Shown one piece after another: positions 1 to 64,000 of a DNA stretch of 64,000 nucleotides; position 1 is the first letter of the stretch; every line of letters starts with the position of its first letter. The stretch spans positions 6,520 to 70,519 of the forward strand of contig CAYXQJ010000017.1 in NCBI GenBank assembly GCA_964467455.1, read 5' to 3'. This DNA is from an uncultured Hyphomicrobiales bacterium. Lineage in GTDB: Bacteria > Bacteroidota > Ignavibacteria > Kapaibacteriales > Kapaibacteriaceae. The position numbers and the translations under genes were made by a program. Under the pieces are notes generated by a model. The model worked only from the letters and a program-made list of their open reading frames with translations. It did not search any database and had not been told where the DNA came from.

Positions 1-77
1 AACATTTCGACAGCGGTGCCGCCGTCAATTTGCTCCAGCGTGCTGAGGTTGAGTTCCGTCAACCCCGCCAAATTCAA
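1..77 (-). CDS. hypothetical protein, N-terminal fragment running off the left edge
   Basis: TTG at 77-75 lies 8 nt after the helicase stop, with GGGA just upstream. The frame stays open to nt 1 (MNLAGLTELNLSTLEQIDGGTAVEM). Only 25 codons are visible, so this is weak. Confidence 0.2.
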   Translation of the reverse strand, partial: MNLAGLTELNLSTLEQIDGGTAVEM

Positions 78-84
78 TCGTCCC

Positions 85-2430
85 TTAGCCATTGCTGTCC
101 GTCCTTTCCTTTTGAGGTAGCAACTGTTGAAGCATCGTCCGGCGCATCGGCAGCGCCGCTCTCCTGCAATCTTGCTGCAGGATCCGCATTTGCCCGATCG
201 TGATGGCCAACTTGCTCGCCCGCGAGATCGCCGTCATCACCAACTCACGGCAGCCCACCCAGCGAGCCTTCGGCGATTCGTCCACCATGAAGATGATGTA
301 CGGTGCCTGGCTGCCCTGGCTCTTGTGCGTGGTAATCGCGTACGCCAGCGTGAAAGAATCCAAGTTCTCGCCCGACGCCGAGATGATCCGCTTGGGATCG
401 CTGAACTCGAACACCAGTTCCTTTTCGCCGGCCGACTTCAACACGCCGACTTCACCATTGGCCACGAAGCTGCCAGCGTTCTCGCCCTTCTCCTCGAACC
501 ACGTATGGCCGCAGACGCCGCAGACGCTATTCGCTTCGCCGTCATGCTCGCGGAACTCCTCGCGGTTCATCCTTCGGACGTTCGACAGTTCGCACGCAGG
601 GCAGATGTTCGCCTGCGGGTACATGCCGTTCGAGAGACAGATCGACTTGTCGCCGACACGAAAGCCTTTCAGGGCCGGCTTGCCATTCGGATTGAGGATC
701 GACTGCAAGCCTTTGTTCAAGGCCGTGCGGGATACTGGCGTGTCGTCGTTCACCGTGCAGAGCACCTGGACGTCCCACATCCGATCGCAGCCGGCCGGCA
801 TCGTTTCGATCAGTTTCCGCAGCCGATGGCAGGCGATGGAAGCGTTCGCACATTCGCAATGCAGGTAATTCTCGCCAGCCTCGAGATGCACGTACGGTGA
901 GGGCCTGAATGAACGCCCGTGGCGAATGTCCTGGCAGACATGCGCGATCCGGCCGCCGTGACGATGAATCTCGGTGAGCTCGCCCGAGGGGATACCGGAC
1001 GCCAGCATGTCACGAAGCGGGGCGCCGTGCCCCACCGGCGGAAGCTGCCCTGGATCGCCGATGAACAGTAGGTGGGTGCCCGGAGCGCACGCGCTCAGCA
1101 GCGAGCACAGCAGCGAATCGTCCACCATCGAGAACTCGTCAACTACGACGAGCCTCACCGGCAGCGGTCGTTCGGGCCCATGCACGAACCCCCAGCCCTT
1201 GCCGTCGTGGCCGTTTCGGTTCGGCACGAGCAGCCGGTGGATGGTTGTCCCTTCGATCTCGATGCCCGTGCCACGAAGCGCACTTCGCATCGATTCGGTG
1301 ATCCGCACGGCAGCCTTGCCGGTGGGAGCACATACGGCGACGTCCCACGGATCGACTTCCTCCAAGATCTTGCGAATCAAGGCGCCGGCGGTGTGCGTCT
1401 TGCCCGTGCCTGGCCCGCCGACGAGGATCGCTACCGGGCGCGCGATGGCCGCAGCCACCTGCCCGGATTGATGGCTCGAGATGCCGGGGATGGCCGTTTC
1501 GTCAGGCCATAGCGGTTCGAACTCAGCCGCCTGATCCCACGTTACGAGATCGTGCAGTTTGGCTGCAATCCGCTCCTCCTGCTCCGCATAGTCCCGCAAC
1601 GTGATGAACTCGCCGCGCTCGGCCAGCCACCTCGCCCTCACTCCGAACCGAATAACCTTCTCCTCCTCGAACTCTGCCCCGCCGATCATCCGCGCAGCTT
1701 CTTCCACCACCTCGCCGCGCACAAACCACGTATGTCCAGACGAATTGCCCTTCATCGTGTACCAGAGGCAAAGCAACTGCCGCTTCAACCGCCCCAGTGG
1801 CAGGCCGAGATCCTGGTACAGCCGATCGCAGCGCGCGAATCCGCAGCCGCCGAACCCTTCCACCATCAGCCGAAACGGATCGTGGCGGATTCGATTCGGA
1901 GCGTGGATGCCCCACCGCTTGATACAATCGTCCACCAGCGTGCCGGTGAACCCCCTACCCTTGAACAATCCCATTAGATCGATGCGCGTAGCTTCCAGTT
2001 CGGCGATGGCAGTGAGGGACTTCGCCGCCTCGGTGGCCACGTCGATTCGCAGTCCTGGGCATTCCATCGAGACGCACATGGGATCGGTGCGCAGGGCCGA
2101 GATTGCGTTCGATCCGAATACGTCCCACAGTTTGAGCGCGATCCGCGGACCAATGCCCGAGCAGAACTTCGTCAGGTAGGCGATCGTTCCTTCACGGGTT
2201 GCCGGCCGTGCGAACACGATTTGCGAGAACTTGAATTGCTTTCCGTGCCGGGGGTGTTCGTCCCACTTGCCGTAGAACTGGTACTCCATTCCAGGCTGCA
2301 GCATCTCCTCGCCGATCGAACCGGCCACCTTCGTCTCGTCCTCGAGCACGCCGATGGTGAAATCAGAGTCCTCGGCACGGTAGAGCGTGCGACGGTAGGT
2401 GCCAGTGATGTCGGTGAGCGGGGCGGCCAT
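85..2430 (-). CDS. RecD2-like SF1B DNA helicase
   Basis: ORF 85..2832 trimmed to the ATG at 2430-2428 (MAAPLTDITG). Walker A GGPGTGKTH, Walker B VVVDEFSMVD, C-terminal AITTHKSQGSQAPYIIF motif. The RRRS-repeat N-terminus of the tracked ORF is the 12-bp tandem repeat read in the wrong frame. Confidence 0.85.
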   Translation of the reverse strand: MAAPLTDITGTYRRTLYRAEDSDFTIGVLEDETKVAGSIGEEMLQPGMEYQFYGKWDEHPRHGKQFKFSQIVFARPATREGTIAYLTKFCSGIGPRIALKLWDVFGSNAISALRTDPMCVSMECPGLRIDVATEAAKSLTAIAELEATRIDLMGLFKGRGFTGTLVDDCIKRWGIHAPNRIRHDPFRLMVEGFGGCGFARCDRLYQDLGLPLGRLKRQLLCLWYTMKGNSSGHTWFVRGEVVEEAARMIGGAEFEEEKVIRFGVRARWLAERGEFITLRDYAEQEERIAAKLHDLVTWDQAAEFEPLWPDETAIPGISSHQSGQVAAAIARPVAILVGGPGTGKTHTAGALIRKILEEVDPWDVAVCAPTGKAAVRITESMRSALRGTGIEIEGTTIHRLLVPNRNGHDGKGWGFVHGPERPLPVRLVVVDEFSMVDDSLLCSLLSACAPGTHLLFIGDPGQLPPVGHGAPLRDMLASGIPSGELTEIHRHGGRIAHVCQDIRHGRSFRPSPYVHLEAGENYLHCECANASIACHRLRKLIETMPAGCDRMWDVQVLCTVNDDTPVSRTALNKGLQSILNPNGKPALKGFRVGDKSICLSNGMYPQANICPACELSNVRRMNREEFREHDGEANSVCGVCGHTWFEEKGENAGSFVANGEVGVLKSAGEKELVFEFSDPKRIISASGENLDSFTLAYAITTHKSQGSQAPYIIFMVDESPKARWVGCRELVMTAISRASKLAITIGQMRILQQDCRRAALPMRRTMLQQLLPQKERTDSNG

Positions 2431-2458
2431 GCTGCTTCCGTGCGATACGTGAAATGAA

Positions 2459-3139
2459 CTAGATTGATGCCACCGGCGCAGCCGCCATGAGTTCGAGCAG
2501 TTTGTCGGCCATCTTTTCGTAAGCCGCCGACCGTGCCGCCGCCGACTCCGCCGCCGACTCCGCCGCCGACTCCGCCGCCGACTTCGCCGCCGACTCCGCC
2601 GCCGACTCCGCCGCCGACTTCGCCGCCGACTTCGCCGCCGCCGACTTCGCCGCCGACCACGCCGACTCATCAAGCAGCGCGCCACCGATGATGCGATTAT
2701 GTAATTCCCGCACCTGTTCAATCGCCGCGCGGTTGACGTCCACGATCGCGAGCAAACCAGCTTCGGGCGAAAGCTTCCACTCTTCGAACTGATGCCAGAC
2801 GAGCGAAAGTTCGGCGCCGACAGGGATCGCATTCAGGAACCTCTCGGGCCAGTTCAGGTGCTTTTCCTTCGGTAGCTTCTCAAAGAACAAATCCATTAGC
2901 CGCGCGAGTCGCACAGGCACGCCGAGTTCAGCTTCGAAGTGAATGTGGCCACCGTACGGGAGCGACTTTCCGAGACGCTGATTGAGTGACCGGATAGCAC
3001 AGCCAACACCACAGCCATGCCAGTCGCCGTTCGTGCCTTCACCATAGGTGCCGCGCACGAGGCGATCCTGCTCGCGGTGCAACCGCATCTCTTCGAGCAT
3101 CATCTGTTTGAGATCGGGTTTTCCGAGGTAGGCGATCAT
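2459..3139 (-). CDS. hypothetical protein with C-terminal (S-A-A-E/K)n tetrapeptide repeat
   Basis: ATG at 3139-3137. An N-terminal part of about 170 aa without obvious repeats is followed by SAAKSAAAKSAAKSAAESAAESAAKSAAESAAESAAESAA. No family recognised. Confidence 0.6.
   Translation of the reverse strand: MIAYLGKPDLKQMMLEEMRLHREQDRLVRGTYGEGTNGDWHGCGVGCAIRSLNQRLGKSLPYGGHIHFEAELGVPVRLARLMDLFFEKLPKEKHLNWPERFLNAIPVGAELSLVWHQFEEWKLSPEAGLLAIVDVNRAAIEQVRELHNRIIGGALLDESAWSAAKSAAAKSAAKSAAESAAESAAKSAAESAAESAAESAAARSAAYEKMADKLLELMAAAPVASI
2523..2670. repeat. 12-bp tandem repeat, about 11 units of gccgccgact(c/t)c
   Basis: Units start at 2538, 2550, 2562, 2574, 2586, 2598, 2610 and 2622, with degenerate units at both ends. 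On the minus strand it encodes the SAAE/SAAK tetrapeptide repeat. Confidence 0.9.
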
Positions 3140-3159
3140 GGGCTAAATACCCTTTGTTC

Positions 3160-3232
3160 GATGGGAATAAGGAAAGGCCAGCCGGCGGAGCACCACATGG
3201 AATAGTGGGGAACTAAGGCTCCGCCGGCTGGC
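3160..3232 (-). terminator. Rho-independent-type terminator
   Basis: Perfect 15-bp inverted repeat GCCAGCCGGCGGAGC (3177-3191) / GCTCCGCCGGCTGGC (3218-3232) with a 26-nt loop. On the minus strand it is followed by CTTTCCTTATTCCC. Confidence 0.6.
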
Positions 3233-3339
3233 TGGCTACGGTACCTACACACACGATTGAAAGGCGGCAGGGCGATTGTCTTGCGACGTACTGGAGAGGA
3301 TAGGAATGACAATCCAGGAACCGCCCTGCCGCACAGCGC

Positions 3340-4086
3340 CTAAAAGTCGTTCACCGCCATACCAGCCGGCGCAGGTGGGGCACTTGGCGGCTGGGAAGTG
3401 CCATTGGCTGCTGGGGGAGATGCCGGCGGTGGCGGCGGCGACCCAGGCGCCCGGCCGCAGGCGATGTCCGCCGCCTCCTTCCCATACTTCAACTCCACCA
3501 GTTCGTAGCTCTTGGGAACGCTGCGCACGGCCGGATCGAGAACGTGGAACACGCCGTCGTAGGCAAAGTCGTGCTTGTCGATGCTCTTGGCATCCTTGGG
3601 ATCCTTCGCCCGGAACTCGATCTTCCCGATGATCTGCTCGTGCTTCGCGCGATCCCATGTCTCGAGCGTGATCTTCGGTTGGCCGGTTGCCGCATCGACG
3701 ATCATCGAACGGCCGTCCACCGTGATCTCTTTCAGCAGGCCCAGGGCGATACCGAACCGCAGGGCCGATTTCTTCGAACCCTCTTTCGGTGGCCCGCCAC
3801 CGGCAGCACCCAGGTAGATCGAGTGGTTGAACTTCGCCCCGAACGGAGATTGCCCTTCGACGCCGTGAACTACGCCCATGCAAAAGACGATCGAGGGCGA
3901 CTTGTCCTTGCCATCCTTGTTGGTGGCGGCGAGATCGCGCTTCACGTCGTAAATTTCGAAGTGGTACGAGCCTGGCATCTTCACCCAGGAACCGCCCAAG
4001 TCCTCCTGGCTGTACTCGCTGCCGTCCATCGACCAGGCGTCCGCGTTATCGGCCGGGTTTCCACCCCATGCTGCGTCAGTGCTCAT
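3340..4086 (-). CDS. hypothetical protein, possibly a DUF669-like phage ssDNA-binding accessory protein, with a Pro-rich tail
   Basis: ATG at 4086-4084 with AAGGA 8 nt upstream. The segment PGSYHFEIYDVKRD...SIVFCMGVV...FNHSIYLG resembles DUF669-type proteins found next to phage recombinases. The call comes from memory of the family and is not verified. Confidence 0.55.
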   Translation of the reverse strand: MSTDAAWGGNPADNADAWSMDGSEYSQEDLGGSWVKMPGSYHFEIYDVKRDLAATNKDGKDKSPSIVFCMGVVHGVEGQSPFGAKFNHSIYLGAAGGGPPKEGSKKSALRFGIALGLLKEITVDGRSMIVDAATGQPKITLETWDRAKHEQIIGKIEFRAKDPKDAKSIDKHDFAYDGVFHVLDPAVRSVPKSYELVELKYGKEAADIACGRAPGSPPPPPASPPAANGTSQPPSAPPAPAGMAVNDF

Positions 4087-4251
4087 TGTGAGATTCCTTC
4101 TGCTTTAGCCGGCGCAGTACAGGCAGCATTTCCGATGCTGATAGCGTGAGTGCCGGCGGGTATCCAAGAACTTCGATTCCAACTTGTTGAACGATTGCTT
4201 CGCCGTACGTGGCGATGATCGGTTGCAGGTGGCCGGGAATGTCCCGGCGAA

Positions 4252-5682
4252 TCAGTTTGGGGCTGGTGCCTGGGTGGGTGGCGTGCCCGTACCGAGCGCC
4301 CCTTCCACCCACTGCTCGACTTCGGTTTTCACGCGGCCGGCAGCGGCTTCGGCGGCATCCTTCTCGGCCTTCCGCTTCTCGAACCACGCGACGAAGCGCA
4401 GGTAGCCGGAGTGGGTGAGCTGGTTGCCCGACTGCACGCCCGCTTTCGCCAGTAGTTCCTTCCACGTTTCAGTGGGCACTTGCAGCGAGGCGAGCCACGA
4501 CTTGAGGTTGTCGATCTCGTGCTGAGTGATCGGCGGATCGGCGGGTGTAGCAGTGGCAGGGGGCGGTGGTGCAGCCGCGGGTGCCGGTTCGGTGCCAGGT
4601 GCGCCCGTGGGAACCGTGGATGCCGGTTCGGGCAAGGGCGTAGCCGCTACCGTGATCGGTGCAGCCGGATTGGCCGCCGTTGCCACCGTCGCACGCTCGA
4701 CTTGCTGGGCCTGCCGCCCCTGCAGTTCCCGTCGCCGCATCTCCCCTTCCACCGACAATGCCGGCTGGTTCGACTCGCTAAAGTCGCCTACTTCTTCCGG
4801 CGTGTAATAGCCAGCATTCACGCCCGGGGCGATCGTGCGCACACCGTCGCTCACTGCTCGAGCCCAGAGCATTTGCATCCGGCCGCGCGGCGTGGCGTAC
4901 GTCGGTTTGAGATTCCCGTTCTGATCCTTCGTCCAAGGTTCATCCTTGATCTCGGCCCATGTCACTTCCGACATGTACTCGCGGGCCTTCCCCCTGCCGC
5001 GCTTGATCGACAGTCGAATGGCCGCCTTCTCCGGCGAGCGTTCGACAATATCAAACTCGCCGCCGATGGCCTCGAACTGGGCCAGCATCGCCGCCGACTT
5101 CATCGACAGCTTGCCGCCGATGATGTCATAGGTGCGAATCAGATCGAACGGCGACTTCTTCTCGCAGAAGCAGGCAAGCGCGAGCACGGTTCCCTGCTGC
5201 GGTTCCTTGCAGCCGAACATCCGCGCGTTGTAAAACGCCAGGCCGAGCTTCGCCACGGCATCGAGCGGATCGACGAACCGATCCCACACCGTCAGGGAAT
5301 TCATCGACGGATCGTGCTGCATCGTGGCCAGGGCCGTGCTGTTGCTGGGGGTGAGATCGGTGAGAGTGCCGTCGTCGGTGTCGGCGGCGGCGGTAGGTGC
5401 GTCCGTAGCCATCGTGGCGTTCCTTCCGTTCTTGCTAGTGGTGCGTGAGGGTTTCGATTGGAGTCGTGTTCGGATTGCCGCTTCGTCGGCGTCAGTGAGC
5501 GTGCGGCCGCGCCAGTCGTCCGGGTAGGTGCAGGAGAGTACGCGGAGATCGGCTGGCGGGACGTGGTAAAGGCGTTTGCGGCACGGGCAGTTCTTCGCGG
5601 CGGTGGCTTTCAAGTCGAGCGGGCATGACGGGAGGATGCTGCTGGCGAGGATCTGGGATGTTGAGTAGTGGCAAAGGATCAT
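4252..5682 (-). CDS. single-strand annealing protein, Red-beta/RecT-like
   Basis: PRGRMQMLWARAVSDGVRTIAPGVNAGYYTPEE resembles the Bet/RecT motif (P.RML..KA...R.AF....GIY..DE). Start taken at the ATG at 5682-5680, which overlaps the upstream stop as ATGA. The N-terminal 90 codons have coding-like C-rich third positions. Alternative start: ATG at 5412 (MATDAPT). Confidence 0.7.
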   Translation of the reverse strand: MILCHYSTSQILASSILPSCPLDLKATAAKNCPCRKRLYHVPPADLRVLSCTYPDDWRGRTLTDADEAAIRTRLQSKPSRTTSKNGRNATMATDAPTAAADTDDGTLTDLTPSNSTALATMQHDPSMNSLTVWDRFVDPLDAVAKLGLAFYNARMFGCKEPQQGTVLALACFCEKKSPFDLIRTYDIIGGKLSMKSAAMLAQFEAIGGEFDIVERSPEKAAIRLSIKRGRGKAREYMSEVTWAEIKDEPWTKDQNGNLKPTYATPRGRMQMLWARAVSDGVRTIAPGVNAGYYTPEEVGDFSESNQPALSVEGEMRRRELQGRQAQQVERATVATAANPAAPITVAATPLPEPASTVPTGAPGTEPAPAAAPPPPATATPADPPITQHEIDNLKSWLASLQVPTETWKELLAKAGVQSGNQLTHSGYLRFVAWFEKRKAEKDAAEAAAGRVKTEVEQWVEGALGTGTPPTQAPAPN

Positions 5683-5903
5683 TCTTCGGCCAGCAATTGC
5701 TCGGCGACTTCGGCAATTGCCCACCAGTCGCTCGACTTCATCGTCACCGATATCTCACAATTGGCTTGGTTGAGAGACGAGCATGCCGCCGCCTGAAACG
5801 CCCGTTCAGCGAAAATCACAACATCCGGCGGAGCCACTTCACGCTTCTGTTTCAGCAGCCGATCCCACTGCTTCACCTTCGTCATGCTTGGCTTTTTGGC
5901 CAT
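5679..5903 (-). CDS. hypothetical protein (74 aa)
   Basis: ATG at 5903-5901 with AGGAG 7 nt upstream. Stop overlaps the next start (ATGA). Confidence 0.55.
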   Translation of the reverse strand: MAKKPSMTKVKQWDRLLKQKREVAPPDVVIFAERAFQAAACSSLNQANCEISVTMKSSDWWAIAEVAEQLLAEE

Positions 5904-6069
5904 CGCGTTCGCTCCTGTTGTTCGAATTGAAAATGCCGGTCTCCCCCGGCTGGCAACCACATCGGGACTTCGCAGGTTGCGCGGTTCGCTACCATTCCGC
6001 AGCAGGTGCCGTTCTGCGGGCGGCGTCCCTCACCCGGGCATTGGGGTATGAGCCGTGCCCGTGGGTGTG

Positions 6070-6636
6070 TCAGTTCTCGTCGGCTTCGTTCTCGAGTTCC
6101 AAGTCACCGACGTACTTCATCAAGTCACCACCTTCGGCAACGTCTTGGATTGCAGCCTTGGCTCGCAATACCGCACGCTCGGCATGCGACAGCGTTTCCC
6201 TGGCTGCTTCCTCAATGCACTCGGCTAGGGACTCGCGCATCCAATTGCTTGCGTATCGGGTGCGATATGCGTAAGTGCGGCCTTTATCGTGACACGGAAT
6301 AACTATTGTTTTTTCGCCGTTCGCGGTAACTATGTAGCGAGATATTCCGGTCTCAATGTCTCCAGACCACAGTGAATCTCCGATTTTTAGGTTCGGAAAT
6401 ACCTTGTCGTCTTCATCCACGGACATACTACAGTCGCGCCTTTGGCTTTCCTCTACCGCCCCCATGTGAAACACGAACTGATTGAAGCGGTCGATCAGTT
6501 CCATCACGGCAACGGCCATGATCTGGCTGTTGTCGTCAATAAGCGCCTGGTCAGCTTCTTCTTTGGTGGAAAACGTCTGCCCCCACTCCTCGCTGACTAT
6601 TCGCCGAAGCGTTTCCCTAAATGTGAATAGCTTCAT
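6070..6636 (-). CDS. hypothetical protein (188 aa), in a visibly AT-richer segment
   Basis: ATG at 6636-6634 (MKLFTFRETL) with AGGAGAGG upstream, 9 nt after the exonuclease stop. The longer tracked ORF overlaps the exonuclease gene and is rejected. Confidence 0.6.
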   Translation of the reverse strand: MKLFTFRETLRRIVSEEWGQTFSTKEEADQALIDDNSQIMAVAVMELIDRFNQFVFHMGAVEESQRRDCSMSVDEDDKVFPNLKIGDSLWSGDIETGISRYIVTANGEKTIVIPCHDKGRTYAYRTRYASNWMRESLAECIEEAARETLSHAERAVLRAKAAIQDVAEGGDLMKYVGDLELENEADEN

Positions 6637-6644
6637 ATCCTCTC

Positions 6645-7697
6645 CTAACAAAACAACCCCGTCATCTTCCGACGAATCCCGCGCACCACTTCCACATCGC
6701 TCTCGCAGTACACCCCAACCTGCTCGGGATCGCTTTCGTACAGCTCCTGAACCTTGCTGCCATCGACGTCGCCGGCCGGCACGGGCACGCCGAGTAGCCG
6801 CGCAACGTCCTTCATCTTGCCGGGCCGATCCTTGCTCGTGTTCCCACGCCCGCCGAACAGTGCGAGATAAATATCCAGCACGTCGCCGCCCCACGGCTTC
6901 ATGTCGATCAGTCGCGTAGGTGGCACGCCGAGAATCATCGATCGCGTGAACAGCACAGGCAGATCGAAGCCGATCACGTTGAACCCGCACAGCGGTTTGC
7001 AGTTCGTCACCAACAGCCAGAATGCATCGAGAATGTCGGCCTCGGTGGCACCATCCAGGCCGACGACGATTGAATGCGGATCCTCATCGCCCGTGGCGTA
7101 GGCGAACGCACAGATCGAGCAGTACAGCGGTGTCGTGCTGAGCAGCTTGCGGCGATCGTCATCGAGCGCAACTAGTCGCTCGCTCTCGCCCAGCCACTCG
7201 TCGATCAGATCGAAGATGCCTTTTCGCTTCTGCCGGCCATCCTCTGCGGCGCGAAGTGCAACCCACCATTCATCAGGCGGGCACACGTCGGCCACGATCT
7301 TCTTGATGTCCGCGATCGGCTTCGCGAGAAGTTCGTCGGGCGCCGGGCATGCTGCCAGTTCGGCCCGCGGCTTCGCCCCTTCGATCTCCGGCAGGTTGAA
7401 CAGGTGCATGCGATCCTTGTCCGGAATCGTCTCGATGTCGAAGTAGAGCGAGCGATCACCCCTACCCCTACCCGTCCCCGTCTTCCGGTTCGTCGATGTC
7501 GATGCGGCGGCCGGCGCGTCGGTAGCCACTGCCGAGACTTCTGTTCTGCTTGGGCTTTGGCTTTGGTCCCCAGGGGCCTCCACTGCCATTCCCATCTCCG
7601 TCAGCGAAACGTCGGAGCCGTCCAGCGTCCACTCCTCCGTCGCCGTCGGTTCCGTCGTTGTCGTGGGTTGGGATGGGCCTGCCGGTACGTCGCTCAT
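6645..7697 (-). CDS. DnaQ-fold 3'-5' exonuclease, PolB-exonuclease-like
   Basis: Exo motifs SLYFDIET, GFNVIGFDLPVL and YCESDVE. ATG at 7697-7695 with GAGGAG 6 nt upstream. Confidence 0.75.
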   Translation of the reverse strand: MSDVPAGPSQPTTTTEPTATEEWTLDGSDVSLTEMGMAVEAPGDQSQSPSRTEVSAVATDAPAAASTSTNRKTGTGRGRGDRSLYFDIETIPDKDRMHLFNLPEIEGAKPRAELAACPAPDELLAKPIADIKKIVADVCPPDEWWVALRAAEDGRQKRKGIFDLIDEWLGESERLVALDDDRRKLLSTTPLYCSICAFAYATGDEDPHSIVVGLDGATEADILDAFWLLVTNCKPLCGFNVIGFDLPVLFTRSMILGVPPTRLIDMKPWGGDVLDIYLALFGGRGNTSKDRPGKMKDVARLLGVPVPAGDVDGSKVQELYESDPEQVGVYCESDVEVVRGIRRKMTGLFC

Positions 7698-7866
7698 AAA
7701 TTTCTCCTCGCCAGATCTCCACGTCGCGCGGTGCGTCGATTGCGATCCGTGCTGCTGTTTCTTCGTTCTTAGGCCGCCAGAAACCCGACAGTGATACCGT
7801 CACGTTCCGGCCGTCCTGCAATGTGATGACAGCTTCCTCGCCGATGTTGCGTTGAATAATGAGCAC
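7468..7866 (-). CDS. csrA: CsrA-like RNA-binding protein with a long low-complexity C-terminal tail
   Basis: GTG at 7866-7864 with AGGAGGG 5 nt upstream. MLIIQRNIGEEAVI...ARIAIDAPRDVEIWRGEIYERR parallels E. coli CsrA (MLILTRRVGE...[22 protein letters not shown]). The frame runs 75 codons past the conserved core and overlaps the exonuclease gene. Confidence 0.7.
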   Translation of the reverse strand: MLIIQRNIGEEAVITLQDGRNVTVSLSGFWRPKNEETAARIAIDAPRDVEIWRGEIYERRTGRPIPTHDNDGTDGDGGVDAGRLRRFADGDGNGSGGPWGPKPKPKQNRSLGSGYRRAGRRIDIDEPEDGDG

Positions 7867-7911
7867 GTAAGCCCTCCTGGCTCGAGTGAGAAACCACCTC
7901 CCTGCGGATCG

Positions 7912-8466
7912 CTAGATGCCGAGATGGGCGCGACGAATCGCGTCCTTGCGGCTTTCAATGTGCTTGATGTAGTCGCGGATGGGGCACGTCTTCGGCAGTG
8001 GCAGTTCCCCGCCGAGCATGGCTGCAACCGGCGAGCAACGCTGTTCCTTGCCGAAGTCGCTTTCGGGCCGGGCAATCGACAGCATCGCGTCGATCATCGC
8101 GTCCACGTACCGCTGCGAGAGCGACATGAACACCACCAGGCGCGAATCGATCACGGTGAACGCTCGCTGCACCGGATGCAGTTCACAGGCAGCCATCGCC
8201 AGGACGTCACAAAAGACGAACGGCGGTTCGATGCAGCTCACCAGCAGCGGCTTGCCGGTTAGGTTGCTGTACGTGCTGAGCGCCATGCTGCTGATACAGG
8301 CCTTAACACCATGCTTGATGTTCGGCCGGCGATCGCGATCCACAGAATCCTGCCAGCCTTCACCGCTGAGATCGTCCTCCTCGGTGATCTCCTGGGCAAC
8401 CGGATCAAGAACCGTTACCCACATGCCGGGACGTAGATCTTCGAGATTCACTACTTCGAGATTCAT
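7912..8466 (-). CDS. hypothetical protein (184 aa)
   Basis: ATG at 8466-8464 (MNLEVVNLEDL) with AAGGAAG upstream. The tracked ORF 7912..8925 runs through a terminator and a tRNA, so it was trimmed. Confidence 0.55.
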   Translation of the reverse strand: MNLEVVNLEDLRPGMWVTVLDPVAQEITEEDDLSGEGWQDSVDRDRRPNIKHGVKACISSMALSTYSNLTGKPLLVSCIEPPFVFCDVLAMAACELHPVQRAFTVIDSRLVVFMSLSQRYVDAMIDAMLSIARPESDFGKEQRCSPVAAMLGGELPLPKTCPIRDYIKHIESRKDAIRRAHLGI

Positions 8467-8500
8467 TCTCGCACTTCCTTGCATTGCCCCATGCCCAAGT

Positions 8501-8562
8501 GAAAAAGCGAACCCCGGCGGCGAGTAGTTGGTGGGGCAGGACCAGAGCTCCCCGCCGCCGGG
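8501..8562 (-). terminator. Rho-independent-type terminator downstream of the tRNA
   Basis: 10-bp stem CCCGGCGGCG (8513-8522) / CGCCGCCGGG (8553-8562). On the minus strand it is followed by GTTCGCTTTTTCAC. Confidence 0.55.
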
Positions 8563-8729
8563 ATGTACGAGGCTGGCCCAACAACGAGTCAAGCCAGTTC
8601 GCGCCGTGGCGCACGCAACACGCACAAATGCCCACGGCCCTAAACACTGTTCCAAAAGCCCTGATGCGGTGGGGCAGGGACCGCACCAGGGGGCCGGCCG
8701 GTTTGGGGCAGCCGGTTTATCGTTTAAGG

Positions 8730-8802
8730 AGCTAGCTGCGGGACTCGAACTCGCAACCTGCCGATTACAGATCGGCCGCTCTACCAATTGAGCTACGCTA
8801 GC
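8730..8802 (-). tRNA. tRNA-Thr(UGU)-like gene with atypical features
   Basis: Hand-folded cloverleaf: acceptor GCTAGCG/AGCTAGC, D arm GCTC-AATTGGTA-GAGC, anticodon arm GCCGA-TCTGTAA-TCGGC, variable loop AGGTT, T arm GCGAG-TTCGAGT-CCCGC. Irregularities are C at position 33, a G7.A66 mismatch and an A52.C62 mismatch. No encoded CCA. Confidence 0.55.
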
Positions 8803-8896
8803 CAATGAGGCACACCCGCCGCCATGCAGGCTGCCCCCCGCCACCAATCGAATGCGCCCCTCCAGTGAGCGCATGAACGAACGGTGGTCCCGTACT

Positions 8897-9343
8897 TCAA
8901 TTCGCTGTCGGCAGGGCATTGGCAACTCCCATGAGTGCCTTCCATGCCCTGTCGAGATCCTTCATCAAACTGTTCAGGGGCTCGCCTGCGAGATACCTAC
9001 GGCATACCTCAGCAGCAACGTCCACCTGCTTTGCATTCAATCTTGGAATCGCCACCATCGAGACAGGCCGTTCGCCGACATACAAATGATCCGGCCGAAC
9101 GCAGCATCGATTGCCGCAGGATCCTCGCACTCGCTCGCCACCCGGTGGGAACGAGCCATGCTCTAGGAACCAGGCAACGCGCTTAACTCGATACGTGTGA
9201 TTCCCAATCCAAATAACACCGCCTCGATCACGCTTTGCTCGAACGTTCTTCCACTCCCAGCAGCCATTTGGATCGGGCGATTTAACGACACGACACCAAA
9301 AGCTGTCGGGCTGAATGTCGAGCGCAGGGGTAGCGCTCACCAT
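8897..9343 (-). CDS. HNH homing-type endonuclease (HNH_3-like)
   Basis: CWEWKN...VIWIGNHTYRVKRVAWFLEHG...GSCGNRCCVRPDHLYVG is the typical phage HNH_3 pattern. ATG at 9343-9341 with GGAGG 7 nt upstream. Confidence 0.8.
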   Translation of the reverse strand: MVSATPALDIQPDSFWCRVVKSPDPNGCWEWKNVRAKRDRGGVIWIGNHTYRVKRVAWFLEHGSFPPGGERVRGSCGNRCCVRPDHLYVGERPVSMVAIPRLNAKQVDVAAEVCRRYLAGEPLNSLMKDLDRAWKALMGVANALPTAN

Positions 9344-9516
9344 GCGTCAGCCTCCGCACGGAAATCACGGAATAGTCAGGTCGCAGAAGCGGCCAGGTGG
9401 TTCAGAGGAACCAAGAGGTCGCTAGTCTTCACACAACGCTCGTGCCTAGGTTGCTATCCCAAGCAATGCAGTCAACGCACTGCACGGCGAAACTCTATAT
9501 GCCCGCAAAGGGATTG

Positions 9517-9726
9517 TCAATCACCTTTTTTAGAATTTGCTGGAGGTCGTCCAGGACGCCTTTTTTTGGCCTTAAAGTCAGCCACGTCATTGCGATGGAA
9601 CAGCAGTACCGTCCCAATGAGGTGTCCTGCAAGGCGATTTTCTTTGCGGAATTGATGTACCCTCATCGGCGTGACCTTGAGTGCTTTGGCCACCTCTGCC
9701 GTCGTCAGGTATTCTCCGATCGCCAT
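9517..9726 (-). CDS. helix-turn-helix DNA-binding protein, excisionase/AlpA-like
   Basis: ATG at 9726-9724 with AGGAG 7 nt upstream. YLTTAEVAKALKVTPMRVHQFRKENRL...LFHRNDVADF fits Xis/MerR-type HTH proteins. Basic tail. Lies close to the integrase. Confidence 0.65.
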   Translation of the reverse strand: MAIGEYLTTAEVAKALKVTPMRVHQFRKENRLAGHLIGTVLLFHRNDVADFKAKKRRPGRPPANSKKGD

Positions 9727-9928
9727 GCTCATGCTCCTAACTATACTTGCAGACATAGATTTTTCAACGTAAAACATGGCGGTCCTGTGCCGGCGACTAG
9801 CGAAGAAGCCGTGTGGCCCTTGCGGAAACCACGAACCGCCAATCTTAAAATGGCAGCTTGCAGATTTTGCACGGCCCAGACGAACCGGGTGCGACTCACG
9901 TACGACACCAATCTGCGAGCTGCCGATT

Positions 9929-10153
9929 TCAGGTTTTTAGCCGTGCTGCAAAAACTCCCTGTGCTGTCTGCTCAGTCGCATACAGCTCGCGTCGAATCGA
10001 GCCAGTCAGGACAGGGTCACCGCTTCTGTCGGCGTGGGTGCCGGCGTCGTAATAGACGTGAATGATTTCGTCAGGCGGAAATCCAATGAACTTTTGCCTA
10101 AGCCCATCTGACTTGCCGCCCGCAAACTCGACAAAACAACGTTTTTTCTGCAT
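9929..10153 (-). CDS. hypothetical protein (74 aa)
   Basis: ATG at 10153-10151 (MQKKRCFVEF). The N-terminal part of tracked ORF 9929..10303 is the tRNA fragment translated (GFESHAL) and is rejected. Confidence 0.4.
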   Translation of the reverse strand: MQKKRCFVEFAGGKSDGLRQKFIGFPPDEIIHVYYDAGTHADRSGDPVLTGSIRRELYATEQTAQGVFAARLKT

Positions 10154-10226
10154 GTCGAAGTCCTTCGGGATGTAGATCGCCCTCGGCGGTGCAGCCTCAC
10201 CGTCGAGGGTTCTGTTTACAAAAGAG

Positions 10227-10287
10227 CGGAGGGCATGGGATTCGAACCCACAACCCCTTGCGGGGCACCTGATTTCGAGACAGATGT
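10227..10287 (-). other. 3' portion of a class II tRNA-Ser(CGA): putative att core
   Basis: Minus strand reads anticodon arm TCTGT-CTCGAAA-TCAGG, variable arm CCCC-GCAA-GGGG, T arm GTGGG-TTCGAAT-CCCAT, acceptor 3' strand GCCCTCC and discriminator G. The matching 5' strand GGAGGGC and a Ser-type D arm are absent upstream. Confidence 0.65.
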
Positions 10288-10424
10288 GCCTAGAGGTTTT
10301 CACCTAGTGCGATGAGCGCGCTACGCAATTAGCATTGGCGGTGCGAGGGAGGAATTGATGGACCGAATGGATGCGTGGTCACCAGGGACGGCGATGACTT
10401 TCCAGACGAACTGGATTCACGCCA

Positions 10425-11312
10425 ATGCTGCTTGAGAAATTGATCGAGACCTACATCGCTAGCAGGAACGAAGAGAGGCCGATCGGCCAGGAATTAGCCG
10501 CGAGAACGCAGTTGCATTTGGCAGACTGTGTGCGCGCCTATGGTGCCTGGCTACAGCACGAAGCTGTTTTGACCGACCTTAATCCATTATCAGTAAACGA
10601 CTTTCTTCGCTGGCTTATAGAAGCCGGTCAGTCGCCATACACAGCCCGCAATAGACGATCAGGGCTGCTGGTCCTGTGGCGATTTGCCGAAAGGTCTGGC
10701 CTTACAGACGAACAATCAACCCGCGTGCGTAGGGTGCATTGCCCCACCTTGCAGGTCGATGGATACGCCATCGATCAGGCCCAGGTATTGCTCTCGCGTG
10801 CCTCTGAACTGCGCGGCACGATTCGTTACACGAAGATCCCTCGGCGCATCTACTGGGGCTCACTTCTCCCGACCAAATGGGACTTTGGGTTGCGTGCGGG
10901 AGATGTCTTGGGTGTTCGTGTCGTAGACTTCAACCCAGACGGGCAATTGTGGGTCTACGAGCACAAGACGGGAAAAAGAGGCTGGAGAATACTTCGGCCT
11001 GAAACGCGCGATGCGATCGCCGAGTGTGTCGCGGTTTCACCGAATCGTGAATTCATTTGGCCTGGCTTGCGACCCAGAAGCTTCTATCGTGCGTTCTCAC
11101 GCCTCGCCAAGGCGTCTGGCCTTCCAGGCACCTCGCGCTGGGTGCGCCGTGGGTCATCATCAGAAGTTGAGAAACTTCACCCCGGCGCGGGCTGGAGATT
11201 CCTGAATCACTCCAATCCAGACGTGTTCGAAAAGCATTACAGGGTAAGGAGGATCTGCGACAGCAACCCCCTGCTCCCGCCATCCATCAGGCGGGAATCT
11301 CACGGCGACTAA
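10425..11312 (+). CDS. int: tyrosine recombinase / phage integrase
   Basis: GLRAGDVLGVRVVDF (Arg I), HKTGKRGWRIL, SRWVRRGSSSE (Arg II region) and LNHSNPDVFEKHY (His and the Tyr nucleophile). Confidence 0.85.
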   Translation: MLLEKLIETYIASRNEERPIGQELAARTQLHLADCVRAYGAWLQHEAVLTDLNPLSVNDFLRWLIEAGQSPYTARNRRSGLLVLWRFAERSGLTDEQSTRVRRVHCPTLQVDGYAIDQAQVLLSRASELRGTIRYTKIPRRIYWGSLLPTKWDFGLRAGDVLGVRVVDFNPDGQLWVYEHKTGKRGWRILRPETRDAIAECVAVSPNREFIWPGLRPRSFYRAFSRLAKASGLPGTSRWVRRGSSSEVEKLHPGAGWRFLNHSNPDVFEKHYRVRRICDSNPLLPPSIRRESHGD

Positions 11313-11341
11313 CGCCAGATTTGCGATTCGATGCCCCAGAA

Positions 11342-11381
11342 GGCTACCCTATTGGTGTGATCCCATACCAACAGGGTAGCC
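11342..11381. repeat. 15-nt-arm inverted repeat between int and the next gene
   Basis: GGCTACCCTATTGGT (11342-11356) / ACCAACAGGGTAGCC (11367-11381). One A.C mismatch, 10-nt loop, no U tract. Confidence 0.8.
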
Positions 11382-11390
11382 GAGGGGTAA

Positions 11391-11651
11391 ATGGACGATC
11401 CATCGCCAGAAGCAAAACAAACACACGGCAGAACCGAGGCACGCCAAATTGAGGAGCGGCGCAAGGTTGAAAGTGAGCTTGCGAAAAAGCAACGGGAAGA
11501 CAGGTTTCAGGCGGGCTGTGCGTTGGCAATTATTATTGTCATCGCTCTATTGATCTACGGATCGTACCGCAGTGGCAGCAAGCCAGCGAGCAACCATGAT
11601 AACTACGACGACGCGCCGCAGCATCAATCACGTGGCGGTGACAACTGGTGA
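11391..11651 (+). CDS. small membrane protein (86 aa)
   Basis: ATG preceded by GAGGGG. Charged N-terminus followed by a hydrophobic helix, CALAIIIVIALLIYG. AT-richer than its surroundings. Confidence 0.5.
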   Translation: MDDPSPEAKQTHGRTEARQIEERRKVESELAKKQREDRFQAGCALAIIIVIALLIYGSYRSGSKPASNHDNYDDAPQHQSRGGDNW

Positions 11652-14600
11652 TTAGTTGGTCACCGCTTCGCGGGCGCGATCCTCGGCCCGGGCTTTGGCT
11701 CGAGCTTTGGCCGTTTTGCGGAAGTCGTTAAGGGCCCCCTTGTAGAGATCAGCAAGCGCACGTTCCACGGGGCCGAGTTTTTCGAGTTCTTCGTTCGAAA
11801 TGTTGGTGATCTCGAAATCCCGCCCGCCGAGCTTCTTGAGTTCGTCTTCCACGGATTCCCGCAGGATGGCCTCTTGAGCGGCAGGTGAGATGAGAGACGA
11901 CTTGACGCCCGTGCCGAAGTTGATGGCCTTCTCGACGGCCGATCGCCGCGGATCCGTCATCTGGCGAACGGTGGTGAGGATGCGCGAGACAGGCAAGTTG
12001 CCGGCGATGAACTCGGTTGCCGGCGAATTGAAGATCGGCTTCGCGAAGTCGGTTTCTTCCCCCGTCACCATCTGCTTGATGTTGGCCACGGTACGGCCGA
12101 GCGTGGGGTCCAGGTCGTCGAGCTCACGGCCACCCTGCGGGCCTTTCTGGAAGAATGACTGGCCTGTCATCCACTCGAGCGGGGCCTTGATGAGCGGGTT
12201 GAGGCGGCTGGCGCCCTCGAGCAGTCCGCCGCGGACGCCATTGCCCATGAACGAGAGCGGATCTTCCATCATCAGGCCGAGGCCGGTGATGTATCGCTGT
12301 GAACCGTCTTCGGCCGTGCCGGCTGGGATCGAGGCTGTTTCGCCGATGTAGTCGGGAGTGACGGTGCTGCGGCCGCGCATGTCGTTCATCGCGCGGATGG
12401 TTTGGGCCATCTTGCCGCCGGGATTCTCGATCAGGTTTTGCACCATGTAGGGTGCCGTTGATCGTGTGAACGAATAGAACGGCACAGCGCGCGAGACGCC
12501 ACGCTCGAATTGCGTGAGGGCTGAATAGTCGCCCTGCAGTTTCTTCACGCGGCGGGCAGCTTCGGCCGGATCCATGCCTTGCTTGAGGAAAGCAATGAAC
12601 GGGCCGAGTCGGTTGAGCGATTCGACGTAGTGCCCCGTGTTTCGGCCAGCGCGGAACGGCGCGAAGACGTCTTCGTTCGAAGCCACGCCGCGGGTGTTGA
12701 GCGGGTTGGCCTCCTTCCACGATCGCGGAAGTGGCGCGCCGAGCATCCCCTTGACGTCAGTGAGATCACGCCGAGCTGGTGATAGCCCCGGCATGGCACT
12801 AATGAGATCAGCGTGGGTGTCCCCCAGGATGTCACCTGAGATGCCGACGGACTTGTGCGACAGGTTGTTCGCAAACGCCTGCTGCGCCACCCAGTCGGTG
12901 GCTTTCTTCGCGTCGGTAATGCCGGCGGCTTTGACGGCCGGAATGTCGAGCACGTCCGAGATCGCCTTGCCTTGGACGAGGTTGTCGGCATCGTAGATCG
13001 GACGCAGGTATCGCATCGGGCCCGCGGCCTTCGGATCGAACGCCCCGCCGATGTAGTTCTGGTATTGGCCCGAGAAGAAGTTGCGAACGTGGAAGGCCGG
13101 GAACGCGGCGGTGACGCTGCCACGGAACAAGTTGGTGAACTTGTCCATCGCCTTCACCCAGGACTTCACTTCGTCGGGGGCATTGAAGGACTTCATGTAG
13201 CGGGTGGCGTCGGCCGCGACGTCATCACCCACGTACATATTGCGGGAGATGAAGCGATCAACGCTGCCGAGATCTTCGAGTTCTTTGGCGGATTTCTTGG
13301 CTGCATCGAACACGCCATCGGGCAACACGTCGCGCACGCTAGCCAGTTCTTCGATTGCCTCTTTGGCAGCTTCGGCAGGTTTCTTGCCGGCACGGATCGC
13401 TTCGTCGTAGGCAATCAGTCCATACTCGTCAAACAGCCCTTCGAAGGCAGCCGTGTGCTTCTGGCTGGCCGTGTTGTAGGCGGCACTGAGATCCTTGACA
13501 GCCTGACTATCGCCCATCTTACGGACGAAATTCTGCATCGCCTGTTCGGTGCCAATCCCGGCATCACCCAGCAGCCGTTCGATGGGAACGATGTTGGCAG
13601 TGAGATCAGGGGAATTGCTCATGCGAGCCGCGTCGGCCGAGAGATCGGTGACGGCATTGGCGGCGCCTGATGCACGATGGCCGTGCTCGAGTCGTGCGAG
13701 CATCGCCTTGGCCGGGTTCATCTCGAAAGCCGGAATGCCCAGTTCAGCATGCCGCGGGTCGAGGTTCGCCACCCAACGCACGAGGCCGTCGAGTTCGGCG
13801 TCGTTTTCGGCGTCGTTCATCGAACCGATCTTGCCAGGCTCGACGTACTGCTTGACGATGTGCTCGCGGATCTGGGCGAATTCTTCTGGATCGAGCGGGG
13901 TGCCCTTCACGCGATTCATGCGGCCCTTGCCACTTACCGCTGGGTCGAGGGACAGTTCTTGGAGCGCGCCGGTGCCACCGCCGTGCAGGCGCAGGTGTCC
14001 CTCGCGCATCTTCTGGTAGGGCGTCGTGGTTTGCAGCACGCGCCCGCCGGTGCCATAGGCAGTGTTGGCATCGGGGAAGTGGAATCGTTCGCGGGGGAAG
14101 TAGCGAATGATGTCATCGAGCTCGGGGGAGTGCATGCCCGACGCGAGTTCCAAGTCGCGGATCATCGGGCCGAACTTCTTGAGCGTGTCGAGGTGCGGCT
14201 GTAGCGCCTTGAGGTTTTCCGGCACGTTTGCCCAGCGGGTGCCCACGTCCGATTCTTCCAGGTACCGTAGGATCTCGCCGGCATTGTTAGCGGCATTCTC
14301 GCCAGTGAACACGCCCGATCGCTCGAGTGCTTCGACGACGGGGGCCAGTTCCTCGCGTGCCTGGCGGATTGATTCGCGCTCGATCTTCGTTGATTGCATG
14401 CCGATCTTCTGGCCGGGTTCCGTCATGGCACCGCGCACTTGGTGATCGAACAGGGATCGCAGCGGACGGATCGGGCTGTACTTGCCGTAGAGAGCGAGGT
14501 TCTCAGCGGTATCCATGCCGCGGGCGAGCTTCTGGGCCGTCTTGCCCGTGCCGAACAGGGCGTTCTGCTCGCCGAAGCCGAACGGGCTCCAGCCGACAAG

Positions 14601-15236
14601 GTTCCCGATCCGATCAGTCATGGCATGCTCGAGATCGCTGGCGTTCATGCCCAGCCCCTCGGCGGCCGCCTTGAGTTTGTCCAGCGCGCCGGGGGTTTTG
14701 CCGGCCAGATCGCCCAACGTGTTCCCGAGCAGATATTCCCGCCGCCCCATGCCCTTCGGGATCGCTTTAGTGAGATCGTCGAGCAGGCCGGCGTTCTTTC
14801 CGAGCGTGCCGGCCTTGGTGAGCGCTGAACCACCGAACGACAGCCACGTTGTCGGATCGAGAGCCACTTCCGCGCCAAACCCAGCCAGATCACCCAGATC
14901 CATTCCGGGCTTGTTCTTCCCCAGTAGCCCAGCCGTTTCGAGCAGATCCCGGCCGCCGATCGTCTCATGCGGATCGGTGATGCCCAGCGTGTCGGAGAAG
15001 GGGATCAGGTTGAGGAGTCCGCCGCCGTAGTCGCCGCCGAGCAGTCCGGAGATTGCACCGCGTAGCGCACGCCCGGGCTTGTCCAGCGTTTCACCCACCC
15101 ACTGCAAGCCGGAAGTCAGTCCGCCACCGATCTCGCCAAGAAGTGATTGCTTCTGTTCTTCGGTGAGATATTGAGCTTGAGCGGCGGCGCGTGAGGCCGG
15201 CCCGAGCATGTTTCGGTAGCGGGGGGAGATTGGCAT
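11652..15236 (-). CDS. large virion-associated protein (1194 aa), candidate internal or ejection protein
   Basis: Last and largest gene of the virion operon, after Gly-rich proteins. ATG at 15236-15234. No catalytic motif recognised. Confidence 0.7.
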   Translation of the reverse strand: MPISPRYRNMLGPASRAAAQAQYLTEEQKQSLLGEIGGGLTSGLQWVGETLDKPGRALRGAISGLLGGDYGGGLLNLIPFSDTLGITDPHETIGGRDLLETAGLLGKNKPGMDLGDLAGFGAEVALDPTTWLSFGGSALTKAGTLGKNAGLLDDLTKAIPKGMGRREYLLGNTLGDLAGKTPGALDKLKAAAEGLGMNASDLEHAMTDRIGNLVGWSPFGFGEQNALFGTGKTAQKLARGMDTAENLALYGKYSPIRPLRSLFDHQVRGAMTEPGQKIGMQSTKIERESIRQAREELAPVVEALERSGVFTGENAANNAGEILRYLEESDVGTRWANVPENLKALQPHLDTLKKFGPMIRDLELASGMHSPELDDIIRYFPRERFHFPDANTAYGTGGRVLQTTTPYQKMREGHLRLHGGGTGALQELSLDPAVSGKGRMNRVKGTPLDPEEFAQIREHIVKQYVEPGKIGSMNDAENDAELDGLVRWVANLDPRHAELGIPAFEMNPAKAMLARLEHGHRASGAANAVTDLSADAARMSNSPDLTANIVPIERLLGDAGIGTEQAMQNFVRKMGDSQAVKDLSAAYNTASQKHTAAFEGLFDEYGLIAYDEAIRAGKKPAEAAKEAIEELASVRDVLPDGVFDAAKKSAKELEDLGSVDRFISRNMYVGDDVAADATRYMKSFNAPDEVKSWVKAMDKFTNLFRGSVTAAFPAFHVRNFFSGQYQNYIGGAFDPKAAGPMRYLRPIYDADNLVQGKAISDVLDIPAVKAAGITDAKKATDWVAQQAFANNLSHKSVGISGDILGDTHADLISAMPGLSPARRDLTDVKGMLGAPLPRSWKEANPLNTRGVASNEDVFAPFRAGRNTGHYVESLNRLGPFIAFLKQGMDPAEAARRVKKLQGDYSALTQFERGVSRAVPFYSFTRSTAPYMVQNLIENPGGKMAQTIRAMNDMRGRSTVTPDYIGETASIPAGTAEDGSQRYITGLGLMMEDPLSFMGNGVRGGLLEGASRLNPLIKAPLEWMTGQSFFQKGPQGGRELDDLDPTLGRTVANIKQMVTGEETDFAKPIFNSPATEFIAGNLPVSRILTTVRQMTDPRRSAVEKAINFGTGVKSSLISPAAQEAILRESVEDELKKLGGRDFEITNISNEELEKLGPVERALADLYKGALNDFRKTAKARAKARAEDRAREAVTN

Positions 15237-15239
15237 GGG

Positions 15240-16364
15240 TTACTTCGGCGTGGCCTGGAACTGCAGCATCATGTTCAGGAGATCATTGGCGCCGATCGGT
15301 GGGGCCGACAGCGGCGCAGGCGATGGTGGTGCCGGTGTCGCTGCCGGTGTTGCCGGCGGCGAAAACTCTCCCGTCATGCCAGGCAACCAGCTTGTCTGGC
15401 TGTCGTGCATCCTCTTGAGCGTGCGCATCTCGGCCTCGAGTTGTGCTGGCGTCAGATTCGGCTTGGAGAGAATCAGGTTGAATGCCTGCCGCCCGTAATC
15501 TGGCCCGTTAAGCTGATCGAGCAGGCCACTCAGAAAGCCCTTCTGCGGTGCCGGATCGTACTTTTCTTGTTTCAATCGCTCCGGTGGGTACTGCGCACGA
15601 AGCGACTGAATAAACTCAGGCGTGATCGTCGGCAAGTCTCGCTGTCGGCCGGCGAGCTGATCGCTGAATCGTTCGTTGAGGGACTGGACCGCATCGTCGA
15701 TGGAAGGATTTGGGGCGGGCTCGCGCTCCTGCCCGAAGAAGTTCTGTCGTTTGAGTCCTTGGCCGAGCTGGCTTGCCTCCCATTCGGTTTTTTCGCCGCG
15801 CGATTTCAAGACGGCATCGGCGGCCTGCTGCTCGATCGTCTGGGGGGCAGCGCCGGCACCAACATTCACCGTTGTGCCAGCAGGCGACAACGCACCGCCC
15901 ATCTCCAGATCCCACTGGTGCTGCGTAGTGGGCGTGATTGCCGACATGCCTGGCGCATCCTGAGACAACTGCCCTGCCTGCCACAGCTCCTTGAGGCCCT
16001 GGTTTCGAATCAACTGCGGATCGACCGGCGCACCACCGTTCAGCATATCGAGGAAGGTGGCATCGGCCTGCTTGTTGTTGAACTGGCGCATGAGTTCGGT
16101 TTGCCCGTTCACCGGCATGCTCTCGAGCACGTTCCCCATGCGCGACTGGTGGAGTGCATCCGAAATGCCTTGCATCTCCGCGCGCCGTTGCAGCCCGCGC
16201 AGGTGGGATCCCTCCTTGATGTCCCGTCTTGTGACCGGAGTGCCATCAAAATTAGTGCCACCACCGTAGCCACGATAGCCATTGGCCTGCTTGGCAAGTG
16301 CTACCTGCATGAGCAACGGGGCCCGCATTGACTGCGGGATGTCTTGAAAACTGTTTGGAAACAT
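15240..16364 (-). CDS. virion-module hypothetical protein (374 aa)
   Basis: ATG at 16364-16362 with GGAG 8 nt upstream. Contiguous with neighbouring genes. Confidence 0.65.
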   Translation of the reverse strand: MFPNSFQDIPQSMRAPLLMQVALAKQANGYRGYGGGTNFDGTPVTRRDIKEGSHLRGLQRRAEMQGISDALHQSRMGNVLESMPVNGQTELMRQFNNKQADATFLDMLNGGAPVDPQLIRNQGLKELWQAGQLSQDAPGMSAITPTTQHQWDLEMGGALSPAGTTVNVGAGAAPQTIEQQAADAVLKSRGEKTEWEASQLGQGLKRQNFFGQEREPAPNPSIDDAVQSLNERFSDQLAGRQRDLPTITPEFIQSLRAQYPPERLKQEKYDPAPQKGFLSGLLDQLNGPDYGRQAFNLILSKPNLTPAQLEAEMRTLKRMHDSQTSWLPGMTGEFSPPATPAATPAPPSPAPLSAPPIGANDLLNMMLQFQATPK

Positions 16365-16388
16365 CGCGCGCTCCAGTTTCGATCGAGA

Positions 16389-17891
16389 CTACTTGCCGCC
16401 GCCACCACTGCCGCCGCCACTGCCACCGCTTTCTCCACCGTCATCGCTACCTTCACCACCACCGCCGGATGCGCTGCCGCCCTGCCCGCCACCGGCCGCT
16501 TGAGCAGCGCCACCGATTGCCGCTTGGGCCGCTGCCGCGCCTGCCATCGCTGCCGCAGCCATAATGCCACCGAATCCCTGCCCGCCAGCCTGTTGAGCGC
16601 CTGGCATGGCGCCGGCACCGAACGGCAGGCCGAGCGGAATTCCGCCGTTCATGCCGCCGCCCAGGAACCCGGGCATCGTCACTCCCGGCAGCGATTGCGG
16701 AGCCACCTGCCCGACACCAGGCAGTTGCGCTGGCCCGAAGGATAGCAAGTTCGGCCCCGATCCAGGCAGCACATTTGGGGCAATGCCAAGCATGCTCATC
16801 GTGTTCGGGTTATGGCCCAACTGGCCGAGCAACGTCTGTTGTTGCCCGGGCGTCTGCATCTGCGAACTGAGATGGCTTGCCAGTGGCCCTCGCATGCTGT
16901 CAGCCACGCTGGGCCAGGCTCCCAGGAGCCCGCCCAATTGGTTGTCGAAATTCGAGGGAGATAACCCATAGTCGCTGCCCATTCCTAGCGACTTGGCCAC
17001 AGTGCCGAGCATTGATTGCTGCGGTGAAATGTCCACCGAACTAAGGCCAGGGCCTTGCTTCGATCCTTGGCCAGTGATTTGCCCCAGCAGGCCGGGGAAG
17101 TTTTCCTGAAACGACGACACTGCCGCCGGCACCATGCCCGTATCGGTAGGTGACTTTGCCATCCGGCTATTGGGAAGGCCGACACCCATGCCCCTCGCCG
17201 GGAAAAGCGAACTGGGAGGCGAGAAAGCTCCTTGCGGGACCGCCTGCGCTTGGGGCGACACATCGCCCTCGGCACCCACGCCTGCGAGCGCCCTCGCGAT
17301 TGCACCTGCCGGCCGTGGCACGCCCACCCCTGGCCTGGCGGGTTCGTTGGCAAAAAGGCCAAGTTCCGTGTTGGGCGCAGTGAACCCGCGCGCTTGGCCG
17401 TTTCCGCCAATGCGGGCCATTGCATTGCCGATAAGCTGCCCCTGTCCGTGTCCACCGATTCGTGGAAATTCGCCGCCGAGCGTCTGGGCCTGTCCGTGCC
17501 CGCCGATCGCCTGGGCCATGCCCGATCGACTGCCGCCGCCGCTCACGGCAGCAAACTGCGGCAGTGCCACCGAAGCATTGGCCGCCTGCGACATGGCCTG
17601 CGGAGAGGCCTGCAGGGATGCCGTCTGCGGTGACGACCGGGAGAGAGACGACATGATCTGGCCCATGCCACCACCAAATGGCCCTATGTTAGTCGCACTG
17701 CCTCCGGCCGCCTGAACTGCGGCTGCATTGGCTTGCGATGCGGCTGCTTGCTGTGCGAGCCAGGCGTTTCTCTGGTTCGCAGATTGCACCCCGGCCTGTT
17801 CTTCCATCGCGCGCGCCATCTCGGCAGCCTGCTTCTTTTGAGCCATTACGGCAGGCAGTGACGAAGCGATCAGCGGGAGCTTGATAGGCAT
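16389..17891 (-). CDS. Gly/Gln/Ala-rich low-complexity virion protein (500 aa)
   Basis: TGATG stop-start overlap with the upstream gene. Strongly biased composition ending in GGGSGGGGK. Confidence 0.6.
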   Translation of the reverse strand: MPIKLPLIASSLPAVMAQKKQAAEMARAMEEQAGVQSANQRNAWLAQQAAASQANAAAVQAAGGSATNIGPFGGGMGQIMSSLSRSSPQTASLQASPQAMSQAANASVALPQFAAVSGGGSRSGMAQAIGGHGQAQTLGGEFPRIGGHGQGQLIGNAMARIGGNGQARGFTAPNTELGLFANEPARPGVGVPRPAGAIARALAGVGAEGDVSPQAQAVPQGAFSPPSSLFPARGMGVGLPNSRMAKSPTDTGMVPAAVSSFQENFPGLLGQITGQGSKQGPGLSSVDISPQQSMLGTVAKSLGMGSDYGLSPSNFDNQLGGLLGAWPSVADSMRGPLASHLSSQMQTPGQQQTLLGQLGHNPNTMSMLGIAPNVLPGSGPNLLSFGPAQLPGVGQVAPQSLPGVTMPGFLGGGMNGGIPLGLPFGAGAMPGAQQAGGQGFGGIMAAAAMAGAAAAQAAIGGAAQAAGGGQGGSASGGGGEGSDDGGESGGSGGGSGGGGK

Positions 17892-18313
17892 CAGCCGAAT
17901 CCTCGCATGAGTTGTTCAAGCAACGACTGGTGCAGCGGGTTCCGCATTTGCATTTGCTGAGTCGCCGATTGGAATCCTGTTCGCGGCTGGAATGGCGACG
18001 GGATCGCGGATACGAAGTTGTTCGGCAGCGGTGATGGCGAAGGTGAGGCCGGTGGAGCGGCAGGTGAAGGCGAGGCCATGCCACCAAAACTGCCCGCACC
18101 CGCCGGCTGCGCAGCACCGAACGAACTACCTGCCATCGGCGATCCAGAGGGCTGCATCATCCGGTTTCCATCGGCAAAGTATCCGCCCAAGCCCATCCTG
18201 CGGCCGGACGGTTGCGATCCGCTCATGTTGGCTGCCACTGTGGGCGCAGGCATGCCTTGCGCCGAGGGAGTCGGGGCAGCGGACAATCGCGAAAGAAAAT
18301 CACGGACGATCAT
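17891..18313 (-). CDS. Ala/Pro/Ser/Gly-rich small virion-module protein (140 aa)
   Basis: ATG at 18313-18311, 2 nt after the upstream stop. Confidence 0.5.
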   Translation of the reverse strand: MIVRDFLSRLSAAPTPSAQGMPAPTVAANMSGSQPSGRRMGLGGYFADGNRMMQPSGSPMAGSSFGAAQPAGAGSFGGMASPSPAAPPASPSPSPLPNNFVSAIPSPFQPRTGFQSATQQMQMRNPLHQSLLEQLMRGFG

Positions 18314-18315
18314 AG

Positions 18316-19491
18316 TTAGCTTCCGAGTTGTCCAAGGAGCGAGAACTGGGCGTTGAGCATTTCAATGAACTGTTGCACCTTCCGGTCCTGTGCTTCGGAG
18401 GCAGCGACCTGCGCTGCGAGGCGGAAGTTGGCGTTCTTGTCTTCGTAGTCGGAGAAGATCTGCTCGGCATTCGAAGCACCCGATGCGGCGCCCTGCAGGG
18501 CAGCATTCAACTGGTTGGCATAGATGGCTGGCGACGAACCACCGAATCCGGCGCCCGTCATCGAGTCGGCAATCTGCCGCTGGGCGCTGGCGGCTGACTG
18601 GGCAGATCGCGAGCGCGCCCGATTGGCTCGCATCTGCGCGGCCTCCTGCGTGAACGGTGAAGTGGTGTCGATTCCTACGCCACCGCCGCCGCCCAGGCCC
18701 AGTTGTGCCATCAAGTCTTTCGCAATGGCCGGGAAGTTTTCGTATTGGTTGATACCGAACTTGAACTTCTCTTGGAGAAGTTGCTGCTGGTAGCGATCGT
18801 TCTGGATTGCCTCGGCCTGCAGGCGAGCATTCTCCTGGGCGATGGCCAAGTCCTGTGCCATCTGTCGCGCCGATGTTTGGGCGCCAGTCGTCGTGTCAAT
18901 GAGCCCCTGCCCAGCAGCAAGTTGATCGGAGTACCACGGTTTGCCACTGTAGGTGGCACCCATCTGCCCACCACCGCCGCCCCCGGAGCCACTGAGCGAA
19001 ACACCTGTGAGCTGCCCGTTGTCAATCATGTTCGATTGATGGCGAAGGCCGGCATCCACCGGGCTCCCCTTCATGTTCATCGGATCGTTGAGCGAACCTG
19101 CTGTGGGACCAATGCCCATGCCGCCCGGACCGAGTGCCTGGAAGTTTTGTTGGTTGAAGAATGCGGCGAGTTGCGCCGCCTCGGCCGCCTGTGCGTTCTT
19201 GCCGTAGATGTCTCCGAGTCCGGACGAGGCCGGCTTGATCGGCTGCGACGAGACGGGGGTGATCGACGTAAGGTTGGGGATAAATCCACCACCGCTGTTA
19301 CCGATTCCGCTCCCGCTCACGCCGCCAGCGCCCTTGCTCTCGGATGGCATCTGCACGCCGGCCGTGATGTCCCAGCCGGCCAGGTTCGGCTTCGAGTAGT
19401 CGGGGGCAGCCTGGAAGGCATTGCCGCTGCCGGGGAAGGCGCTGGGTGCCGGATTGAAAAAGCTGGGGGCCGGGGTGTAGCCGTAAGCCAT
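18316..19491 (-). CDS. Gly-rich virion-module protein (391 aa)
   Basis: ATG at 19491-19489 with AGGAG 9 nt upstream. Gly-rich N-terminal half and coiled-coil-like Q/A-rich C-terminal half. Confidence 0.6.
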   Translation of the reverse strand: MAYGYTPAPSFFNPAPSAFPGSGNAFQAAPDYSKPNLAGWDITAGVQMPSESKGAGGVSGSGIGNSGGGFIPNLTSITPVSSQPIKPASSGLGDIYGKNAQAAEAAQLAAFFNQQNFQALGPGGMGIGPTAGSLNDPMNMKGSPVDAGLRHQSNMIDNGQLTGVSLSGSGGGGGGQMGATYSGKPWYSDQLAAGQGLIDTTTGAQTSARQMAQDLAIAQENARLQAEAIQNDRYQQQLLQEKFKFGINQYENFPAIAKDLMAQLGLGGGGGVGIDTTSPFTQEAAQMRANRARSRSAQSAASAQRQIADSMTGAGFGGSSPAIYANQLNAALQGAASGASNAEQIFSDYEDKNANFRLAAQVAASEAQDRKVQQFIEMLNAQFSLLGQLGS

Positions 19492-19502
19492 TGTCGTTGC
19501 TC

Positions 19503-20744
19503 CTAAGCCATCAGGCCGTGCCGTCGCAGCGCATCGCGAATTGCGTTTAGCTGTGTTTGGCAGGCAGAGAAGTTCGAATTTACCTTGGTTGGGTCGATAT
19601 TTCCTACACCACTGGCGTCAACGAGCGAGGTGGTACCCATGTCACTCGCCTGGGTCGTCGGGCTGACACCAAAGAACCCAACTGTACTGCCGTCGTGATT
19701 CAGTGCCCCGTCGATTTCGATTTCACCACCGCACGTCACCTTGCCCGTGAGTGTGCTCGTACTCGAAACGTCGAGTACGCCATTCAGGTCGAGCGTGGCA
19801 TTGATCTGTACGGTGTTGTCGAATCTCGCCGTGCCATCTACTTCGAAGTTGTTGGCAATCAGGAAATTGCCCGTGGTCAGGTGAAGCAGGTTGCTGGTAG
19901 TGAAATTCAGCACGCAATTCGTGCCGCCTGTGAGGAACGTCATGTTGTCGTTCGTGATGCGCACCTGGCTCGTGCCCAGGATGGCGATGTTCACGCCGTC
20001 GTCGGCATTGACGTTCAGGTTGCCGTCGGACGTGGACTGCAAGTAGATCGCCGAGTCGCGAAAGAATAGCTGGTTGTTATCGAGGATCGTGAGATCGCCG
20101 GGGATCGTCACGTCGTCATGCAAGAAGTCTTGGTTGATGAACTCGGCCCGGTGCGAGTCCACAGAGAGCTTCTGACTGAGGCTGATCCGCTCGCCCGTGT
20201 CGTTCTTGAACTCTCGCTCGCTGTTGACAGCATTCTGCGCCCGGAAGACGTACACCCAGCGGTTCGCCGGCACCTGATCGCCCGCGCCGGAGGGGTGTTT
20301 CGGCACGACACCAGTGAGTTGCACTGGATCGCCGTTGGTGCCATTCGGATAGACGTTCACCGTGTAGGTGGAACTGCCGCCATCGAAAGAGACGATTTGC
20401 CCGATCAGCACTGATCGCTGCCACCAGGATGTTGTGCGGGTGACTTTCCGATCGGCCACGCCCTGGGCGATGGCGCTCTCTCCGACAACCCCGGTGGTAC
20501 CAACTACGGCATCTGGCGTCGGCGCGTCGAGATCGATCACGGGGATATTGAGGCTGGCCTGGGACGGCACTTCGTAGAAGACGTTCGGAGTGCCAGAGGC
20601 AGCCACGGCCACGGCAATAGGGCCCGTTCGAGGCTCGGCATCACTGGCAAGGATCGAGAACAATTCCTGCGCCAGTCCGTCGATATTGCCTTCCCAGCTT
20701 TTGCGGGCGGCACGGTAGGCATTGGCTGCAAGGGTGGTGGTCAC
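19503..20744 (-). CDS. tail fibre or spike-like protein (413 aa)
   Basis: GTG start overlapping the upstream stop (GTGA). Beta-helix-like N/T/L-rich repeats (NLNVNADDGVNIAILG, NFTTSNLLHLTTGNFLI). C-terminal HDGSTVGFFGVSPTTQ motif, which as I recall is common in phage fibres. Confidence 0.6.
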   Translation of the reverse strand: MTTTLAANAYRAARKSWEGNIDGLAQELFSILASDAEPRTGPIAVAVAASGTPNVFYEVPSQASLNIPVIDLDAPTPDAVVGTTGVVGESAIAQGVADRKVTRTTSWWQRSVLIGQIVSFDGGSSTYTVNVYPNGTNGDPVQLTGVVPKHPSGAGDQVPANRWVYVFRAQNAVNSEREFKNDTGERISLSQKLSVDSHRAEFINQDFLHDDVTIPGDLTILDNNQLFFRDSAIYLQSTSDGNLNVNADDGVNIAILGTSQVRITNDNMTFLTGGTNCVLNFTTSNLLHLTTGNFLIANNFEVDGTARFDNTVQINATLDLNGVLDVSSTSTLTGKVTCGGEIEIDGALNHDGSTVGFFGVSPTTQASDMGTTSLVDASGVGNIDPTKVNSNFSACQTQLNAIRDALRRHGLMA

Positions 20745-22843
20745 TGCTTGCCCTCCTGCCGGCCATACTCCTCGACCCCCTCGACTTCGATGCGCGCGAT
20801 CCGCAGTTCATCCGGACTGGTGACACCACGCAGTTCGAGCGTCATCGTGTTCAAGTCGCCGCTATGAGGATCGCGCGTGCCGGATGCTCGAGCCTGCACG
20901 CGACCGTTGCCGCGATTCGTGAACGCTTCGAAGTCACCGTAAGACTCACGCACACGGCCAAGTACCAGTTCATCGTCCCGCAGTGGAGAGGAACCGTCGA
21001 ACCAGTTGGGTGCGGTGGCATAGTCAGGGATCCGGCGAATGTCGAACTGCCCTGGCCGCGGCGTCGGCTTAAAGTGAACGGCGATGTTCCGCGACACACC
21101 TTCGCTACGGCGCACCCAGTGCAAGCGGCGACTGCGCCACTTCCACGACACACCGCCGATCTGCACGATGCTCGTCGAGTCGGGGATGTTCCGCCACGGC
21201 TGGTCGAGGTAAATCTTGTAGCCTTCGATCTGCGTGATGATTCGCTGCTGGCCTTTGCCGCGGCCGCGCGTGATCGTAATCGGATACCCAAGCAGCCCGG
21301 CAGTAGGGAACTTCGTCGCCAAACCGTCGGAATTTGTTCCGCTGATCGTGACCGTAAGTCGGCTGGCCGTGGATACCTGCACCCGCGTGTCGCCGGCATC
21401 GGGATTTGGGCCATCGAGCGTGCCGCGCATCGCCCACACACGCTTGGCTGTGCCAGCAAACAGTGTGAGATCTTCCGTCTCACTGGCAACCGCCGAGGCC
21501 GGCACTGGGAACGGGTACTCCTCGAGCCACCACTGTTGCTTGATGAAGTCGAAGCAGAGGGCATGCCGCGGGAACTCGGACGATCCGAGCGAGATGAACC
21601 ACCGGATGATCTTCTCGCGGCGATTTGTGATCGCGTGGAAATAGGCAGCCGCCTCCCAGTTGACTCGCAATTCGCTGCCGAGGCTTTCCGCCCAGAACAT
21701 GTCGTCGAGCGGCGGCGTCAGCGGTTCGATTTGCTCGTTCTGGCCGAAGCGATAGATGCCTTGCGAGTCGAGCAGATACGACGCGCCGGCCTCGCGCACC
21801 CAGCATCGCTGGTTCACGCACCCGCGCAGTGCGACGAGGAATACGCCGCCGTCAGTAGGCACCGCGTTGTATGTCATCCGGTAGATGCCACGACGCTGCA
21901 GCACGTAGAGGTAGGTGCTGGCCACCATCAGACCGGTAACTTCGTCGCCGCTTTCGCCCACCTGCACGCCGTTGCGCGAGGGCCATGCGTCGGGCAGGGA
22001 GGCCTCTGACCAGTAGACGGTATTTCGTGCGGCGGCTTCGCTCTCGATCGTGTAGAGGGCGTATTTGCTCGTGGTCCCCGAGTAGTTACTGCTGAGGGTG
22101 AGGGTTTGATTGGCCTCGCTCACCGACGAAATCGTATAGTTCGGGTCGTGGCCGAAGTTGTGAAAGAACCGGCCGGCCATGTCAGTCGTCCAGGCCGTTC
22201 CAACCCCAGTGACGGTGGGCGAGCCGTTAGTGACTTCCGCGTGGCCGAGCTTGTAGGGCGCGTAGCCCCCCATGAATAGACGGCCCTGATGCGAGACGAC
22301 GATCGGCTTGTCCGAGCGAGGGAGATCGTAGCGATCCGAATAGGAGTTTCCGTCATCATCAAACAGCGGCACGGGCGGCTGGTTGCCCAGGTCGTCGTCC
22401 GACATGGTGAGCGTGGCGCTACCCGTCAGGCTGGCGACAAGGATTTCCTGCTCGACGTACAGCGTCAGTTCGTCGCCGTTCGTATTGCGGAGGATTTGCA
22501 GGGCAGCGACACGCGACGGGGCTGAGGTTGGCAAGCCCGAAATGTCGATTTCATCACTGGTAACGGTAATCGTTCCGGTAGCCGACTCCTTGAGGTTCGA
22601 CACGTAGCCATCGTCCGACAACCAGCGAATAAATACACGGTAGGAACCATTGGGATTACTTGCCCCGCCAGCAGCAAGCGTGAAGGCATCGGTCGGGGCC
22701 TCGACACCAACATCAACGACACCCCCCGAAATGCCGTTCCACTTCTTCACCTTGTTTCGCCCGTTGCAGATATACATAGAACCGTTGTCGTGACGCGCGA
22801 ACGACACGGGTGCGAATTCATCAATGCCGGAGTGGATCGACAT
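20741..22843 (-). CDS. virion structural protein (700 aa), possible tail or nozzle component
   Basis: Size and position next to fibre genes. No motif recognised with certainty. Confidence 0.6.
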   Translation of the reverse strand: MSIHSGIDEFAPVSFARHDNGSMYICNGRNKVKKWNGISGGVVDVGVEAPTDAFTLAAGGASNPNGSYRVFIRWLSDDGYVSNLKESATGTITVTSDEIDISGLPTSAPSRVAALQILRNTNGDELTLYVEQEILVASLTGSATLTMSDDDLGNQPPVPLFDDDGNSYSDRYDLPRSDKPIVVSHQGRLFMGGYAPYKLGHAEVTNGSPTVTGVGTAWTTDMAGRFFHNFGHDPNYTISSVSEANQTLTLSSNYSGTTSKYALYTIESEAAARNTVYWSEASLPDAWPSRNGVQVGESGDEVTGLMVASTYLYVLQRRGIYRMTYNAVPTDGGVFLVALRGCVNQRCWVREAGASYLLDSQGIYRFGQNEQIEPLTPPLDDMFWAESLGSELRVNWEAAAYFHAITNRREKIIRWFISLGSSEFPRHALCFDFIKQQWWLEEYPFPVPASAVASETEDLTLFAGTAKRVWAMRGTLDGPNPDAGDTRVQVSTASRLTVTISGTNSDGLATKFPTAGLLGYPITITRGRGKGQQRIITQIEGYKIYLDQPWRNIPDSTSIVQIGGVSWKWRSRRLHWVRRSEGVSRNIAVHFKPTPRPGQFDIRRIPDYATAPNWFDGSSPLRDDELVLGRVRESYGDFEAFTNRGNGRVQARASGTRDPHSGDLNTMTLELRGVTSPDELRIARIEVEGVEEYGRQEGKQ

Positions 22844-22846
22844 GGT

Positions 22847-23500
22847 TCACGGGGCCTGCGGGTTGCGGAGGCCGATAATCAAACCCTGATCCGTCTGGAT
22901 GAGCGCCGTGTTGCGCTCGAGGTTCGGGCGGAAATAACTGGCGGCGATCACCGTCCCGTCCATCTCGCCGGCCGGCTGGACTTCGAAGTAGCCGATACTA
23001 CTCCGCTGCGAAGAACTGAACGCCCAGCGGAATTGCAGGCAGAACAAGCCCGTCATGTTCCACTTGCCACCGCTTACCCAGCCGCCGGAACCCGTGGAAC
23101 CAGATAGTTCGAAGGTGTTGGCAGCAACATTGGCTACCCGCCAAACGCCGTTCGCGGCACCGTTGCCTACCACGCCCCAGATCGTGACTTCTTGCCCGTT
23201 GGCAAGCCCGTGGCTGGCGCTGGTAACGACAATGGGCGAGGCGTTCGTGGCGTTCGTGATCGTGCCGGAACGAATTCCAGCGCCGCGCCCGAGGCGAAGC
23301 AGATGCGAAAAGCGAGACGGCTGGCGGTAGAAATCACACAGCCCCATCTTCTTCGTCAGCAGCCGGTTGCTCGGAGAATCGGCATTCGAATAGAGATCGA
23401 AAGCTGGCGCTTCGTCTGGCGCAGTCGGCACGCCGGCCAGCGTCTTGATGCGAAGATCAAGGCGGAGTGGATCACCGAGCTTGAAGCGGCCAAAGTACAT
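22847..23500 (-). CDS. virion protein with FCCH-like beta domain, paralog 1
   Basis: ITNATNASPIVVTSASHGLANGQEVTIWGVVGNGAANGVWRVANVAANTFEL. The same module is found in the adjacent gene. Confidence 0.6.
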   Translation of the reverse strand: MYFGRFKLGDPLRLDLRIKTLAGVPTAPDEAPAFDLYSNADSPSNRLLTKKMGLCDFYRQPSRFSHLLRLGRGAGIRSGTITNATNASPIVVTSASHGLANGQEVTIWGVVGNGAANGVWRVANVAANTFELSGSTGSGGWVSGGKWNMTGLFCLQFRWAFSSSQRSSIGYFEVQPAGEMDGTVIAASYFRPNLERNTALIQTDQGLIIGLRNPQAP

Positions 23501-24028
23501 CTAGTCGATCCAGAATTTCTGACTCTGCGCGTTGTCCGTGCCCGAAAGCTGGTAGTTGAAGTCGATCTCGTAGGGGCCACCGGTGGTGAATCCGTTGGCA
23601 GCGGTGAGGGCCGGCGCAGCCTTGTAGGCGCCCGTCGTGTTCCACACGCCGCTGCCGCCGTAGGTGCCATTCCCCGTGCCGGCAAAGGTGAATTGCGTCG
23701 AGGATCCAACGGCCGTGATAACCTTCGTGCCGTTGACATTCGTATTGCCAGTGACACCCGAGATCGTCACTACCTGGCCGACGGCAAGCCCGTGCGCGCT
23801 CGACGTGGTGACAACGATCGGCGAGACACCGTTGCCCGTGCTGGTAGTGAGCGTGCCGCTGTGGTTCTTGCTGCAATTGCCACTGAGGATGCGCGTGCCG
23901 GCCCGGTAGATGTGGTAAGTCGGATCCGCATCGGCATTGATCGGCACGCCGGCCGACGTCAATACGACGAGTTGCGTCGTCAGAGTTTCCTCGAGTCGGG
24001 GGAAGCCGATGAACTGGGCCTGATCCAT
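23501..24028 (-). CDS. virion protein with FCCH-like beta domain, paralog 2
   Basis: GNGVSPIVVTTSSAHGLAVGQVVTISGVTGNTNVNGTKVITAVGSSTQFTF. TAGATG junction with the next gene. Confidence 0.6.
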   Translation of the reverse strand: MDQAQFIGFPRLEETLTTQLVVLTSAGVPINADADPTYHIYRAGTRILSGNCSKNHSGTLTTSTGNGVSPIVVTTSSAHGLAVGQVVTISGVTGNTNVNGTKVITAVGSSTQFTFAGTGNGTYGGSGVWNTTGAYKAAPALTAANGFTTGGPYEIDFNYQLSGTDNAQSQKFWID

Positions 24029-24032
24029 GACG

Positions 24033-24215
24033 CTATGCCTCGGAGTCGTAGGTGATCTCGCGCAGGCCTCGCCGCTGGGTCAGTTCGCCGAAGCGGCGGG
24101 CGTGGCAGTTGATTTGCATGCTGGCGTTCGACGGCGAGAGATCGTCGGGATCCATCGCGGAAACGAGTCCTTCAAAGCGGTCGATGATGAGCATGCTGGG
24201 GATTTCGGTGGCCAT
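24033..24215 (-). CDS. hypothetical protein (60 aa)
   Basis: TAATG overlap with the upstream gene. Fills the gap in the operon. Confidence 0.45.
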   Translation of the reverse strand: MATEIPSMLIIDRFEGLVSAMDPDDLSPSNASMQINCHARRFGELTQRRGLREITYDSEA

Positions 24216-25402
24216 TAGTCGTAACTCACCACGGGGTTATCCCAATGCCCCGAACCGCGATACCCACCACCACCCACCACTTGATGCTCGTGACTGCGGT
24301 TGTCGGCTTCGAAGGCCAGCCGCAGGGCTTCGCGATACTCTTGTGTGCGCAGTCGGCGCTCCGCCGCACGAGCCCTCTGTGACTCAGGATCGACGCCTGG
24401 GTTCCACGCGCGTAGGTACCCGTGCTGGGCCTCGCACAATCGCAGGAATGGATCGAGCATCACGGGGATGTCGAGATCGAGCGGATCGCTGATGAGGTAC
24501 TTCACGGCCGAACCGGACACCGGCATCACGGCGTCAACCGTCATGGAAGTTGCGCTGGCCACGTCCACCACGGTTCGCTGCAGAAAGTAGGGCTGAGTGC
24601 CATACATTCTCGACGGTTCACGAACGCCATCGGAGAAGCGGATGATCGCCCCTTCCATGTCGCTCGTCCAAGCGGTCCCGTTGCCAGTAATCGTGGCGGA
24701 CGACGACGTGAACGAAACGTCCCCCTTGCCGTGCCCCTCGAGTCGCATTGGCCGCGGCGTGCGGCGATACACGAAGTCGAGCACCTTCACGTCACTGGGG
24801 GGCGGGGCCAGTCGCAGCACCATGGCACCGAAGTATTCGGCCGAACCACTGATCGTGTAGACGCACGACTGCTGCGGCGATTGGTTGAAGGCGTTGTGCG
24901 CGAGCCATTCCTGCTCGCCCACCATCGTCGGCGAAAGCCCGCTGCCGAGATCGAGCAGTGAACCCATGCTGCCGAAGTCGATCGGGAGTTCATAGGCTTC
25001 GCGGAATAGCGAGTAGGTTTCGCCGGCCGCAATGTCGTCACCCGGATTTGAGCTTGGCGACAGGATGACCACCGTGTCGCTCGATCGCTCGGCCACCTGA
25101 TACCGAACATTGTCGATTAGCACATGCCCCAGGGCCGCCCATGATGGCCAGGTGCCGTCCGTAAGCTCGAGTTCGCGGGTTGAGTGGGTGTATTCAACCG
25201 TGCCGGTGCTGTACGCGGCGCTCGTGGTGATCCTCCCCACGGCCCGATAGTACGACCATAGCCGTTCGTTCGGCAGTTGCCGGTAAGCCGAGGCGATCGC
25301 GGAGCGCACCATCTCCCGCGCTCGATTGGTGTCACCTTGATCGGTGTCGAGCAGCAGGTGATCGAGAACATCCTTGAGCGTCCAGATCTCGGGAGTGGCC
25401 AC
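24215..25402 (-). CDS. virion structural protein, tandem paralog B (395 aa)
   Basis: GTG start. Collinear similarity to 25433..26629 (for example VKYLISDPLDLD versus VKYLISDPIDIE, and GTWPSWAALG versus GTWPTWAKYG). Confidence 0.65.
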   Translation of the reverse strand: MATPEIWTLKDVLDHLLLDTDQGDTNRAREMVRSAIASAYRQLPNERLWSYYRAVGRITTSAAYSTGTVEYTHSTRELELTDGTWPSWAALGHVLIDNVRYQVAERSSDTVVILSPSSNPGDDIAAGETYSLFREAYELPIDFGSMGSLLDLGSGLSPTMVGEQEWLAHNAFNQSPQQSCVYTISGSAEYFGAMVLRLAPPPSDVKVLDFVYRRTPRPMRLEGHGKGDVSFTSSSATITGNGTAWTSDMEGAIIRFSDGVREPSRMYGTQPYFLQRTVVDVASATSMTVDAVMPVSGSAVKYLISDPLDLDIPVMLDPFLRLCEAQHGYLRAWNPGVDPESQRARAAERRLRTQEYREALRLAFEADNRSHEHQVVGGGGYRGSGHWDNPVVSYD

Positions 25403-25432
25403 TGGTTTCTCTCAGGGAGAGGTGATCGCTGG

Positions 25433-26629
25433 CTACACACCACCACGGCCGGGGCCAGTCGGCATGTCGGCCGCACGCGGCAATTCGAGTCCTTGCTTCG
25501 TGTCTCGCAGGTATTGCAAGCAACGCTGATCGGCACGGATCGCCAGTTCGAGTGCTTCGGGATAGTTCGAGGCCGCGTCACTGGCCCGCGGATCGCGCAT
25601 GATCGTCGCGAAATGCTTCTCGGCCAGTCGCTCGAATGCCGTTTGCATGGCGCCGAGCTCGATGTCGATCGGATCGGAGATCAGATACTTCACGTCCGTC
25701 AGCGTTTCGGGGATCGTCGAGTCGGCAACGAGGGCCGTGGCGCTCGTGTAGGTAATAATCCGCCGTTCGTGAACGAAGCGGTTTTGCAGCATCATCCGTT
25801 CGTAGGCACGGTTATCCGAGTCGGCCGACCCCTGGCCGAAATCTTCGCCCGTCGGATTGATGCGGATGATCGAGCCGGCCATCGTGGACAAGAATGCCGT
25901 GTTCGTTCCGGTGATGTTGGCGCTGCCCGATGATGTCGTGACATACCCGCCGCGATACTCATGTAGTCGCAGATCTCGCGGCCGGCGCTTGTAGATGAAG
26001 TCGAGGTTGCCGGCGGCCGACGGATAGGGAGCAAATCGCACGACCATCCGCCCCGGTTCATCCAGATCGCCGAAGATCGAGTACACCTGGGGCGAGCCTG
26101 CCGCGTTGTGATCCTTGCGGGAAAGCAGGAAGTCCGTCGGCTTGATGTAGTCCATTCCCTGGGTGTTGTTGATCTCATACATGAGATCCATGGCCAGGAA
26201 ATCGGCCGGCAGTTGGTACGTGTCACGGTAGAGGGTGTAAGAAGTTCCACCCGCCACGTCAGCGCCAGGATTGCTCGTAGCGGTCAAGGTAAGCGTCGTG
26301 GTGGTCGGGTTGCTTTCCACTTCATACGACACGCCAGCAATGATGATCCGGCCGTACTTTGCCCAGGTTGGCCACGTACCGGCGGCGATGGTAACGAGTC
26401 GCTCGGCTGCACCACCCGTGTGGTCGTATGTGATCGTGCTGCTCGTCTGCGGCGCATCGAGCGCGATCCGATCCTGGCGCAAGAAGTAGCTCCAGGCGTA
26501 GGCGTTCGTTAGATCGCGATAGGCTTCTGCAACCGCCCGTCGCGCGCGGCGATTCGCCTCGGCGCTCGGGTCATTGCCGATGAAGTCGAGCAGGTGCGCC
26601 ACGCCGTCATGGACGGTGTAGTAAGCCAT
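25433..26629 (-). CDS. virion structural protein, tandem paralog A (398 aa)
   Basis: ATG at 26629-26627 with AAGGGGA upstream. Paralog of 24215..25402. Confidence 0.65.
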   Translation of the reverse strand: MAYYTVHDGVAHLLDFIGNDPSAEANRRARRAVAEAYRDLTNAYAWSYFLRQDRIALDAPQTSSTITYDHTGGAAERLVTIAAGTWPTWAKYGRIIIAGVSYEVESNPTTTTLTLTATSNPGADVAGGTSYTLYRDTYQLPADFLAMDLMYEINNTQGMDYIKPTDFLLSRKDHNAAGSPQVYSIFGDLDEPGRMVVRFAPYPSAAGNLDFIYKRRPRDLRLHEYRGGYVTTSSGSANITGTNTAFLSTMAGSIIRINPTGEDFGQGSADSDNRAYERMMLQNRFVHERRIITYTSATALVADSTIPETLTDVKYLISDPIDIELGAMQTAFERLAEKHFATIMRDPRASDAASNYPEALELAIRADQRCLQYLRDTKQGLELPRAADMPTGPGRGGV

Positions 26630-26656
26630 CGCGTTCCCCTTGGCGTGTGGGGTGGT

Positions 26657-26971
26657 TTACCGGCACTCGTCTCGCCGCCGGGGAAGTCCCGGGGCGGTGG
26701 TGTCGGTGCGATGGAGGGGCGATGAAGAAGGGGAGTCGGAACGACGTCGCGGGCTATCCGTGGATTCCACGCGGCCAGGGGCCGTCGCGGTCGCCGAATC
26801 CACTCGCCGATTGGGGGTCAGTGTACCCGAAATTCGCCCGGGGTAGTAAGGGCAAGGTGGCGTTTCCGGGGCGGTGTCGGGCGTGAGATCGAACGGCGCA
26901 AGGGGGAGCCAGAGCAGGAAATCGCTCTCGCCCACCGCGCCGTCGGCCGCCGGGAATAGGGCCAGCGTCAT
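26657..26971 (-). CDS. hypothetical protein (104 aa)
   Basis: ATGA overlap with the upstream stop at 26968-26971 (MTLALFPAADG). The Pro/Arg/Ser-rich C-terminus lowers confidence. Confidence 0.35.
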   Translation of the reverse strand: MTLALFPAADGAVGESDFLLWLPLAPFDLTPDTAPETPPCPYYPGRISGTLTPNRRVDSATATAPGRVESTDSPRRRSDSPSSSPLHRTDTTAPGLPRRRDECR

Positions 26972-27498
26972 GTGGCGGCCCCCTGGGTTTGGGTGCCGCC
27001 CGAGTCGGTGATCGTCTGGGTGGTGATGACGGTGCTGCCGTTGTCGGCGTACGTCTTGAGCGAACCACTGGCGAGATCGGTTTTCTTGAACCACCGGCGC
27101 CACTTCTGCACGATCATCTCGCGGATATTCGTCGCCGGACCCGTCGGTGCCGTGATCGGGAGATTGTCGAGGCCAGTGTCAGCCAGCGTTACGTTGTAGA
27201 GCGAGATCAGGTTCGTACCATCCCAGTGAACCACGCCATCACCGAGCCGATTGGCAGACTCGGCCACCGATCCGTAGTAGGCAACAATGCGGTAGATCCC
27301 GGCAGCAACCGCAGGGAAGTCGCCCTGATATTCACCGAGCGATCCCTTCTCAGTAAGCGCAATGTCGTAGGTTGCCAAGTCGCCCGTCGCGTAGGTGACG
27401 AACGTGGTACCGTTGTACACCTGCCCAGACTTGTTCCACAGAAGGAACCAGCCGGTGCCCTGCCCCTTGCGGCCTGAAACTTGGACTTCACCTGCCAT
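26968..27498 (-). CDS. virion-module hypothetical protein (176 aa)
   Basis: ATG at 27498-27496. Operon context. Confidence 0.6.
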   Translation of the reverse strand: MAGEVQVSGRKGQGTGWFLLWNKSGQVYNGTTFVTYATGDLATYDIALTEKGSLGEYQGDFPAVAAGIYRIVAYYGSVAESANRLGDGVVHWDGTNLISLYNVTLADTGLDNLPITAPTGPATNIREMIVQKWRRWFKKTDLASGSLKTYADNGSTVITTQTITDSGGTQTQGAAT

Positions 27499-27506
27499 CG
27501 TTCGAT

Positions 27507-27785
27507 CTACTCCGCGGGAATTTCCGGCGCTGGTGCGGGTGGTTGCTGCCCTTGCTGCCGCAATTGGTCACGATACGCGGCCTGCACGGTAGGACCGACG
27601 ATCATCTTGCCCCCTTCGGTACGTTCTACGGCCAGGCCTTGCACGAGCACGATGCCCCATTCATTGAGGAACGATTGCAGGACATTGTTGGCTGGCGGCC
27701 GAACCGTGGGGGCGGCGTCGGCCGGCTTGCCGTTGGCGGTGGCTGGGCGATTGGCGGATGCTGGTTGGGGGCTTCGGCGACTCAT
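27507..27785 (-). CDS. hypothetical protein (92 aa)
   Basis: ATGA overlap with the upstream stop at 27782-27785. Confidence 0.5.
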   Translation of the reverse strand: MSRRSPQPASANRPATANGKPADAAPTVRPPANNVLQSFLNEWGIVLVQGLAVERTEGGKMIVGPTVQAAYRDQLRQQGQQPPAPAPEIPAE

Positions 27786-28282
27786 GCGCTATTCCAGTCC
27801 TTGAAAAATGGATCGTAGGCAACGAGGAACTTGTAGAGCGTCTTGCGGCGATCAGGATCGGTCCCGTCGCCAAACAAATCAGTGAACGTCGGGTGTGCGG
27901 ACTTCCATGCCACGAGGTTGTCGGCCCAGTCCTTGGTTTCAACGAGCTTTTCGGTGATCTCGTCGCCAACCCGCTCCGACACCTTGCGATGCGTTTCGAT
28001 GCCAACCGCAGCGGCCATCTTGAGGTGATCTTGCTCGAGCCAGGCAACGCGGCCGGCTAGGCCACCGTCGAGTCCGAATCGCTCGCCGTCGCTGAATCGC
28101 AACGGGATCTCGCGAATAGGCATAGCCCCGCCGCTTTCGTACATGTCCCGATTATGGAACACGCCAACGGTGAACTCGGCCATCTTCTCGCGGTGCTTGA
28201 TCCGCTCGTGGGTGACAGCGGCGTACGCCTCCGGGCTATTCGTGCCGGTGCGCTGATCGGTGTAGTTTTTTGTGAGGGCCAT
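27782..28282 (-). CDS. virion-module hypothetical protein (166 aa)
   Basis: ATG at 28282-28280 (MALTKNYTDQ) with AAGGA upstream. Confidence 0.6.
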   Translation of the reverse strand: MALTKNYTDQRTGTNSPEAYAAVTHERIKHREKMAEFTVGVFHNRDMYESGGAMPIREIPLRFSDGERFGLDGGLAGRVAWLEQDHLKMAAAVGIETHRKVSERVGDEITEKLVETKDWADNLVAWKSAHPTFTDLFGDGTDPDRRKTLYKFLVAYDPFFKDWNSA

Positions 28283-28292
28283 GGCGGTTCCT

Positions 28293-28532
28293 TTAAGTGA
28301 TAGTGATGTCCGCTGCCACGGCCGCGGTCGCGTTGGCACTCGCCAGACGGGCGGCCTGCGACGACTCGTGGCGTGCCACGGTTCGCTTGATGAACTCTTT
28401 CACCTGCCGCTCGGCGAACTGCCCTTGCGTCTCGCCTTCCAGTTTGTGATCGGCGTAGCTGTAGACCTCGGCAAACGCTTCCACGACCCGAGCGACCGCG
28501 GCGTTTGGGATGCTGTATTGAAAGTTGGCCAT
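28293..28532 (-). CDS. hypothetical protein (79 aa)
   Basis: ATG at 28532-28530, 2 nt after the fibre gene stop. Confidence 0.5.
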   Translation of the reverse strand: MANFQYSIPNAAVARVVEAFAEVYSYADHKLEGETQGQFAERQVKEFIKRTVARHESSQAARLASANATAAVAADITIT

Positions 28533-28534
28533 CG

Positions 28535-30790
28535 TTATGCCGCTCCTAACGTGGTGATTGTTCCACCGCTGCCACGATACTTGAGAGCGCCACTTTCCAC
28601 GTAGAGGAACCCACCGCCACTCGGGTTGCCTGTAGGTACAGTCGTTGCATCGCCAATGAAAATTCCTCGATCCATCGACTGCCAGTTGGGGGCGCTTCCT
28701 GTCACCATGGCAATGTTCTCGGTGGCCGCTGAGGCGTCGAGGAACAGCATGTAGGGAAGCGAGTCGCCCTCAAATCGTGTATCGCTATCCCGGCCATCTT
28801 CGTTGACAACCAAACCGGCGTCTTGGATCACGAATCGAGCGGTGGACGTTACGCCTGCCACGACATACTTCCAGTTCGATCCATCGAACTCTCTGTAGAT
28901 GTCCTGGTCGGCCCCCTGATAGAGCTTGCACACGTCACCGCCCATCTTCCAGTCGCCGTCGTCGCTCCAAACCTGGACGCTGGTGGCCCCGACTGTCTGC
29001 TGCGGCAGGTAGATACTGCATGCAAAATCAACCGTGCCGCCGCCGCCCGTGTTTGCGAAAGGTTCCAGGTAAAGGTGGTACAGTTCTGGGACGGAACTGG
29101 CTGGCCCCCGCACGTCTCCTTGACCAAAGAAGTTAGCGGCAACACCAACCAGACCAGAACTTCCTAGTCGCACATCGAGTGCTGCGGCGTAGGTAGTAAC
29201 CGCATTAAGAACCACGTCTTCGGATGTCGGCGTTGAGATCTTGCCCTGCAATGCCGAGAAAATACCGAGCCCGCCGCCCGCTCGTGGCCGAACTTCAAAC
29301 TCAAGGCCAGATTCAAAATTACTGACCGACCCCACCGCCACAATGTCCTCTTTGGCATGGATCATTGCCGTGCCAGTCGTGCCACCGATGACTCCACCCG
29401 AGCCGAAGGCGCTACGGAATTTCGAGTAGAAGCCAGAGCGAGCCACGGTGAGTGATGGCGTTGGTCCACTGTCCCATACAACCGAACCGCCGTAGATCGT
29501 GAAGGTCTGTCCTGCGCCCGTCGTGCCACGCCACACATTCTCAAAGGTGCCTGTCGTCGCGGACGTGATCGTGGCAATTTTTAGCCGCTGGCCCGTCCGC
29601 TGGGCGCTGGTAACGATCTCGTGCCCCACCATGTCGGCCGTGAACGTTGTGCCGCTGCCGGTAAAGTTCACCGAGTTGTTTGTGCAGCTGATCGTGCCGG
29701 TCGTGTAGTCGCCAGTTGAACTATACAAGTTGGTGTCGCTTGCTGTACCGGCACCGGCGGAGATGCCCACGTTCAGGCCGTTCCGCACGTCCATGCCCAC
29801 AGCCGGCGACGTAGTGCCCTGCCCGAAGCGATCGTTCACTTGGTCATAGGCGGAGAGCGTACCGAGGATGATCTTGCCTTTAGTGCCGTGTGACGTGCTG
29901 AGGAGCGTGAGGTTATTGCCGCTGGCTGTTCCACCCGTGAGCGACTGACCGCCGCTGCGGCCGGCCAGTAGGGCATAGTGAGTATGAACGTCGCCCGTGG
30001 TGAGGTTGGCAAGCGAGTTGTGATCCACACCAGCAGGTGCCACAGAGAGCGTGCTGCCGCTGATCGTGAGCGATGAATCCGTGGCCAAGAAGGCAAACTC
30101 GCCTGTCGGTGAATCATCCCAGAAGACGATTCTGTCGGCGTTCGGATCGGACAGGCTGGTGTTGGCCAGGTCGTCCATTGTGGCCGAGCCAGAGACGACA
30201 CCCGTTGCCGCCTTGAGCACACCACTCAATCCAGTGATCGTAAGTCCTGCGAATGTCGGCGACGAGCCCGTACCAATGTTTTGCGGCGTGCTGAGGGTGA
30301 TCGATCCGTCGCCGTCATCGGATACGCTGACTTGGTTCGACGTGCCGGCTACCCAGCTTGCAAGATTAGATACGCTCGCCAGGTTCTTGCTGCCGTCGGT
30401 AGCCATCAGCCGGCTGGCAGTGAGTCCAGACAGATTCAGCCCAGTGAATGTTGGACTGTCTGCTGTACGGATTCCCTGGATCGTGTTGAGCGTGGTGGTG
30501 GAGATCGAGAGGCTGGTGCCGAGCGACAGGAAGGCGAATTCGCCCGTGGGGGAATCATCCCAGAAGACAATGCGATCCGCGTTGGGATCCGAGAGACTGG
30601 TATTGGCAAGATCGTCAAGTGTGAAGGACGAGAGCGAGACGTTGAGGTTGTTGCCGCTGATGGAGATGCCGGTGTTCGGCGTCAGATAGTCGAAGGCATT
30701 GTCGGACTCGTCCCAGAACACGATGCGATCCGCCCCAGGGTCGGCGAGACCGGGTTCGAGATCGACAAGTGTGGGGAATCCGTGGAGCAT
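28535..30790 (-). CDS. tail fibre protein with a triplicated N-terminal module (751 aa)
   Basis: Three copies of the ADRIVFWD(D/E)S...F(A/D)(F/Y)L module. The G/S/T-rich beta-type sequence is typical of fibres. Confidence 0.7.
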   Translation of the reverse strand: MLHGFPTLVDLEPGLADPGADRIVFWDESDNAFDYLTPNTGISISGNNLNVSLSSFTLDDLANTSLSDPNADRIVFWDDSPTGEFAFLSLGTSLSISTTTLNTIQGIRTADSPTFTGLNLSGLTASRLMATDGSKNLASVSNLASWVAGTSNQVSVSDDGDGSITLSTPQNIGTGSSPTFAGLTITGLSGVLKAATGVVSGSATMDDLANTSLSDPNADRIVFWDDSPTGEFAFLATDSSLTISGSTLSVAPAGVDHNSLANLTTGDVHTHYALLAGRSGGQSLTGGTASGNNLTLLSTSHGTKGKIILGTLSAYDQVNDRFGQGTTSPAVGMDVRNGLNVGISAGAGTASDTNLYSSTGDYTTGTISCTNNSVNFTGSGTTFTADMVGHEIVTSAQRTGQRLKIATITSATTGTFENVWRGTTGAGQTFTIYGGSVVWDSGPTPSLTVARSGFYSKFRSAFGSGGVIGGTTGTAMIHAKEDIVAVGSVSNFESGLEFEVRPRAGGGLGIFSALQGKISTPTSEDVVLNAVTTYAAALDVRLGSSGLVGVAANFFGQGDVRGPASSVPELYHLYLEPFANTGGGGTVDFACSIYLPQQTVGATSVQVWSDDGDWKMGGDVCKLYQGADQDIYREFDGSNWKYVVAGVTSTARFVIQDAGLVVNEDGRDSDTRFEGDSLPYMLFLDASAATENIAMVTGSAPNWQSMDRGIFIGDATTVPTGNPSGGGFLYVESGALKYRGSGGTITTLGAA

Positions 30791-31099
30791 TTATCGCTGT
30801 GAAAGAAACATGGCTTCTGATGAGATGCAATCAAATGGTCCGTACTTTCGCAGTGACGGATGTATCACGCCAACCTGCCAGGCGTTTATTTTCGGATCGA
30901 AACCCATGTAGTAAACCGAGCAGCCCGCCAAGTCTGGGCGGGCCAGCACGACAAGTTGCCCAAGAGTGAAGGCAAGCCCTTCGGTTTCCTTGTCATTGAT
31001 TTGTGACAGATCAATGCCACGAACGGCGAGTTCGCGCTGGCTGATACTGAACAGCCCCATGCCCACGTCAAAGTTGTAGCTAGCTCTCACCCAAGTCAT
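30791..31099 (-). CDS. hypothetical protein (102 aa)
   Basis: ATG with AGGAG upstream. TAAATG junction with the fibre gene. Confidence 0.55.
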   Translation of the reverse strand: MTWVRASYNFDVGMGLFSISQRELAVRGIDLSQINDKETEGLAFTLGQLVVLARPDLAGCSVYYMGFDPKINAWQVGVIHPSLRKYGPFDCISSEAMFLSQR

Positions 31100-31108
31100 G
31101 TCGCACTC

Positions 31109-31630
31109 CTATGCTGCTCTACCGTGATCTTCGACAATCTCCGCCCGCACTTCTTCCACGTCCCGCCTCAGTAAGTCCGGGTCTTTCTCAACCCGCTCGA
31201 CGTAAATCTCGTCTACAATGTCATCGGCCAGTCGCGGCATCTCAGGCGGGCCCTCGAGCATGTCCACGGCCTTGTGATTCACCACGCCTTCGCAATGCCA
31301 GTTGCGCCGCTCCATGAGCTTCTGCAGGTCGTGACGATCAGCCAGCCACGCCTCCGGGTCGCCGGGGTAACGGGCCGCGCCGTCGAAGTACACTTTGCCA
31401 ACCGTGCTCACCCCAGCGGCCGCGGCTTCGCGTCGGCACATATCGCCGAAGTCGGATCGGTTTGCAAACTGGTTTCCGTTGCAATGCCCTTCGAGGAACA
31501 CCACGTCCGTCATCATGCCGGGGAACTGACGACTGATGAGCATGTCGAGGAATTTTTCGCGATGAGCGTCCGTTGATTCCTCAAGGACGACATGCCCGCG
31601 ATCGGTAATTTTGCTGATGATTCGTCGCAT
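31109..31630 (-). CDS. hypothetical protein (173 aa)
   Basis: TAATG overlap with the portal stop. Confidence 0.6.
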   Translation of the reverse strand: MRRIISKITDRGHVVLEESTDAHREKFLDMLISRQFPGMMTDVVFLEGHCNGNQFANRSDFGDMCRREAAAAGVSTVGKVYFDGAARYPGDPEAWLADRHDLQKLMERRNWHCEGVVNHKAVDMLEGPPEMPRLADDIVDEIYVERVEKDPDLLRRDVEEVRAEIVEDHGRAA

Positions 31631-34089
31631 TACTTCTTGTCCTTCTTGCCGCCGCCGGAGTTACTGGCGCCACCGCCGGCTGGGCGCTGTTTGGCCGCTG
31701 CCTTGGCCTTCGCATCACCAATTTTCTTGTTCGTGTCGATCTGCACCTTGGCTGACTCTTTCGCCGTGGCAAGCTGCTGCTGCGATTCGGCCGATCGCTG
31801 CACCATCTCCTGTTGATGCACCTGCTGATCCTGGGCCATTTCTTGCTGGTGCTTCGCAACATCGAATCCGAGTCGCACCCCTTCGGCTTGCATCTCCATC
31901 TCGAGTCGCTGTTGCTCGGCCTGCATCTCCATGGCAAGCCGCTGCTGCTCGATCTGGGCATCCATCGCCGCTTCGCCCTGGCGAATGTTCGCGTCCAGCA
32001 CAGCCTCTTGCATGCGCAACTGCCCCTCACCGCCGGCAGACTGCGCCTCGGCCGCCACCTTCTGGGCCTCGGCCTGAGTCTTCATCACGTCGGCCTCGAG
32101 CTGCGCCGTTTGCGCCTCTTGCTGACGCTGCTGCATCGCCTGTTGTTCGGGTGTCGGCGGCGGTGGCTCAATGGCAAACTGCTCGGGCGGCAGGTCGTAG
32201 GCCTTGGCCCAGAACTGCGAGAGGTTCGAAAGGGGCTGCCAGTTGCCCGTCGATCCAGCAACATTGAGGAAGACAGGCCCCCACACTCGAGCCGCCTCCT
32301 GGGCGTTCGCCATGTCGCGATCTTTGTTCGGCTTCCGGATCGAACCGGCTTCGATGCGATAATCAAACTCGTGGACGATTTGGTAAATGTCCGTTGAGCG
32401 AACGTACTGATCCCACAGCGGGGCGGCAAAAGGCCCGACTACCGGCGAGACGTCCGTGCTCCGCATGTGGTAGCGGGCGCAGATCGCTTCCTTGCGGCTG
32501 ATCGAAGTGGCTGATTCCTCGACGCGCGTCGCCATGTCCTGCGGGCGCATCTGGATTTGCTCGCCCTTGATTTGGGCTTCGGCCGACGAGCGGAATTGAT
32601 GCTTTGACGAACCGTACATCAGTTCGTTCGTGCCGAGTCGCATTTCGACGTTGCGTTCCATGTAGGAAATCACGTCGCCGAGCGAACCGTTGAACTCGGG
32701 GTGCTGGAGGAATTGCACCACGTCGTTGATCGTTTTGTGGACGGTGCCCTTGATGCGGATGATCGACAAGTCGTTGCCGCCCGCAATCTGATCCACGATC
32801 TCGTCTTCCGCCTCCTTCAAGATGGCGATGAAGTCGCGGCTGGTGTTCTTGATCTTGTCGGCCATGAACGAGCAGGCCCAGTTCAAGAACATCAGTTCGC
32901 CCATCGCCGGCTTGAGATGGCTCATGGGCCACAGATTGCGCGGGCGCCAGTGGAAGGCGATCAGCGTGAAGGGCCATGGGTCGGCCGGATCCGCCCAGAA
33001 CGGCGTCGGCCATTGCAGGCGATAGAACCAGTCGTCAGGTGATTCGGTGGCGAGCGCTTCGGGCGGTAGGTTCAGCGGGTACGGCACGTCCTCGGCAATG
33101 ACGAGATACACATTGTCGCCGAACCGCTCGAAGAACTTCACCGTCTCGTCCGTCTCGCTCACTTGGCCGCGCAGCAGGTTCCGCAGCCGGCCCCCTGCCC
33201 CCATGCGAGAGAAGACTTCCCAGTAGGTGATTAAGTCGTTCGAATCGCCGCGAGCCCGCCAGTAATCCGAGTCGGAGAGCGCGTTCATGCTCCCCTGCAT
33301 CGTGGCAGATTCCATCCGCCCGCGCAGGCTGCCCTCTTTCAAGCCGAACTTCCGCTCGACTTCATACCGTGGTTTCACGTGCCGGATGGCTGCCCACTTG
33401 CCCTCCTTGTACCGCCGCACATCGCAGTCGAGCAGTAGATCAAACGACGAGATATGCCGCGTGCGACACATCAGGTAGGGGCTGCCGTGCGGCTTGTACG
33501 GTTCGGTGAGCAGCACCCCCAGGCCGGTAATGAGCGCTTCGTCGATCGTGTCGCGGAATTCCTGATTGAGCAGCAGTTCGTTCGGCGTGTAGTTCAGGTA
33601 CTCGCCGATCAGCAGGCCCGTCACGTCGCGCTTGGTGCGCATTTCGGAGATAGCCTGCTGCCGCTGCTGGAATGCCTGCTGCTGCATCATGTACTGCAGC
33701 ATGGCTTCCGGGTTCTGCTGTTGCTCGGGCGGCGGGGGCTGTGGTGGCGTGCCCCCCATCGGATCGTGAATCGGCCGCGGCGTGATTTGCCGGTACGGAT
33801 TCTGGTGGTAGAGGTACGGCCCAAAGAGCTGCACCACTTCCGCCGCCTTGTTGACCGTCATGCGGAACGACGGTTGCGGCAGATCCTCCTTCGAGCCCCA
33901 CATCAAGGCCCGCCCCTTCGACATGAAATCGGTGCCGTACATGAAGTCGTGCGGCCCGTCGAAGAATTTCAGGCAGTCTTCGGCGTCTTCCGTCCACTGC
34001 GCGCGCTTGATCTTGTCGGCGGCCTTCAAGACCTCGATCCACTCGTGGACCATCGGCGAGAGCGGTGTTTCGGAGTTGTAGTCAGCCAT
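31630..34089 (-). CDS. portal protein (819 aa)
   Basis: Size and position downstream of the terminase. The C-terminal Q/E/M-rich coiled coil and basic tail are consistent with podovirus-type connectors. Not verified by search. Confidence 0.7.
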   Translation of the reverse strand: MADYNSETPLSPMVHEWIEVLKAADKIKRAQWTEDAEDCLKFFDGPHDFMYGTDFMSKGRALMWGSKEDLPQPSFRMTVNKAAEVVQLFGPYLYHQNPYRQITPRPIHDPMGGTPPQPPPPEQQQNPEAMLQYMMQQQAFQQRQQAISEMRTKRDVTGLLIGEYLNYTPNELLLNQEFRDTIDEALITGLGVLLTEPYKPHGSPYLMCRTRHISSFDLLLDCDVRRYKEGKWAAIRHVKPRYEVERKFGLKEGSLRGRMESATMQGSMNALSDSDYWRARGDSNDLITYWEVFSRMGAGGRLRNLLRGQVSETDETVKFFERFGDNVYLVIAEDVPYPLNLPPEALATESPDDWFYRLQWPTPFWADPADPWPFTLIAFHWRPRNLWPMSHLKPAMGELMFLNWACSFMADKIKNTSRDFIAILKEAEDEIVDQIAGGNDLSIIRIKGTVHKTINDVVQFLQHPEFNGSLGDVISYMERNVEMRLGTNELMYGSSKHQFRSSAEAQIKGEQIQMRPQDMATRVEESATSISRKEAICARYHMRSTDVSPVVGPFAAPLWDQYVRSTDIYQIVHEFDYRIEAGSIRKPNKDRDMANAQEAARVWGPVFLNVAGSTGNWQPLSNLSQFWAKAYDLPPEQFAIEPPPPTPEQQAMQQRQQEAQTAQLEADVMKTQAEAQKVAAEAQSAGGEGQLRMQEAVLDANIRQGEAAMDAQIEQQRLAMEMQAEQQRLEMEMQAEGVRLGFDVAKHQQEMAQDQQVHQQEMVQRSAESQQQLATAKESAKVQIDTNKKIGDAKAKAAAKQRPAGGGASNSGGGKKDKK

Positions 34090-34140
34090 CGTGGACTGCC
34101 GGCGGTTGATTTTTGTGGTGTTTTTGTAGCTACAACGTCA

Positions 34141-34503
34141 CTACGACTGCTTGTTCGATTTCTTGTCGGAGAGCAGTGAGGCCATCTGCTCCTCGAGCTT
34201 CTTCACCCGCAGCACGAGCGGCGAGTAATTCCACACGCCGTTGTCGCCACGTAAGGATTGCTCGACGGCCGACGAGGGCGCCTTCGCCCACACGACGCCG
34301 GTGAGCAGCGTGCCGGCCGACGAAGTGGCGTCGAAGTAGATCAAGTCCACCGTGCGGCGGCCGACGGCAGTAATGAAGGCATTCGAACCAGGGGCTTCGG
34401 GCGTGGCGCTCCAAATCACGGAATCGCCCACGGCCACGTCTTCGGGCGTGAGGAAAGGCTTCTCGGCGTTTTCGGCGGGCGCAGTTGCGGTGGACATGGG
34501 CAT
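34141..34503 (-). CDS. hypothetical protein (120 aa)
   Basis: ATG at 34503-34501. Lies between TerL and the portal. Confidence 0.55.
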   Translation of the reverse strand: MPMSTATAPAENAEKPFLTPEDVAVGDSVIWSATPEAPGSNAFITAVGRRTVDLIYFDATSSAGTLLTGVVWAKAPSSAVEQSLRGDNGVWNYSPLVLRVKKLEEQMASLLSDKKSNKQS

Positions 34504-34506
34504 CCT

Positions 34507-35001
34507 TTAGGCAGGGGTGGCGGAGTTGGGGGTATCAACAATGAGTCGCTTGGCGACCCAATCCTTCCAGTTCGATTCGAGCTCGGCGATCTCCTCGCCG
34601 CCAATGGGGTCGTCGCCAGGGTCGTCGTCGCCGCTGCCCTTTTCGACGTAGCCGATATTAACCATATGACGAACAGCCGCTTCCCACGCGAGCCGGACGG
34701 GCTGGCTTTCGCGCAGCCACCGATCTTCGCCGTGGAACATGCGATGCGCCTCTTTCGTCAGCGTCTCCCAGCGAATTCCGTCCTGCTTGGCAATGAGCAC
34801 CTGGGCCACGACGCCCGCGGCGAAGATCCATCGCTCCTTCTTGTCTGTCTTGAGCGATGCCCACGGTTCCGGGCGATCCTGGCACACGATGCCGAGAAAA
34901 ACCTTTCGCGCCGACTGAGCCATCTCCTCGACAGTGATTCCACTTGCCAGTCGAAAATCCGGCGTGAGATCGATTTCGTCTTCATCGTTGGCCCTGAACA
35001 T
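34507..35001 (-). CDS. hypothetical protein (164 aa)
   Basis: ATG at 35001-34999, 2 nt after the TerL stop. Confidence 0.55.
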   Translation of the reverse strand: MFRANDEDEIDLTPDFRLASGITVEEMAQSARKVFLGIVCQDRPEPWASLKTDKKERWIFAAGVVAQVLIAKQDGIRWETLTKEAHRMFHGEDRWLRESQPVRLAWEAAVRHMVNIGYVEKGSGDDDPGDDPIGGEEIAELESNWKDWVAKRLIVDTPNSATPA

Positions 35002-35003
35002 GG

Positions 35004-36863
35004 CTATCGCACTCCTGCCAGGCTACTGCCGCTGCGGTTCTGCGGGCCGAGGCCGACGTAACTGCGGCCGTTCATGCCGCGATGCTTCTCGCGTTTCTCG
35101 CGGAGCGCACGAAGCGCCCACGTTTCAGTCGCTTCGGGTCGCGGCTGCTCGTGGTATTCGGGCTTGTCGAGCGCGAGGTATCGCATGTTGTCGAGCAAGT
35201 GATCGTTCCGCTTCACCGGCTTGTCGGTGACGAAATCCTTCTCGCGCTTGTAGGAGTATTTGCGGAACTCGTCCTCGAGTGCCGGGCACTTCTCGCGCAT
35301 CACACGCAGTCGCGGCACACCACGCTCGTTGATGCGGAGCAGGTGCCGCACGGCCTCGATGCCAGCATTCACGTCGTCTTGCCCCCACTGGTAGCCGTGG
35401 CCGGTGAGTGTGCTGCGGATGCCCCGCTTTTTCAGCGCCTCGCCATACTGATATTCGACGGTGAGGCCGGTACCCATCTCGGCAACCTTGCCCATATGGC
35501 CGTCGATCAGGAACTTGTAGAACTGCATGCCGTCGGCTTTGCGAAGTACGTTGTCGCCGTACTTGTTCGCGTCGCAGTTTCGCAGGTAGAGTTCGTCGTA
35601 AATGAAGATTTCGCCGAGTTTGGCGTAGTCGTCGTCTTCCGGTGGCAAGGCAGCGAACAGCACAGCGCACACCTGCCGGCCGGGATCGGTAATCATGTAT
35701 CGCGTCCAGTTGCGCGGAACCTCGAACCAGTCGATCCCGTGGATCCGCATGTCGAATTCCGGGTAGACGCGGAAGCCGAGGATCGCCGGCTTGCCGTGAA
35801 CACGGACTTCGCGCTCTTCTTCCGAGAGCTTGTCAGCGAAGATCTTCTTCTGCTCGTCGCTGATGTACGGGTTGTCAGCCAGCAGGAAGTCGAACCGCTG
35901 GATGCGCGGATTCTCGACACCCGACTCGAGCAGTTCATCGGCGTCGGCCAGCAAGTCGTAGAACTCTTGCGTGCCGATCTGGGGAGTAGCAGACCAGAGC
36001 AGGCGGCCCTCGCGATCGAGGAGGCGGGCCGACATTTCGGGATACCACTCGTTGTTGATGATTTCTTCGTCGAACAAGACGAGATCGACATCGACACCGT
36101 TCGGCGGAATGCCTTCGCTCGTGTTGAAGACAATCTCCCAGCCGTTCTTCAACGTCACCTTCGAGGGCGATCCCTCCTTCTTGTTATTCCAGGCAATCCC
36201 CTTCCACCCACCCTGAATAAACCGTGCAGGAATAAGTGGCGGTGCTGGCTTTCGTTCATTCTTGCGATGCGAGTCCGTCCACGGGCGGTAGGTGCGCCAC
36301 ATGCCGGTCGTTTCATCACGGATGATCCAGAACGCCCCGGCCTTGAACAACTTGCGGAAGGCAACTTCGGCCACCTCCTTGCCCGTCTTGCCGATGACGA
36401 AGCAGCGGCCGTTCTCTTTCGGGTATTTGTCGAACGGATCCTGCCCGGTGACGGCTCGAGCCACTTCGACGCAGGTGGTAAGCGTCTTGGCCGATCGATT
36501 CGAACCGACGGCCAGGCACTCCGGTGCCCGCGAGGCGTGAAACTCGGCGGCCCGCGGCAGCGGTTCATAAAGCTTGAGCGATTCGATCGCCCGTTTCGCC
36601 AGTTCGCGTGCGGCCTTCACGAATCGCCGCAGTTGGTAGGCAGATGGCGGTGGCTTGGGAATGGAACCGGGCAGTGCGGCGGGGATCGCTGACTGCACCA
36701 ATGCGGCAGCCTGGCTGTCGGCAGACGGAACCTGCTCGCGAGGGGGAGGCAGAACGTGCTCCTTCGGCGGCTGATTCGGCGGCACGGCCTGAGCGGCGGC
36801 GCGTAGATTCTGCGCCGGCGTTCGCCGTTTGCCGAAGTTCAGGCTGCCGTCGAATGGTGGCAC
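35004..36863 (-). CDS. terL: terminase large subunit
   Basis: Walker A-like GSNRSAKT, Walker B VDLVLFDEE, and an RNase H-like nuclease half (MITDPGRQVCAVLFAA). GTG start sharing one nt with the TerS stop (TAGTG). Confidence 0.85.
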   Translation of the reverse strand: MPPFDGSLNFGKRRTPAQNLRAAAQAVPPNQPPKEHVLPPPREQVPSADSQAAALVQSAIPAALPGSIPKPPPSAYQLRRFVKAARELAKRAIESLKLYEPLPRAAEFHASRAPECLAVGSNRSAKTLTTCVEVARAVTGQDPFDKYPKENGRCFVIGKTGKEVAEVAFRKLFKAGAFWIIRDETTGMWRTYRPWTDSHRKNERKPAPPLIPARFIQGGWKGIAWNNKKEGSPSKVTLKNGWEIVFNTSEGIPPNGVDVDLVLFDEEIINNEWYPEMSARLLDREGRLLWSATPQIGTQEFYDLLADADELLESGVENPRIQRFDFLLADNPYISDEQKKIFADKLSEEEREVRVHGKPAILGFRVYPEFDMRIHGIDWFEVPRNWTRYMITDPGRQVCAVLFAALPPEDDDYAKLGEIFIYDELYLRNCDANKYGDNVLRKADGMQFYKFLIDGHMGKVAEMGTGLTVEYQYGEALKKRGIRSTLTGHGYQWGQDDVNAGIEAVRHLLRINERGVPRLRVMREKCPALEDEFRKYSYKREKDFVTDKPVKRNDHLLDNMRYLALDKPEYHEQPRPEATETWALRALREKREKHRGMNGRSYVGLGPQNRSGSSLAGVR

Positions 36864-37291
36864 TATTCGCCCTCGTCGTCTTCGTCCTCGTTACCGATCC
36901 CGATGTGCTCGAGCACAGCCATCAAGTCTTCGTTGCTCATTTCGTCCATCGCCCCGTGCTCGCCCGTCATGTCGCCGTAGATACCCATCATCTCGGCGAG
37001 CTGGGAAAGCATCCTCGATCGCTGATGGCTACCGGGCTTCGTCGCGCGGAACTCGGCCACCCACTCCCTCGCGCACGATTGCGGCCCGCCCATCTCTATG
37101 ACTACAGACTCGATGAACTCGGCCAGTCGCGGTGCCGTCGAGTTCTGAGTGGCAGCCAGCACGCGACTCAACCTGTCGGAATTGCGATTCTTGGCGATGC
37201 GCTGCCTGCGGGCCTCGCCAGCGGTGGTGCGCAACCCAGCCTGCGGATCTCCGATCCCTAGCGCGCCCGAGTTTTGGGTGGCATCACTCAT
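36863..37291 (-). CDS. terS: putative terminase small subunit (142 aa)
   Basis: Called by position immediately upstream of terL, which it overlaps. ATG at 37291-37289 (MSDATQNSG). Acidic C-terminus. Confidence 0.45.
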   Translation of the reverse strand: MSDATQNSGALGIGDPQAGLRTTAGEARRQRIAKNRNSDRLSRVLAATQNSTAPRLAEFIESVVIEMGGPQSCAREWVAEFRATKPGSHQRSRMLSQLAEMMGIYGDMTGEHGAMDEMSNEDLMAVLEHIGIGNEDEDDEGE

Positions 37292-37293
37292 GG

Positions 37294-39126
37294 CTAAACA
37301 GGTACGTGAAGCGGGACGTTCAAGCGTGGTGCGGGCGCTGCCAGCAAGTCGGCCACGGCCACCCACCAGAGATACGTTTCGGGAATGTGGTGGACGTGTT
37401 CGCCGAACGCTTCGTCCACCGCCTGATTGACACCCGGAAATTGCGGATTGTTGTAGTCGTGGCCGCAGATGATTCCAGCGTCGTGCATGTGATGTTTCCA
37501 CACGCCGATCGACTGCTTGACTTCTTCGTAGTTGTGGCCGGCGTCGAGGAACAGGAGATCGATCTTCGAGCCGCGCCACTTGCGGCCGATGTCGTCCACG
37601 TCTCCTTCGCGCTGGATGATGCGGTGATTGAGGTAGCGAGCCGTGTTCGCGCGGAAGATCGACTGCAACCAGTCCTTGCCGACTTCCTTGGCCCAGTCAC
37701 CCGTCATGTCCGTCTTCGCACCTTCCCAGGTATCGACGCAGAAGATCAGCACGTCGTCGGCGCCGTCGGGAATCGCTTTGGCCATCGACACGGCCGACTC
37801 GCCGACCCACGAACCGAGCTCGACGATCGTGGTGGGGGAACCGTGCGCGTGGCAGCGGTCGTAGACTTGGCGCGCGAGCTGGCCGAGCGCCTTGAGATCT
37901 AGGCGGCCGGTGCGGAAGGCCAGCGACATGCAGCCGAGTTCGGGATCGAAGCAGGTGGTGATGTGGGGCGGATTGTGCCGCGGGTTGTTGGGATCGAACT
38001 TCCAGGGGGTTTCCTTGGGAAGTGCTGAGGCGTGCATGTCCGGCCCCGTCAAGATTACTTGCTCCTCGCTTGCGCCGACTGGAATGCGGAACCGTGGCAT
38101 CTCCACCGTCGGCCCGTCATTCCCCTGGCCGTTCACCGTCGGGCAGGCATGGCCATTCGTGTCGGCATGCCCGTTCTGCGGCGGCACAGCAAAATCCCCG
38201 GACTTGAAGATCCCGCCCGACTCCACCACCACCGGCTGCATACCACCGGTTTTGTCGGCCGCCTTCTTGGCCTCGTATTCCTCGATCACCAGCTTCTTGT
38301 ACTTCTCGCTCACCGCGTCGGGCGAAAGCAGCGCCGGCGGGCCAACCAGTTCGCGCTTCCAGTGCCCTGCCCAAGCCGACCAGTGGCAATACTGCTTCAC
38401 GCCAGCCAGCGACAGATCGCGCGTGCAAGCAACATCCTCGGTGCTGGCCTTCTGCAGTTCCCGCTTGTCGCTCCACTCGTAGAACGTGTAGGGCGGTTCC
38501 ACCTTGTCGAAGGCCTGCATGTCGAACAGGATCACGCCAGTCGGCAAGGCCGCGACTTCGCGGATGCCACGGAGCTTGGCCGCTTCTTCCCGCGGGATCA
38601 TCTCGAGCGAGATTAGTGGATTGATGCCAGACGACTTCGTACACCACTGGAAGACGTAGACGCATTGCTCGGGGCTCGGGCCGCAGTAGGGCGCCGCGAT
38701 CACAGCCGGCGTGCCCGCCTCGCGCTGCTTCACCAGGAACGTGAAGGCCGTCGGCAGGAACGGAACCATCTGCGGCGACTCGAGCAGTCGGCTGCGGTTC
38801 GGGTTGCTCGGCAGGCACATGTCCGGCGCGTTGTCCGAATCGAGCATGAGCAAGAAATCGGCACCGCACAGCCTGGCGATCTCGATCGCCCGGTTGCGCG
38901 TCATCGTGATCGGCGTGTCGTTGAACTTCTGCGACTGGATTTCGGGATCGCAGAGCGGATGCTGCTTCATCGCGCAGACGTTCGTGACGAGCCAGTCGGC
39001 GAGATCGGATTCCTCGAGGCCGCCGTAGGGGAATCGCGCAATGAACAGTTTGTACCGCTTCTGTTCAACGGTGGCGGGCGCGGCCGGCGCAGCCGGATTG
39101 ATGGTTGGCGAGGTATCCGTGCTCAT
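37294..39126 (-). CDS. fusion protein: GT-A glycosyltransferase-like N-terminal domain plus class I SAM-dependent methyltransferase C-terminal domain
   Basis: N-terminal half has DFLLMLDSDNAP (DxD) and ASTEDVACTRDL (GT2-like ED motif). C-terminal half has IVELGSWVGESAV (SAM-binding G-x-G type) and LLFLDAGHNYEEV...ICGHDY (Methyltransf_24-like). Confidence 0.7.
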   Translation of the reverse strand: MSTDTSPTINPAAPAAPATVEQKRYKLFIARFPYGGLEESDLADWLVTNVCAMKQHPLCDPEIQSQKFNDTPITMTRNRAIEIARLCGADFLLMLDSDNAPDMCLPSNPNRSRLLESPQMVPFLPTAFTFLVKQREAGTPAVIAAPYCGPSPEQCVYVFQWCTKSSGINPLISLEMIPREEAAKLRGIREVAALPTGVILFDMQAFDKVEPPYTFYEWSDKRELQKASTEDVACTRDLSLAGVKQYCHWSAWAGHWKRELVGPPALLSPDAVSEKYKKLVIEEYEAKKAADKTGGMQPVVVESGGIFKSGDFAVPPQNGHADTNGHACPTVNGQGNDGPTVEMPRFRIPVGASEEQVILTGPDMHASALPKETPWKFDPNNPRHNPPHITTCFDPELGCMSLAFRTGRLDLKALGQLARQVYDRCHAHGSPTTIVELGSWVGESAVSMAKAIPDGADDVLIFCVDTWEGAKTDMTGDWAKEVGKDWLQSIFRANTARYLNHRIIQREGDVDDIGRKWRGSKIDLLFLDAGHNYEEVKQSIGVWKHHMHDAGIICGHDYNNPQFPGVNQAVDEAFGEHVHHIPETYLWWVAVADLLAAPAPRLNVPLHVPV

Positions 39127-39171
39127 GTCGATGCTCCATGCTCGGGTGGCGTTGGTGGGGAAAGGGTGGGT

Positions 39172-39211
39172 GATTCAAACCACACGGGAAGGTGCGACGC
39201 TCCCCGTGTGG
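39172..39211 (-). terminator. hairpin, possible terminator or attenuator after the capsid genes
   Basis: 9-bp stem CCACACGGG (39180-39188) / CCCGTGTGG (39203-39211). On the minus strand it is followed by TTTGAATC. The U tract is weak. Confidence 0.35.
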
Positions 39212-39430
39212 CCCCCTTTCCATGCACCCGCCATCGCGGAGCACGATCGTCGCTCCGTTCGCATGAGGCCAAGCGCGGAAAGAGTGGGGCTTGAGACGCC
39301 GAGAATCGGCGATGGATCAGTGATGGAAGCAAGCGGCGCTAGAGCAGCCGGCCGGTCCATCGAATTGAACAGGGGGGAATTCATTCGATGCCCTTGCGGA
39401 GCGAACGGATTGTCGATCAGCGAGTGGCGA

Positions 39431-40000
39431 TTACCACTTGCCGACGTTGACGAGTACGTTCCCTCCCTCGCTGGTGGTTTTTGCCGACAAGGCGCGGCCA
39501 ATGAGATGTTGAATCTGCCCGCCGAGCACGGCCGTCGCGCCAGTGAGATCCTGCAGTTCGGCACGGCCTGCCGTCGTGGCACCGGAAGTCGCCGCCGTTT
39601 GGCTGACGAGCTTGGCACCAACGGTGAGCAGCGTGGCAGCGCCCGTCGTGACGCCCTGGGCGATCAAAGCGGGGCCACCGACCACGACGTAATAGGCGTC
39701 GTCCACGGCAGCGCCAGCGGCCGGCAACTTCTCGTCCGCCGGGTAGCATTCCTGCGCGGTGGTATGCGCCATGCCCGTCGTGATGATGCCGTACTTGTTG
39801 GCCGCCGTGGACATGATCTGCAGACGCGCGGGCAGGGCTACCGCAGCAGCACCGTTGCGCACGAGTCGCAATCGCACCATCCGGCCTGTGCCGTAGGTGT
39901 CATCCTCGATCTCGTACTCGCGCCCGAGCAAGCCTTCGAAGGCCGCATACGGATGCGATTCACCGCGAGGGAACGGCAGGGTTTCTTGCTTGTTCGACAT
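39431..40000 (-). CDS. possible head decoration or cement protein (189 aa)
   Basis: Directly downstream of the major capsid gene. GGAGAG upstream of the ATG. Ala/Gly/Thr-rich beta-type sequence. Called by position only. Confidence 0.4.
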   Translation of the reverse strand: MSNKQETLPFPRGESHPYAAFEGLLGREYEIEDDTYGTGRMVRLRLVRNGAAAVALPARLQIMSTAANKYGIITTGMAHTTAQECYPADEKLPAAGAAVDDAYYVVVGGPALIAQGVTTGAATLLTVGAKLVSQTAATSGATTAGRAELQDLTGATAVLGGQIQHLIGRALSAKTTSEGGNVLVNVGKW

Positions 40001-40079
40001 CGAGACTCTCCGGCGAGAGTAGAGTGTGGGTGATCGGCGGTATCGTGTCCTGGCTGCCTGAAATCAGGGGGCCAAGTGA

Positions 40080-41201
40080 CTAGGTGGCGTAGTTCTCGAG
40101 CTTGCCCTGGAATCGTGGGTTGGCCTTGAGGTTGCCGTAGAAGTCGATCGACATGCGATACGACTGGCTGCCCGGATCGAAATCGGGGCCCTCGGCAACG
40201 AACAACTGCTTCTGCCACGAGAGCAACTGCAGGTGGTCGATGTTGATGCCGTAACCGGTGTTGGCCGGCATGCCGTATTCGCTGGTGATCTCGGCACCGT
40301 CGAAGTTGACGGTATCGCTGAAACCGAAGCTCATCAGCGAACCGGTCGGCGAGCCCTGCTTCGACAGGAACCGCTCGTTGTCGTCGAGCAAGTTCAGGAA
40401 GTCGATGTACAGGGACTTCTCGAGCATGACGAGATCCATCATGCCCTTCTTGGTTTTGTTGCGGTGCGAGTATTGCAACAGGAAGCGAACCGCCTCCTTG
40501 CCCGTCACACCGAAGGTGTCGCCCGAGGCCGCCCAGCCATCGCTGGACCAGTTCACCAGCAGCGGCGACCACGAATCGTAGGACTGATCGACGCTCGCGA
40601 CACCGTTCGGGAAGCTACCCGTCCACGTGCCGCCGAGGCCGCCGAGTGCGGTGGACAAACCGGCGTAGGTGGCGCTGGGAGCAGCCACCAAATCGGCGGC
40701 AGTTGCGGAACGCTCGGCACCCGTCGAGATATTGATCGTGTTGCCGGCATCGGCCAGGAAACTCTCGAAGCCGTGAATTCGCTTCGAGTTTCCGGTGGCA
40801 TTGCCGTCGATGTACATTTCATCGCAGAAGGCGTCTTCGAAGTCTTCCCGCTGCGTGTCGGCGAGTTCGGAGAAGAACTTGACGATCGCCTCCGTGCCCT
40901 TGTTCATCAGCCGCTCTTTCTTGGTGGCCGATTCGCCCGCGATGTAGCCGCGGATGTCGAGTTCGGCAACCTTCCAGCGGTTGCGGCGAGGGAAGGCGAG
41001 CGTGTCGGCATCGCCAAAGCCCATGAGCGGGGCACGCTTGTAGCGCACACGCCAGTCGATGCCCTTGCCGGTGCATCCGTACTTCACACGGCCGCGCCCC
41101 TGCAACAATGCAGTGAGCTTGCGGTTGCGCATGATGTTGGCTTCTTCATCGCGCAGATGATTGTTGATCGTCGTGTTTGTTACACGTGTCCACTCAGCCA
41201 T
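40080..41201 (-). CDS. major capsid protein (373 aa)
   Basis: Size and position after the scaffold-like gene. GGAG upstream of the ATG. The sequence pattern is typical of HK97-fold capsids as I recall them. Not verified. Confidence 0.7.
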   Translation of the reverse strand: MAEWTRVTNTTINNHLRDEEANIMRNRKLTALLQGRGRVKYGCTGKGIDWRVRYKRAPLMGFGDADTLAFPRRNRWKVAELDIRGYIAGESATKKERLMNKGTEAIVKFFSELADTQREDFEDAFCDEMYIDGNATGNSKRIHGFESFLADAGNTINISTGAERSATAADLVAAPSATYAGLSTALGGLGGTWTGSFPNGVASVDQSYDSWSPLLVNWSSDGWAASGDTFGVTGKEAVRFLLQYSHRNKTKKGMMDLVMLEKSLYIDFLNLLDDNERFLSKQGSPTGSLMSFGFSDTVNFDGAEITSEYGMPANTGYGINIDHLQLLSWQKQLFVAEGPDFDPGSQSYRMSIDFYGNLKANPRFQGKLENYAT

Positions 41202-41234
41202 CGCTCAGACTCCGGTTGGGGAGTGTGGTGGGAC

Positions 41235-42527
41235 TTAATAGTCCTTGAAAGTTCCGTCGCCGATCCCGGTCGAAGCGAAAGCGTGTCGCAGCTTTTCTTC
41301 GAGCGAGGCGCTGGGGTTCTGCGATGGAACGGAGCCTGGACGAGGGGGAGCGGGAGCCAAGGTGCCACCGGCATCGGGCGTGTAGCCCGCCGCGCGTCGA
41401 ATGAACTCGGCATCGGCCGCATGGCCGTTCGAGTGCTGACTTAGCGCGGGTGCTGGCGGCGGAACGGCGGGGGCTGTCGCTGGCCCTTGTCCGCCGGTGT
41501 TCGGGGCATACTGACCGAGTTGTGCGCGGCGGGATTCGATCCAACGCTGCGCGACTTCTCGCTGCAAGCCTGTGGGGAGACCCTGATCGGTGAGGGCCTT
41601 GATGTACTGTGCGAGCTGCTCGCCTTCCGCGCTGCGCACCGGGGCGCGAGTCTGCGGATCGTAGATCACCTGGCCCTGCTGATTTCGAATGAACAGCAAG
41701 TCGGCATTTTGCTCAAGAAAAGCCGCCGTTCTCTGCGATTCGCTGACGTTGCCATACGCCCGCTGCACCTGCTGGAGCACCGCCTGTTCGATCTCGGCAC
41801 GCTGCTGCTCGAGCGGCGACTGCGAGACGAAGCGGTTGATGAAGGCGGCGGGATCGTTGAGGAAAGACTTGAGCTGATCGTTTTCCCACTTCTGCCGACG
41901 CTTGATGTCTTGCACCACCGTCGGAGAAGCGCCGGGCAACGGAATCAGCCGGCCTTGCTCGTCGCGCGTGACTTCGTTCAGCCAACCGTCATCCCACGGC
42001 GGGGCTTGCCACTCCGGCTTCGCGGGCGCCGCTGGGGCACCACCGGCCGGCGCACTCGCGGGAGCCATCTGCTCCTGCTGGCGACGGGCAATGAATTCTT
42101 CAAATTCGCGGGCATTTTGTAGGTACCGTTGGCCATATTCGGCCATCTGCCGCTGCTGATCCGCGACTCGAGCATGCGACACGATGGCCGCAAACGCTTC
42201 GTTCGGATCCGCGTACCGACTGAGATCGATACCGTGCTGCTTCGCCGCGTCGTGAATCGACCAAGGAGCAGGGGCGGCGGGCGAAGCTGGAGCACCGCCG
42301 ACGGCAGTACCCCCGGACGGTGTTTCTGCGCCCGCCGCGCCGGCGCCTGAATCGCCGCTGTCGTCCCAGCCCTCGCGATCAAGCGTCAGGCCAGGGCTAG
42401 AATAGTCGGATGCCGATACGGATGGCGTGGAAGGAGGCGCAGAAACTGCAGGAGTCGTAGCCGAAACCGGCGGCGCAGCGCCAGCATCGGGTGCAGCCTG
42501 GCCAACATTGTTCAGTTCATCCGCCAT
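41235..42527 (-). CDS. putative scaffolding protein
   Basis: Upstream of the capsid gene. Disordered Ala/Pro/Ser N-terminus followed by helical Q/E/R-rich regions. ATG at 42527 chosen (MADELNN). The tracked ORF starts at the TTG at 42575. Confidence 0.5.
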   Translation of the reverse strand: MADELNNVGQAAPDAGAAPPVSATTPAVSAPPSTPSVSASDYSSPGLTLDREGWDDSGDSGAGAAGAETPSGGTAVGGAPASPAAPAPWSIHDAAKQHGIDLSRYADPNEAFAAIVSHARVADQQRQMAEYGQRYLQNAREFEEFIARRQQEQMAPASAPAGGAPAAPAKPEWQAPPWDDGWLNEVTRDEQGRLIPLPGASPTVVQDIKRRQKWENDQLKSFLNDPAAFINRFVSQSPLEQQRAEIEQAVLQQVQRAYGNVSESQRTAAFLEQNADLLFIRNQQGQVIYDPQTRAPVRSAEGEQLAQYIKALTDQGLPTGLQREVAQRWIESRRAQLGQYAPNTGGQGPATAPAVPPPAPALSQHSNGHAADAEFIRRAAGYTPDAGGTLAPAPPRPGSVPSQNPSASLEEKLRHAFASTGIGDGTFKDY

Positions 42528-42733
42528 CGTCACTGGGCTCGAGATGATTCGCGTGAATTCAGCGCGATCGCTCAACGCCCGACGATTCTATCCCCGCAGG
42601 TGTCCCAAAAATAATCGACTTCGCAAACGTACAATCCAACTCACTCGCAATCTCACCCGATCGCGACCGCCGCTGCCGATGCTCGCTTCCGCCGTGCCTC
42701 ACTCCACGGCGCAAAATCGGCAGCCTTCCCGAC

Positions 42734-42780
42734 ACGGACTCGGTTGTGCCCCTCGACGCAGCCGAGTCCGTTCTTTTTGC
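42734..42780 (+). terminator. plus-strand Rho-independent terminator in the divergent control region
   Basis: 10-bp stem ACGGACTCGG (42734-42743) / CCGAGTCCGT (42762-42771) followed by TCTTTTTGC. No annotated plus-strand gene lies upstream. Confidence 0.5.
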
Positions 42781-42857
42781 GCGACGCCGCCAACAAATTC
42801 GCGCGATCCTCACGCAAGAATCTCGCACCCCATGCGTAGAAAAACTACGCTGATGCC

Positions 42858-43457
42858 ATGGCACCATCGTCGCGTCGAAAACTGCAGCAGATGAAGGCTC
42901 GAGCCAAGATGCTCAGCCGCGCCGGACTATGCCGATCGTGTGCGATAAACCCAGTCGCACTCGGCAGCCGCAGATGCACCAACTGCCTCGAGAAAGAACG
43001 CGAACGCTCGCTCGAGCGGTACCGCGAACTACACCCCAACGCGAATCGCGTCCCCAGGGAGCCAAAAAATCGACCTGCCCCACCACCCAAACCCGTGCCG
43101 CGCGAAAAGCTCGCCACACCTCAGCCACAGCCCGCCGCAGACACCACCGAAGATCTCATCCCCAACCCCGACATCCCGCCCGGCGCCCGCGTCATCGCCG
43201 AATTCCACTGCCCACTATTTCCACTCCCCAACTACTGCACCTTCGTCGATCAGCCACTCCCGCCCGAAATCGCCAACGCCATCGCCAATCGACACACCAC
43301 ACCCCCCGACACCGACCCAGAAACCCCCGAAGCCTACCGCGGCACCGGACTCGAGCTCCACGGCCCCGCACTCGCCGAATACCGCCGCATCCGAGCCATG
43401 CACGCGGCGGGGATCTTCGACGTGACGTCACCCGAGGCAGAAGCGTTCAAAATCTAA
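42858..43457 (+). CDS. zinc-ribbon protein with a Pro-rich C-terminal half (199 aa)
   Basis: CRSC-x13-CTNC near the N-terminus. Strongly C-ending codons. First plus-strand gene after the divergent region. Confidence 0.55.
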   Translation: MAPSSRRKLQQMKARAKMLSRAGLCRSCAINPVALGSRRCTNCLEKERERSLERYRELHPNANRVPREPKNRPAPPPKPVPREKLATPQPQPAADTTEDLIPNPDIPPGARVIAEFHCPLFPLPNYCTFVDQPLPPEIANAIANRHTTPPDTDPETPEAYRGTGLELHGPALAEYRRIRAMHAAGIFDVTSPEAEAFKI

Positions 43458-43501
43458 CTGTTCTGCCCAGCGCGTACCCCGCGCCAATACCGCGCGGCAT
43501 C

Positions 43502-43697
43502 GGGTAACACAGATTACCTTCGAGGTTACCGTTTTTGGTTACCGGCATTCGCCGAACCCCAGCCACACCAACCACTTCGCCACGGCAACCGGTTGCCGCC
43601 GATGTTACCTTTCGTGTTACCTTTCGCACAGTTCGCACGCACGCCCCGCACGCCCCATATCACACCCAACAAGCCAGCCGTGTAGTTTCAAACTACA
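43502..43697. promoter_or_regulatory. array of GTTACC half-sites and palindromes
   Basis: GGGTAAC 43502, GATTACC 43512, GGTTACC 43524 and 43537, palindrome GGCAACCGGTTGCC 43584-43597, tandem TGTTACCTTTCG x2 43603-43626, palindrome TGTAGTTTcAAACTACA 43681-43697. Confidence 0.6.
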
Positions 43698-43828
43698 TTT
43701 TCAGCTACCCCCCCCGCCCGAGCCAGCCGCAGGCTACTTGCCCCCAAGCCCGCCGCAGGCGTACCATCACCCCTGCCAAGGCAAGCTAATTTCCAGACCA
43801 CGCCCCCCCACAGTGCGACGAGAACAAC

Positions 43829-44134
43829 ATGGCCAAGAAAAAGAAGGCAACACCAGGCAAGCAAAAGAGCCGGGACTACCAATACTTCGATATGTGGCAC
43901 AAAGAGCCACGCAAACTGCTCGAAGAAATCGATGGCATGAAGTCGATCCTCACCACCTACGCCGAGGAACTAGCCAACGAAGGCGACTACCGCATGGCAA
44001 TGGCACTCGCAGTCACCAGCAGCCTCGCAACAATCGTCTACATCTTGGCACTAAAACAACTTCCACTCGAAAGCGAACTCAGCGACGAAGAAATCAGGGA
44101 CACCATCACAAGGGTTGAGCAACTGGCCAGTTAA
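43829..44134 (+). CDS. hypothetical protein (101 aa)
   Basis: ATG ORF with a Lys-rich N-terminus and a helical remainder. Weak SD. Confidence 0.5.
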   Translation: MAKKKKATPGKQKSRDYQYFDMWHKEPRKLLEEIDGMKSILTTYAEELANEGDYRMAMALAVTSSLATIVYILALKQLPLESELSDEEIRDTITRVEQLAS

Positions 44135-44340
44135 GACCGCCCAGGTTAACAGCGATTTGGGTCAAAAATTCCAGCCGCCGCACAAATACCCATAACGCGG
44201 GCTCGCGGGGCCGCCACCCTACCCCCTCCCCCCGTCCGCCTAACTGCCGACCATTGCCCAGCTTACGGTTGTCCTCGATTTCGTCAGCAACTACCGTGCC
44301 ACTGCCAGCCGTCAGGCATGCGTACCCAGCCCGAGGCGAT

Positions 44341-44380
44341 TTTTTGACTCATCAAAATTGCATTTTTGACTCATCAAAAT
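44341..44380. promoter_or_regulatory. two identical 18-bp palindromic operator-like sites
   Basis: TTTTTGACTCATCAAAAT at 44341-44358 and 44363-44380 (22-bp period). Each contains TTTTGA-ctca-TCAAAA and a TTGACT hexamer. Confidence 0.6.
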
Positions 44381-44426
44381 CTCATCACAACCTATTACCC
44401 CTCATACACTTGCAAGGTTTCAGCAT

Positions 44427-44600
44427 AGTGGTGGGGGCTGGTGTGGAATTGTGGGGGAATAGTGGTGGGGCAGGGGGAGAATAGGGGGCTGGTGCGGTGG
44501 TGGTGTGCGGTGTGGTGTGGCTGGCATCATGCCAGTGGTGGGGCAGTGGTGGGCTGGTGGGCTGGCAGTGAGCTCGGCTGGCTGGCTGGCAGTGGTGGGG
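44427..44600 (+). repeat. G-rich decamer repeats with G-quadruplex potential
   Basis: AGTGGTGGG(G/C) at 44427, 44461, 44534, 44545 and 44591. G4-5 runs at 44433, 44453, 44467, 44473 and 44484. Palindrome CTGGCATcATGCCAG at 44521-44535. Confidence 0.8.
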
Positions 44601-44631
44601 CTGGAATTGAATCGGAATAGGTCACGAATAG
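44457..44631. repeat. GAATAG iteron-like hexamers (4 copies)
   Basis: GAATAG at 44457, 44479, 44615 and 44626. Spacings of 22 and 11 bp within the pairs. Confidence 0.7.
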
Positions 44632-44651
44632 CAGTGATGGGAGATCGGATT

Positions 44652-44909
44652 ATGGGTGGTGGTGGGAAGCGTAGGCGGGTTGTGAAAGCGCGCAGGGGGT
44701 TGGCGGCAATGCCGGCCGAGCGGTTGGCGGAAGTGGCACGGGCTGGCGGGCTGGCTGCGGCGGCAAGCTTGGGTGAGCTCGGCCGGCAGGAGCGGGCGCG
44801 CGCAGGCGGGCTGGCAATTGCTGGTCGGCCGCGGCGGCCGGGCGGCGGGCGGCCGAAGGGGAGTAGGAATAAGGTGAAGCCGGACGAGCTCGATCAGGCT
44901 AGCGAGTAG
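44652..44909 (+). CDS. small basic protein with AT-hook-like GRP motifs (85 aa)
   Basis: ATG at 44652 with GGAG 8 nt upstream (alternative ATG at 44637). GGGGKRRRVVKARR...GRPRRPGGGRPKGSRNK. The upstream part of tracked ORF 44505.. is the G-rich repeat. Confidence 0.5.
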   Translation: MGGGGKRRRVVKARRGLAAMPAERLAEVARAGGLAAAASLGELGRQERARAGGLAIAGRPRRPGGGRPKGSRNKVKPDELDQASE

Positions 44910-44917
44910 CTGGCAGT

Positions 44918-45034
44918 CTATTCGGGGGCTGTTGGTGGGCTATTCCGGGCCCGTTGGCTGGGCTGGCGGGAAAGAATTTTGGGAGTATTTGAGTGCTGTT
45001 TTTAGGCTATTCGGTGGCTATTCTTGGCCTATTC
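44918..45034. repeat. CTATTC iteron-like hexamers (5 copies), inverse orientation to the GAATAG set
   Basis: CTATTC at 44918, 44940, 45007, 45018 and 45029. The last three have an exact 11-bp period (GGCTATTCGGT GGCTATTCTTG GCCTATTCTGA). Confidence 0.75.
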
Positions 45035-45142
45035 TGAAAATATAAGCTTGCAATGGGGACGGACGGACGATAGATTTTCGGTGTGGGCTGGCGAGCACTA
45101 CCGCCGGCCGAGAAGTAGCACTAGAGAATGGGAGATTGGACA

Positions 45143-45388
45143 ATGGCCAAGAATATTGAATTCGCTTGGCGGTACGAACAATGGCAGCGCGATTGTTTGG
45201 ATGAGTACAACGAAAGATTCTGCGAAAATCGGGAATACTGTGAACCGCCCGAGCATGATGTAGACCCAGGCCTGATTGTCGAATTCGGTGAAGACGGGTC
45301 CGCCTATCCGCACGGCATTGGTGGCACAAGCCATATTCCCGATGCCGTGAAGCCATGGCGAGAATCAGAGTGGTTTGTAGCACGGTAA
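45143..45388 (+). CDS. hypothetical protein (81 aa)
   Basis: ATG at 45143, 6 nt after GGGAGAT (MAKNIEFAWRYEQW). Confidence 0.55.
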   Translation: MAKNIEFAWRYEQWQRDCLDEYNERFCENREYCEPPEHDVDPGLIVEFGEDGSAYPHGIGGTSHIPDAVKPWRESEWFVAR

Positions 45389-45401
45389 CGCGCACCGATC
45401 T

Positions 45402-45432
45402 AAGCGCCGTTGGGGTTGCGGCGCTTTGTTCG
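45402..45432 (+). terminator. Rho-independent-type terminator
   Basis: 8-bp stem AAGCGCCG (45402-45409) / CGGCGCTT (45419-45426) followed by TGTTCGG. Confidence 0.5.
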
Positions 45433-45505
45433 GTATGCGTTTACGATCGATCGACGGATTTAGGCGCGCATCACTACTCGCGCCGCCACTATGGGAGATC
45501 AGACA

Positions 45506-46156
45506 ATGGCCAGTTTGTTCGAGCGGTATCGGCCGCGCGTATGGGGTGATGTAGTTGGGCAGGACAAAGCGGTGGGGATTGTTGAGAGATTGCGCGGTGG
45601 GGCTGGGCTGGGTGGCCGAGCGTTTTGGCTGGCTGGGCCCAGTGGCACGGGGAAGACCACGATTGCGAAGCTGATTGCGGCCGAGCTGGCGGACGATTAT
45701 GCGACGGAGGAAATCGTCGGGCGCGATGTTTGCGCTGCGGATTTTGCGCGATGGGCGCGGCAATTTAGGATTCGGCCGATCGGCGATAAGGCGGGCTGGG
45801 CGATTGTCGTTAATGAAGCGCACGGTGTGCGCAGGGATTGTATTGAGAGATTTTTAGACTTGCTGGAAACATTGCCGCCATTTGTGGTGTTTGTCTTCAC
45901 GACGACGAATGATGGGGCTGACCGGTTATTCGACGAACAAGCTGACGCGCCGGCTTTCGCTAGTCGGTGTGTCAGTTTGCCGATGGCGCGCCGAGATCTG
46001 GCGAAAGCTTTCGCCGAGCGCGCCCGGGAGATCGCGCAGGCGGAAGGATTGGACGGCCAGCCCGTGGAAGCTTACGTAAAGCTTGCGCAGAAGTATAAGA
46101 ATAACTTCCGCGCAATGCTGGGGGAGATTGAAAACGGCGGAATGCTGCCGGATTAG
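45506..46156 (+). CDS. AAA+ ATPase, clamp-loader (RFC small subunit / DNA polymerase III gamma-tau) like
   Basis: LFERYRPRVWGDVVGQ, Walker A GPSGTGKTT, Walker B IVVNEAH, and the SRC motif (FASRCVSL) typical of clamp loaders. ATG at 45506, 6 nt after GGGAGAT. Confidence 0.75.
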   Translation: MASLFERYRPRVWGDVVGQDKAVGIVERLRGGAGLGGRAFWLAGPSGTGKTTIAKLIAAELADDYATEEIVGRDVCAADFARWARQFRIRPIGDKAGWAIVVNEAHGVRRDCIERFLDLLETLPPFVVFVFTTTNDGADRLFDEQADAPAFASRCVSLPMARRDLAKAFAERAREIAQAEGLDGQPVEAYVKLAQKYKNNFRAMLGEIENGGMLPD

Positions 46157-46285
46157 GTAGGGAATAGGGCCCGATTGTGCGCCGCGGGGTGGTAGCGCGG
46201 CGCCATGTCGGTTCCTATTGGGGTGGACAATTGCGGGCCGCGCGCGTCACTACCGCGCCGGGCCGCCACTATGGGAGATCAGACA

Positions 46286-46537
46286 ATGGCGCGAATTGAA
46301 ATGGCGCTGCACTACCCATTAGGTGGTAACACAATCAAAGTTTTTCGTGACAGCCCACTATTCGATGGGCGCAGGTGGTGGCAGCTCGGGGATAGCGCGC
46401 TGCGGGAATTGTACGTTTGCACTTATGAGCTCGGGCCCGTCGATGATCGAGGCGAATATGATGGCTCGATTCGGCAATGGGCAGCGCAGGCGCGCGAGTT
46501 GGTGGACCGCCATAAGGGTTGTGTTTTTGTGTATTAA
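46286..46537 (+). CDS. hypothetical protein (83 aa)
   Basis: ATG at 46286 in a leader identical to that of 45506 (a 29-bp exact repeat). Confidence 0.55.
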   Translation: MARIEMALHYPLGGNTIKVFRDSPLFDGRRWWQLGDSALRELYVCTYELGPVDDRGEYDGSIRQWAAQARELVDRHKGCVFVY

Positions 46538-46581
46538 CGGGCCCGATCGGGCCGCCACTACTACTACGGGGAGATCGAGCG

Positions 46582-46833
46582 ATGAAAAGCGCGGCAGAAT
46601 CGAGATTGCGCGGCGCGGAGCTGGTTGAGCACTTGAATCGAGCACTTGCCAGCGGGCGCACGGTTTGGATTTTATCCCATCTTCGCGCGTGGGAAGTATC
46701 AGCGAAGACAGCGGCGAAGTGGGAAGCCAGCGGGCGCCCTATCTTCAAGGCGAGCGCGGATGGCGCGAACGCGCTTATGGGCCAGGGCAAGGACTACGTG
46801 TGCATCGATTGGTCGGGCTGGCGGATTGTGTAG
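46582..46833 (+). CDS. hypothetical protein (83 aa)
   Basis: ATG at 46582, 6 nt after GGGGAGAT. Confidence 0.55.
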   Translation: MKSAAESRLRGAELVEHLNRALASGRTVWILSHLRAWEVSAKTAAKWEASGRPIFKASADGANALMGQGKDYVCIDWSGWRIV

Positions 46834-46848
46834 GTGACAGGGCCCGTC

Positions 46849-46890
46849 GCGCGCCGATCTGCCAGGCGGCGCGCCATCGGTTTCTGTTTC
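46849..46890 (+). terminator. GC hairpin plus T-rich stretch
   Basis: GCGCGCCG (46849-46856) / CGGCGCGC (46867-46874), then GGTTTCTGTTTC. Confidence 0.45.
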
Positions 46891-46917
46891 GGGGAGCACT
46901 ACTGAGGGAGATTTACC

Positions 46918-47154
46918 ATGTCGATCGAAGCATATAGCGCGAACGAAGTACGCGAGGGGCTGGAGCTGCCGGCCGATTGCCATTGTGAATGCGACGGCTG
47001 CCACGCGGAGGCGCCATGCTGGGTGGACCTGCGCGAGCCTGGTGAGTGGGCGTATTGCGAGAAGTGCTGGACAAAAATCGCGTGGAAGCTCGAACGGCGC
47101 GCGGCACAGCGGATTACAGCTCGCGGGTTCCGCGACTTTGAATATCTGGACTAG
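46918..47154 (+). CDS. Cys-rich putative zinc-binding protein (78 aa)
   Basis: CHCECDGCH...C...CEKC. Preceded by the cassette. Confidence 0.55.
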   Translation: MSIEAYSANEVREGLELPADCHCECDGCHAEAPCWVDLREPGEWAYCEKCWTKIAWKLERRAAQRITARGFRDFEYLD

Positions 47155-47171
47155 AAACCTTCCCGCCAACG

Positions 47172-47192
47172 GGCCGCGAGGGGCGCGCGGCC
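47172..47192 (+). terminator. GC hairpin after the gene
   Basis: GGCCGCG (47172-47178) / CGCGGCC (47186-47192). GGTTTCC lies 13 nt downstream. Confidence 0.35.
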
Positions 47193-47238
47193 TGCTGCGG
47201 GGCGGTTTCCAGCAGCACTACAAAGGGAGATCCGAACA

Positions 47239-47487
47239 ATGGCACGATTCAACGAAGGAGATCGCGTCGAACTAATCAGCGCGACGATGGTTTACGGGCC
47301 GCCATTCGACTTGAAGACGAAGCAACCGGCGCCACAATTCGGCCGGCAGTGGCGAATGGTTGGCGAGATCGGCACAGTCGAGCGCGTTATCGGCGGCCGG
47401 CTGCTGGTGCGATTTGAGAACGGCGGCAAGTATGCAGGGGCCTGGGTGGACGTGGATAGGGTCCGGGCGGTTGCGGCTGCAAAATAA
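47239..47487 (+). CDS. hypothetical protein (82 aa)
   Basis: Preceded by the cassette (MARFNEGDRVELI). Confidence 0.55.
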   Translation: MARFNEGDRVELISATMVYGPPFDLKTKQPAPQFGRQWRMVGEIGTVERVIGGRLLVRFENGGKYAGAWVDVDRVRAVAAAK

Positions 47488-47574
47488 TTAGCTTGCAATA
47501 GCCCCGCAGCACGATAGGATTAGGGGCGAGGGTTGGTTGAGCACTACTTACCACGAACGAAGGGAGATCATGCG

Positions 47575-47757
47575 ATGCGATTGACGATCACGATGGACCT
47601 GGACAATGCCGCGTTTGAGGATGGAGGCGGCCAGGAAATCACGCGGATATTGACAGACCTATGCCGCAAATTGCCCGACGAAATCTGCGAAGGCAATCGG
47701 GCACTGTTCGACATCAACGGCAACCGCGTAGGCACGGCCGAGATCGTCCAAGGCTAA
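47575..47757 (+). CDS. hypothetical protein (60 aa)
   Basis: ATG at 47575, 6 nt after GGGAGAT (MRLTITMDLDNAAFEDGGGQEITRIL). Confidence 0.5.
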   Translation: MRLTITMDLDNAAFEDGGGQEITRILTDLCRKLPDEICEGNRALFDINGNRVGTAEIVQG

Positions 47758-47761
47758 CGCG

Positions 47762-47801
47762 ATCCCGCGGAGGGCCGCCACGGTGGCCCCGAGCATGGGT
47801 T
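47762..47801 (+). terminator. conserved post-gene hairpin element, copy 1
   Basis: ATCCCGCGGAGGGCCGCCA..GGCCCCGAGCATGG directly after the stop, followed by GGTTTCGTTTTGC. A second copy is at 49251. Confidence 0.45.
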
Positions 47802-47835
47802 TCGTTTTGCTGAGCACTACCAAAGGGAGAACACG

Positions 47836-48237
47836 ATGACGATTCAGGAATTTATTGAGCAGGCAAACTTAACGATGAGCGTCGAATATGCGGCCAGCAA
47901 CCCACACATGGAGGAGGATCGCAAGCATCCGATGGATCACTGGGCGTGCCGGATCACTGACGGCGCGAACGTGATGGAGCTCGTTTTCTCCAAGGGCCAG
48001 GGCCATCACAGCGAAGAACCGCAGCTCGACGAGGTTCTAGATTGTCTGGCAAGCGATGCGGCCAGCATTCAGGACGGCGCCAGTTTCGAGGATTGGGCCG
48101 CCGATCTTGGGTACGACACGGACAGCCGCAAGGCTGAGCGCACGTATCAGGCCGTGAAGGATCAGGCCGAGAAGTTGCGCGCGTTGCTGGGCGATGACAA
48201 CTACGAGCGTTTACTGTGGGAGATCGAGCGACTGTAA
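47836..48237 (+). CDS. hypothetical protein (133 aa)
   Basis: Preceded by the cassette. The SFEDWAADLGYDTDSRKAERTYQAV pattern recalls a widespread small phage protein family that I cannot name. Confidence 0.6.
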   Translation: MTIQEFIEQANLTMSVEYAASNPHMEEDRKHPMDHWACRITDGANVMELVFSKGQGHHSEEPQLDEVLDCLASDAASIQDGASFEDWAADLGYDTDSRKAERTYQAVKDQAEKLRALLGDDNYERLLWEIERL

Positions 48238-48252
48238 ACGCCACCCAGCCGC

Positions 48253-48282
48253 GGCGCCTCACCTGCAAGGGATCGAGGCGCC
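48253..48282 (+). terminator. GC hairpin after the gene
   Basis: GGCGCCTC (48253-48260) / GAGGCGCC (48275-48282), 14-nt loop. No clear U tract. Confidence 0.35.
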
Positions 48283-48317
48283 GAAACTGGTTCGCGTTTC
48301 CTGCGGAACACCACACC

Positions 48318-48713
48318 ATGCCACTACACCCACGATTTACCGCCGCTGACTTGCTCGCGCCGATCGGCAAACTTGTCTACTTGCGCCTACAACGGCGCGG
48401 GGGCAAGAGTTGCGGCGGTGTGGATGCCAGCGAAGCGAACGGCAGCGAGTGGGTAGCATTCGAGGGGACCGTGACGGACGTTGACGCGGCCGGCCGCGTG
48501 CGAGTCGAGCCAGTGGCCGGCGAGGGGTTCATCTGGGGCAGTGCCGCCAGTTTTCCGCTGGCGGCCGATATTGACGCAGCACTACTCCGGCCCGAGGCCA
48601 ATGCTCGCCTGGCAGGGCTGGGATTAAAAAAGAGCGAGCCGGGAGATCGAGGGGAAAGAGAAGATGGCACCGTATTCGGACGCCCAATTGAAGGAGATCA
48701 AGGCCAACATTAA
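48318..48713 (+). CDS. hypothetical protein (131 aa)
   Basis: ATG at 48318 (MPLHPRFTAADL). No cassette. Its 3' end overlaps the next gene by 50 nt. Confidence 0.4.
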   Translation: MPLHPRFTAADLLAPIGKLVYLRLQRRGGKSCGGVDASEANGSEWVAFEGTVTDVDAAGRVRVEPVAGEGFIWGSAASFPLAADIDAALLRPEANARLAGLGLKKSEPGDRGEREDGTVFGRPIEGDQGQH

Positions 48714-48864
48714 GAAGATGGCCGCCAATAAGCCGCATTTGGTGCGCGAGCGAGTTGGGTACTACCTGGACTTGGCGACGGACGCGCACGAGCGGAACGA
48801 CGACGCGACTTGCTACGAGTGGATACAGCACGCGAAGGAGCAGGCGCATCATCGGCACGGGTAA
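48664..48864 (+). CDS. hypothetical protein (66 aa)
   Basis: ATG preceded by GGGAGATCGAGGGGAAAGAGAAG. Confidence 0.5.
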   Translation: MAPYSDAQLKEIKANIKKMAANKPHLVRERVGYYLDLATDAHERNDDATCYEWIQHAKEQAHHRHG

Positions 48865-48912
48865 GACGGGCAAGAGTTGAGCACTACCAAAGCACTACGG
48901 GAGATTGAAACC

Positions 48913-49245
48913 ATGAACACGAACACGACGAGCGAGGCGAGCGCCGCCACTACGCCGATAACGATAACCGGCAGGGCGCTGACACCCTACGCGCTGCCGA
49001 TGGTGCACCTCGGCGGGACTTCGCGGGGCCGACTGATTCAACAACGAACGATGGCCGCCCATGCCGTCGAAATGGCCGCCAAGGCCGTTGAAATGACCGC
49101 ACCACTGCTGAAAGACTTTGTTTTATATGAAGACGCTACGGCCCGGCTGGAAGTGGCCAGGATCGCCACGGCGGCGCGATTGAACACGCTGGGCGAGATC
49201 GCACGGCAGTTGATGGCCGAGGCCGAGGCAATCGAGAAGCAGTAA
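48913..49245 (+). CDS. hypothetical protein (110 aa)
   Basis: ATG at 48913, 7 nt after GGGAGAT. Double CACTAC box upstream. Confidence 0.55.
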   Translation: MNTNTTSEASAATTPITITGRALTPYALPMVHLGGTSRGRLIQQRTMAAHAVEMAAKAVEMTAPLLKDFVLYEDATARLEVARIATAARLNTLGEIARQLMAEAEAIEKQ

Positions 49246-49250
49246 ACCCC

Positions 49251-49290
49251 ATCCCGCGGAGGGCCGCCAAGCGGCCCCGAGCATGGATTG
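49251..49290 (+). terminator. conserved post-gene hairpin element, copy 2
   Basis: ATCCCGCGGAGGGCCGCCAAGCGGCCCCGAGCATGG. Perfect stem GGGCCGC / GCGGCCC. Confidence 0.45.
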
Positions 49291-49344
49291 GGTTGACACA
49301 GCCCCGGTGTTCAGGGGCAGGACGCTTTAGACTGGGAGATTGAC

Positions 49345-49698
49345 ATGACGACGAAAACGACAAAGGCCAAGGTAACACTGGCTGAGCGTGAGGATGTCGC
49401 GCGCGAATACGGCTTTGATGGAGTGTTAGCAATCGTGGATCACGAGACGCACGGCCGGCTACTTATCGCTGACGGATACGGAGGAGAGGGCCAGCCTCGC
49501 GGCGGTTGCGTGCGATGGGAGCACGGTGGCGTGTGGCAGCTCAAGTCGAACGACACGCTCCAGTCGCTCCGAAACGGCGAGTGGAACGACTGTGCGACAT
49601 TGCTTGATGCCGTGTGCCACGGCGAAGACCGATCGCGGCCCGTGCTGGACTTCTCCGGCAACGCGATCGCTAACGTAGCAAAAGCCGCGGGCCTGTAG
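49345..49698 (+). CDS. hypothetical protein (117 aa)
   Basis: ATG 4 nt after GGGAGAT. Confidence 0.55.
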   Translation: MTTKTTKAKVTLAEREDVAREYGFDGVLAIVDHETHGRLLIADGYGGEGQPRGGCVRWEHGGVWQLKSNDTLQSLRNGEWNDCATLLDAVCHGEDRSRPVLDFSGNAIANVAKAAGL

Positions 49699-49744
49699 TC
49701 CTTTTTTGTACCGACAACAGCACTACTCAAACGGGAGATCGAGG

Positions 49745-50122
49745 ATGGGAACGAATCACACGCAAGGCGAGTGGAAAGGGCAGGCTGGGCCAGATGATGC
49801 AATCTGGATCAAGGCCGAAGGATTCGGGCCGCCAGGAACGCCACTGGCCAAGGTTTACTTGCGGGCTGTTGAGGGGCACTACCCGCAGTCGTCGTATGCC
49901 GAGCGAGACGCTAACGCGATGCTGATCGAGAAGGCGCCCGCCATGTACGAAAAGCTTATCGCGGTCGTCGATGATCTCGATTGGGATCTAGACGACTACG
50001 ACACCCCATACAACATGGATGACGTAATTCATCTTGCCGAGCATCTTCGTTCGATTGCTAGCTGGGTGGTAAAGGAATTGCGCCCGGCCGTCGAGGGGAA
50101 GGCGGTGCAGCATGACGCCTAG
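49745..50122 (+). CDS. hypothetical protein (125 aa)
   Basis: ATG at 49745, 5 nt after GGGAGAT (MGTNHTQGEWKG). Confidence 0.55.
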   Translation: MGTNHTQGEWKGQAGPDDAIWIKAEGFGPPGTPLAKVYLRAVEGHYPQSSYAERDANAMLIEKAPAMYEKLIAVVDDLDWDLDDYDTPYNMDDVIHLAEHLRSIASWVVKELRPAVEGKAVQHDA

Positions 50123-50327
50123 CACTGCCACAACGCACTACATCAAGGCCCGCGCGACCGGCGCAAAGCAATGGCAATACATCACGCGATGGGGCGGACT
50201 CAACCGGTTGCGAGTTCATGCCGGGGAATACACCGAGGAGGAGGCAATCCGCAAGGCCGCAACAGTGCGCTCAGGATGGGAATTCCGCGCCGTCGCCATG
50301 CCCAAGCCGAAGGACGGTGCCCCATGA
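50112..50327 (+). CDS. hypothetical protein (71 aa)
   Basis: ATG overlapping the previous gene by 11 nt. GGGGAAGG upstream. Confidence 0.5.
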   Translation: MTPSTATTHYIKARATGAKQWQYITRWGGLNRLRVHAGEYTEEEAIRKAATVRSGWEFRAVAMPKPKDGAP

Positions 50328-50707
50328 TGCAGCTATCCCTATTCGACAAGCCGGCACCACCACGGGCCGCCACGGCCGCCGGCCTGCAACGCTTCACCGA
50401 ATATCGCATCGGTGAACGCTCGCTACTCACGCCCGGCACCATCTTCCGCGCGACAGGCGGGCCGTACTATGAAGTCCTGCAACCGGACGGAACCACGGCG
50501 CGCATGTCGATGGGCGACAAGGGCCCCTACAAGTTCCGCGCGTACTGCGAGCAGGGCCGCCACAAGTGGATCGAGGCCTGGGGGCGCGATGGTTTTTGCG
50601 TGCTGCCGTTGGTGAGCGATGGGAGAAGCCCGGCATTGCCGAAGCTGGTACGCAGGGAGTACAAGGTTAAGGGGCGGGTGAGAAGGAAGGAGCGGCGGGG
50701 ACGATGA
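50324..50707 (+). CDS. hypothetical basic protein (127 aa)
   Basis: ATGA overlap at 50324-50327 (MMQLSLFDKP). Confidence 0.5.
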   Translation: MMQLSLFDKPAPPRAATAAGLQRFTEYRIGERSLLTPGTIFRATGGPYYEVLQPDGTTARMSMGDKGPYKFRAYCEQGRHKWIEAWGRDGFCVLPLVSDGRSPALPKLVRREYKVKGRVRRKERRGR

Positions 50708-50907
50708 CACGCGAACAAGCGATTGCACAACTTGCAGGATCAGAGCGAGGTCAGCGTGCGCTCGCTCACTTACTAAACTGGCTCGACGACAGTGGCGTTG
50801 GGCTCGATTCATACAATCAAGCCGCCGTGTTCACTTTGCTCGAAAGCGCGTGGCTCAATCCAGGCAGCACGCGCGATATGATGCGTGCCGCCATTGACAC
50901 ACCGTAA
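50704..50907 (+). CDS. hypothetical protein (67 aa)
   Basis: ATGA overlap at 50704-50707. Confidence 0.5.
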   Translation: MTREQAIAQLAGSERGQRALAHLLNWLDDSGVGLDSYNQAAVFTLLESAWLNPGSTRDMMRAAIDTP

Positions 50908-51051
50908 TCAGGACACACCCCGACCCCGGGCTAGCGTTGGTAGTGCTCGCGAAAGGGCGATCGGAAATTTCTGCGGGTTCTGTCCCGCCGATCTCCCGCC
51001 GATTCGCCCACCGCCCGGGGTCGGGTTTTTCTCATTGATGGAAGGGTTGCC

Positions 51052-51309
51052 ATGGGTAATGCAAGCGAATCGAAATCGCGATGCCCATTCTGTCGCGAGA
51101 CTGGGTTAACTAGCCGCGTTAACGTTGGCGGTACGAGTTCAACCTTGTTGGCTGGTTCCACCTACTACGACGAGAACGGAACACTGGTGCGCGACGATCC
51201 AAACACCTACACGACTTCATTCTCCTGTTCGCAAGGGCATTGTTGGCTAGAAATCAGGAAGCGGGACAAAGTTAAAGTGTCTCGCATGGAAGACAATTCT
51301 TGGCAATGA
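51052..51309 (+). CDS. zinc-ribbon protein (85 aa)
   Basis: CPFC...CSQGHC. GGAAGGG upstream. Confidence 0.5.
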   Translation: MGNASESKSRCPFCRETGLTSRVNVGGTSSTLLAGSTYYDENGTLVRDDPNTYTTSFSCSQGHCWLEIRKRDKVKVSRMEDNSWQ

Positions 51310-51319
51310 GGGCCGCCAC

Positions 51320-51733
51320 ATGAAACCGAACCCCTACCGTGTCTCCCGCTGGAAGGCCGGCCGCACGGCCAAAGTCCGCCGCGATCCGAACCGCCGCCTG
51401 CATCGAATCAGCATGGCAATCAAACGATTCGAGGCGCGGTATGTCGCACCGATCCCGGCCCGCCACTGGGAGGAAGTCGATCTGCCGTACGAACTGCCGG
51501 CAGACGTGGCGGGTAAACTGGCCGCAGGGCAAACGGAGTACGCACAGCGGCGCCGCGAAAACCTTGAGCGATTGCTGCTGGCGATCGAGGGGGAGGTCGC
51601 CAGGGCCGCCAAGAAGAAGGCCGAAGACGACGAACACGAAGCCCACATGCGAGCGCAGGGGTTGACGAAGACGGGCCGGCCGCTGGGCTGGCGGTTGGGG
51701 AAGAAAGGACGACATGGACAGCAAACCAAATAA
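51320..51733 (+). CDS. hypothetical basic protein (137 aa)
   Basis: ATG with GAGGG 8 nt upstream. Confidence 0.5.
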   Translation: MKPNPYRVSRWKAGRTAKVRRDPNRRLHRISMAIKRFEARYVAPIPARHWEEVDLPYELPADVAGKLAAGQTEYAQRRRENLERLLLAIEGEVARAAKKKAEDDEHEAHMRAQGLTKTGRPLGWRLGKKGRHGQQTK

Positions 51734-52022
51734 ACCGACTGGTGTAGCGGCAAGCGTCGTGCAGACTGTGTATGTCACGGAAGTCTGGCGAAAGATGCTC
51801 GGCGACAGCCCGAGCGTCGATGATCCGATCATCGAAGATCCAAGGAAGCCGAAGCCAGTTTTGAATGACAACGAGGCCGCCGAGAAGATGGCCGCGTGCG
51901 GCAAGGCCGACTCAGAAATAGGCCACGGCATGGCAGATGATCTGCTCTGCGAAATCCTCATGAGCCTCGGCTACACCAAAACAGTCGAGGAATTCCACAA
52001 GCTCCACAAGTGGTACGCATGA
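51714..52022 (+). CDS. hypothetical protein (102 aa)
   Basis: ATG with GAAAGGA upstream. 20-nt overlap with the previous gene. Confidence 0.5.
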   Translation: MDSKPNKPTGVAASVVQTVYVTEVWRKMLGDSPSVDDPIIEDPRKPKPVLNDNEAAEKMAACGKADSEIGHGMADDLLCEILMSLGYTKTVEEFHKLHKWYA

Positions 52023-53017
52023 TCCAGCAAATCTCCACCGCCCCGGTGCGGCAGCCGATCGCCTACGGCTACATCCGCATGAGCACGCTGCACCAGGAAC
52101 TTTCGCCCGAGATCCAACGCGAGCAAATCGAGGCCGCGTTTAAGTACCGCTTCGAGCCCAAGGGGTACGTGTGGGGCGGCATCTTCGAGGATCCCGCCAC
52201 GTTGGGCAAAACTCACTTCCGCGAGCGGCCGGCGGGGAACGAGCTCTACCTGCGATTGCAAACTGGTGACGCGATCATCATTCAGCGCCCCGATCGACTC
52301 TGCCGCAAGCACTCCGATCAAATCCGCCTGATCGAAGATCTGTGCGAACGCAAGATCATGATCCACTCTACCCAGTGGAACCTAGAAACCAGCGACGGGC
52401 CCGGGCAGTTCATCTTCAACATCATGGGCGCCTACTCCCAGTGGGAGAATCAGGTGCGATCGGAGCGCGTCCGCGAGGCCATGCAATATTTGAAGGCGCG
52501 GGGCCAGGCCACCAGTTCACACCCCGGCTACGGCTGGAAGTGGGAAGGCTACAAGCGGGTGGTGTGCGAGCGCGACTTGAAGATTATGCACGACGTCGTG
52601 GCTTGGGTAGATAGCGGCTGGTCACTCGCGGTAATCGCCCAGCACTTAAACAGCCATGGGTTCTTCAATCGCAAGTGGAAACGCGAGCACGGCCGCAAGG
52701 GTGGCATGTGGCGATTCGAGTGGCGCCCGTGGACCGACAAGCAAATCAAGCGGGTGTACGACGCCGAGCTGCAACGTCGCGCGGATCTTGCCGCGGGCAA
52801 CGAGACGCCGGAATCAAGGGCCGCCACGATGAGTGACGTGGATCGCATGCGGGCCCAAACGGACGGGATCAGCGGTGCCGAAACTATACGGCACGAGTCC
52901 GAAGTATTGCGGGATCAAACTGCTGACGTAAATGGTCGGCGAGCGCCGCTTGACTATGAACAGGAGATGCCGGTTCAGTGGCCTCGGCCAGATGCGGCGG
53001 ATTCAAGTGGCACTTGA
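52019..53017 (+). CDS. serine recombinase (resolvase/invertase catalytic domain plus recombinase domain)
   Basis: AYGYIRMSTLHQ (catalytic Ser), IIQRPDRLCR, SQWENQVRSERVREA, then GYGWKW. ATGA overlap start at 52019. Confidence 0.85.
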   Translation: MIQQISTAPVRQPIAYGYIRMSTLHQELSPEIQREQIEAAFKYRFEPKGYVWGGIFEDPATLGKTHFRERPAGNELYLRLQTGDAIIIQRPDRLCRKHSDQIRLIEDLCERKIMIHSTQWNLETSDGPGQFIFNIMGAYSQWENQVRSERVREAMQYLKARGQATSSHPGYGWKWEGYKRVVCERDLKIMHDVVAWVDSGWSLAVIAQHLNSHGFFNRKWKREHGRKGGMWRFEWRPWTDKQIKRVYDAELQRRADLAAGNETPESRAATMSDVDRMRAQTDGISGAETIRHESEVLRDQTADVNGRRAPLDYEQEMPVQWPRPDAADSSGT

Positions 53018-53273
53018 GGCAGGCACGCGAGGTGATACGCGCCTTGCAACCCGGGCAACGCCAGGGGTGAGACGTGCCAGGGGCAAAATCATTCTGCGAG
53101 GGCTGCCGCTGGAGTCGCCCGCACATGGCAATCGTGCCGTCGATCACTCGCCCCACCGTTCCGCGCCCGACGCCAACCAGGCGACAAATCATCCGATAGG
53201 AAAAGCCCATCGCTTTGTAGCGATGAATGTCTGCGATCACGGCAGCGGGTAGGGGCAGTCGTCCTCGGGGCAT
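52884..53273 (-). CDS. HTH plus zinc-ribbon DNA-binding protein (129 aa)
   Basis: ATG at 53273 (MPRGRLPLP). GFSYRMICRLVGVGRGTVGRVI is a resolvase-type HTH. CPGC-x11-CLKC. Its 3' end overlaps the convergent recombinase gene by 134 nt. Confidence 0.55.
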   Translation of the reverse strand: MPRGRLPLPAAVIADIHRYKAMGFSYRMICRLVGVGRGTVGRVIDGTIAMCGRLQRQPSQNDFAPGTSHPWRCPGCKARITSRACLKCHLNPPHLAEATEPASPVHSQAALADHLRQQFDPAILRTRAV

Positions 53274-53281
53274 GGGCTGTT

Positions 53282-53662
53282 TCAACCGTCGGGGATGATG
53301 ATCTCGGCTGGCTTCTGCCCTGCAATAATCCGCAGGGCCTCGGCCTGCTTCTGCAGCAAATAAGTGATCTCGTGCTGCTTGCGGGCCATCGACTCGAGTT
53401 GTTCGGCCTGATCTTTGTGGAGATTCACAAGCTGGACGGTGGCCGCCGTCTGCGCGGCCAGGTATTGCTTGTGCTCGAGGATCATGCTGTCAACGTGCGG
53501 GCGCACCCAGTACGCGATCGCGACGATGATCAGGCCGCCGACTCCCAGTCGATCGAACAGATAGGCGGCAATGCGGGGAGTGCCGCCAAGGTTTTCAACG
53601 ATCTTGCCGCCCGTGGTTCCGGTGGTGGTGGCAGCGGGAGCGTCAGGTTGAGTCGTGGACAT
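53282..53662 (-). CDS. membrane protein with coiled-coil C-terminus (126 aa)
   Basis: One hydrophobic helix (VGGLIIVAIAYWV) followed by Q/A/L-rich helices. Spanin- or holin-like context. Confidence 0.55.
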   Translation of the reverse strand: MSTTQPDAPAATTTGTTGGKIVENLGGTPRIAAYLFDRLGVGGLIIVAIAYWVRPHVDSMILEHKQYLAAQTAATVQLVNLHKDQAEQLESMARKQHEITYLLQKQAEALRIIAGQKPAEIIIPDG

Positions 53663-54014
53663 TCGCTGGTTCCTCGAGGATGACTGTCAAAAGGATGGCG
53701 AGGACTTGCAGGATTTCCGGCAGGTGATCGACAATCCAATCAAACAGGGCAGCCCAGGGGATAGCGCCCGATTGCTTCTCTGTGAACAGGCCGGACTCGT
53801 GGATGAGTTCGACGCATTCGGCTTCCAGTTCGGCGAGCAGGTTGATCGTGGTACCGGCCCGGGTGCGCCGCTCGGGACGCATGATGGCCGATCGCAGGAG
53901 CTCGTACTGGGCCTGATCGATGACGCCCCGATGCCGGCCAATGAGCGCGGCCATGCGTAGTTGCCGACGAAAGCTATTCGGCAGTTCGATTCGCGGTTGG
54001 GCCGTTGGTGTCAT
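53643..54014 (-). CDS. hypothetical protein with a hydrophobic C-terminus (123 aa)
   Basis: ATG at 54014. C-terminal ILQVLAILLTVIL. Confidence 0.5.
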   Translation of the reverse strand: MTPTAQPRIELPNSFRRQLRMAALIGRHRGVIDQAQYELLRSAIMRPERRTRAGTTINLLAELEAECVELIHESGLFTEKQSGAIPWAALFDWIVDHLPEILQVLAILLTVILEEPANVHDST

Positions 54015-54176
54015 CGGGTGGCTCGAGTCGGTTTTTCTGCTGCTGCTCGATCAAGTGCTCAGCCAGGCGGGCCTCGGCGCGAGTGCGGCGATTGCCTTTG
54101 CGCCCCCGGAAGTGGATGCCTCCGGGGGCGACGTGCTTTCGGTGCCGGCGACGATCTCTGCCCGAGGCCATGGCGA

Positions 54177-54917
54177 TCAGCCGCAGCGGCCGAACAGACA
54201 GCCGCCAAGTCGGCGCAATGGGCGAACGCGATTGAGGAAGCCGGCCGCGCGGCGAAGTGGGCGGACGCGGTTGATAATCCGCCGCGCAGGGCCGCGATCC
54301 ATGAAGCCGCCATGGCCGCCACCACCGCCCGATGAACAGCCACCGCTACCGCAGGAACCGCTCCCGCCACTCGCGCAATCCCCGCCAGATGATTTCCCGT
54401 TGATCCTGCAACCATTCTCGTCGCATGTTCTTGATGGCTGCTTCGCCGCGTTGAAATTCGCCGCTAGTTGCAACTTGGGTTCCGTGATCTCGCCAGGCTT
54501 GTTGATGGCTGGCGCGATCAGGGGCGTGTCGTCCTGGAGATTGACGAACTCCCCCAGACAGTCGGATGGGCAATTTGTGCAGGTGCAGTTCTCGCCACAA
54601 GTACAAGCCGACTGGGCAGCAGCATGGGCCGGTGCCGCGACGTAGCAATGAGGGCAGGCCGTCTTGTGGCCATCGCCGTGCGTGATCGTGCCGGTGCCGT
54701 TGCACTCCTTGCAGTCTTTGCGGAGCACCTTGCCGCCTGGCGTGACGGGTGCGACCGGGGCGGTGTCGCTTTCGTTCACGCCAAGCAGAATCTCGAGCGC
54801 TTCGGAATCGCGGTTCGGAATCGTCATGCCGTTGGCCGTCGAGTCGCAACCGGCAGTGGCAGCCACGGCGAGCGCGCCGGCCGTCCAGAGAGTGAGCGAG
54901 CAGAACAGTCGGTTCAT
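54177..54917 (-). CDS. Cys-rich putative lipoprotein with a DnaJ-type zinc-finger motif (246 aa)
   Basis: Signal peptide plus lipobox-like LAVAATAGC. CKECNGTGTITHGDGHKTACPHC. Gly/Ser/Cys-rich stretch. Repeated basic NRVRPLRR C-terminus. AGGAG upstream. Confidence 0.6.
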   Translation of the reverse strand: MNRLFCSLTLWTAGALAVAATAGCDSTANGMTIPNRDSEALEILLGVNESDTAPVAPVTPGGKVLRKDCKECNGTGTITHGDGHKTACPHCYVAAPAHAAAQSACTCGENCTCTNCPSDCLGEFVNLQDDTPLIAPAINKPGEITEPKLQLAANFNAAKQPSRTCDENGCRINGKSSGGDCASGGSGSCGSGGCSSGGGGGHGGFMDRGPARRIINRVRPLRRAAGFLNRVRPLRRLGGCLFGRCG

Positions 54918-54926
54918 CGAGATCTC

Positions 54927-55976
54927 CTAGTTCAAGAGTGCATCTTCCCCGTAGCCGGGGAGAATCTGTACGGGCCAGCCGTTGAAGTTCGACATGGCCA
55001 CGGCATATCGTCGGCTGATGTCTTCCCAGCGAGCCCAAAACGAGCCGTGGGGGATTTCGTAGTTCGTGCCGTAAATTCGCCGCGGGCCGCTATTCCACTT
55101 GGCCCATGAGTTCTGAATCAGCACGAGGCCGCGAGTCTTATAGAGTTGCTTGATAACGTCGCGGTCATCGACGGCGGTATAGGCCATCGAGTGCGCCCAT
55201 CCACCCGATCGCTTCGAGACGCCGTTTTCGTCGCGCGTGCTCGAGAAGCCTTCACTGCCGCACGAGTTCACGCCATAGCCGTTGTAGAGGGCATCGCGGA
55301 TCGCTTCGAACGAATTGATCTCGGCAGCACCGCGCACGAGGTGCGAACTGAATTCTTTCTGCCAATCATCGGGGGGCTGGCGCGAACCGTAGAGGCATTC
55401 GATGTCGCGCGTGATCTCGGATAGATCGTAGAAGGGGTACTTCTTGCAGACGACTCCGCCAACCTTGTTCACGCTATTGCGGGCTGATGTCGAGCACGAC
55501 CAGCCGTGGCCGTTATAGCCGCGGGTCCAGTAGATCGGCGACGGATGCAGCACGCCGGTGGCAAAGCTCGAGGTTGGTACTTCGGGCGGGCCTTCAAGCT
55601 GTCCGGTCACGGGATCGGGCATACCGGAAGTGAGCTCGCACGCGAGCGTGATGAGCATGGCCTTGGTCTGGCCATGGCTCACACAGGAGCCCACGAACTG
55701 GCGAGTGCCGGGGAAGCACCCTGGCCACAGTTTTTCGGCGTGCAGGAACGACAGCACGAGCTTGCCGGCGCCGCTATCCCCCCAGCCGTTCGCCGTGGCA
55801 ATGTCCTCGAGGGTGTCGGCACCGAACATCTGCCGACAGTCGTGGCGAAGGGCTTCTTCCGATTCCTTGTCGGAACCAGCACCGATCAGTCCGCTCTTAT
55901 ACGCCTTGATTAGATCATCAAGGGTTTCCGGCAAGACTTGCTCGCCCCAGGTTGTGTATTTTTTGCGTGTGGCCAT
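54927..55976 (-). CDS. papain-like (C1-type) cysteine peptidase
   Basis: QFVGSCVSHG (Cys), GGWAHSMAY (His) and LIQNSWAKWN (Asn-Ser-Trp) in papain order. ATG at 55976 in a TGATG overlap. Confidence 0.7.
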   Translation of the reverse strand: MATRKKYTTWGEQVLPETLDDLIKAYKSGLIGAGSDKESEEALRHDCRQMFGADTLEDIATANGWGDSGAGKLVLSFLHAEKLWPGCFPGTRQFVGSCVSHGQTKAMLITLACELTSGMPDPVTGQLEGPPEVPTSSFATGVLHPSPIYWTRGYNGHGWSCSTSARNSVNKVGGVVCKKYPFYDLSEITRDIECLYGSRQPPDDWQKEFSSHLVRGAAEINSFEAIRDALYNGYGVNSCGSEGFSSTRDENGVSKRSGGWAHSMAYTAVDDRDVIKQLYKTRGLVLIQNSWAKWNSGPRRIYGTNYEIPHGSFWARWEDISRRYAVAMSNFNGWPVQILPGYGEDALLN

Positions 55977-56335
55977 CACAACCCCAATCGATCAGCGATC
56001 CGATCAAGCACTCGCTCGAACAGGCTCGGGATCCGCGAGGCAGCCAGCACGTCGCGAGCCCGCACGTCGTAGCCGCCAACCTTCCGCAAGATGTGCGCGG
56101 CAACTTCTTCGGGCGCGATGTTCACCAGTTGGCCATCCATCGCGTGCATGATGGAATCGCTCGAGCGCCACATGATTCGGCGTGCGACACGACGGGCCGC
56201 CGCGCGATGCCAGAACCGCTCGCGCCGGCACCACGGCAATCGCTTCCGACGATCCCAATCGAGCGGGAAGAAAAACCACCGCTCACGGGTGTCAGCCAGC
56301 AACAGTCGGATTTGACGCAGGCGATTCCCGATCAT
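55976..56335 (-). CDS. hypothetical Arg/Trp-rich protein (119 aa)
   Basis: ATGA overlap at 56332-56335 (MIGNRLRQIRL). Confidence 0.5.
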   Translation of the reverse strand: MIGNRLRQIRLLLADTRERWFFFPLDWDRRKRLPWCRRERFWHRAAARRVARRIMWRSSDSIMHAMDGQLVNIAPEEVAAHILRKVGGYDVRARDVLAASRIPSLFERVLDRIADRLGL

Positions 56336-56853
56336 GGTTTCGTCGCCTCCTTCGCTGCCCAGGCGATCGCGCGATAGCACGCCACCACCTTCGACCGCTT
56401 GGTGGCATCCATCGGCGTCGGCTGGTTCGGGCCCAGTTGCGACTCGAGGAACGCCTTCACGATGGGCAGCGTGCCGGGCGTGCCGATCTTGCCGCCGTTG
56501 ATGAGGGCGGCGCGCTCGGTGGTTTGGAAAACGCTGGCCGTGGTCGGCACGAGGGCCGGATTCCGCTCGATGAAGTTGGCGAGCGCCGCGTAGGTGCCGG
56601 CAACATCCGCAGCCTCGGCCGGGTTCGCCTTAAGGTGCGCGGTGAGCGGGGCGACTAGTGCCTTCAAGTCGGCCGCCGGTTCGGGGAAGCGATTCTCCAC
56701 TGGCACCGTCGGCGCGGGTGGCGTCGGCCGCAGCCAGTCGGGGATGCTCGGGATCTTCAAGCCACCACCGCCACCGGCAGCGAATAGGAAGTACGCCGCG
56801 GCAACCACCGCCATCAGCCCCAGCATCGGACTTGATTTCTGGGTGGTGCTCAT
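56332..56853 (-). CDS. N-terminally membrane-anchored protein (173 aa)
   Basis: MLGLMAVVAAAYFLFAAGGGG anchor. ATGA overlap at 56850-56853. Confidence 0.55.
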   Translation of the reverse strand: MSTTQKSSPMLGLMAVVAAAYFLFAAGGGGGLKIPSIPDWLRPTPPAPTVPVENRFPEPAADLKALVAPLTAHLKANPAEAADVAGTYAALANFIERNPALVPTTASVFQTTERAALINGGKIGTPGTLPIVKAFLESQLGPNQPTPMDATKRSKVVACYRAIAWAAKEATKP

Positions 56854-57176
56854 ACGGCCTCCGGGGCGGCCTGGTGCGGCGGATGCTCGGTGAGATGGGG
56901 CAGCACGAGATCGGTGAGCGCCTTCTGCCCGTCAATGCAGCCCTGCTTCGCCAGCCGTTTGTAGATCGCGAGCCAATAGGCCTGCAGTTCGTCGTCGGTG
57001 GACTCGCGCCCCTCGCTGGTGGCGGTGTTCACGAGCGCGCCGTCGGCCGCCTTGCTAGCCAGCGACTTCAAGCCCGACACGGCCATCGACACGAAGCCGG
57101 CGAGTTGCCCGCGGAACGACCAGGCCGCAATGGCGGCGAAGATCAGGCCAAAGATGGTGGTGACGTTCGGCGTCAT
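56850..57176 (-). CDS. small membrane protein, holin candidate (108 aa)
   Basis: TTIFGLIFAAIAAWSF and LAGFVSMAVSGL hydrophobic segments. ATGA overlap at 57173-57176. Confidence 0.5.
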   Translation of the reverse strand: MTPNVTTIFGLIFAAIAAWSFRGQLAGFVSMAVSGLKSLASKAADGALVNTATSEGRESTDDELQAYWLAIYKRLAKQGCIDGQKALTDLVLPHLTEHPPHQAAPEAV

Positions 57177-57640
57177 GGGCCGGCGGCTCCCGTGTTGGGG
57201 GCAGGCGCCGGGGCCGGGATCGGCTGGGGGGCCGGTGCCGGCGCTGGTGCAGGCGACGGGGTGAACCCGCCGATGCCCAGGTTCTTGAAGCGGGTGACGG
57301 CCGAGCGGATCAAGCCGTCGGCGACATAGTGCAGGGCACTGCCGAGCGCCGGATCGACGATCGATCGCTCGATGAAGTCTGGCACCCGCGGAATGTCCAG
57401 CGGCGCGATGACGCTGGCGTAGAGGTGATCGACGGCCTCGAGCACGGCGGCGTGCTTTTGCTCGCCGGTGGTGCCGGCCACGGTTTGGGCGGCCAGAACC
57501 AGTCCGTCAACAGCCGACGAGCCGATTTCAATGATCTCGGCAATCGTGATTTTGCCGTCGGCCGTGACGGCGCGCGACTTGGTGATCAGATCGGCGACCG
57601 TGACCTCAAGAACTTCGGCCAACGTAGGGGTAGGCGACAT
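57173..57640 (-). CDS. hypothetical protein with (PA)n tail (155 aa)
   Basis: ATG at 57640 with GGAGGG 6 nt upstream. First gene after the structured leader. Confidence 0.55.
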   Translation of the reverse strand: MSPTPTLAEVLEVTVADLITKSRAVTADGKITIAEIIEIGSSAVDGLVLAAQTVAGTTGEQKHAAVLEAVDHLYASVIAPLDIPRVPDFIERSIVDPALGSALHYVADGLIRSAVTRFKNLGIGGFTPSPAPAPAPAPQPIPAPAPAPNTGAAGP

Positions 57641-57641
57641 T

Positions 57642-57717
57642 GATGACCCTCCGCTCGAGCGCGTGGAAACGCGCGTAAGAGTTCGGCCTTATTGGCCGCG
57701 AGCGAAGGAGGGTCATC
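57642..57717 (-). promoter_or_regulatory. SD-sequestering helix in the leader of 57173..57640
   Basis: Perfect 11-bp complement GATGACCCTCC (57642-57652) / GGAGGGTCATC (57707-57717). On the mRNA the 3' arm is the SD GGAGGG. Inner hairpins GCGCGT-ggaa-ACGCGC and GGCC-ttatt-GGCC. Confidence 0.6.
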
Positions 57718-57772
57718 CCCCTTGTGCTGCGAGAATGGTAGGGCATGCAGGCCAGTCTTGGCAATGGGGAAA

Positions 57773-58015
57773 TTACCCCAGGTGGGGATTTGGTGGCGGC
57801 TGGGCAGTTGATTCCGGCGGAACCGTGTCCACTCGCACGGCAGTCGGCTCCCCCTTTACTCGCCGCACCCGGACGGCACGGTTGGCCTCGATCGCGAGCC
57901 GCACCTGGCTCGAACCTACCTGCCCGACATGAATGCGAACGGTGTGGGCGTCAGGAGTCCCCTCACCAACCGTGAATTCGACGATCTCGCCATAGCGGCG
58001 TTCGATGACGTACAA
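57773..58015 (-). CDS. CsrA-like RNA-binding protein, second copy (80 aa)
   Basis: TTG at 58015-58013 with GGAGG 7 nt upstream gives MYVIERRYGEIVEF...HTVRIHVGQVGSSQVRLAIEANRAVRVRRV, collinear with CsrA. The tracked ORF starts 32 codons earlier. Confidence 0.6.
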   Translation of the reverse strand: MYVIERRYGEIVEFTVGEGTPDAHTVRIHVGQVGSSQVRLAIEANRAVRVRRVKGEPTAVRVDTVPPESTAQPPPNPHLG

Positions 58016-58498
58016 CCCAGGGCCTCCAAAATGCCCAGCATCGCGAGGGCATCGTGCCCGGGTGGCTTCCGTGAGGAGTCGGCCGGCTTCTATTACACTG
58101 CCGGCGACCATGAAATAAGGACTTAAGTTCTGTTTTACAAGGCATTACACCCGACTGTAATGATGCAAGTGGTTTGATGGTATCAACTTGCGTCAAAAAA
58201 TGGCCCCTCATTACACCTTACAGTTCCAGAGAGGCATATATATATACCCCCCTCCCCATACTGACATTTGTTCACCTACTGTACTGATGTACTAATGGGG
58301 GAACTTGTCTATATATGTGTGTTCTCTGTAATAGTGTAATACCTACTACTACTTACTTACTTACTACTTACTACTTACTACTAACTACTACTACTACTAC
58401 TACTTATATCTACTGCCATCGCCACAAGTCGGATTACAAAGATGCGCAATGGTGGTGTAATGGGGTGTAATCGGAAGACAGGAGGCATGGGCAGTCAG
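58016..58498. promoter_or_regulatory. AT-rich repeat-rich intergenic region (candidate origin and/or promoter region)
   Basis: CATTACACC at 58143 and 58209, facing GGTGTAAT(G/C) at 58454 and 58464 and GTGTAAT at 58334. ATATATATATA at about 58236. Microsatellite at 58343-58406. Confidence 0.55.
58343..58406. repeat. (TAC)n/(TACT)n microsatellite
   Basis: ctactactacttacttacttactacttactacttactactaactactactactactactta. Confidence 0.9.
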
Positions 58499-61285
58499 CT
58501 AGTAGGAGTCGATTTCTGTGTGAACGATGGGGGATTTGGTCTCCCCAATCAACGCATCGATCGACGCCTGCGGGATCGTGATGCCCCTGGCTGCGTGCGA
58601 GAGTGCCGTCACGGTTCGCTTCGCCCCTTTGATACGCAGGAGGATTTGGGAGATGTCCTGCTCGGCGTATGGGGTGCGCGACAGGAGCTCGCGGCGAATG
58701 CTGCCGTGAGAGAAGAACATTGCCGGGGGATCGAGGTGATCCATGATCCGAATGCCGTTCGAACGAAGTATCTGATCCCTGGCGCCAACATCGCCCGTGT
58801 TGGTTGGCATGGCCGCCCCGCTAATGACGTCGCTGATTGTCACCTTCTTCCCACCCGGCATGATGATTGTGGTTTCGTAGATCGTACGCATTAGCCGCTC
58901 CTCGTCGCTCTCCTCTTGAGCGGACAGATCGCGCTCCCCCAGCCACAGCCGCAGGTTGCCGGTCGTCTCCTCGAGCGTCATGCCATACGCACAGCCGATC
59001 AGCGAGGCGGGTGCCGAGAAGGATTCCACGATCCGGCGATCTGTGGCCAAAGGTACCTGGCGGATCTTGTCGGCCATTTCGATCGCTTTGGGGGCGTTCC
59101 GGATGGCCACGGCGAGTAGCTTCTGCCCCAAAGCTGTCAGTTCAGCCTTGGGTGGCAGGGTAAGCTTCGAAGGGCTGCCTGGGGGCAGGTTCTCGAGATC
59201 GAGCATGATGAACCGGTTCCGGTCGGCAGCGGCATGCAGGCCGAGTTCGATGGCCCCCACCCAGGCGATATGCTGCAGGCCGAAGCTGATGCCCCGCTGG
59301 TTCGACGTCCCGCGGAGCGACTTGCCGCCGCGGCCGGCCGTGCGGAGCATGTTGAGAATGCCTACCCGGTGCTTGTCGTCTTCGAACTCGTCCGTCAGGA
59401 TCACCTTGGCCGTGTTCCGGATGGCGTGGCGAATGCCGGCTTCGGTGGACTTCGAGTTGAAGCAGGCCAGTTTGCCGAACATCACCTGCAGGCAGTCCTC
59501 GAGCAGCATGCTCTTGCCCGATCCGGACGTTCCGGTGACGCCGACTTGCGGCCGCCAGCCCCACAGTGTTTGAACCCAGGTGGCCATTACGAGGCCGGCG
59601 ATGAGGCTCGGGTTGCTCGGATGGCGCCAGTTGTCCCAGCGGCCGAACAACTGGGTGGCTTCTTCCGCGACGGTCTCGCACCACCCCGGGGACGCCGCGA
59701 GCTGCAGTAGGCTCGCCAGGTGGGCATGGTCGTACCATGGCTCGGCAGCAAAATCGACACGGCGCCCGTGCACAGCCGGCGCTGAAAACCGCTCGAGCGT
59801 CTTGCCGTCCCACACGTCGCACGACTTATGGCCGACGAGCACGGTGTCCTCTTTGACGTGCCACACCCCAGCCCCGATGGCCGGCTCTCGATCGAGGAAC
59901 TCCCGGCCGCAGAGATCGGCCAGGGCCGTGCGAACGTCGTCGATGTGGAACTTCCCGTTGCCAGCCTCCTCGCCGCGCTTAAGGATGAATCGATCGACGA
60001 GCTCGTTCCCCATGTCGCGCACGGCGTGCACGTACGTGTAGTGCTGCGGATCCTTGATGCGCGACTTCTTGCACAGGGCCTCGGAATAGATCTCGAGATC
60101 GCCGGTGTCTTCGAACTGCCCGGTGGCGATCACCTTGAGGCACTGCAGGATGGCCTCGTGCTTGCTGAGCTTCTGGCTTTCGTCGTCGATGGCGATGGCC
60201 TCGGTGGCGTCCGCCAGCGCGAGCAAGTCCTTAAAAGTGCGCCGTTCCCCCTCTATTTCCTCCCCGAAATAATCCCGGATATCCTTGCCGTGCTTCGGCT
60301 CGATGGGGTACGGCAGTTGGATGTTCTTCACCGCCGCAGCCACGTTGATCACGGCCTGCACCCACACCTTCGCGGCTGCCTGGCCCGGCTCGTCGGCGTC
60401 CATGCAGATGTAGACTTGCTTGCCGGCGAAGTGCTGGATCCATTCCGGCCGCGGGTGGTAGCTACAACTGCCTGTGGTGATGACGACATGATCGGTGTCG
60501 AGCCATTCGGGGATCATCGTCTGCATGGTGAGCATGTCTGGCAGACCCTCGCAGATCCAGACGACTCGAGCATTCTGCAGGTGCTTCAAGGCGTGGACGT
60601 TCATCATCCCGGGGGGCAGGCCGGGTGTGACCAGGGTGATCGTCTTGAGCGGTTCGCTGTCCTTCCCCTTGCCCTGGTATTTCAGCACGCTCTCGCCCGT
60701 GCTGTTTACTCCTTGGTAGCTATGCACGTCGCCGTCCAGTAGCTTTTCGCCGAACGACGGGAAGACGATGAGGGCCTGTTGTCGATCGTGCGGGGCATTG
60801 GCCGGGTAGTGGGCCCCAGTACCACCGCACTTGAGGATCGCGGCGGCTTTGATCGGCGGCTTCTTGGCCGCGTAGCCGACGAGCATGCCAGGCGAGGCCG
60901 GGAATAGCGTAACCTTGTCGGTGGCCACACTGTCGGCCGACTTCGGCAGTTCGAACTTGAGATCGGCTGCGAATTTCCGGCGCGCGTCACGCCAGGTCGG
61001 GCCGTAGCCGCCGACGTTCTTTGCCGCGAACTCGAAGATCGACTGGCTAACGGCATCGCCGCCGAAGTCTTTGTAGCGGCCGCGCAGCCCGTCACCGCCG
61101 ACGTTGATCGCCGCCGAGGGGTTGCTGTCCTCGCGGCCGTAGGCGTGGCACTTTAGCCAGCCGGAAATGTTCGGCGTGCCGTTGCGATCGAATCGCACGC
61201 CGGCCGAGGCGTAGAAGTCTTCGATATTGGTAAGGGCAAGAAGCTCCCGATGGGCCTCATGCCATTGTGTCTTTACGTCAGCCAT
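58499..61285 (-). CDS. bifunctional DNA primase / SF3 helicase (TOPRIM plus P4/D5-type ATPase)
   Basis: KCHAYGREDSNPSAAIN (primase zinc-finger-like), TOPRIM VWICEGLPDMLT and YICMDADEPGQAAA, Walker A GTSGSGKS, Walker B VILTDEFED. Confidence 0.85.
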   Translation of the reverse strand: MADVKTQWHEAHRELLALTNIEDFYASAGVRFDRNGTPNISGWLKCHAYGREDSNPSAAINVGGDGLRGRYKDFGGDAVSQSIFEFAAKNVGGYGPTWRDARRKFAADLKFELPKSADSVATDKVTLFPASPGMLVGYAAKKPPIKAAAILKCGGTGAHYPANAPHDRQQALIVFPSFGEKLLDGDVHSYQGVNSTGESVLKYQGKGKDSEPLKTITLVTPGLPPGMMNVHALKHLQNARVVWICEGLPDMLTMQTMIPEWLDTDHVVITTGSCSYHPRPEWIQHFAGKQVYICMDADEPGQAAAKVWVQAVINVAAAVKNIQLPYPIEPKHGKDIRDYFGEEIEGERRTFKDLLALADATEAIAIDDESQKLSKHEAILQCLKVIATGQFEDTGDLEIYSEALCKKSRIKDPQHYTYVHAVRDMGNELVDRFILKRGEEAGNGKFHIDDVRTALADLCGREFLDREPAIGAGVWHVKEDTVLVGHKSCDVWDGKTLERFSAPAVHGRRVDFAAEPWYDHAHLASLLQLAASPGWCETVAEEATQLFGRWDNWRHPSNPSLIAGLVMATWVQTLWGWRPQVGVTGTSGSGKSMLLEDCLQVMFGKLACFNSKSTEAGIRHAIRNTAKVILTDEFEDDKHRVGILNMLRTAGRGGKSLRGTSNQRGISFGLQHIAWVGAIELGLHAAADRNRFIMLDLENLPPGSPSKLTLPPKAELTALGQKLLAVAIRNAPKAIEMADKIRQVPLATDRRIVESFSAPASLIGCAYGMTLEETTGNLRLWLGERDLSAQEESDEERLMRTIYETTIIMPGGKKVTISDVISGAAMPTNTGDVGARDQILRSNGIRIMDHLDPPAMFFSHGSIRRELLSRTPYAEQDISQILLRIKGAKRTVTALSHAARGITIPQASIDALIGETKSPIVHTEIDSY

Positions 61286-61333
61286 GACGACTTTCTGGTT
61301 TCAGGTGGTGGTGCCCAGGGTGGTGTTCATCGA

Positions 61334-61762
61334 TCAGCAATCAAACCAAAACACGAACCTGATCGCATCAATATCCTTGTCCTCAGTCGCGTAATGCGGC
61401 GGGTTGCCGAAGACGTAGCCGACAACATCCTCGAGTCCGAGCGGCATGCGGGTGCCACTGTCGTTCTCGTACAGGTGCATCCCAACCCACTCGTCGAGAA
61501 GTTTCAATTCATCGCCTTCGATGTATCCGACTGAATGCCCGAAGGTGCGGTTGAAGTTGTATCGAGTCAGCGTTGTCACGTCGTCAGGCAGGCCACGGCC
61601 CATCTGAATTGGCCCTTCTGGGCGATCTCGCTCCTCGCCGCGCACGCCGGCCAGGGCGTAGAACAGGCCGTAGTGCTGCATGACGGAAGGGTGCGAGTAG
61701 TGGTGCCACTGATCGTCGCCGGCAAGTTTGATTTCGATATGCAGATCGATGTCGGTACTCAT
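61334..61762 (-). CDS. hypothetical protein (142 aa)
   Basis: ATGA overlap at 61759-61762 (MSTDIDLHIEIK). Confidence 0.55.
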   Translation of the reverse strand: MSTDIDLHIEIKLAGDDQWHHYSHPSVMQHYGLFYALAGVRGEERDRPEGPIQMGRGLPDDVTTLTRYNFNRTFGHSVGYIEGDELKLLDEWVGMHLYENDSGTRMPLGLEDVVGYVFGNPPHYATEDKDIDAIRFVFWFDC

Positions 61763-62082
61763 TTTGATTTCGTCCTTTCCAACCACCGCGCCCACCACGG
61801 GCGCGTGAGCTTGGCGATGTAGTGTTTCAGACGTTCGTTCTCGGTGCGCAATTGGTTCAGTTCCAGGTACGCCTTTTCGTACAGTCGCCCCATATCATCG
61901 ATGCGCCGCTTGAGGACTTCACCATCGCGCTTCACTTCTTCGGCATCGACTTCGTACTGCTGCTTCTCGATTCTTTTCGAGCCAGGGCACGTTGCTTCTG
62001 GATGCAACGCGATAGTGATGACATGCAGGTTGCACTGAATGCAACGGTGCGTCTCTGGCGAGATGTCGTGTGTCCGTGTCAT
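61759..62082 (-). CDS. hypothetical protein with coiled-coil C-terminus (107 aa)
   Basis: ATGA overlap at 62079-62082 (MTRTHDISPETHRCIQC). Confidence 0.5.
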   Translation of the reverse strand: MTRTHDISPETHRCIQCNLHVITIALHPEATCPGSKRIEKQQYEVDAEEVKRDGEVLKRRIDDMGRLYEKAYLELNQLRTENERLKHYIAKLTRPWWARWLERTKSK

Positions 62083-62387
62083 TTCCCCGGCCACTCCTTC
62101 TGCGAGAGCAGTTCGTACAGGTCGATTACTTGGCCGATGGTGGTGACGTGGCCGAGGGGGAGTTTGCAAACCGCCACTCGATATGTCACCTCGTCCGCCA
62201 CCAATTCGATGTGCATCGTCGCGGTCCGCCGTGCATTTCGCATCTCGCCAAGCTCTAGGACAATGTATTCGCTCTTCACGTCCAGAATGGGAAGCTCTAG
62301 TTCTCTATCGTCAGGTTCACGCGTCCCCTCCGGCCCGCACTTCAGCAGCAGTTCATTCGTCGGCGGTAGTTCGCGGTCAATTGCCAC
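62079..62387 (-). CDS. hypothetical protein (102 aa)
   Basis: GTG at 62387 with GAGGAG 7 nt upstream. The tracked ORF starts at the GTG at 62420, so the start is uncertain. Confidence 0.45.
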   Translation of the reverse strand: MAIDRELPPTNELLLKCGPEGTREPDDRELELPILDVKSEYIVLELGEMRNARRTATMHIELVADEVTYRVAVCKLPLGHVTTIGQVIDLYELLSQKEWPGK

Positions 62388-62826
62388 TGGCTTGCTCCTC
62401 TTTCTCGATCGATGGGCCACTTCGCAATGCCGGCTTCACCTGGGCATCGTCGTACATCTCTTCGAGAATCGCGTCAGCACCGAACTTGTCGATCTTCCCT
62501 TTCTCGCCAAGTTCCCGGCTATCCACACCAATCAAGTGCGGCATCAACTTGTCAATGAACTCGTGCTTTCTCATTCCTGTGTCAAAGCCGACGCCAAGGT
62601 TTCCGTTGCCCCACTTCTCGAAAGCCAATTCGCCGTCGAGTGCTTCTGGGTAATCCTTGCTGTAGTAGCCATGCTCAAAACTTCCGGGTTCTATCAACTC
62701 GATAGTGAAGCCGCTGCTTCCGTCACAGTTGGTGCAAGGCCCCATCAGCGTCAGTAGGTAAAACGCTCTCTTGGGCGCAGGGAATCGATACCGCGTCCAC
62801 GTGCCAGGGCATCCGCATTCACACAT
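62377..62826 (-). CDS. hypothetical protein with N-terminal Cys cluster (149 aa)
   Basis: MCECGCPG...CTNC. ATG at 62826. Confidence 0.55.
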   Translation of the reverse strand: MCECGCPGTWTRYRFPAPKRAFYLLTLMGPCTNCDGSSGFTIELIEPGSFEHGYYSKDYPEALDGELAFEKWGNGNLGVGFDTGMRKHEFIDKLMPHLIGVDSRELGEKGKIDKFGADAILEEMYDDAQVKPALRSGPSIEKEEQASGN

Positions 62827-63013
62827 GACTAGACTCTCCTTGCTCCTGTTCTTCGATGGCGGCGATGACGAGTTGCGCGAGCGTATGATTTGCCTGCTGT
62901 AGCTCGATCGACCGACGCAGCCAGTCCTCTGTCCGCGAATTGACGAAATCGCCGTAGAGCCACGCGACGGAACTTGCCGCTTCCCGCATCTCGGGGGTTA
63001 CTTCGATTTGCAT
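62819..63013 (-). CDS. hypothetical protein (64 aa)
   Basis: ATG at 63013. Overlaps both neighbours by a few nt. Confidence 0.45.
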   Translation of the reverse strand: MQIEVTPEMREAASSVAWLYGDFVNSRTEDWLRRSIELQQANHTLAQLVIAAIEEQEQGESSHV

Positions 63014-63288
63014 GGGTCGGGGTCCTTTCTAATGCGATACACGGCGTGGCTGTATCGCGTCTCAAACTCAATGCCAATCGCTTTCGGATCGTCGACCTTC
63101 TCCAGGGAATCAGCCAGTGCCATTACTTCGTCATGGTCAGCGGCGACTGTGCGGAGTTCATAAGACGAATCTCCCCTAAGCGGTTGCTTGATCCAGTACG
63201 CCGAGAAAAAAACCGGGTTGCCCTGCTCCCAAAGAAGGTAGCGGTAATGCCCGAAGTCAGGTCTTGTTTCACCGTCCACGTCTCCCAT
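62998..63288 (-). CDS. hypothetical protein (96 aa)
   Basis: ATG at 63288 preceded by GGAGAAAGGAG. The tracked ORF starts at the TTG at 63330. Confidence 0.5.
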   Translation of the reverse strand: MGDVDGETRPDFGHYRYLLWEQGNPVFFSAYWIKQPLRGDSSYELRTVAADHDEVMALADSLEKVDDPKAIGIEFETRYSHAVYRIRKDPDPCKSK

Positions 63289-63322
63289 CTCCTTTCTCCA
63301 CCCGGCACGGGCGGTTAAGTGG

Positions 63323-63580
63323 TTAAACAAACGCGCCGCCTTGAACGCCGTGTTGCTGCAACGCCTTCGATGACATCCATTGGGCCAGAGGCTTGTGCCC
63401 CTTCATCTTGTCGTCAGCCGACGCATAACAAGCAAGTGCGTAGACTCCGCATGGGTGCGGGTTCGAGTTGATGAACTGCTGCAATGCAGCCTGCGGAGAA
63501 CTGGCTGTGACGTATCCGCCGATGCTATCGCCAAAAAACGGCGCCGCGTTTGAACTGCCGTCGATGTAATACTCAATCAT
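63323..63580 (-). CDS. hypothetical protein (85 aa)
   Basis: ATG at 63580 with AGGAG 7 nt upstream (alternative GTG at 63586). Confidence 0.5.
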   Translation of the reverse strand: MIEYYIDGSSNAAPFFGDSIGGYVTASSPQAALQQFINSNPHPCGVYALACYASADDKMKGHKPLAQWMSSKALQQHGVQGGAFV

Positions 63581-63582
63581 CG

Positions 63583-63924
63583 TCACGCTCCTTCCGCCCC
63601 CGGTGTGGGGTCGGGGTTTACGTTCTCTTCAATCGTGTCGCCCTTCTCGCAGTTGCAATCCGGGCACGCAGGTTTCAGATTCTCTTTTGCGTTTGTGCCG
63701 CCCTTTGACTTTGGAATGACATGATCCATCGTCGCCATCTTCTGGTTGTCGGTTGGCTCGCCTTCTGTAAGCTCGCATCCACAGTACGCACATCGCCAGT
63801 CGAAAGCGTCGAGGACAGCCAGTCGCACCCAGCGATTCACTCGCGGGTATCGCTTGCGTGCGCGTCGACGCACCCTGCGAATCAGCGCCTCGGGCGTCAG
63901 TGGATGATATTCGTCAATTGCCAT
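63583..63924 (-). CDS. HNH endonuclease
   Basis: CAYCGCEL...MDHVIPKSKGGTNAKENLKPACPDCNCEKG is the classic HNH (PF01844-type) pattern. Confidence 0.85.
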   Translation of the reverse strand: MAIDEYHPLTPEALIRRVRRRARKRYPRVNRWVRLAVLDAFDWRCAYCGCELTEGEPTDNQKMATMDHVIPKSKGGTNAKENLKPACPDCNCEKGDTIEENVNPDPTPGAEGA

Positions 63925-64000
63925 GAGCGCTCTCTTGCCCCTCCCCGCGCGACGTGGCAGCGAGCGCGGATTCGCATGCCTCTACGATGATTGGCCACTC
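63914..64000 (-). CDS. hypothetical protein, C-terminal fragment entering from the right edge
   Basis: Frame open from nt 64000 (EWPIIVEACESALAATSRGEGQESAHGN) to the TGA at 63916-63914. It overlaps the HNH start by 11 nt, like other junctions in this operon. Confidence 0.3.
   Translation of the reverse strand, partial: EWPIIVEACESALAATSRGEGQESAHGN

Follow-up and report, generated by a model that had tools for sequence, protein, structure and literature searches.

Organization of the early gene array

The window, i.e. the whole 64-kb stretch of DNA that was analyzed, belongs to an uncultured phage, probably one of Planctomycetota, which carries a recurrent leader cassette before about 12 small early genes. 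The features of the array are listed below, where "g" followed by a number indicates a gene, "SD" a Shine-Dalgarno sequence and "box" the short element described in the next section.

44915-45040: five GGCTATTC-type repeats, ahead of P1
45048-45076 (+): P1, predicted σ70-type promoter, from direct reading and alignment with P2; TTGCAA 45048-45053, 17-nt spacer, TAGATT 45071-45076
45086-45109 (+): 5'-proximal hairpin; stem GGCUGGCG, loop AGCACUAC, stem CGCCGGCC; the 8-nt loop is box 1a (45094-45101); fold -17 kcal/mol, z = -3.4
45117-45145 (+): g1 leader; box AGCACTAG 45117-45124, SD GGGAGAT 45130-45136, ATG 45143
45387-45441 (+): stem-loop after the g1 stop; 23-nt arms, 83% complementary, z = -2.2
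45463-45508 (+): g2 leader; hairpin 45463-45484 (GGCGCG, loop containing AUCACUAC, CGCGCC) with in-loop box 45470-45477; then box GCCACTAT 45485-45492, SD 45493-45499, ATG 45506
46163-46219 (+): stem-loop after the g2 stop; 24-nt arms
46233-46288 (+): g3 leader; hairpin 46233-46266 (loop UCACUAC, box 46246-46253; -24 kcal/mol, z = -2.2); then box GCCACTAT 46265-46272, SD 46273-46279, ATG 46286
46540-46584 (+): g4 leader; short hairpin GGGCCCGATCGGGCC, box GCCACTAC, extended to CACTACTACTAC 46554-46567, SD 46569-46575, ATG 46582
46836-46920 (+): g5 leader; stem-loop after the g4 stop, about 46836-46888, box AGCACTAC 46895-46902, SD 46906-46912, ATG 46918
47154-47241 (+): g6 leader; stem-loop after the g5 stop 47154-47209 (GAAACC...GGUUUC), box 47214-47221, SD 47225-47231, ATG 47239
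47493-47520 (+): P2, predicted σ70-type promoter; TTGCAA 47493-47498, 16-nt spacer, TAGGAT 47515-47520
to 47577 (+): g7 leader; box 47540-47547, SD 47562-47568, ATG 47575
47752-47838 (+): g8 leader; stem-loop after the g7 stop, box 47813-47820, SD GGGAGAA 47825-47831, ATG 47836
48236-48299 (+): stem-loop after the g8 stop; 25-nt arms, z = -3.8; followed by g9
48318-48713 (+): g9, opening with ATG-CCACTAC
48578-48666 (+): g10 leader, in the 3' end of g9; box 48578-48585, SD 48641-48647, ATG 48664
48880-48915 (+): g11 leader; tandem boxes 48880-48887 and 48891-48898, SD 48899-48905, ATG 48913
49244-49347 (+): g12 leader; stem-loop after the g11 stop 49244-49296 (z = -2.2), second hairpin, SD 49334-49340, ATG 49345
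49719-49747 (+): g13 leader; box 49719-49726, SD 49733-49739, ATG 49745
50907-51039 (+): intergenic RNA, predicted to be structured, with which the cassette array ends, from its fold (z = -4.4) and complementary segments

Box and Shine-Dalgarno sequence

In the 64-kb window, AGCACTAC is found 12 times, against 0.54 expected matches, a number reached in none of 100 shuffles; nine of the 12 are + strand copies, located from 45094 to 49726. In degenerate form, [AG][GC]CACTA[CTG], the box features 12 copies in the 1,129 nt of early intergenic sequence and 3 in the 3,706 nt of early coding sequence (Fisher p = 5.6e-6); its density is about 100 times higher in the early intergenic regions than in the rest of the window, both strands considered (10.6 vs 0.106 per kb). 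The box is strand-specific, and 12 of the 15 early-region copies sit in the spacer immediately 5' of the SD. No box is present ahead of minus-strand genes in the window, as the first-pass annotation had remarked for the virion and lysis genes.

GGGAGAT scores 28 matches in the window, where 8.3 are expected. An extended SD, GGGAGA[TA], is found no more than 16 nt from the start in 12 of the 14 early genes and in none of the 58 other genes (p = 6e-12), which feature a plain GGAG-type SD instead. The earlier description of a single modular unit (stem-loop, box, GGGAGAT, ATG) before nearly every early gene is upheld; both distance ranges proposed with it, 0-14 nt from box to SD and 4-7 nt from SD to ATG, are reproduced, and all box coordinates hold, those at 45117 (AGCACTAG), 45471 and 46247 (TCACTAC) and 46555 (CCACTAC) being variants. 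The common leader reads A(G/U)(C/U)ACUA(C/U), 0-14 nt, GGGAGAU(C/U), 4-7 nt, AUG. As to single leaders, g12 (49345) has the SD and no box, g9 (48318-48713) has no SD, and the box of g10 is located within g9, 63 nt ahead of its own SD.

When 14 boxes are aligned, no information is found upstream of position -2 relative to CACTA, and the box is therefore to be considered an element of 8 nt, not of about 20. The flanks of the nine exact 8-mer copies are wholly divergent on both sides. Some boxes come in tandem, at distances of 11-23 nt, and in three cases a GC hairpin has a box for its loop.

Stem-loops and conservation in related phages

The GC-rich hairpins of the first-pass annotation are real, but form the upper part of longer stems, which are interrupted, have arms of 17-25 nt and start at or just past the stop codon; the GGTTTC or T-rich stretch following them is also present, but mostly as the 3' arm of the lower stem (e.g. 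47154-47209), not as a terminator U-tract. Hairpin and GGTTTC thus make up long stem-loops of about 20-25 bp, including G·U pairs, which would consequently work only in + strand RNA. Those following g7 (element 47762) and g11 (49244-49296; element 49251) are twins. Just one stem-loop has a U-tract, and a canonical stem followed by a U-run is found, within the region, only at the end of the 50907-51039 RNA.

One close relative (L141, a 1.2-kb contig), whose g2 protein is 67% identical, is the only one to share the box, whose conservation rests on two leaders. Both loop-box hairpins are retained, along with AGCACTAG, GGGAGAT, and the P1 -10 region with the leader downstream, the -10 hexamer included; stem bases are changed, while pairing is intact. 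The 5'-proximal hairpin features the loop AGUACUAC on an altered stem, and the g2 leader reads GGCGCGC, loop AGCACUAU, GCGCGCC, with GGGAGAT in the same place. The stem-loop that follows g2 differs from its L141 counterpart by two compensatory double changes and by two G·U changes on one side only; its G·U pairs can form only in + strand RNA. The g1 leader stands, in L141, before a non-homologous ORF, which places the joint at the ATG.

In other relatives, the g2 homologue of L144 is preceded, in an equivalent place, by a canonical TTGACC-17-TATAGT promoter; L140, L145, L125 and L123 share the architecture in other sequence, L140 and L145 with a CUGCCCUA..UAGGGCAG hairpin followed by CCCAAAC-GGGAGCGAA, L125 with a repeated leader (CCCTACAAAGGATC) and L123 with a repeated hairpin. 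Leaders of g2 homologues are C/A-rich and G-poor directly 5' of the SD in many relatives.

Predicted promoters and candidate readers of the box

Two predicted σ70-type promoters, P1 and P2, stand upstream of the array genes, in a near-identical context (AAAWAWTAGCTTGCAAT-N16/17-TAGRWT), about 20 nt ahead of where g1 and g7 have their first box; each matches 8 of the 12 consensus positions, and they were spotted by eye, a stricter promoter scan having missed them. Transcription would start at both, the first box falling at about +11 to +13 of the predicted transcripts.

The main claim of the first-pass annotation, boxes as T7-group promoter cores read by a phage RNA polymerase (RNAP), is not supported by the sequence evidence. 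Against a T7-type promoter speak the lack of upstream conservation, the tandem pairs 11-23 nt apart, the three loop boxes and the unfixed spacing of 0-14 nt, which the same annotation had already cited against a strict T7-type promoter. More broadly, the box might serve a non-host or modified polymerase as a short promoter element, read by a single-subunit RNAP with its gene in the roughly 7.2 kb of genome outside the window or by a phage sigma-like factor, each gene being a terminator-promoter-RBS unit. CCACTAT-GGGAGAT (45486, 46266) does resemble T7 CACTATAGGGAGA, the order of hairpin, then box, before each gene recalls the T7 class II region, and the g2 homologue of a relative (L138) has a gene for a Sigma70_r2/r4 protein upstream of it; T4 gp55, moreover, needs only an 8-bp element, TATAAATA. 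We nevertheless consider this reading improbable: conservation stops at 8 nt, a -10-like role would, for most cassettes, push the start site into or past the SD, boxes are found in tandem and in loops, σ70-type promoters are already present ahead of g1 and g7, and compensated stems with G·U pairs point to a function in RNA. The 64-kb window yielded neither an RNAP nor a sigma factor gene; ORFs >600 aa gave no PF00940 match, and a T7-type motif set or DxDGD is absent from all ORFs of at least 300 aa; the search covered 64 kb of the 71,258-bp contig, and the other 7.2 kb or so may hold an RNAP gene. An RNA-level signal, the fallback of the first-pass annotation, best fits the G·U stem-loops, the loop boxes and the conservation in L141.

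Proteins reading the box in RNA may be envisaged. The loop-box hairpins could be nut-like sites, where a small arginine-rich phage protein binds the box in nascent RNA and lets the host RNAP pass the stem-loops, in a λ N-type processive antitermination; the candidate would be g0 (44652-44909), a basic protein with an arginine-rich N-terminus (GKRRRVVKARRG). A conserved-loop hairpin does begin no more than a few nt from the predicted start site of P1, and what must be operons contain many strong stem-loops. An operon, however, requires a single nut site, whereas boxes are repeated ahead of almost all genes, mostly outside hairpins; since only one stem-loop has a U-tract, antitermination would have few targets; no protein family matches g0, arginine-rich ORFs being common at 61% GC, and no boxA-like element is seen. 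Antitermination is, on these grounds, highly improbable.

We give even less credit to the box as a binding site for phage CsrA-like proteins. Of the two reported by the first-pass annotation, one is solid (7468-7866, minus strand; PF02599, 34 bits vs a cut-off of 27), while the other (57773-58111, minus strand) scores 19 bits, below threshold; both belong to modules on the minus strand, remote from the array. Sites of CsrA are often found overlapping an SD and in hairpin loops, and binding is conceivable for GGGAGAU, which contains GGA, but the box has no such defining core; CsrA dimers normally bridge two sites, while each leader offers a single GGA-containing one, the SD.

A predicted structured RNA complementary to box and SD

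The 50907-51039 RNA is closed by a stem of 13 bp, between 50919-50931 and 51013-51025, after which comes UUUUUCU (51026-51032). Within the RNA lie GUAGUGCU (50940-50947), the exact complement of the box AGCACUAC, and GAUCUCCC (50990-50997), the exact complement of the SD GGGAGAUC, mostly unpaired in the MFE fold. The two segments are 43 nt apart, and 3.7e-3 such pairs are expected on the + strand, a figure to be read as that of a post hoc finding. Complementarity to individual leaders extends up to 12 nt (GAGCACUACCAA, GCGAGCACUACC) and 10 nt (CGGGAGAUCG). A comparable case is found in L140, whose own SD, GGGAGCGAA, has its exact complement, UUCGCUCCC, in a single-stranded stretch that follows four cassette genes and lies immediately 5' of a terminator with a U-tail; L125, with its repeated leader, features no antisense copy within 14.5 kb. 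By calculated duplex energy, the early leaders of this GC-rich genome could not be told from controls. The 5'-3' order of the anti-box and anti-SD is the wrong one for colinear pairing with one leader. From its sequence, the RNA may be a candidate antisense regulator of the early leaders.

The exact 8-nt repetition could also stem from recent cassette duplication or gene conversion, with no specific reader. The cassettes would then be one regulatory module (stem-loop, efficient G-poor leader, strong SD), spread and homogenized by duplication or recombination and mainly providing homology patches for ORF shuffling, as T4 PeSLs do, with CACTAC hitch-hiking and retained solely for leaving the SD unpaired. 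In line with this, g2 and g3 leaders share a 51-nt stretch with 88% identity, P1 and P2 are duplicates, the hairpins at 47762 and 49251 are twins, an unrelated ORF follows the same leader in L141, each relative has its own repeated leader sequence, and leaders just 5' of the SD are C/A-rich and G-poor in many g2 homologues. Recent whole-cassette duplication does not fit with nine exact 8-mers amid wholly divergent flanks; the loop-presented box is conserved, on changed stems, at 67% protein identity, and one structured RNA holds exact complements of both elements. Such an origin is possible, yet seems unlikely.

Proposed role of the cassette

We lean towards the view that box and extended SD, GGGAGAU(C/U), are + strand RNA elements, not promoters, within a start-associated leader cassette. 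Host RNA polymerase would start at P1 and P2, producing polycistronic RNAs of the small early genes, punctuated from each stop codon by the long interrupted stem-loops, probably as processing or 3'-stabilizing structures, or as leaky terminators. Each gene would be re-addressed to the ribosome through a common G-poor, unstructured leader, consisting of box, SD and AUG. As the tag is borne by early genes only, they may form one translational regulon, which one trans-acting factor could turn on or off as a whole through box and SD; the best candidate within the window is the terminator-ended 50907-51039 RNA, with its complements of both elements, which might act as an antisense. The cassette would double as a recombination joint for ORF exchange.

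Among known systems, the stem-loops are probably similar, as processing or 3'-stabilizing structures, to the RNase III sites of the T7 early region, while the leader cassette would find its analogues in the SAS/ESAS elements of mycobacteriophages and in the PeSL cassettes of T4.

A leader cassette specific to the early genes

The repeated units of CACTAC box and GGGAGAT, previously noticed ahead of consecutive small genes, prove to be a real, strongly non-random and strand-specific leader cassette of early genes. The 8-nt box, AGCACTAC, is found 12 times in the window, against 0.54 expected, and nine copies are on the + strand, between 45094 and 49726. The degenerate form [AG][GC]CACTA[CTG] is present 12 times in 1,129 nt of early intergenic spacers, whereas the 3,706 nt that code for early genes contain it three times; its density is 10.6 per kb in early spacers, compared to 0.106 per kb on both strands elsewhere. 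GGGAGA[TA], within 16 nt of the start codon, precedes 12 of the 14 early genes and none of the 58 other genes, which feature a plain GGAG-type Shine-Dalgarno sequence (SD). Box and extended SD, GGGAGAT(C/T), are therefore specific to the rightward early array of small genes g0 to g13 (44652-50122). Beyond 50.1 kb, genes overlap and the cassette ends.

When 14 boxes are aligned, the informative positions are limited to A/G, G/C, C, A, C, T, A and C/T, with none further upstream and none downstream before the SD. The spacing between box and GGGAGA is variable (0, 0, 0-1, 0, 3, 3, 4, 5, 6 or 14 nt), and the SD is located 4-7 nt from the ATG. Four leaders contain tandem box pairs, at distances of 11, 15, 19 and 23 nt; a GC hairpin presents the upstream box as its 7-10-nt loop in the leaders of g1, g2 and g3. 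An exception to the scheme is found in the array:

48318-48713, + strand: g9 (131 aa), without SD; starts as ATG-CCACTAC after a C/A-rich stretch and overlaps the box, SD and start of g10

The cassette is best read as an RNA-level, start-associated module, composed of a processing or stability stem-loop, the box and the extended SD, carried within host-transcribed operons and doubling as a joint for ORF shuffling. A further sequence, GGGCCGCCAC, considered as an additional repeat, was discarded, as the majority of its copies are coding.

Stem-loops of the cassette

GC-rich hairpins after the stop codons, followed by a GGTTTC or T-rich stretch, had been reported by the first-pass annotation. 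Both are present, with a different meaning: the hairpins form the upper part of longer, interrupted stems (17-25-nt arms), beginning at or right after the stop codon, and the GGTTTC/T-rich stretch is mostly the 3' arm of the lower stem, pairing, partly by G·U, with GAAACC or ACAGGG beside the stop codon. Two of the tops are near-identical copies:

47762-47800 and 49251-49290: twin stem-loop tops, CCCGCGGAGGGCCGCCA..GGCCCCGAGCATGG, after g7 and g11

A fair U-tract is found only at the g1 hairpin; a terminator scan reported 17 matches, not above the 13.4 expected from shuffled sequences.

Transcription of the array

Two predicted σ70-type promoters, in near-identical context, are located ahead of g1 (P1, AAAATATAAGCTTGCAAT-N16-TAGATT) and g7 (P2, AAAATAATTAGCTTGCAAT-N15-TAGGAT). 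Their hexamer spacers are 17 and 16 nt respectively and, in both, the first box is about 20 nt 3' of the -10 hexamer. For the remaining boxes, the -35 windows did not show anything, so that P1 and P2 are the only σ70-type candidates. The array is therefore most simply described as two host-transcribed operons, starting from the predicted P1 and P2, with the boxes inside transcribed leaders. Further repeats are found upstream of P1:

44342-44385: direct repeat TTTTTGACTCATCAAAAT, two copies, adjoining a possible leftward TTGCAA...TAGGTT promoter at about 44380-44415
44420-44610, + strand G-rich tract: (A/C)AGTGGTGGGG, five copies, two of them containing ATAGTGG, the complement of the box variant CCACTAT
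44915-45040: five GGCTATTC-type repeats, abutting the -35 of P1, the last three about 10-11 nt apart

The region 44342-44415 looks like a divergent control region. The G-rich tract is upstream of, or within, the arginine-rich ORF g0 (44652-44909; extended to 44529 by gene callers). Similar CTATT(C/T) repeats are present 5' of the homologues of g2, an AAA ATPase gene, in two relatives, L145 and L144, in the latter directly ahead of a σ70-type promoter of canonical sequence (TTGACC-17-TATAGT); these and the GGCTATTC-type repeats look like operator or activator sites.

The first-pass annotation had compared the unit to the core of T7-group promoters, read by a phage RNA polymerase. These promoters extend over about 23 nt, including an AT-rich region from -17 to -13 and a specificity region. 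The cassette shares with them the succession of CACTA(C/T) and GGGAGA, and the intergenic, co-directional position ahead of small genes. In contrast, its element is 8 nt long and features neither an AT-rich -17 to -13 region nor a specificity region: instead of about 17-23 conserved bp, from -17 to +6, the 14 boxes carry almost no information 5' of position -2, counted from CACTA. Instead of a fixed core-to-GGG register, box and GGGAGA are 0-14 nt apart, and GGGAGAT is at SD distance from the ATG. Searches for a polymerase gene in the 64-kb window were negative: PF00940 did not match any ORF above 600 aa, no PHROG RNA polymerase match was obtained, the T7-type motif A/B/C set is absent from ORFs of at least 300 aa, and DxDGD from ORFs of at least 150 aa. 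Size (8 nt), variable register, tandem copies and loop placement, taken with these negative searches, leave three of the four defining features absent or without positive evidence. The T7-type reading is not supported; it keeps a residual probability, given that about 7.2 kb of the 71,258-bp NCBI contig carrying the identical g2 protein are outside the window. As a caution, CACTA-GGGAGA should not be taken as a T7-type promoter where GGGAGA is found at SD distance from a start codon. Reading the box as a σ54, ECF or σ70 -10 element was also rejected, as no partner element is present at any fixed spacing.

Factors that could read the box

As an RNA-level alternative, binding of two CsrA-like proteins had been proposed. 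The first of them is confirmed, while the second scores below threshold:

7468-7866, minus strand: CsrA-family protein (PF02599, 34 bits, above cut-off), with a long C-terminal extension
57773-58111, minus strand: second CsrA-like candidate (19 bits)

CsrA/RsmA sites have a GGA core, usually in a hairpin loop, with at least two sites per target. The box, A(G/U)(C/U)ACUA(C/U), does not contain GGA, the only one in each leader being that of the SD, and CsrA binding is thus not supported as its explanation.

The λ N/nut system combines boxA and a boxB hairpin, once per operon, with an arginine-rich N-like protein and strong terminators further 3'. Some features recall it, namely the loop-box hairpin at the predicted P1 start and the arginine-rich g0; yet boxes recur at each gene and most stem-loops do not feature U-tracts. 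No boxA-like element was seen. Pairing of the box to 16S rRNA was rejected: the complement of the 790 loop is GGACUACC, only ACUAC would pair, and the site is implausible for mRNA binding. Integron attC-like sites were discarded, as the hairpins are too short and without core sites, and so was the idea that the tRNA-Thr of the phage acts in a T-box-like manner.

The phage, its host and its relatives

The window belongs to a novel tailed phage, of about 61% GC, which is present in the samples SRR15237804 and SRR15237806. No nucleotide match to it was found in INPHARED, and none for the 44.5-51.5 kb region by blastn against INPHARED phages. Genes for a RecD2-like helicase, a RecT-like protein, an exonuclease, a primase, a serine recombinase and HNH nucleases are present, along with a tRNA-Thr gene and a virion module:

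8728-8802, minus strand: tRNA-Thr (UGU), adjoining an HNH endonuclease gene
11-41 kb, minus strand: terminase large subunit, portal, major capsid protein and tail-like proteins
11652-15236, minus strand: 1,194-aa ORF in the virion module, without match in Pfam, PHROGs or PDB sequences and without RNA polymerase motifs; probably an internal or ejection protein

Two simple repeats were also observed. A 12-nt tandem repeat, CCGCCGCCGACT (9.9 copies, 2536-2657), encodes a repeated peptide in the 5' part of the helicase gene; a (CTA)n/(CTACTTA)n microsatellite (58340-58414), in an AT-rich noncoding gap directly 3' of the primase gene, could mark an origin or packaging-related region.

The helicase, used as a query against GTDB genomes, retrieved solely distant Solobacterium RecD2 proteins, and the primase did not retrieve any relative from IMG/VR. 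The g2 protein (45506-46156) has 2,722 homologues; part of them are annotated as Pirellulales, which points to a Planctomycete as the probable host. Almost no phage biology is available so far for this phylum, the Planctomycetota.

The only close relative found is a 1,205-bp ENA contig, L141, whose g2 protein is 67% identical. It retains the -10 TAGATT and a 5' hairpin with loop AGUACUAC, where stem bases are changed and pairing is kept; the g2 loop-box hairpin is likewise kept, as GGCGCGC-[AGCACUAU]-GCGCGCC. In the stem-loop after g2, two compensatory double changes distinguish L141 from the window, together with extra G·U changes: as G·U pairs exist solely in the + strand RNA, this argues for a function in RNA. 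In L141, AGCACTAG and GGGAGAT are found ahead of a g1 ORF unrelated to that of the window, the g1 leaders being, in this single case, about 80% identical.

Distant relatives (50-62% identity) do not feature CACTAC, and several have a repeated early leader of their own. In L140 and L145, it consists of a CUGCCCUA..UAGGGCAG hairpin, followed by CCCAAAC/CCCUAUC-GGGAGCGAA; L125 and L126 repeat CCCTACAAAGGATC, L122 repeats GGAACTTGCC, paired with an upstream complement in one leader, and L123 a 30-nt hairpin. As judged from these sequences, the leader architecture is a family trait, while its sequence is phage-specific. A prophage-like relative, L138, found beside RND efflux genes, encodes a Sigma70_r2/r4 (ECF-like) protein (5554-6222) upstream of its g2 homologue. 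No counterpart of this protein was found in the window, nor any sigma factor among the 50 window ORFs scanned.

Pattern searches in IMG/VR with AGCACTAC-N(0-14)-GGGAGAT gave single chance matches only. The stricter AGCACTAY..GGGAGAT..ATG gave 86 matches, with four copies in one contig, L190 (IMGVR_UViG_3300031673_001301; 51% GC), where GCAGCACTACTGGGAGA is located, between 829 and 3600, ahead of four small coiled-coil paralogues. L190 does not share proteins with the window (empty tblastx result), and the match was rejected: its motif codes for the C-terminus (AALLGD/E) of the preceding tandem paralogue, overlapping the next start, and was judged to be a chance occurrence, multiplied by gene duplication. 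With a 22-base pattern of the P1 leader, IMG/VR did not return any match, and JGI metagenomes returned one unrelated chance match (L142).

A candidate antisense RNA at the end of the array

The cassette array is closed by an intergenic region (50908-51051), containing a candidate structured RNA (50907-51039, + strand; fold z = -4.4). The fold is closed by a 13-bp stem, followed by UUUUUCU; canonical terminator matches are few on this strand of the early array, and this is one of them. Within it, GUAGUGCU (50940-50947) is the exact complement of the box sequence AGCACUAC, and GAUCUCCC (50990-50997), mostly unpaired in the predicted fold, is the exact complement of the SD sequence GGGAGAUC, also given as GGGAGATC. 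For the boxes of g1, g8 and g11, complementarity reaches 12 nt; for the SDs of g0, g10 and g13, it reaches 10 nt. By a post hoc test, 3.7e-3 such complement pairs within 100 nt are expected on the + strand. Some results speak against an antisense role. The two blocks do not follow a leader colinearly, and duplex energies between candidate RNA and leaders did not separate the early ones, as controls paired equally well in this GC-rich genome. An Rfam scan reported only the tRNA, with no match of the candidate RNA to C4 or other families. The homologue search with its flanking genes retrieved only a 971-bp contig, ending short of the RNA; no homologues were found for the ORF at 51052.

Similar arrangements are found elsewhere. 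In L140, after four cassette genes, UUCGCUCCC, the complement of its own SD GGGAGCGAA, is single-stranded and just 5' of a U-tailed terminator; in L125, no antisense copy of its own leader was found within 14.5 kb. Each Cluster K1 mycobacteriophage carries one reverse-orientation copy of the start-associated sequence, SAS, away from any gene start (Pope et al. 2011, PMC3203893). In Mycobacterium phage Anaya (L226, JF704106), this single copy (29871-29883, record ~59870-59882) is located in the 385-nt noncoding gap separating gp96 from gp97, about 150 nt 3' of a canonical terminator, paralleling the antisense copy in the window.

The presence of box and SD complements in a structured, terminator-ended RNA, the L140 parallel and the K1 reverse SAS suggest an RBS-masking antisense RNA; among candidates for reading the box, this complementary RNA (50.9-51.04 kb) is the most concrete. 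A broader scheme, which we put forward as a rather unlikely one, may be drawn from it. Early genes would bear a two-part RNA 'zip code', the CACUAC box and GGGAGAUC; the 3'-UTR-derived RNA of the same operon, as it builds up, would pair with about 12 early leaders, contacting the box through loops and masking the SD, and so switch early translation off as a built-in timer. The K1 reverse SAS and the L140 anti-SD would be the same device. If it holds, the antisense timer would be a testable, general mechanism of early-gene shut-off, the first mechanism for SAS-type elements, and a compact, orthogonal translation-control module.

Comparison with known systems

The SAS/ESAS elements of Cluster K mycobacteriophages were described by Pope et al. 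2011 (PMC3203893); as of 2025, their function had not yet been tested (PMC12699233). Like the cassette, SAS is a short asymmetric repeat, holding the SD core and conserved beyond rRNA pairing, with 11-19 copies situated 3-7 nt ahead of ATG starts; it is confined to the non-structural half of the genome, in a single orientation, is conserved ahead of genes from different families, and has an inverted repeat directly upstream of about half the copies. The cassette reproduces this behavior: it is an asymmetric repeat at the RBS position, more conserved than rRNA pairing explains, restricted to one orientation and to the non-structural region; it precedes 12 of the 14 early genes and none of the 58 others, and the same leader is ahead of an unrelated ORF in L141. 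The sequences, in contrast, differ: tested against GGGATAGGAGCCC, with up to two mismatches, 3-7 bp before the start, GGGAGAT(C/T) shares the GGAG core only, and CACTAC...GGGAGAT is bipartite, with a variable spacer. The host phylum is also different. Moreover, compensatory changes and G·U pairs speak for RNA stem-loops in the inverted repeats described here, whereas ESAS departures were found inconsistent with RNA pairing, DNA binding being favoured (Pope et al. 2011, PMC3203893). The cassette may thus be regarded as an analogue of Cluster K SAS/ESAS, not as a member.

A second likeness is with PeSLs, the promoter-early stem-loop mobile regulatory cassettes of T4-type phages (Arbiol et al. 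2010, PMC2839356; Comeau et al. 2014, PMC4122927). In both cases, a stem-loop combined with an expression signal recurs in a plastic early region, between small ORFan genes, forming patches of homology where unrelated ORFs swap; for the cassette, such a replacement is seen in the single case of g1, between the window and L141. Each PeSL contains a σ70 early promoter and a stem-loop; here the promoter is present in two of about 13 cassettes (P1 and P2), and the repeated part is the leader box with the SD.

For the stem-loops and the candidate RNA, other phages offer parallels. In T7, RNase III processing hairpins are found between the early genes, on a polycistronic RNA made by the host polymerase. 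They resemble, with no sequence similarity, the long interrupted stems (about 20-25 bp) found right after each early gene, whose predicted cleavage would leave 3' hairpins and free leaders. The P1/P7 c4 RNA is an antisense RNA with two short complementary segments, processed from the same operon; P22 sar is likewise an RBS-masking antisense RNA, and T4 RegA is a protein analogue, exerting regulon-wide repression at early translation-initiation regions. In all of these, as would be the case for the candidate RNA, a single factor, encoded by the phage, targets a short sequence in the region of translation start. As in c4, two separate short complementary blocks are found in a structured RNA, which would come from the same transcript as its target; as differences, targets would be about 12 instead of one, the blocks are not colinear with the leader, and Rfam C4 is not matched.

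Phage start-associated repeats have been known since 2011, with no mechanism shown. To these, the cassette adds RNA-level evidence (compensated stems, loop presentation), a bipartite tag confined to early genes, and a candidate cognate antisense RNA; should the antisense idea fail, it would still be a clear case of modular leaders serving as ORF-shuffling joints. By analogy, it works like mycobacteriophage SAS/ESAS and T4 PeSLs, being in sequence a member of neither.

Follow-up and report, generated by a model that had tools for sequence, protein, structure and literature searches.

Is the AT-rich interval beside the primase-helicase gene of this phage a replication origin, and is it read by the protein encoded next to it? 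A preliminary description of the window, by which we mean the whole 64-kb stretch of DNA analysed here (positions 6520-70519 of the 71,258-bp contig C17), placed an iteron origin beside an initiator helicase at 58016-58498, an interval that we refer to as the gap.

Contig C17 is a phage genome. Its gene content includes a large terminase, structural genes, a methyltransferase, a RecT-like gene, a RecD2-like helicase, an ERCC4 nuclease and a PolB-exonuclease-like gene, and its GC content is 60.7%, compared with ~55-56% for the remainder of the bin. A 54-bp direct repeat is found at positions 129-182 and again as the final 54 bases of the contig. The RecD2-like and ERCC4 genes, which precede the primase-helicase gene in relatives, are located at the opposite end of C17. 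From the terminal repeat and the position of these two genes, we conclude that the phage genome is circular or circularly permuted.

Repeats and composition of the gap

The gap corresponds exactly to the 483-bp interval between two co-directional genes on the minus strand (Table 1). It begins directly past the TAG stop codon (58499-58501) of the gene for the 928-aa primase-helicase. The gene on its other side encodes a CsrA-like protein, with a match to Pfam CsrA at E=9.1e-5 over residues 1-52, which is under the curated cut-off. The preliminary description called the gap the only strongly AT-rich stretch of the window, and this holds: the 400-bp bin 58001-58400 has a GC fraction of 0.448 (44.8%), against ~61% for the window and 0.532 for the next lowest bin. 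All sequence elements that it listed are found in the gap at the positions it gave, namely CATTACACC at 58143 and 58209, GGTGTAATG at 58454 and GGTGTAATC at 58464 (10 bp apart), GTGTAAT at 58334, the (AT) run near 58236 (58236-58246), and the TAC/TACT microsatellite (58343-58404). The microsatellite has a period of 3, 18.7 copies and 87% matches in Tandem Repeats Finder. There are additional sites in the gap, including ATTACAC at 58092, TGTAAT at 58156 and 58327, and ATTACA at 58433.

Table 1 Features of the gap, its flanking genes and the recombinase genes of the phage (window coordinates).
Feature	Position	Strand	Remarks
Integrase-like gene	10425-11312		47 kb from the gap
Serine recombinase	52010-53017
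CsrA-like gene, 80 aa	57773..58015	-	TTG start at 58015, GGAGG 7 nt upstream; bounds the gap
Origin-like intergenic region (gap)	58016..58498	.	Lowest GC of the window; 9 of its 15 TGTAAT/ATTACA words
Iteron-like site AGTGTAATA	58091..58099	-	Within the leader of the CsrA-like gene
Iteron GGTGTAATG (58143-58151, -), then inverted partial copy CTGTAATGA (58155-58163, +)	58143..58163
Iteron GGTGTAATG	58209..58217	-	Read on the minus strand
Imperfect palindrome round the (AT) run	58229..58254	.
Alternating purine-pyrimidine run TATATATGTGTG	58310..58321	.
Adjacent iteron-like sites CTGTAATAG, AGTGTAATA	58327..58340	+	8 bp apart, bordering the G-free tract
G-free tract, candidate DNA-unwinding element, 78 bp	58337..58414	.	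Includes the (TAC)n/(TACT)n microsatellite
Weak iteron-like site TTGTAATCC	58432..58440	-	Opposes the 58327-58340 pair across the G-free tract
Tandem iterons GGTGTAATG, GGTGTAATC	58454..58472	+	10 bp start to start; nearest iteron 26 bp from the primase-helicase stop
Primase-helicase gene, 928 aa, candidate initiator	58499..61285	-

Nine sites with a TGTAAT core fall within 380 bp, five on the plus strand and four on the minus strand, with the tandem pairs spaced 10 and 8 bp. Copies in opposite directions surround both the tract at 58337-58414 and a spacer at 58217-58326. The two pairs that directly flank the tract (58327/58335 and 58455/58465) are co-directional, and the only inward-facing site is the weak one at 58433. 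The clearly opposed set (58092-58216) is located 120-240 bp from the tract, so that the layout of the window is less symmetrical than that of most relatives.

The clustering of these words in the gap is more than chance. GTGTAAT occurs seven times in the 64 kb, six of them in the gap (58092-58471, three per strand), whereas 2.35 copies are expected in the whole window and none of 100 shuffles reaches seven. Six copies of any single 7-mer were found in none of 200 dinucleotide shuffles of the gap. We note that the full 9-mer, with one mismatch allowed, is not enriched window-wide (7 found against 7.2 expected), and that all four good copies are in the gap.

The tract itself is the least stable duplex in the 64 kb at scales of 40, 60, 100 and 200 bp: its stability is about -1.05 to -1.19 kcal/mol per step, whereas the mean is -1.55. 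No other stretch of the window is free of G for as long (the runner-up measures 43 bp), and the single strands of the tract fold at 0 and -1.7 kcal/mol, that is, they are essentially unstructured. As a melting site, the AT-rich tract is characterized by a computed predisposition, in the form of the least stable duplex and structure-free single strands.

The adjacent primase-helicase

The 928-aa protein contains a DnaG-type Toprim primase domain at residues 243-339 (Pfam Toprim_2, E=4.3e-6, above cut-off), followed by a P-loop ATPase with a Walker A motif (GTSGSGKS, residues ~585-592) and a Walker B motif (DEFE, residues 632-635). A C-terminal alpha/beta domain (residues ~791-915) comes next, and the chain finishes with an acidic tail whose last residue is Y. 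Residues 549-893 and 223-342 are matched by PHROG 'DNA primase' families. In an alignment of 14 homologues, the Walker A and B residues of the ATPase are invariant and conserved arginines are present.

The gene had been described as encoding a primase and SF3 helicase. The Toprim primase and the P-loop ATPase are both borne out, but the SF3 assignment is less direct: the protein (P0001) falls under every SF3 threshold of Pfam and NCBIfam, and TIGR01613 gave no match at E<=0.01. A distant homologue (P0015) aligns to the helicase part at E=7e-34 and in turn has a match to TIGR01613, 'phage/plasmid primase, P4 family', at 1.3e-48. More generally, distant homologues that align to the ATPase part at E=1e-34 to 1e-10 carry PF19263, PF03288, PF08706 or TIGR01613. 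The protein may therefore be described as SF3/D5-like by transitive homology only.

Structural models of the C-terminus were made with AlphaFold for the last 230 residues (pLDDT 82.6) and the last 138 residues (pLDDT 84.6, pTM 0.77). The modelled C-terminus consists of two small alpha/beta units, and the final unit is a three-helix bundle followed by a beta-hairpin. When both models were compared with the PDB using Foldseek, no significant match was found, including to the P4 alpha origin-binding domain and to SaPI Rep. The best hit was a winged-helix-like regulator at E=0.15, and the matches to winged-helix proteins such as HSF and 3r0a were only weak. In a Foldseek search of BFVD, the only significant matches of the domain were the ends of two large uncharacterised phage proteins, and a sequence search of the PDB with the 928-aa protein matched nothing outside the Toprim domain. 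Judging from these models, it is plausible that the C-terminal domain is a winged-helix origin-binding domain.

Layout and repeat words in relatives

The primase-helicase family is rare, with 14 full-length homologues (29-42% identity) among 5.8 billion proteins. The homologues are found mainly in MAGs assigned to Pirellulales, Pirellulaceae, Planctomycetaceae and Planctomycetota, and also in viral contigs; one of them sits within a 7.4-Mb Pirellulales contig. Because the homologues are mostly in MAGs of Planctomycetota type, Planctomycetota are the likely hosts of this phage group.

For the comparison of layouts we used 15 independent loci with sequence downstream of the primase-helicase gene. 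In 12 of them, a layout of the window type directly follows the primase-helicase stop codon; in L007, the primase-helicase gene is separated from the iteron gap by one additional gene belonging to its operon. The order is two or three iterons, an AT-rich simple tract of 25-78 bp without G or C, two or three iterons in the opposite direction, a spacer, and more iterons. The same layout is present in L028, L031 and L032, which come from MAGs of Planctomycetota type. The exceptions are L015 and L030, which have no clear version, and L029, which has no gap. In the loci analysed first, the least stable 60-mer of the entire fetched locus (8-64 kb) falls in the gap in 11 of 11 cases, and a single 7-mer is repeated 4-10 times in both orientations in 9 of 11, a level matched by 0-2 of 200 shuffles. 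The longest G-free or C-free tract of the locus sits in the gap in 13 of the 15 loci. The alternating purine-pyrimidine tract was rejected as a universal feature, since it is prominent in L017, L005, L016 and the window and absent from five relatives.

A clear repeat word is found in fourteen loci, and the words vary by lineage: GGTGTAATG in the window, GTGTGATTGAT in L005, TAAGACAAG in L004, GGTTCACCTGGTCCA in L003, GTGGTAACAGT in L017, ATTGGTCCA in L016, TGAGACAAT in L028, GGTGGTACGG in L011, GCGCAACA in L031 and GCATTAGTG in L032. Apart from low-complexity words, no 6-mer or 7-mer is common to the gaps of the lineages beyond shuffle level, and a cross-lineage motif, whether a promoter, a host-factor site or a primase site, was rejected on this ground. 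The word GCATGCAGATTG was found in the gaps of L003 and L004 and in none of the others. As no word is common across lineages, the conservation is architectural, which would be expected if each initiator reads its own word. Conservation of the repeats in relatives had been suggested as a check of the origin reading, and what the relatives keep is the layout, with a repeat word that differs per lineage, as expected for origins. No near-identical gap was found: an exact 26-mer was unmatched in metagenome, viral and genome collections, and a search of GenBank phage DNA also gave no match.

The gene before the gap is always the primase-helicase (in L007 with the one additional operon gene), whereas the genes after the gap belong to at least six unrelated families in eight loci. 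The layout is linked to the primase-helicase gene and not to any given downstream gene.

A closely related pair, L009 and L010, allows the repeats to be compared directly. The primase-helicases of the two loci are 80% identical and their gaps can be aligned. TGATGA/TCATCA occurs seven times in L009 and not at all in L010, whereas TGAGT/ACTCA occurs 11 times in L010 and once in L009. The difference extends to both orientations and to every one of the four repeat groups, while the AT-rich core between the arms is ~90% identical, against 73% for the flanking gene. In these two gaps, the 'microsatellites' (ATC)n and (CTCA)n consist of overlapping iteron cores. Such a change, concerted on opposed arms, shows that a single factor reads every repeat copy. 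By itself, the concerted change does not identify the primase-helicase as that factor. Iteron word and initiator do appear to be matched per lineage, as in the cognate specificity of the SaPI type. The determinant of specificity was not localised by comparing the two proteins (P0010 and P0011), whose substitutions are distributed evenly, with no concentration in the C-terminal hairpin.

Probable origin function, alternatives and known systems

Taken together, the sequence comparisons lead us to regard the gap as a probable vegetative replication origin of the phage, an iteron origin of the SaPI/PICI and P4 type. The proposal of an iteron origin beside an initiator helicase gains strong comparative support from the conserved layout and from its linkage to the primase-helicase gene. 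SaPI Rep/PriRep5 and P4 alpha serve as models for the mechanism that we propose, in which iterons with a TGTAAT core would be bound by the adjacent primase-helicase, probably via its C-terminal domain. Hexamers would assemble on both flanks of the G-free (TAC)n tract, and the assembled primase-helicase would open and melt the tract. The protein may then load itself as the replicative helicase while its Toprim domain lays the first primers, so that replication would start in the gap. Because one strand of the tract has no G and the other no C, the opened strands cannot fold back, which would leave a clean single-stranded landing pad. That three-letter tracts of 25-78 bp are a purpose-built origin component throughout the group, keeping the strands unfolded and serving as a loading and priming pad for a self-loading primase-helicase, is a tentative idea that we consider more doubtful than the origin itself. 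The conserved three-letter, microsatellite-like unwinding tract is the only mildly unusual feature of the element. If the tract is such a purpose-built component, its length, which in the (TAC)n version of the window is alterable by slippage, could tune origin firing. The gaps of the two relatives that were sampled twice (L005/L006 and L007/L008) are identical within each pair and gave no evidence of slippage.

The cumulative GC skew of the contig reaches a maximum near 61-62 kb of the window and a minimum near 9.5 kb, with a sharp local flip at 44.4 kb. By bacterial convention, the change of polarity near 61-62 kb has the sign of a terminus, and the sharper flip at 44.4 kb has the sign of an origin. 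We therefore dropped GC skew as support for an origin, as the gap lies at a terminus-like and not an origin-like switch. This counter-evidence was weighed lightly because phage skews are often set by other forces. The 44.4-kb region is the main alternative location for the origin.

A different reading of the gap, compatible with an origin, is that of a transcription control region at a module boundary, in which the repeats are operators or activator sites of a lineage-specific phage regulator and the AT-rich tract is part of a promoter for the CsrA-like and lysis-like operon downstream. The gap does separate the replication genes from the next operon in all relatives, concerted word change would also be expected of operator/repressor pairs, and the high identity of the L009/L010 core relative to the flanking gene suggests a sequence-specific signal such as a promoter. 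However, it is the upstream gene that stays constant while the downstream genes are unrelated across lineages, and no regulator gene consistently adjoins the gap. For operators, it would also be unusual to find nine to ten or more sites over 300-500 bp, surrounding the DNA of lowest stability in the whole genome, and the lineages share only low-complexity words, with no common promoter motif visible. The preliminary description went further in stating that the region must carry the promoter of the downstream operon. This was not borne out by a consensus scan of the gap, which found no sigma-70-like promoter and no intrinsic terminator, although promoters of the presumed Planctomycetota host may differ and are outside such a scan. 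A promoter in the gap is not required, because the flanking genes are co-directional. We judge transcription control to be an unlikely explanation of the element.

Short repeats arrayed in both orientations are a typical feature of parS-type centromeres and attP arm-type sites as well, and the phage has a serine recombinase and an integrase-like gene (Table 1). A centromere-like partition site or another maintenance site, for example of a plasmid-like prophage, or a packaging or integration site is nevertheless very improbable. In neither the window nor the relatives was a ParA/ParB-type gene seen next to the gap, the large terminase gene is ~21 kb away and the integrase-like gene even farther, and in relatives the element tracks the primase-helicase gene wherever those other genes lie. 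The attP and packaging-site readings were rejected because of these distances. We give similarly little credence to the view that the gap is a functionless, fast-evolving spacer of low complexity, whose repeats arose by slippage or local duplication and are read by no protein. A true microsatellite in the gap and the lack of a sequence word common between lineages would fit such a spacer, but an ordered layout recurs among independent relatives whose proteins are only 29-42% identical, slippage does not produce repeats in both orientations, and all copies changed together between L009 and L010 while the core remained constant. An RNA gene was rejected, as no Rfam match was found in the gap at E<=1, and a CsrA-titrating RNA was dropped, as the gap is not rich in GGA motifs.

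Returning to the origin reading, one of the closest known designs is the SaPI/PICI replication module (Pri, Rep or fused PriRep5, plus ori) of the pathogenicity islands of Staphylococcus aureus. SaPI origins are located immediately downstream of rep and comprise ~300 bp, in which 6-12 iterons are placed in opposed orientation on the two sides of an AT-rich region. These iterons are the binding sites of a winged-helix domain at the C-terminus of a self-loading SF3 helicase, and in PriRep5 this helicase is fused to a primase (PMC9371898; bioRxiv 10.64898/2026.10.17.759575). As in the SaPI/PICI elements, the candidate origin lies immediately 3' of the gene for its putative primase-helicase initiator, measures ~300-500 bp, and contains several short iterons that flank an AT-rich segment on both sides, occur in opposite orientations and have a lineage-specific word. 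As in PriRep5, primase, P-loop helicase and C-terminal domain are joined in one chain. The differences are in setting and detail. Whereas a SaPI is a satellite of 15 kb in a low-GC coccus, the replicon here is a phage of 71 kb and ~61% GC whose hosts are apparently Planctomycetota. The iteron core measures 6-9 bp here and 5-6 bp in SaPI, the AT-rich element takes the form of a microsatellite-like tract of three letters (G-free or C-free), and in the window the iterons to either side of the tract mostly point in one direction. The C-terminal domain has no detectable sequence match and no significant fold match to that of SaPI Rep.

The element would represent the known iteron origin design of SaPI and P4 type, and what appears to be new is the phage and host setting. 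To our knowledge, no replication biology is known for this group of phages and prophages. The gap and its neighbor provide a concrete candidate pair of origin and initiator for uncultured phages and prophages that are mostly in Planctomycetota genomes. The loci with differing words, together with the L009/L010 switch, form a ready set in which to ask how an origin is read by a self-loading primase-helicase, and the same set could be used to build orthogonal replicons for the genetics of Planctomycetota. An unwinding tract of three letters, recurrent in this group, may be a small, possibly general design rule for origins of GC-rich replicons.

The satellite phage P4 offers a second comparison. 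The P4 alpha protein has the domain order DnaG-primase, SF3 and winged helix (PMC2777425). The window protein likewise has a DnaG-type (Toprim) primase, then a P-loop ATPase that is SF3-like by transitive homology, then a C-terminal domain, which in P4 is DNA-binding, and a distant homologue of its helicase part matches TIGR01613, as described above. On the other hand, the window protein itself is under the TIGR01613 threshold, and the PDB comparison of its C-terminal domain gave no significant match to the P4 origin-binding domain. Short repeated words serve as the origin signal in P4, where the iterons are octamers, and would do so here. P4 requires a second cis site, crr, several kb from ori, but no crr-like second cluster was found here, as GTGTAAT/ATTACAC occurs once outside the gap in the 71-kb contig.

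In theta-plasmid and lambda origins (ori-lambda, O protein), iterons adjoin an AT-rich unwinding element and are read by an initiator encoded by the replicon (PMC4980987, PMC5043065). The gap resembles them in having iterons beside an AT-rich element and a replicon-encoded candidate initiator. It differs in that Rep and O, the initiators of these systems, are neither helicases nor primases and recruit DnaB from the host. Plasmid iterons often have DnaA boxes alongside them, whereas no DnaA box (TTATCCACA-like, <=1 mismatch) lies in 58016-58498, and the window has 4 against 5.5 expected. In this the gap does not match a DnaA-dependent origin, oriC-like or of a plasmid. The iterons of lambda are located inside the O gene, whereas every site in the window lies outside the 58499-61285 reading frame.

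Iterons and purine-pyrimidine tracts in relatives

Two related phage loci, L009 and L010, whose primase-helicases share 80% identity, differ by a concerted change of the iterons (the short repeats in the gap, the AT-rich intergenic region next to the primase-helicase gene). All iteron copies, on both strands, read TGATGA in L009 and TGAGT in L010, and the AT-rich core between them is still ~90% identical despite this switch. The two loci are a natural specificity-swap pair. Several gaps also contain Z-DNA-prone alternating purine-pyrimidine tracts between the iteron groups, and such tracts are absent from the gaps of five relatives. No repeat-bearing gap was found after the primase-helicase gene in L029, a locus from a Pirellulaceae MAG. 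An in-frame stop lies within the primase-helicase match of viral contig L018, which points to a possibly split or broken gene in that relative.

Coordinates of features in the window, the phage contig and the loci of relatives
Sequence	Positions	Feature	Remark
Window	85-2832	RecD2-like and ERCC4 genes	
Window	2536-2657	12-bp tandem repeat CCGCCGCCGACT	9.9 copies
Window	44100-45100	Repeat-dense non-coding region	
Window	57773-58015	CsrA-like gene	80 aa, TTG start
Window	58234-58247, 58309-58321	Alternating purine-pyrimidine tracts	
Window	58499-58540	Primase-helicase tail	...TEIDSY (928-aa protein)
Contig C17	129-182, 71205-71258	54-bp exact direct repeat	Outside the window
L005	12868-12905	Alternating purine-pyrimidine tract	
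L009	3777-4157	Iteron-bearing gap	Compared with L010
L010	10758-11063	Iteron-bearing gap	Compared with L009
L016	4502-4526	Alternating purine-pyrimidine tract	
L017	7052-7107	Alternating purine-pyrimidine tract	Longest, 56 bp
L018	4001-7167	Primase-helicase match	In-frame stop
L029	2834-2939	Region after primase-helicase	No repeat-bearing gap

Gene products on either side of the gap

The primase-helicase family, including the window protein and its relatives P0002-P0014, shares a C-terminus with an acidic tail and an aromatic last residue (among the relatives ...DDGF, ...EEDF, ...KEDY and ...ADENF). T7 gp4, T7 gp2.5 and bacterial SSB carry C-terminal docking tails, which the tail of this family resembles. 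The tail may recruit a polymerase or SSB partner. Directly after the gap lies a CsrA-like gene, whose product matches Pfam CsrA under the cut-off (E=9.1e-5). CsrA-family genes recur in the replication regions of five relatives (L003, L005, L007, L010 and L011).

Possible alternative origin location and genome form

The main alternative location for an origin is the window's second repeat-dense non-coding region. Its repeats comprise TTTTTGACTCATCAAAAT in duplicate, a GGTGG block rich in G and arrays of CTATTC/GAATAG, and within it, at ~44.4 kb, the GC skew of the window flips most sharply, from -0.27 to +0.51.

The membership of the phage contig in metagenome bin G000 is doubtful, because the bin measures 4.5 Mb, against 1.9-2.8 Mb for same-genus genomes, with a contamination of 6.35%, and the GC content of the contig is 5 points above that of the bin's large contigs. 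The phage genome itself is circular or circularly permuted, because the 54-bp exact direct repeat occurs near the start and at the very end of the contig, and because the RecD2-like and ERCC4 replication genes, which precede the primase-helicase gene in relatives, are found here at the opposite contig end. A 12-bp tandem repeat is located within the RecD2-like helicase gene.
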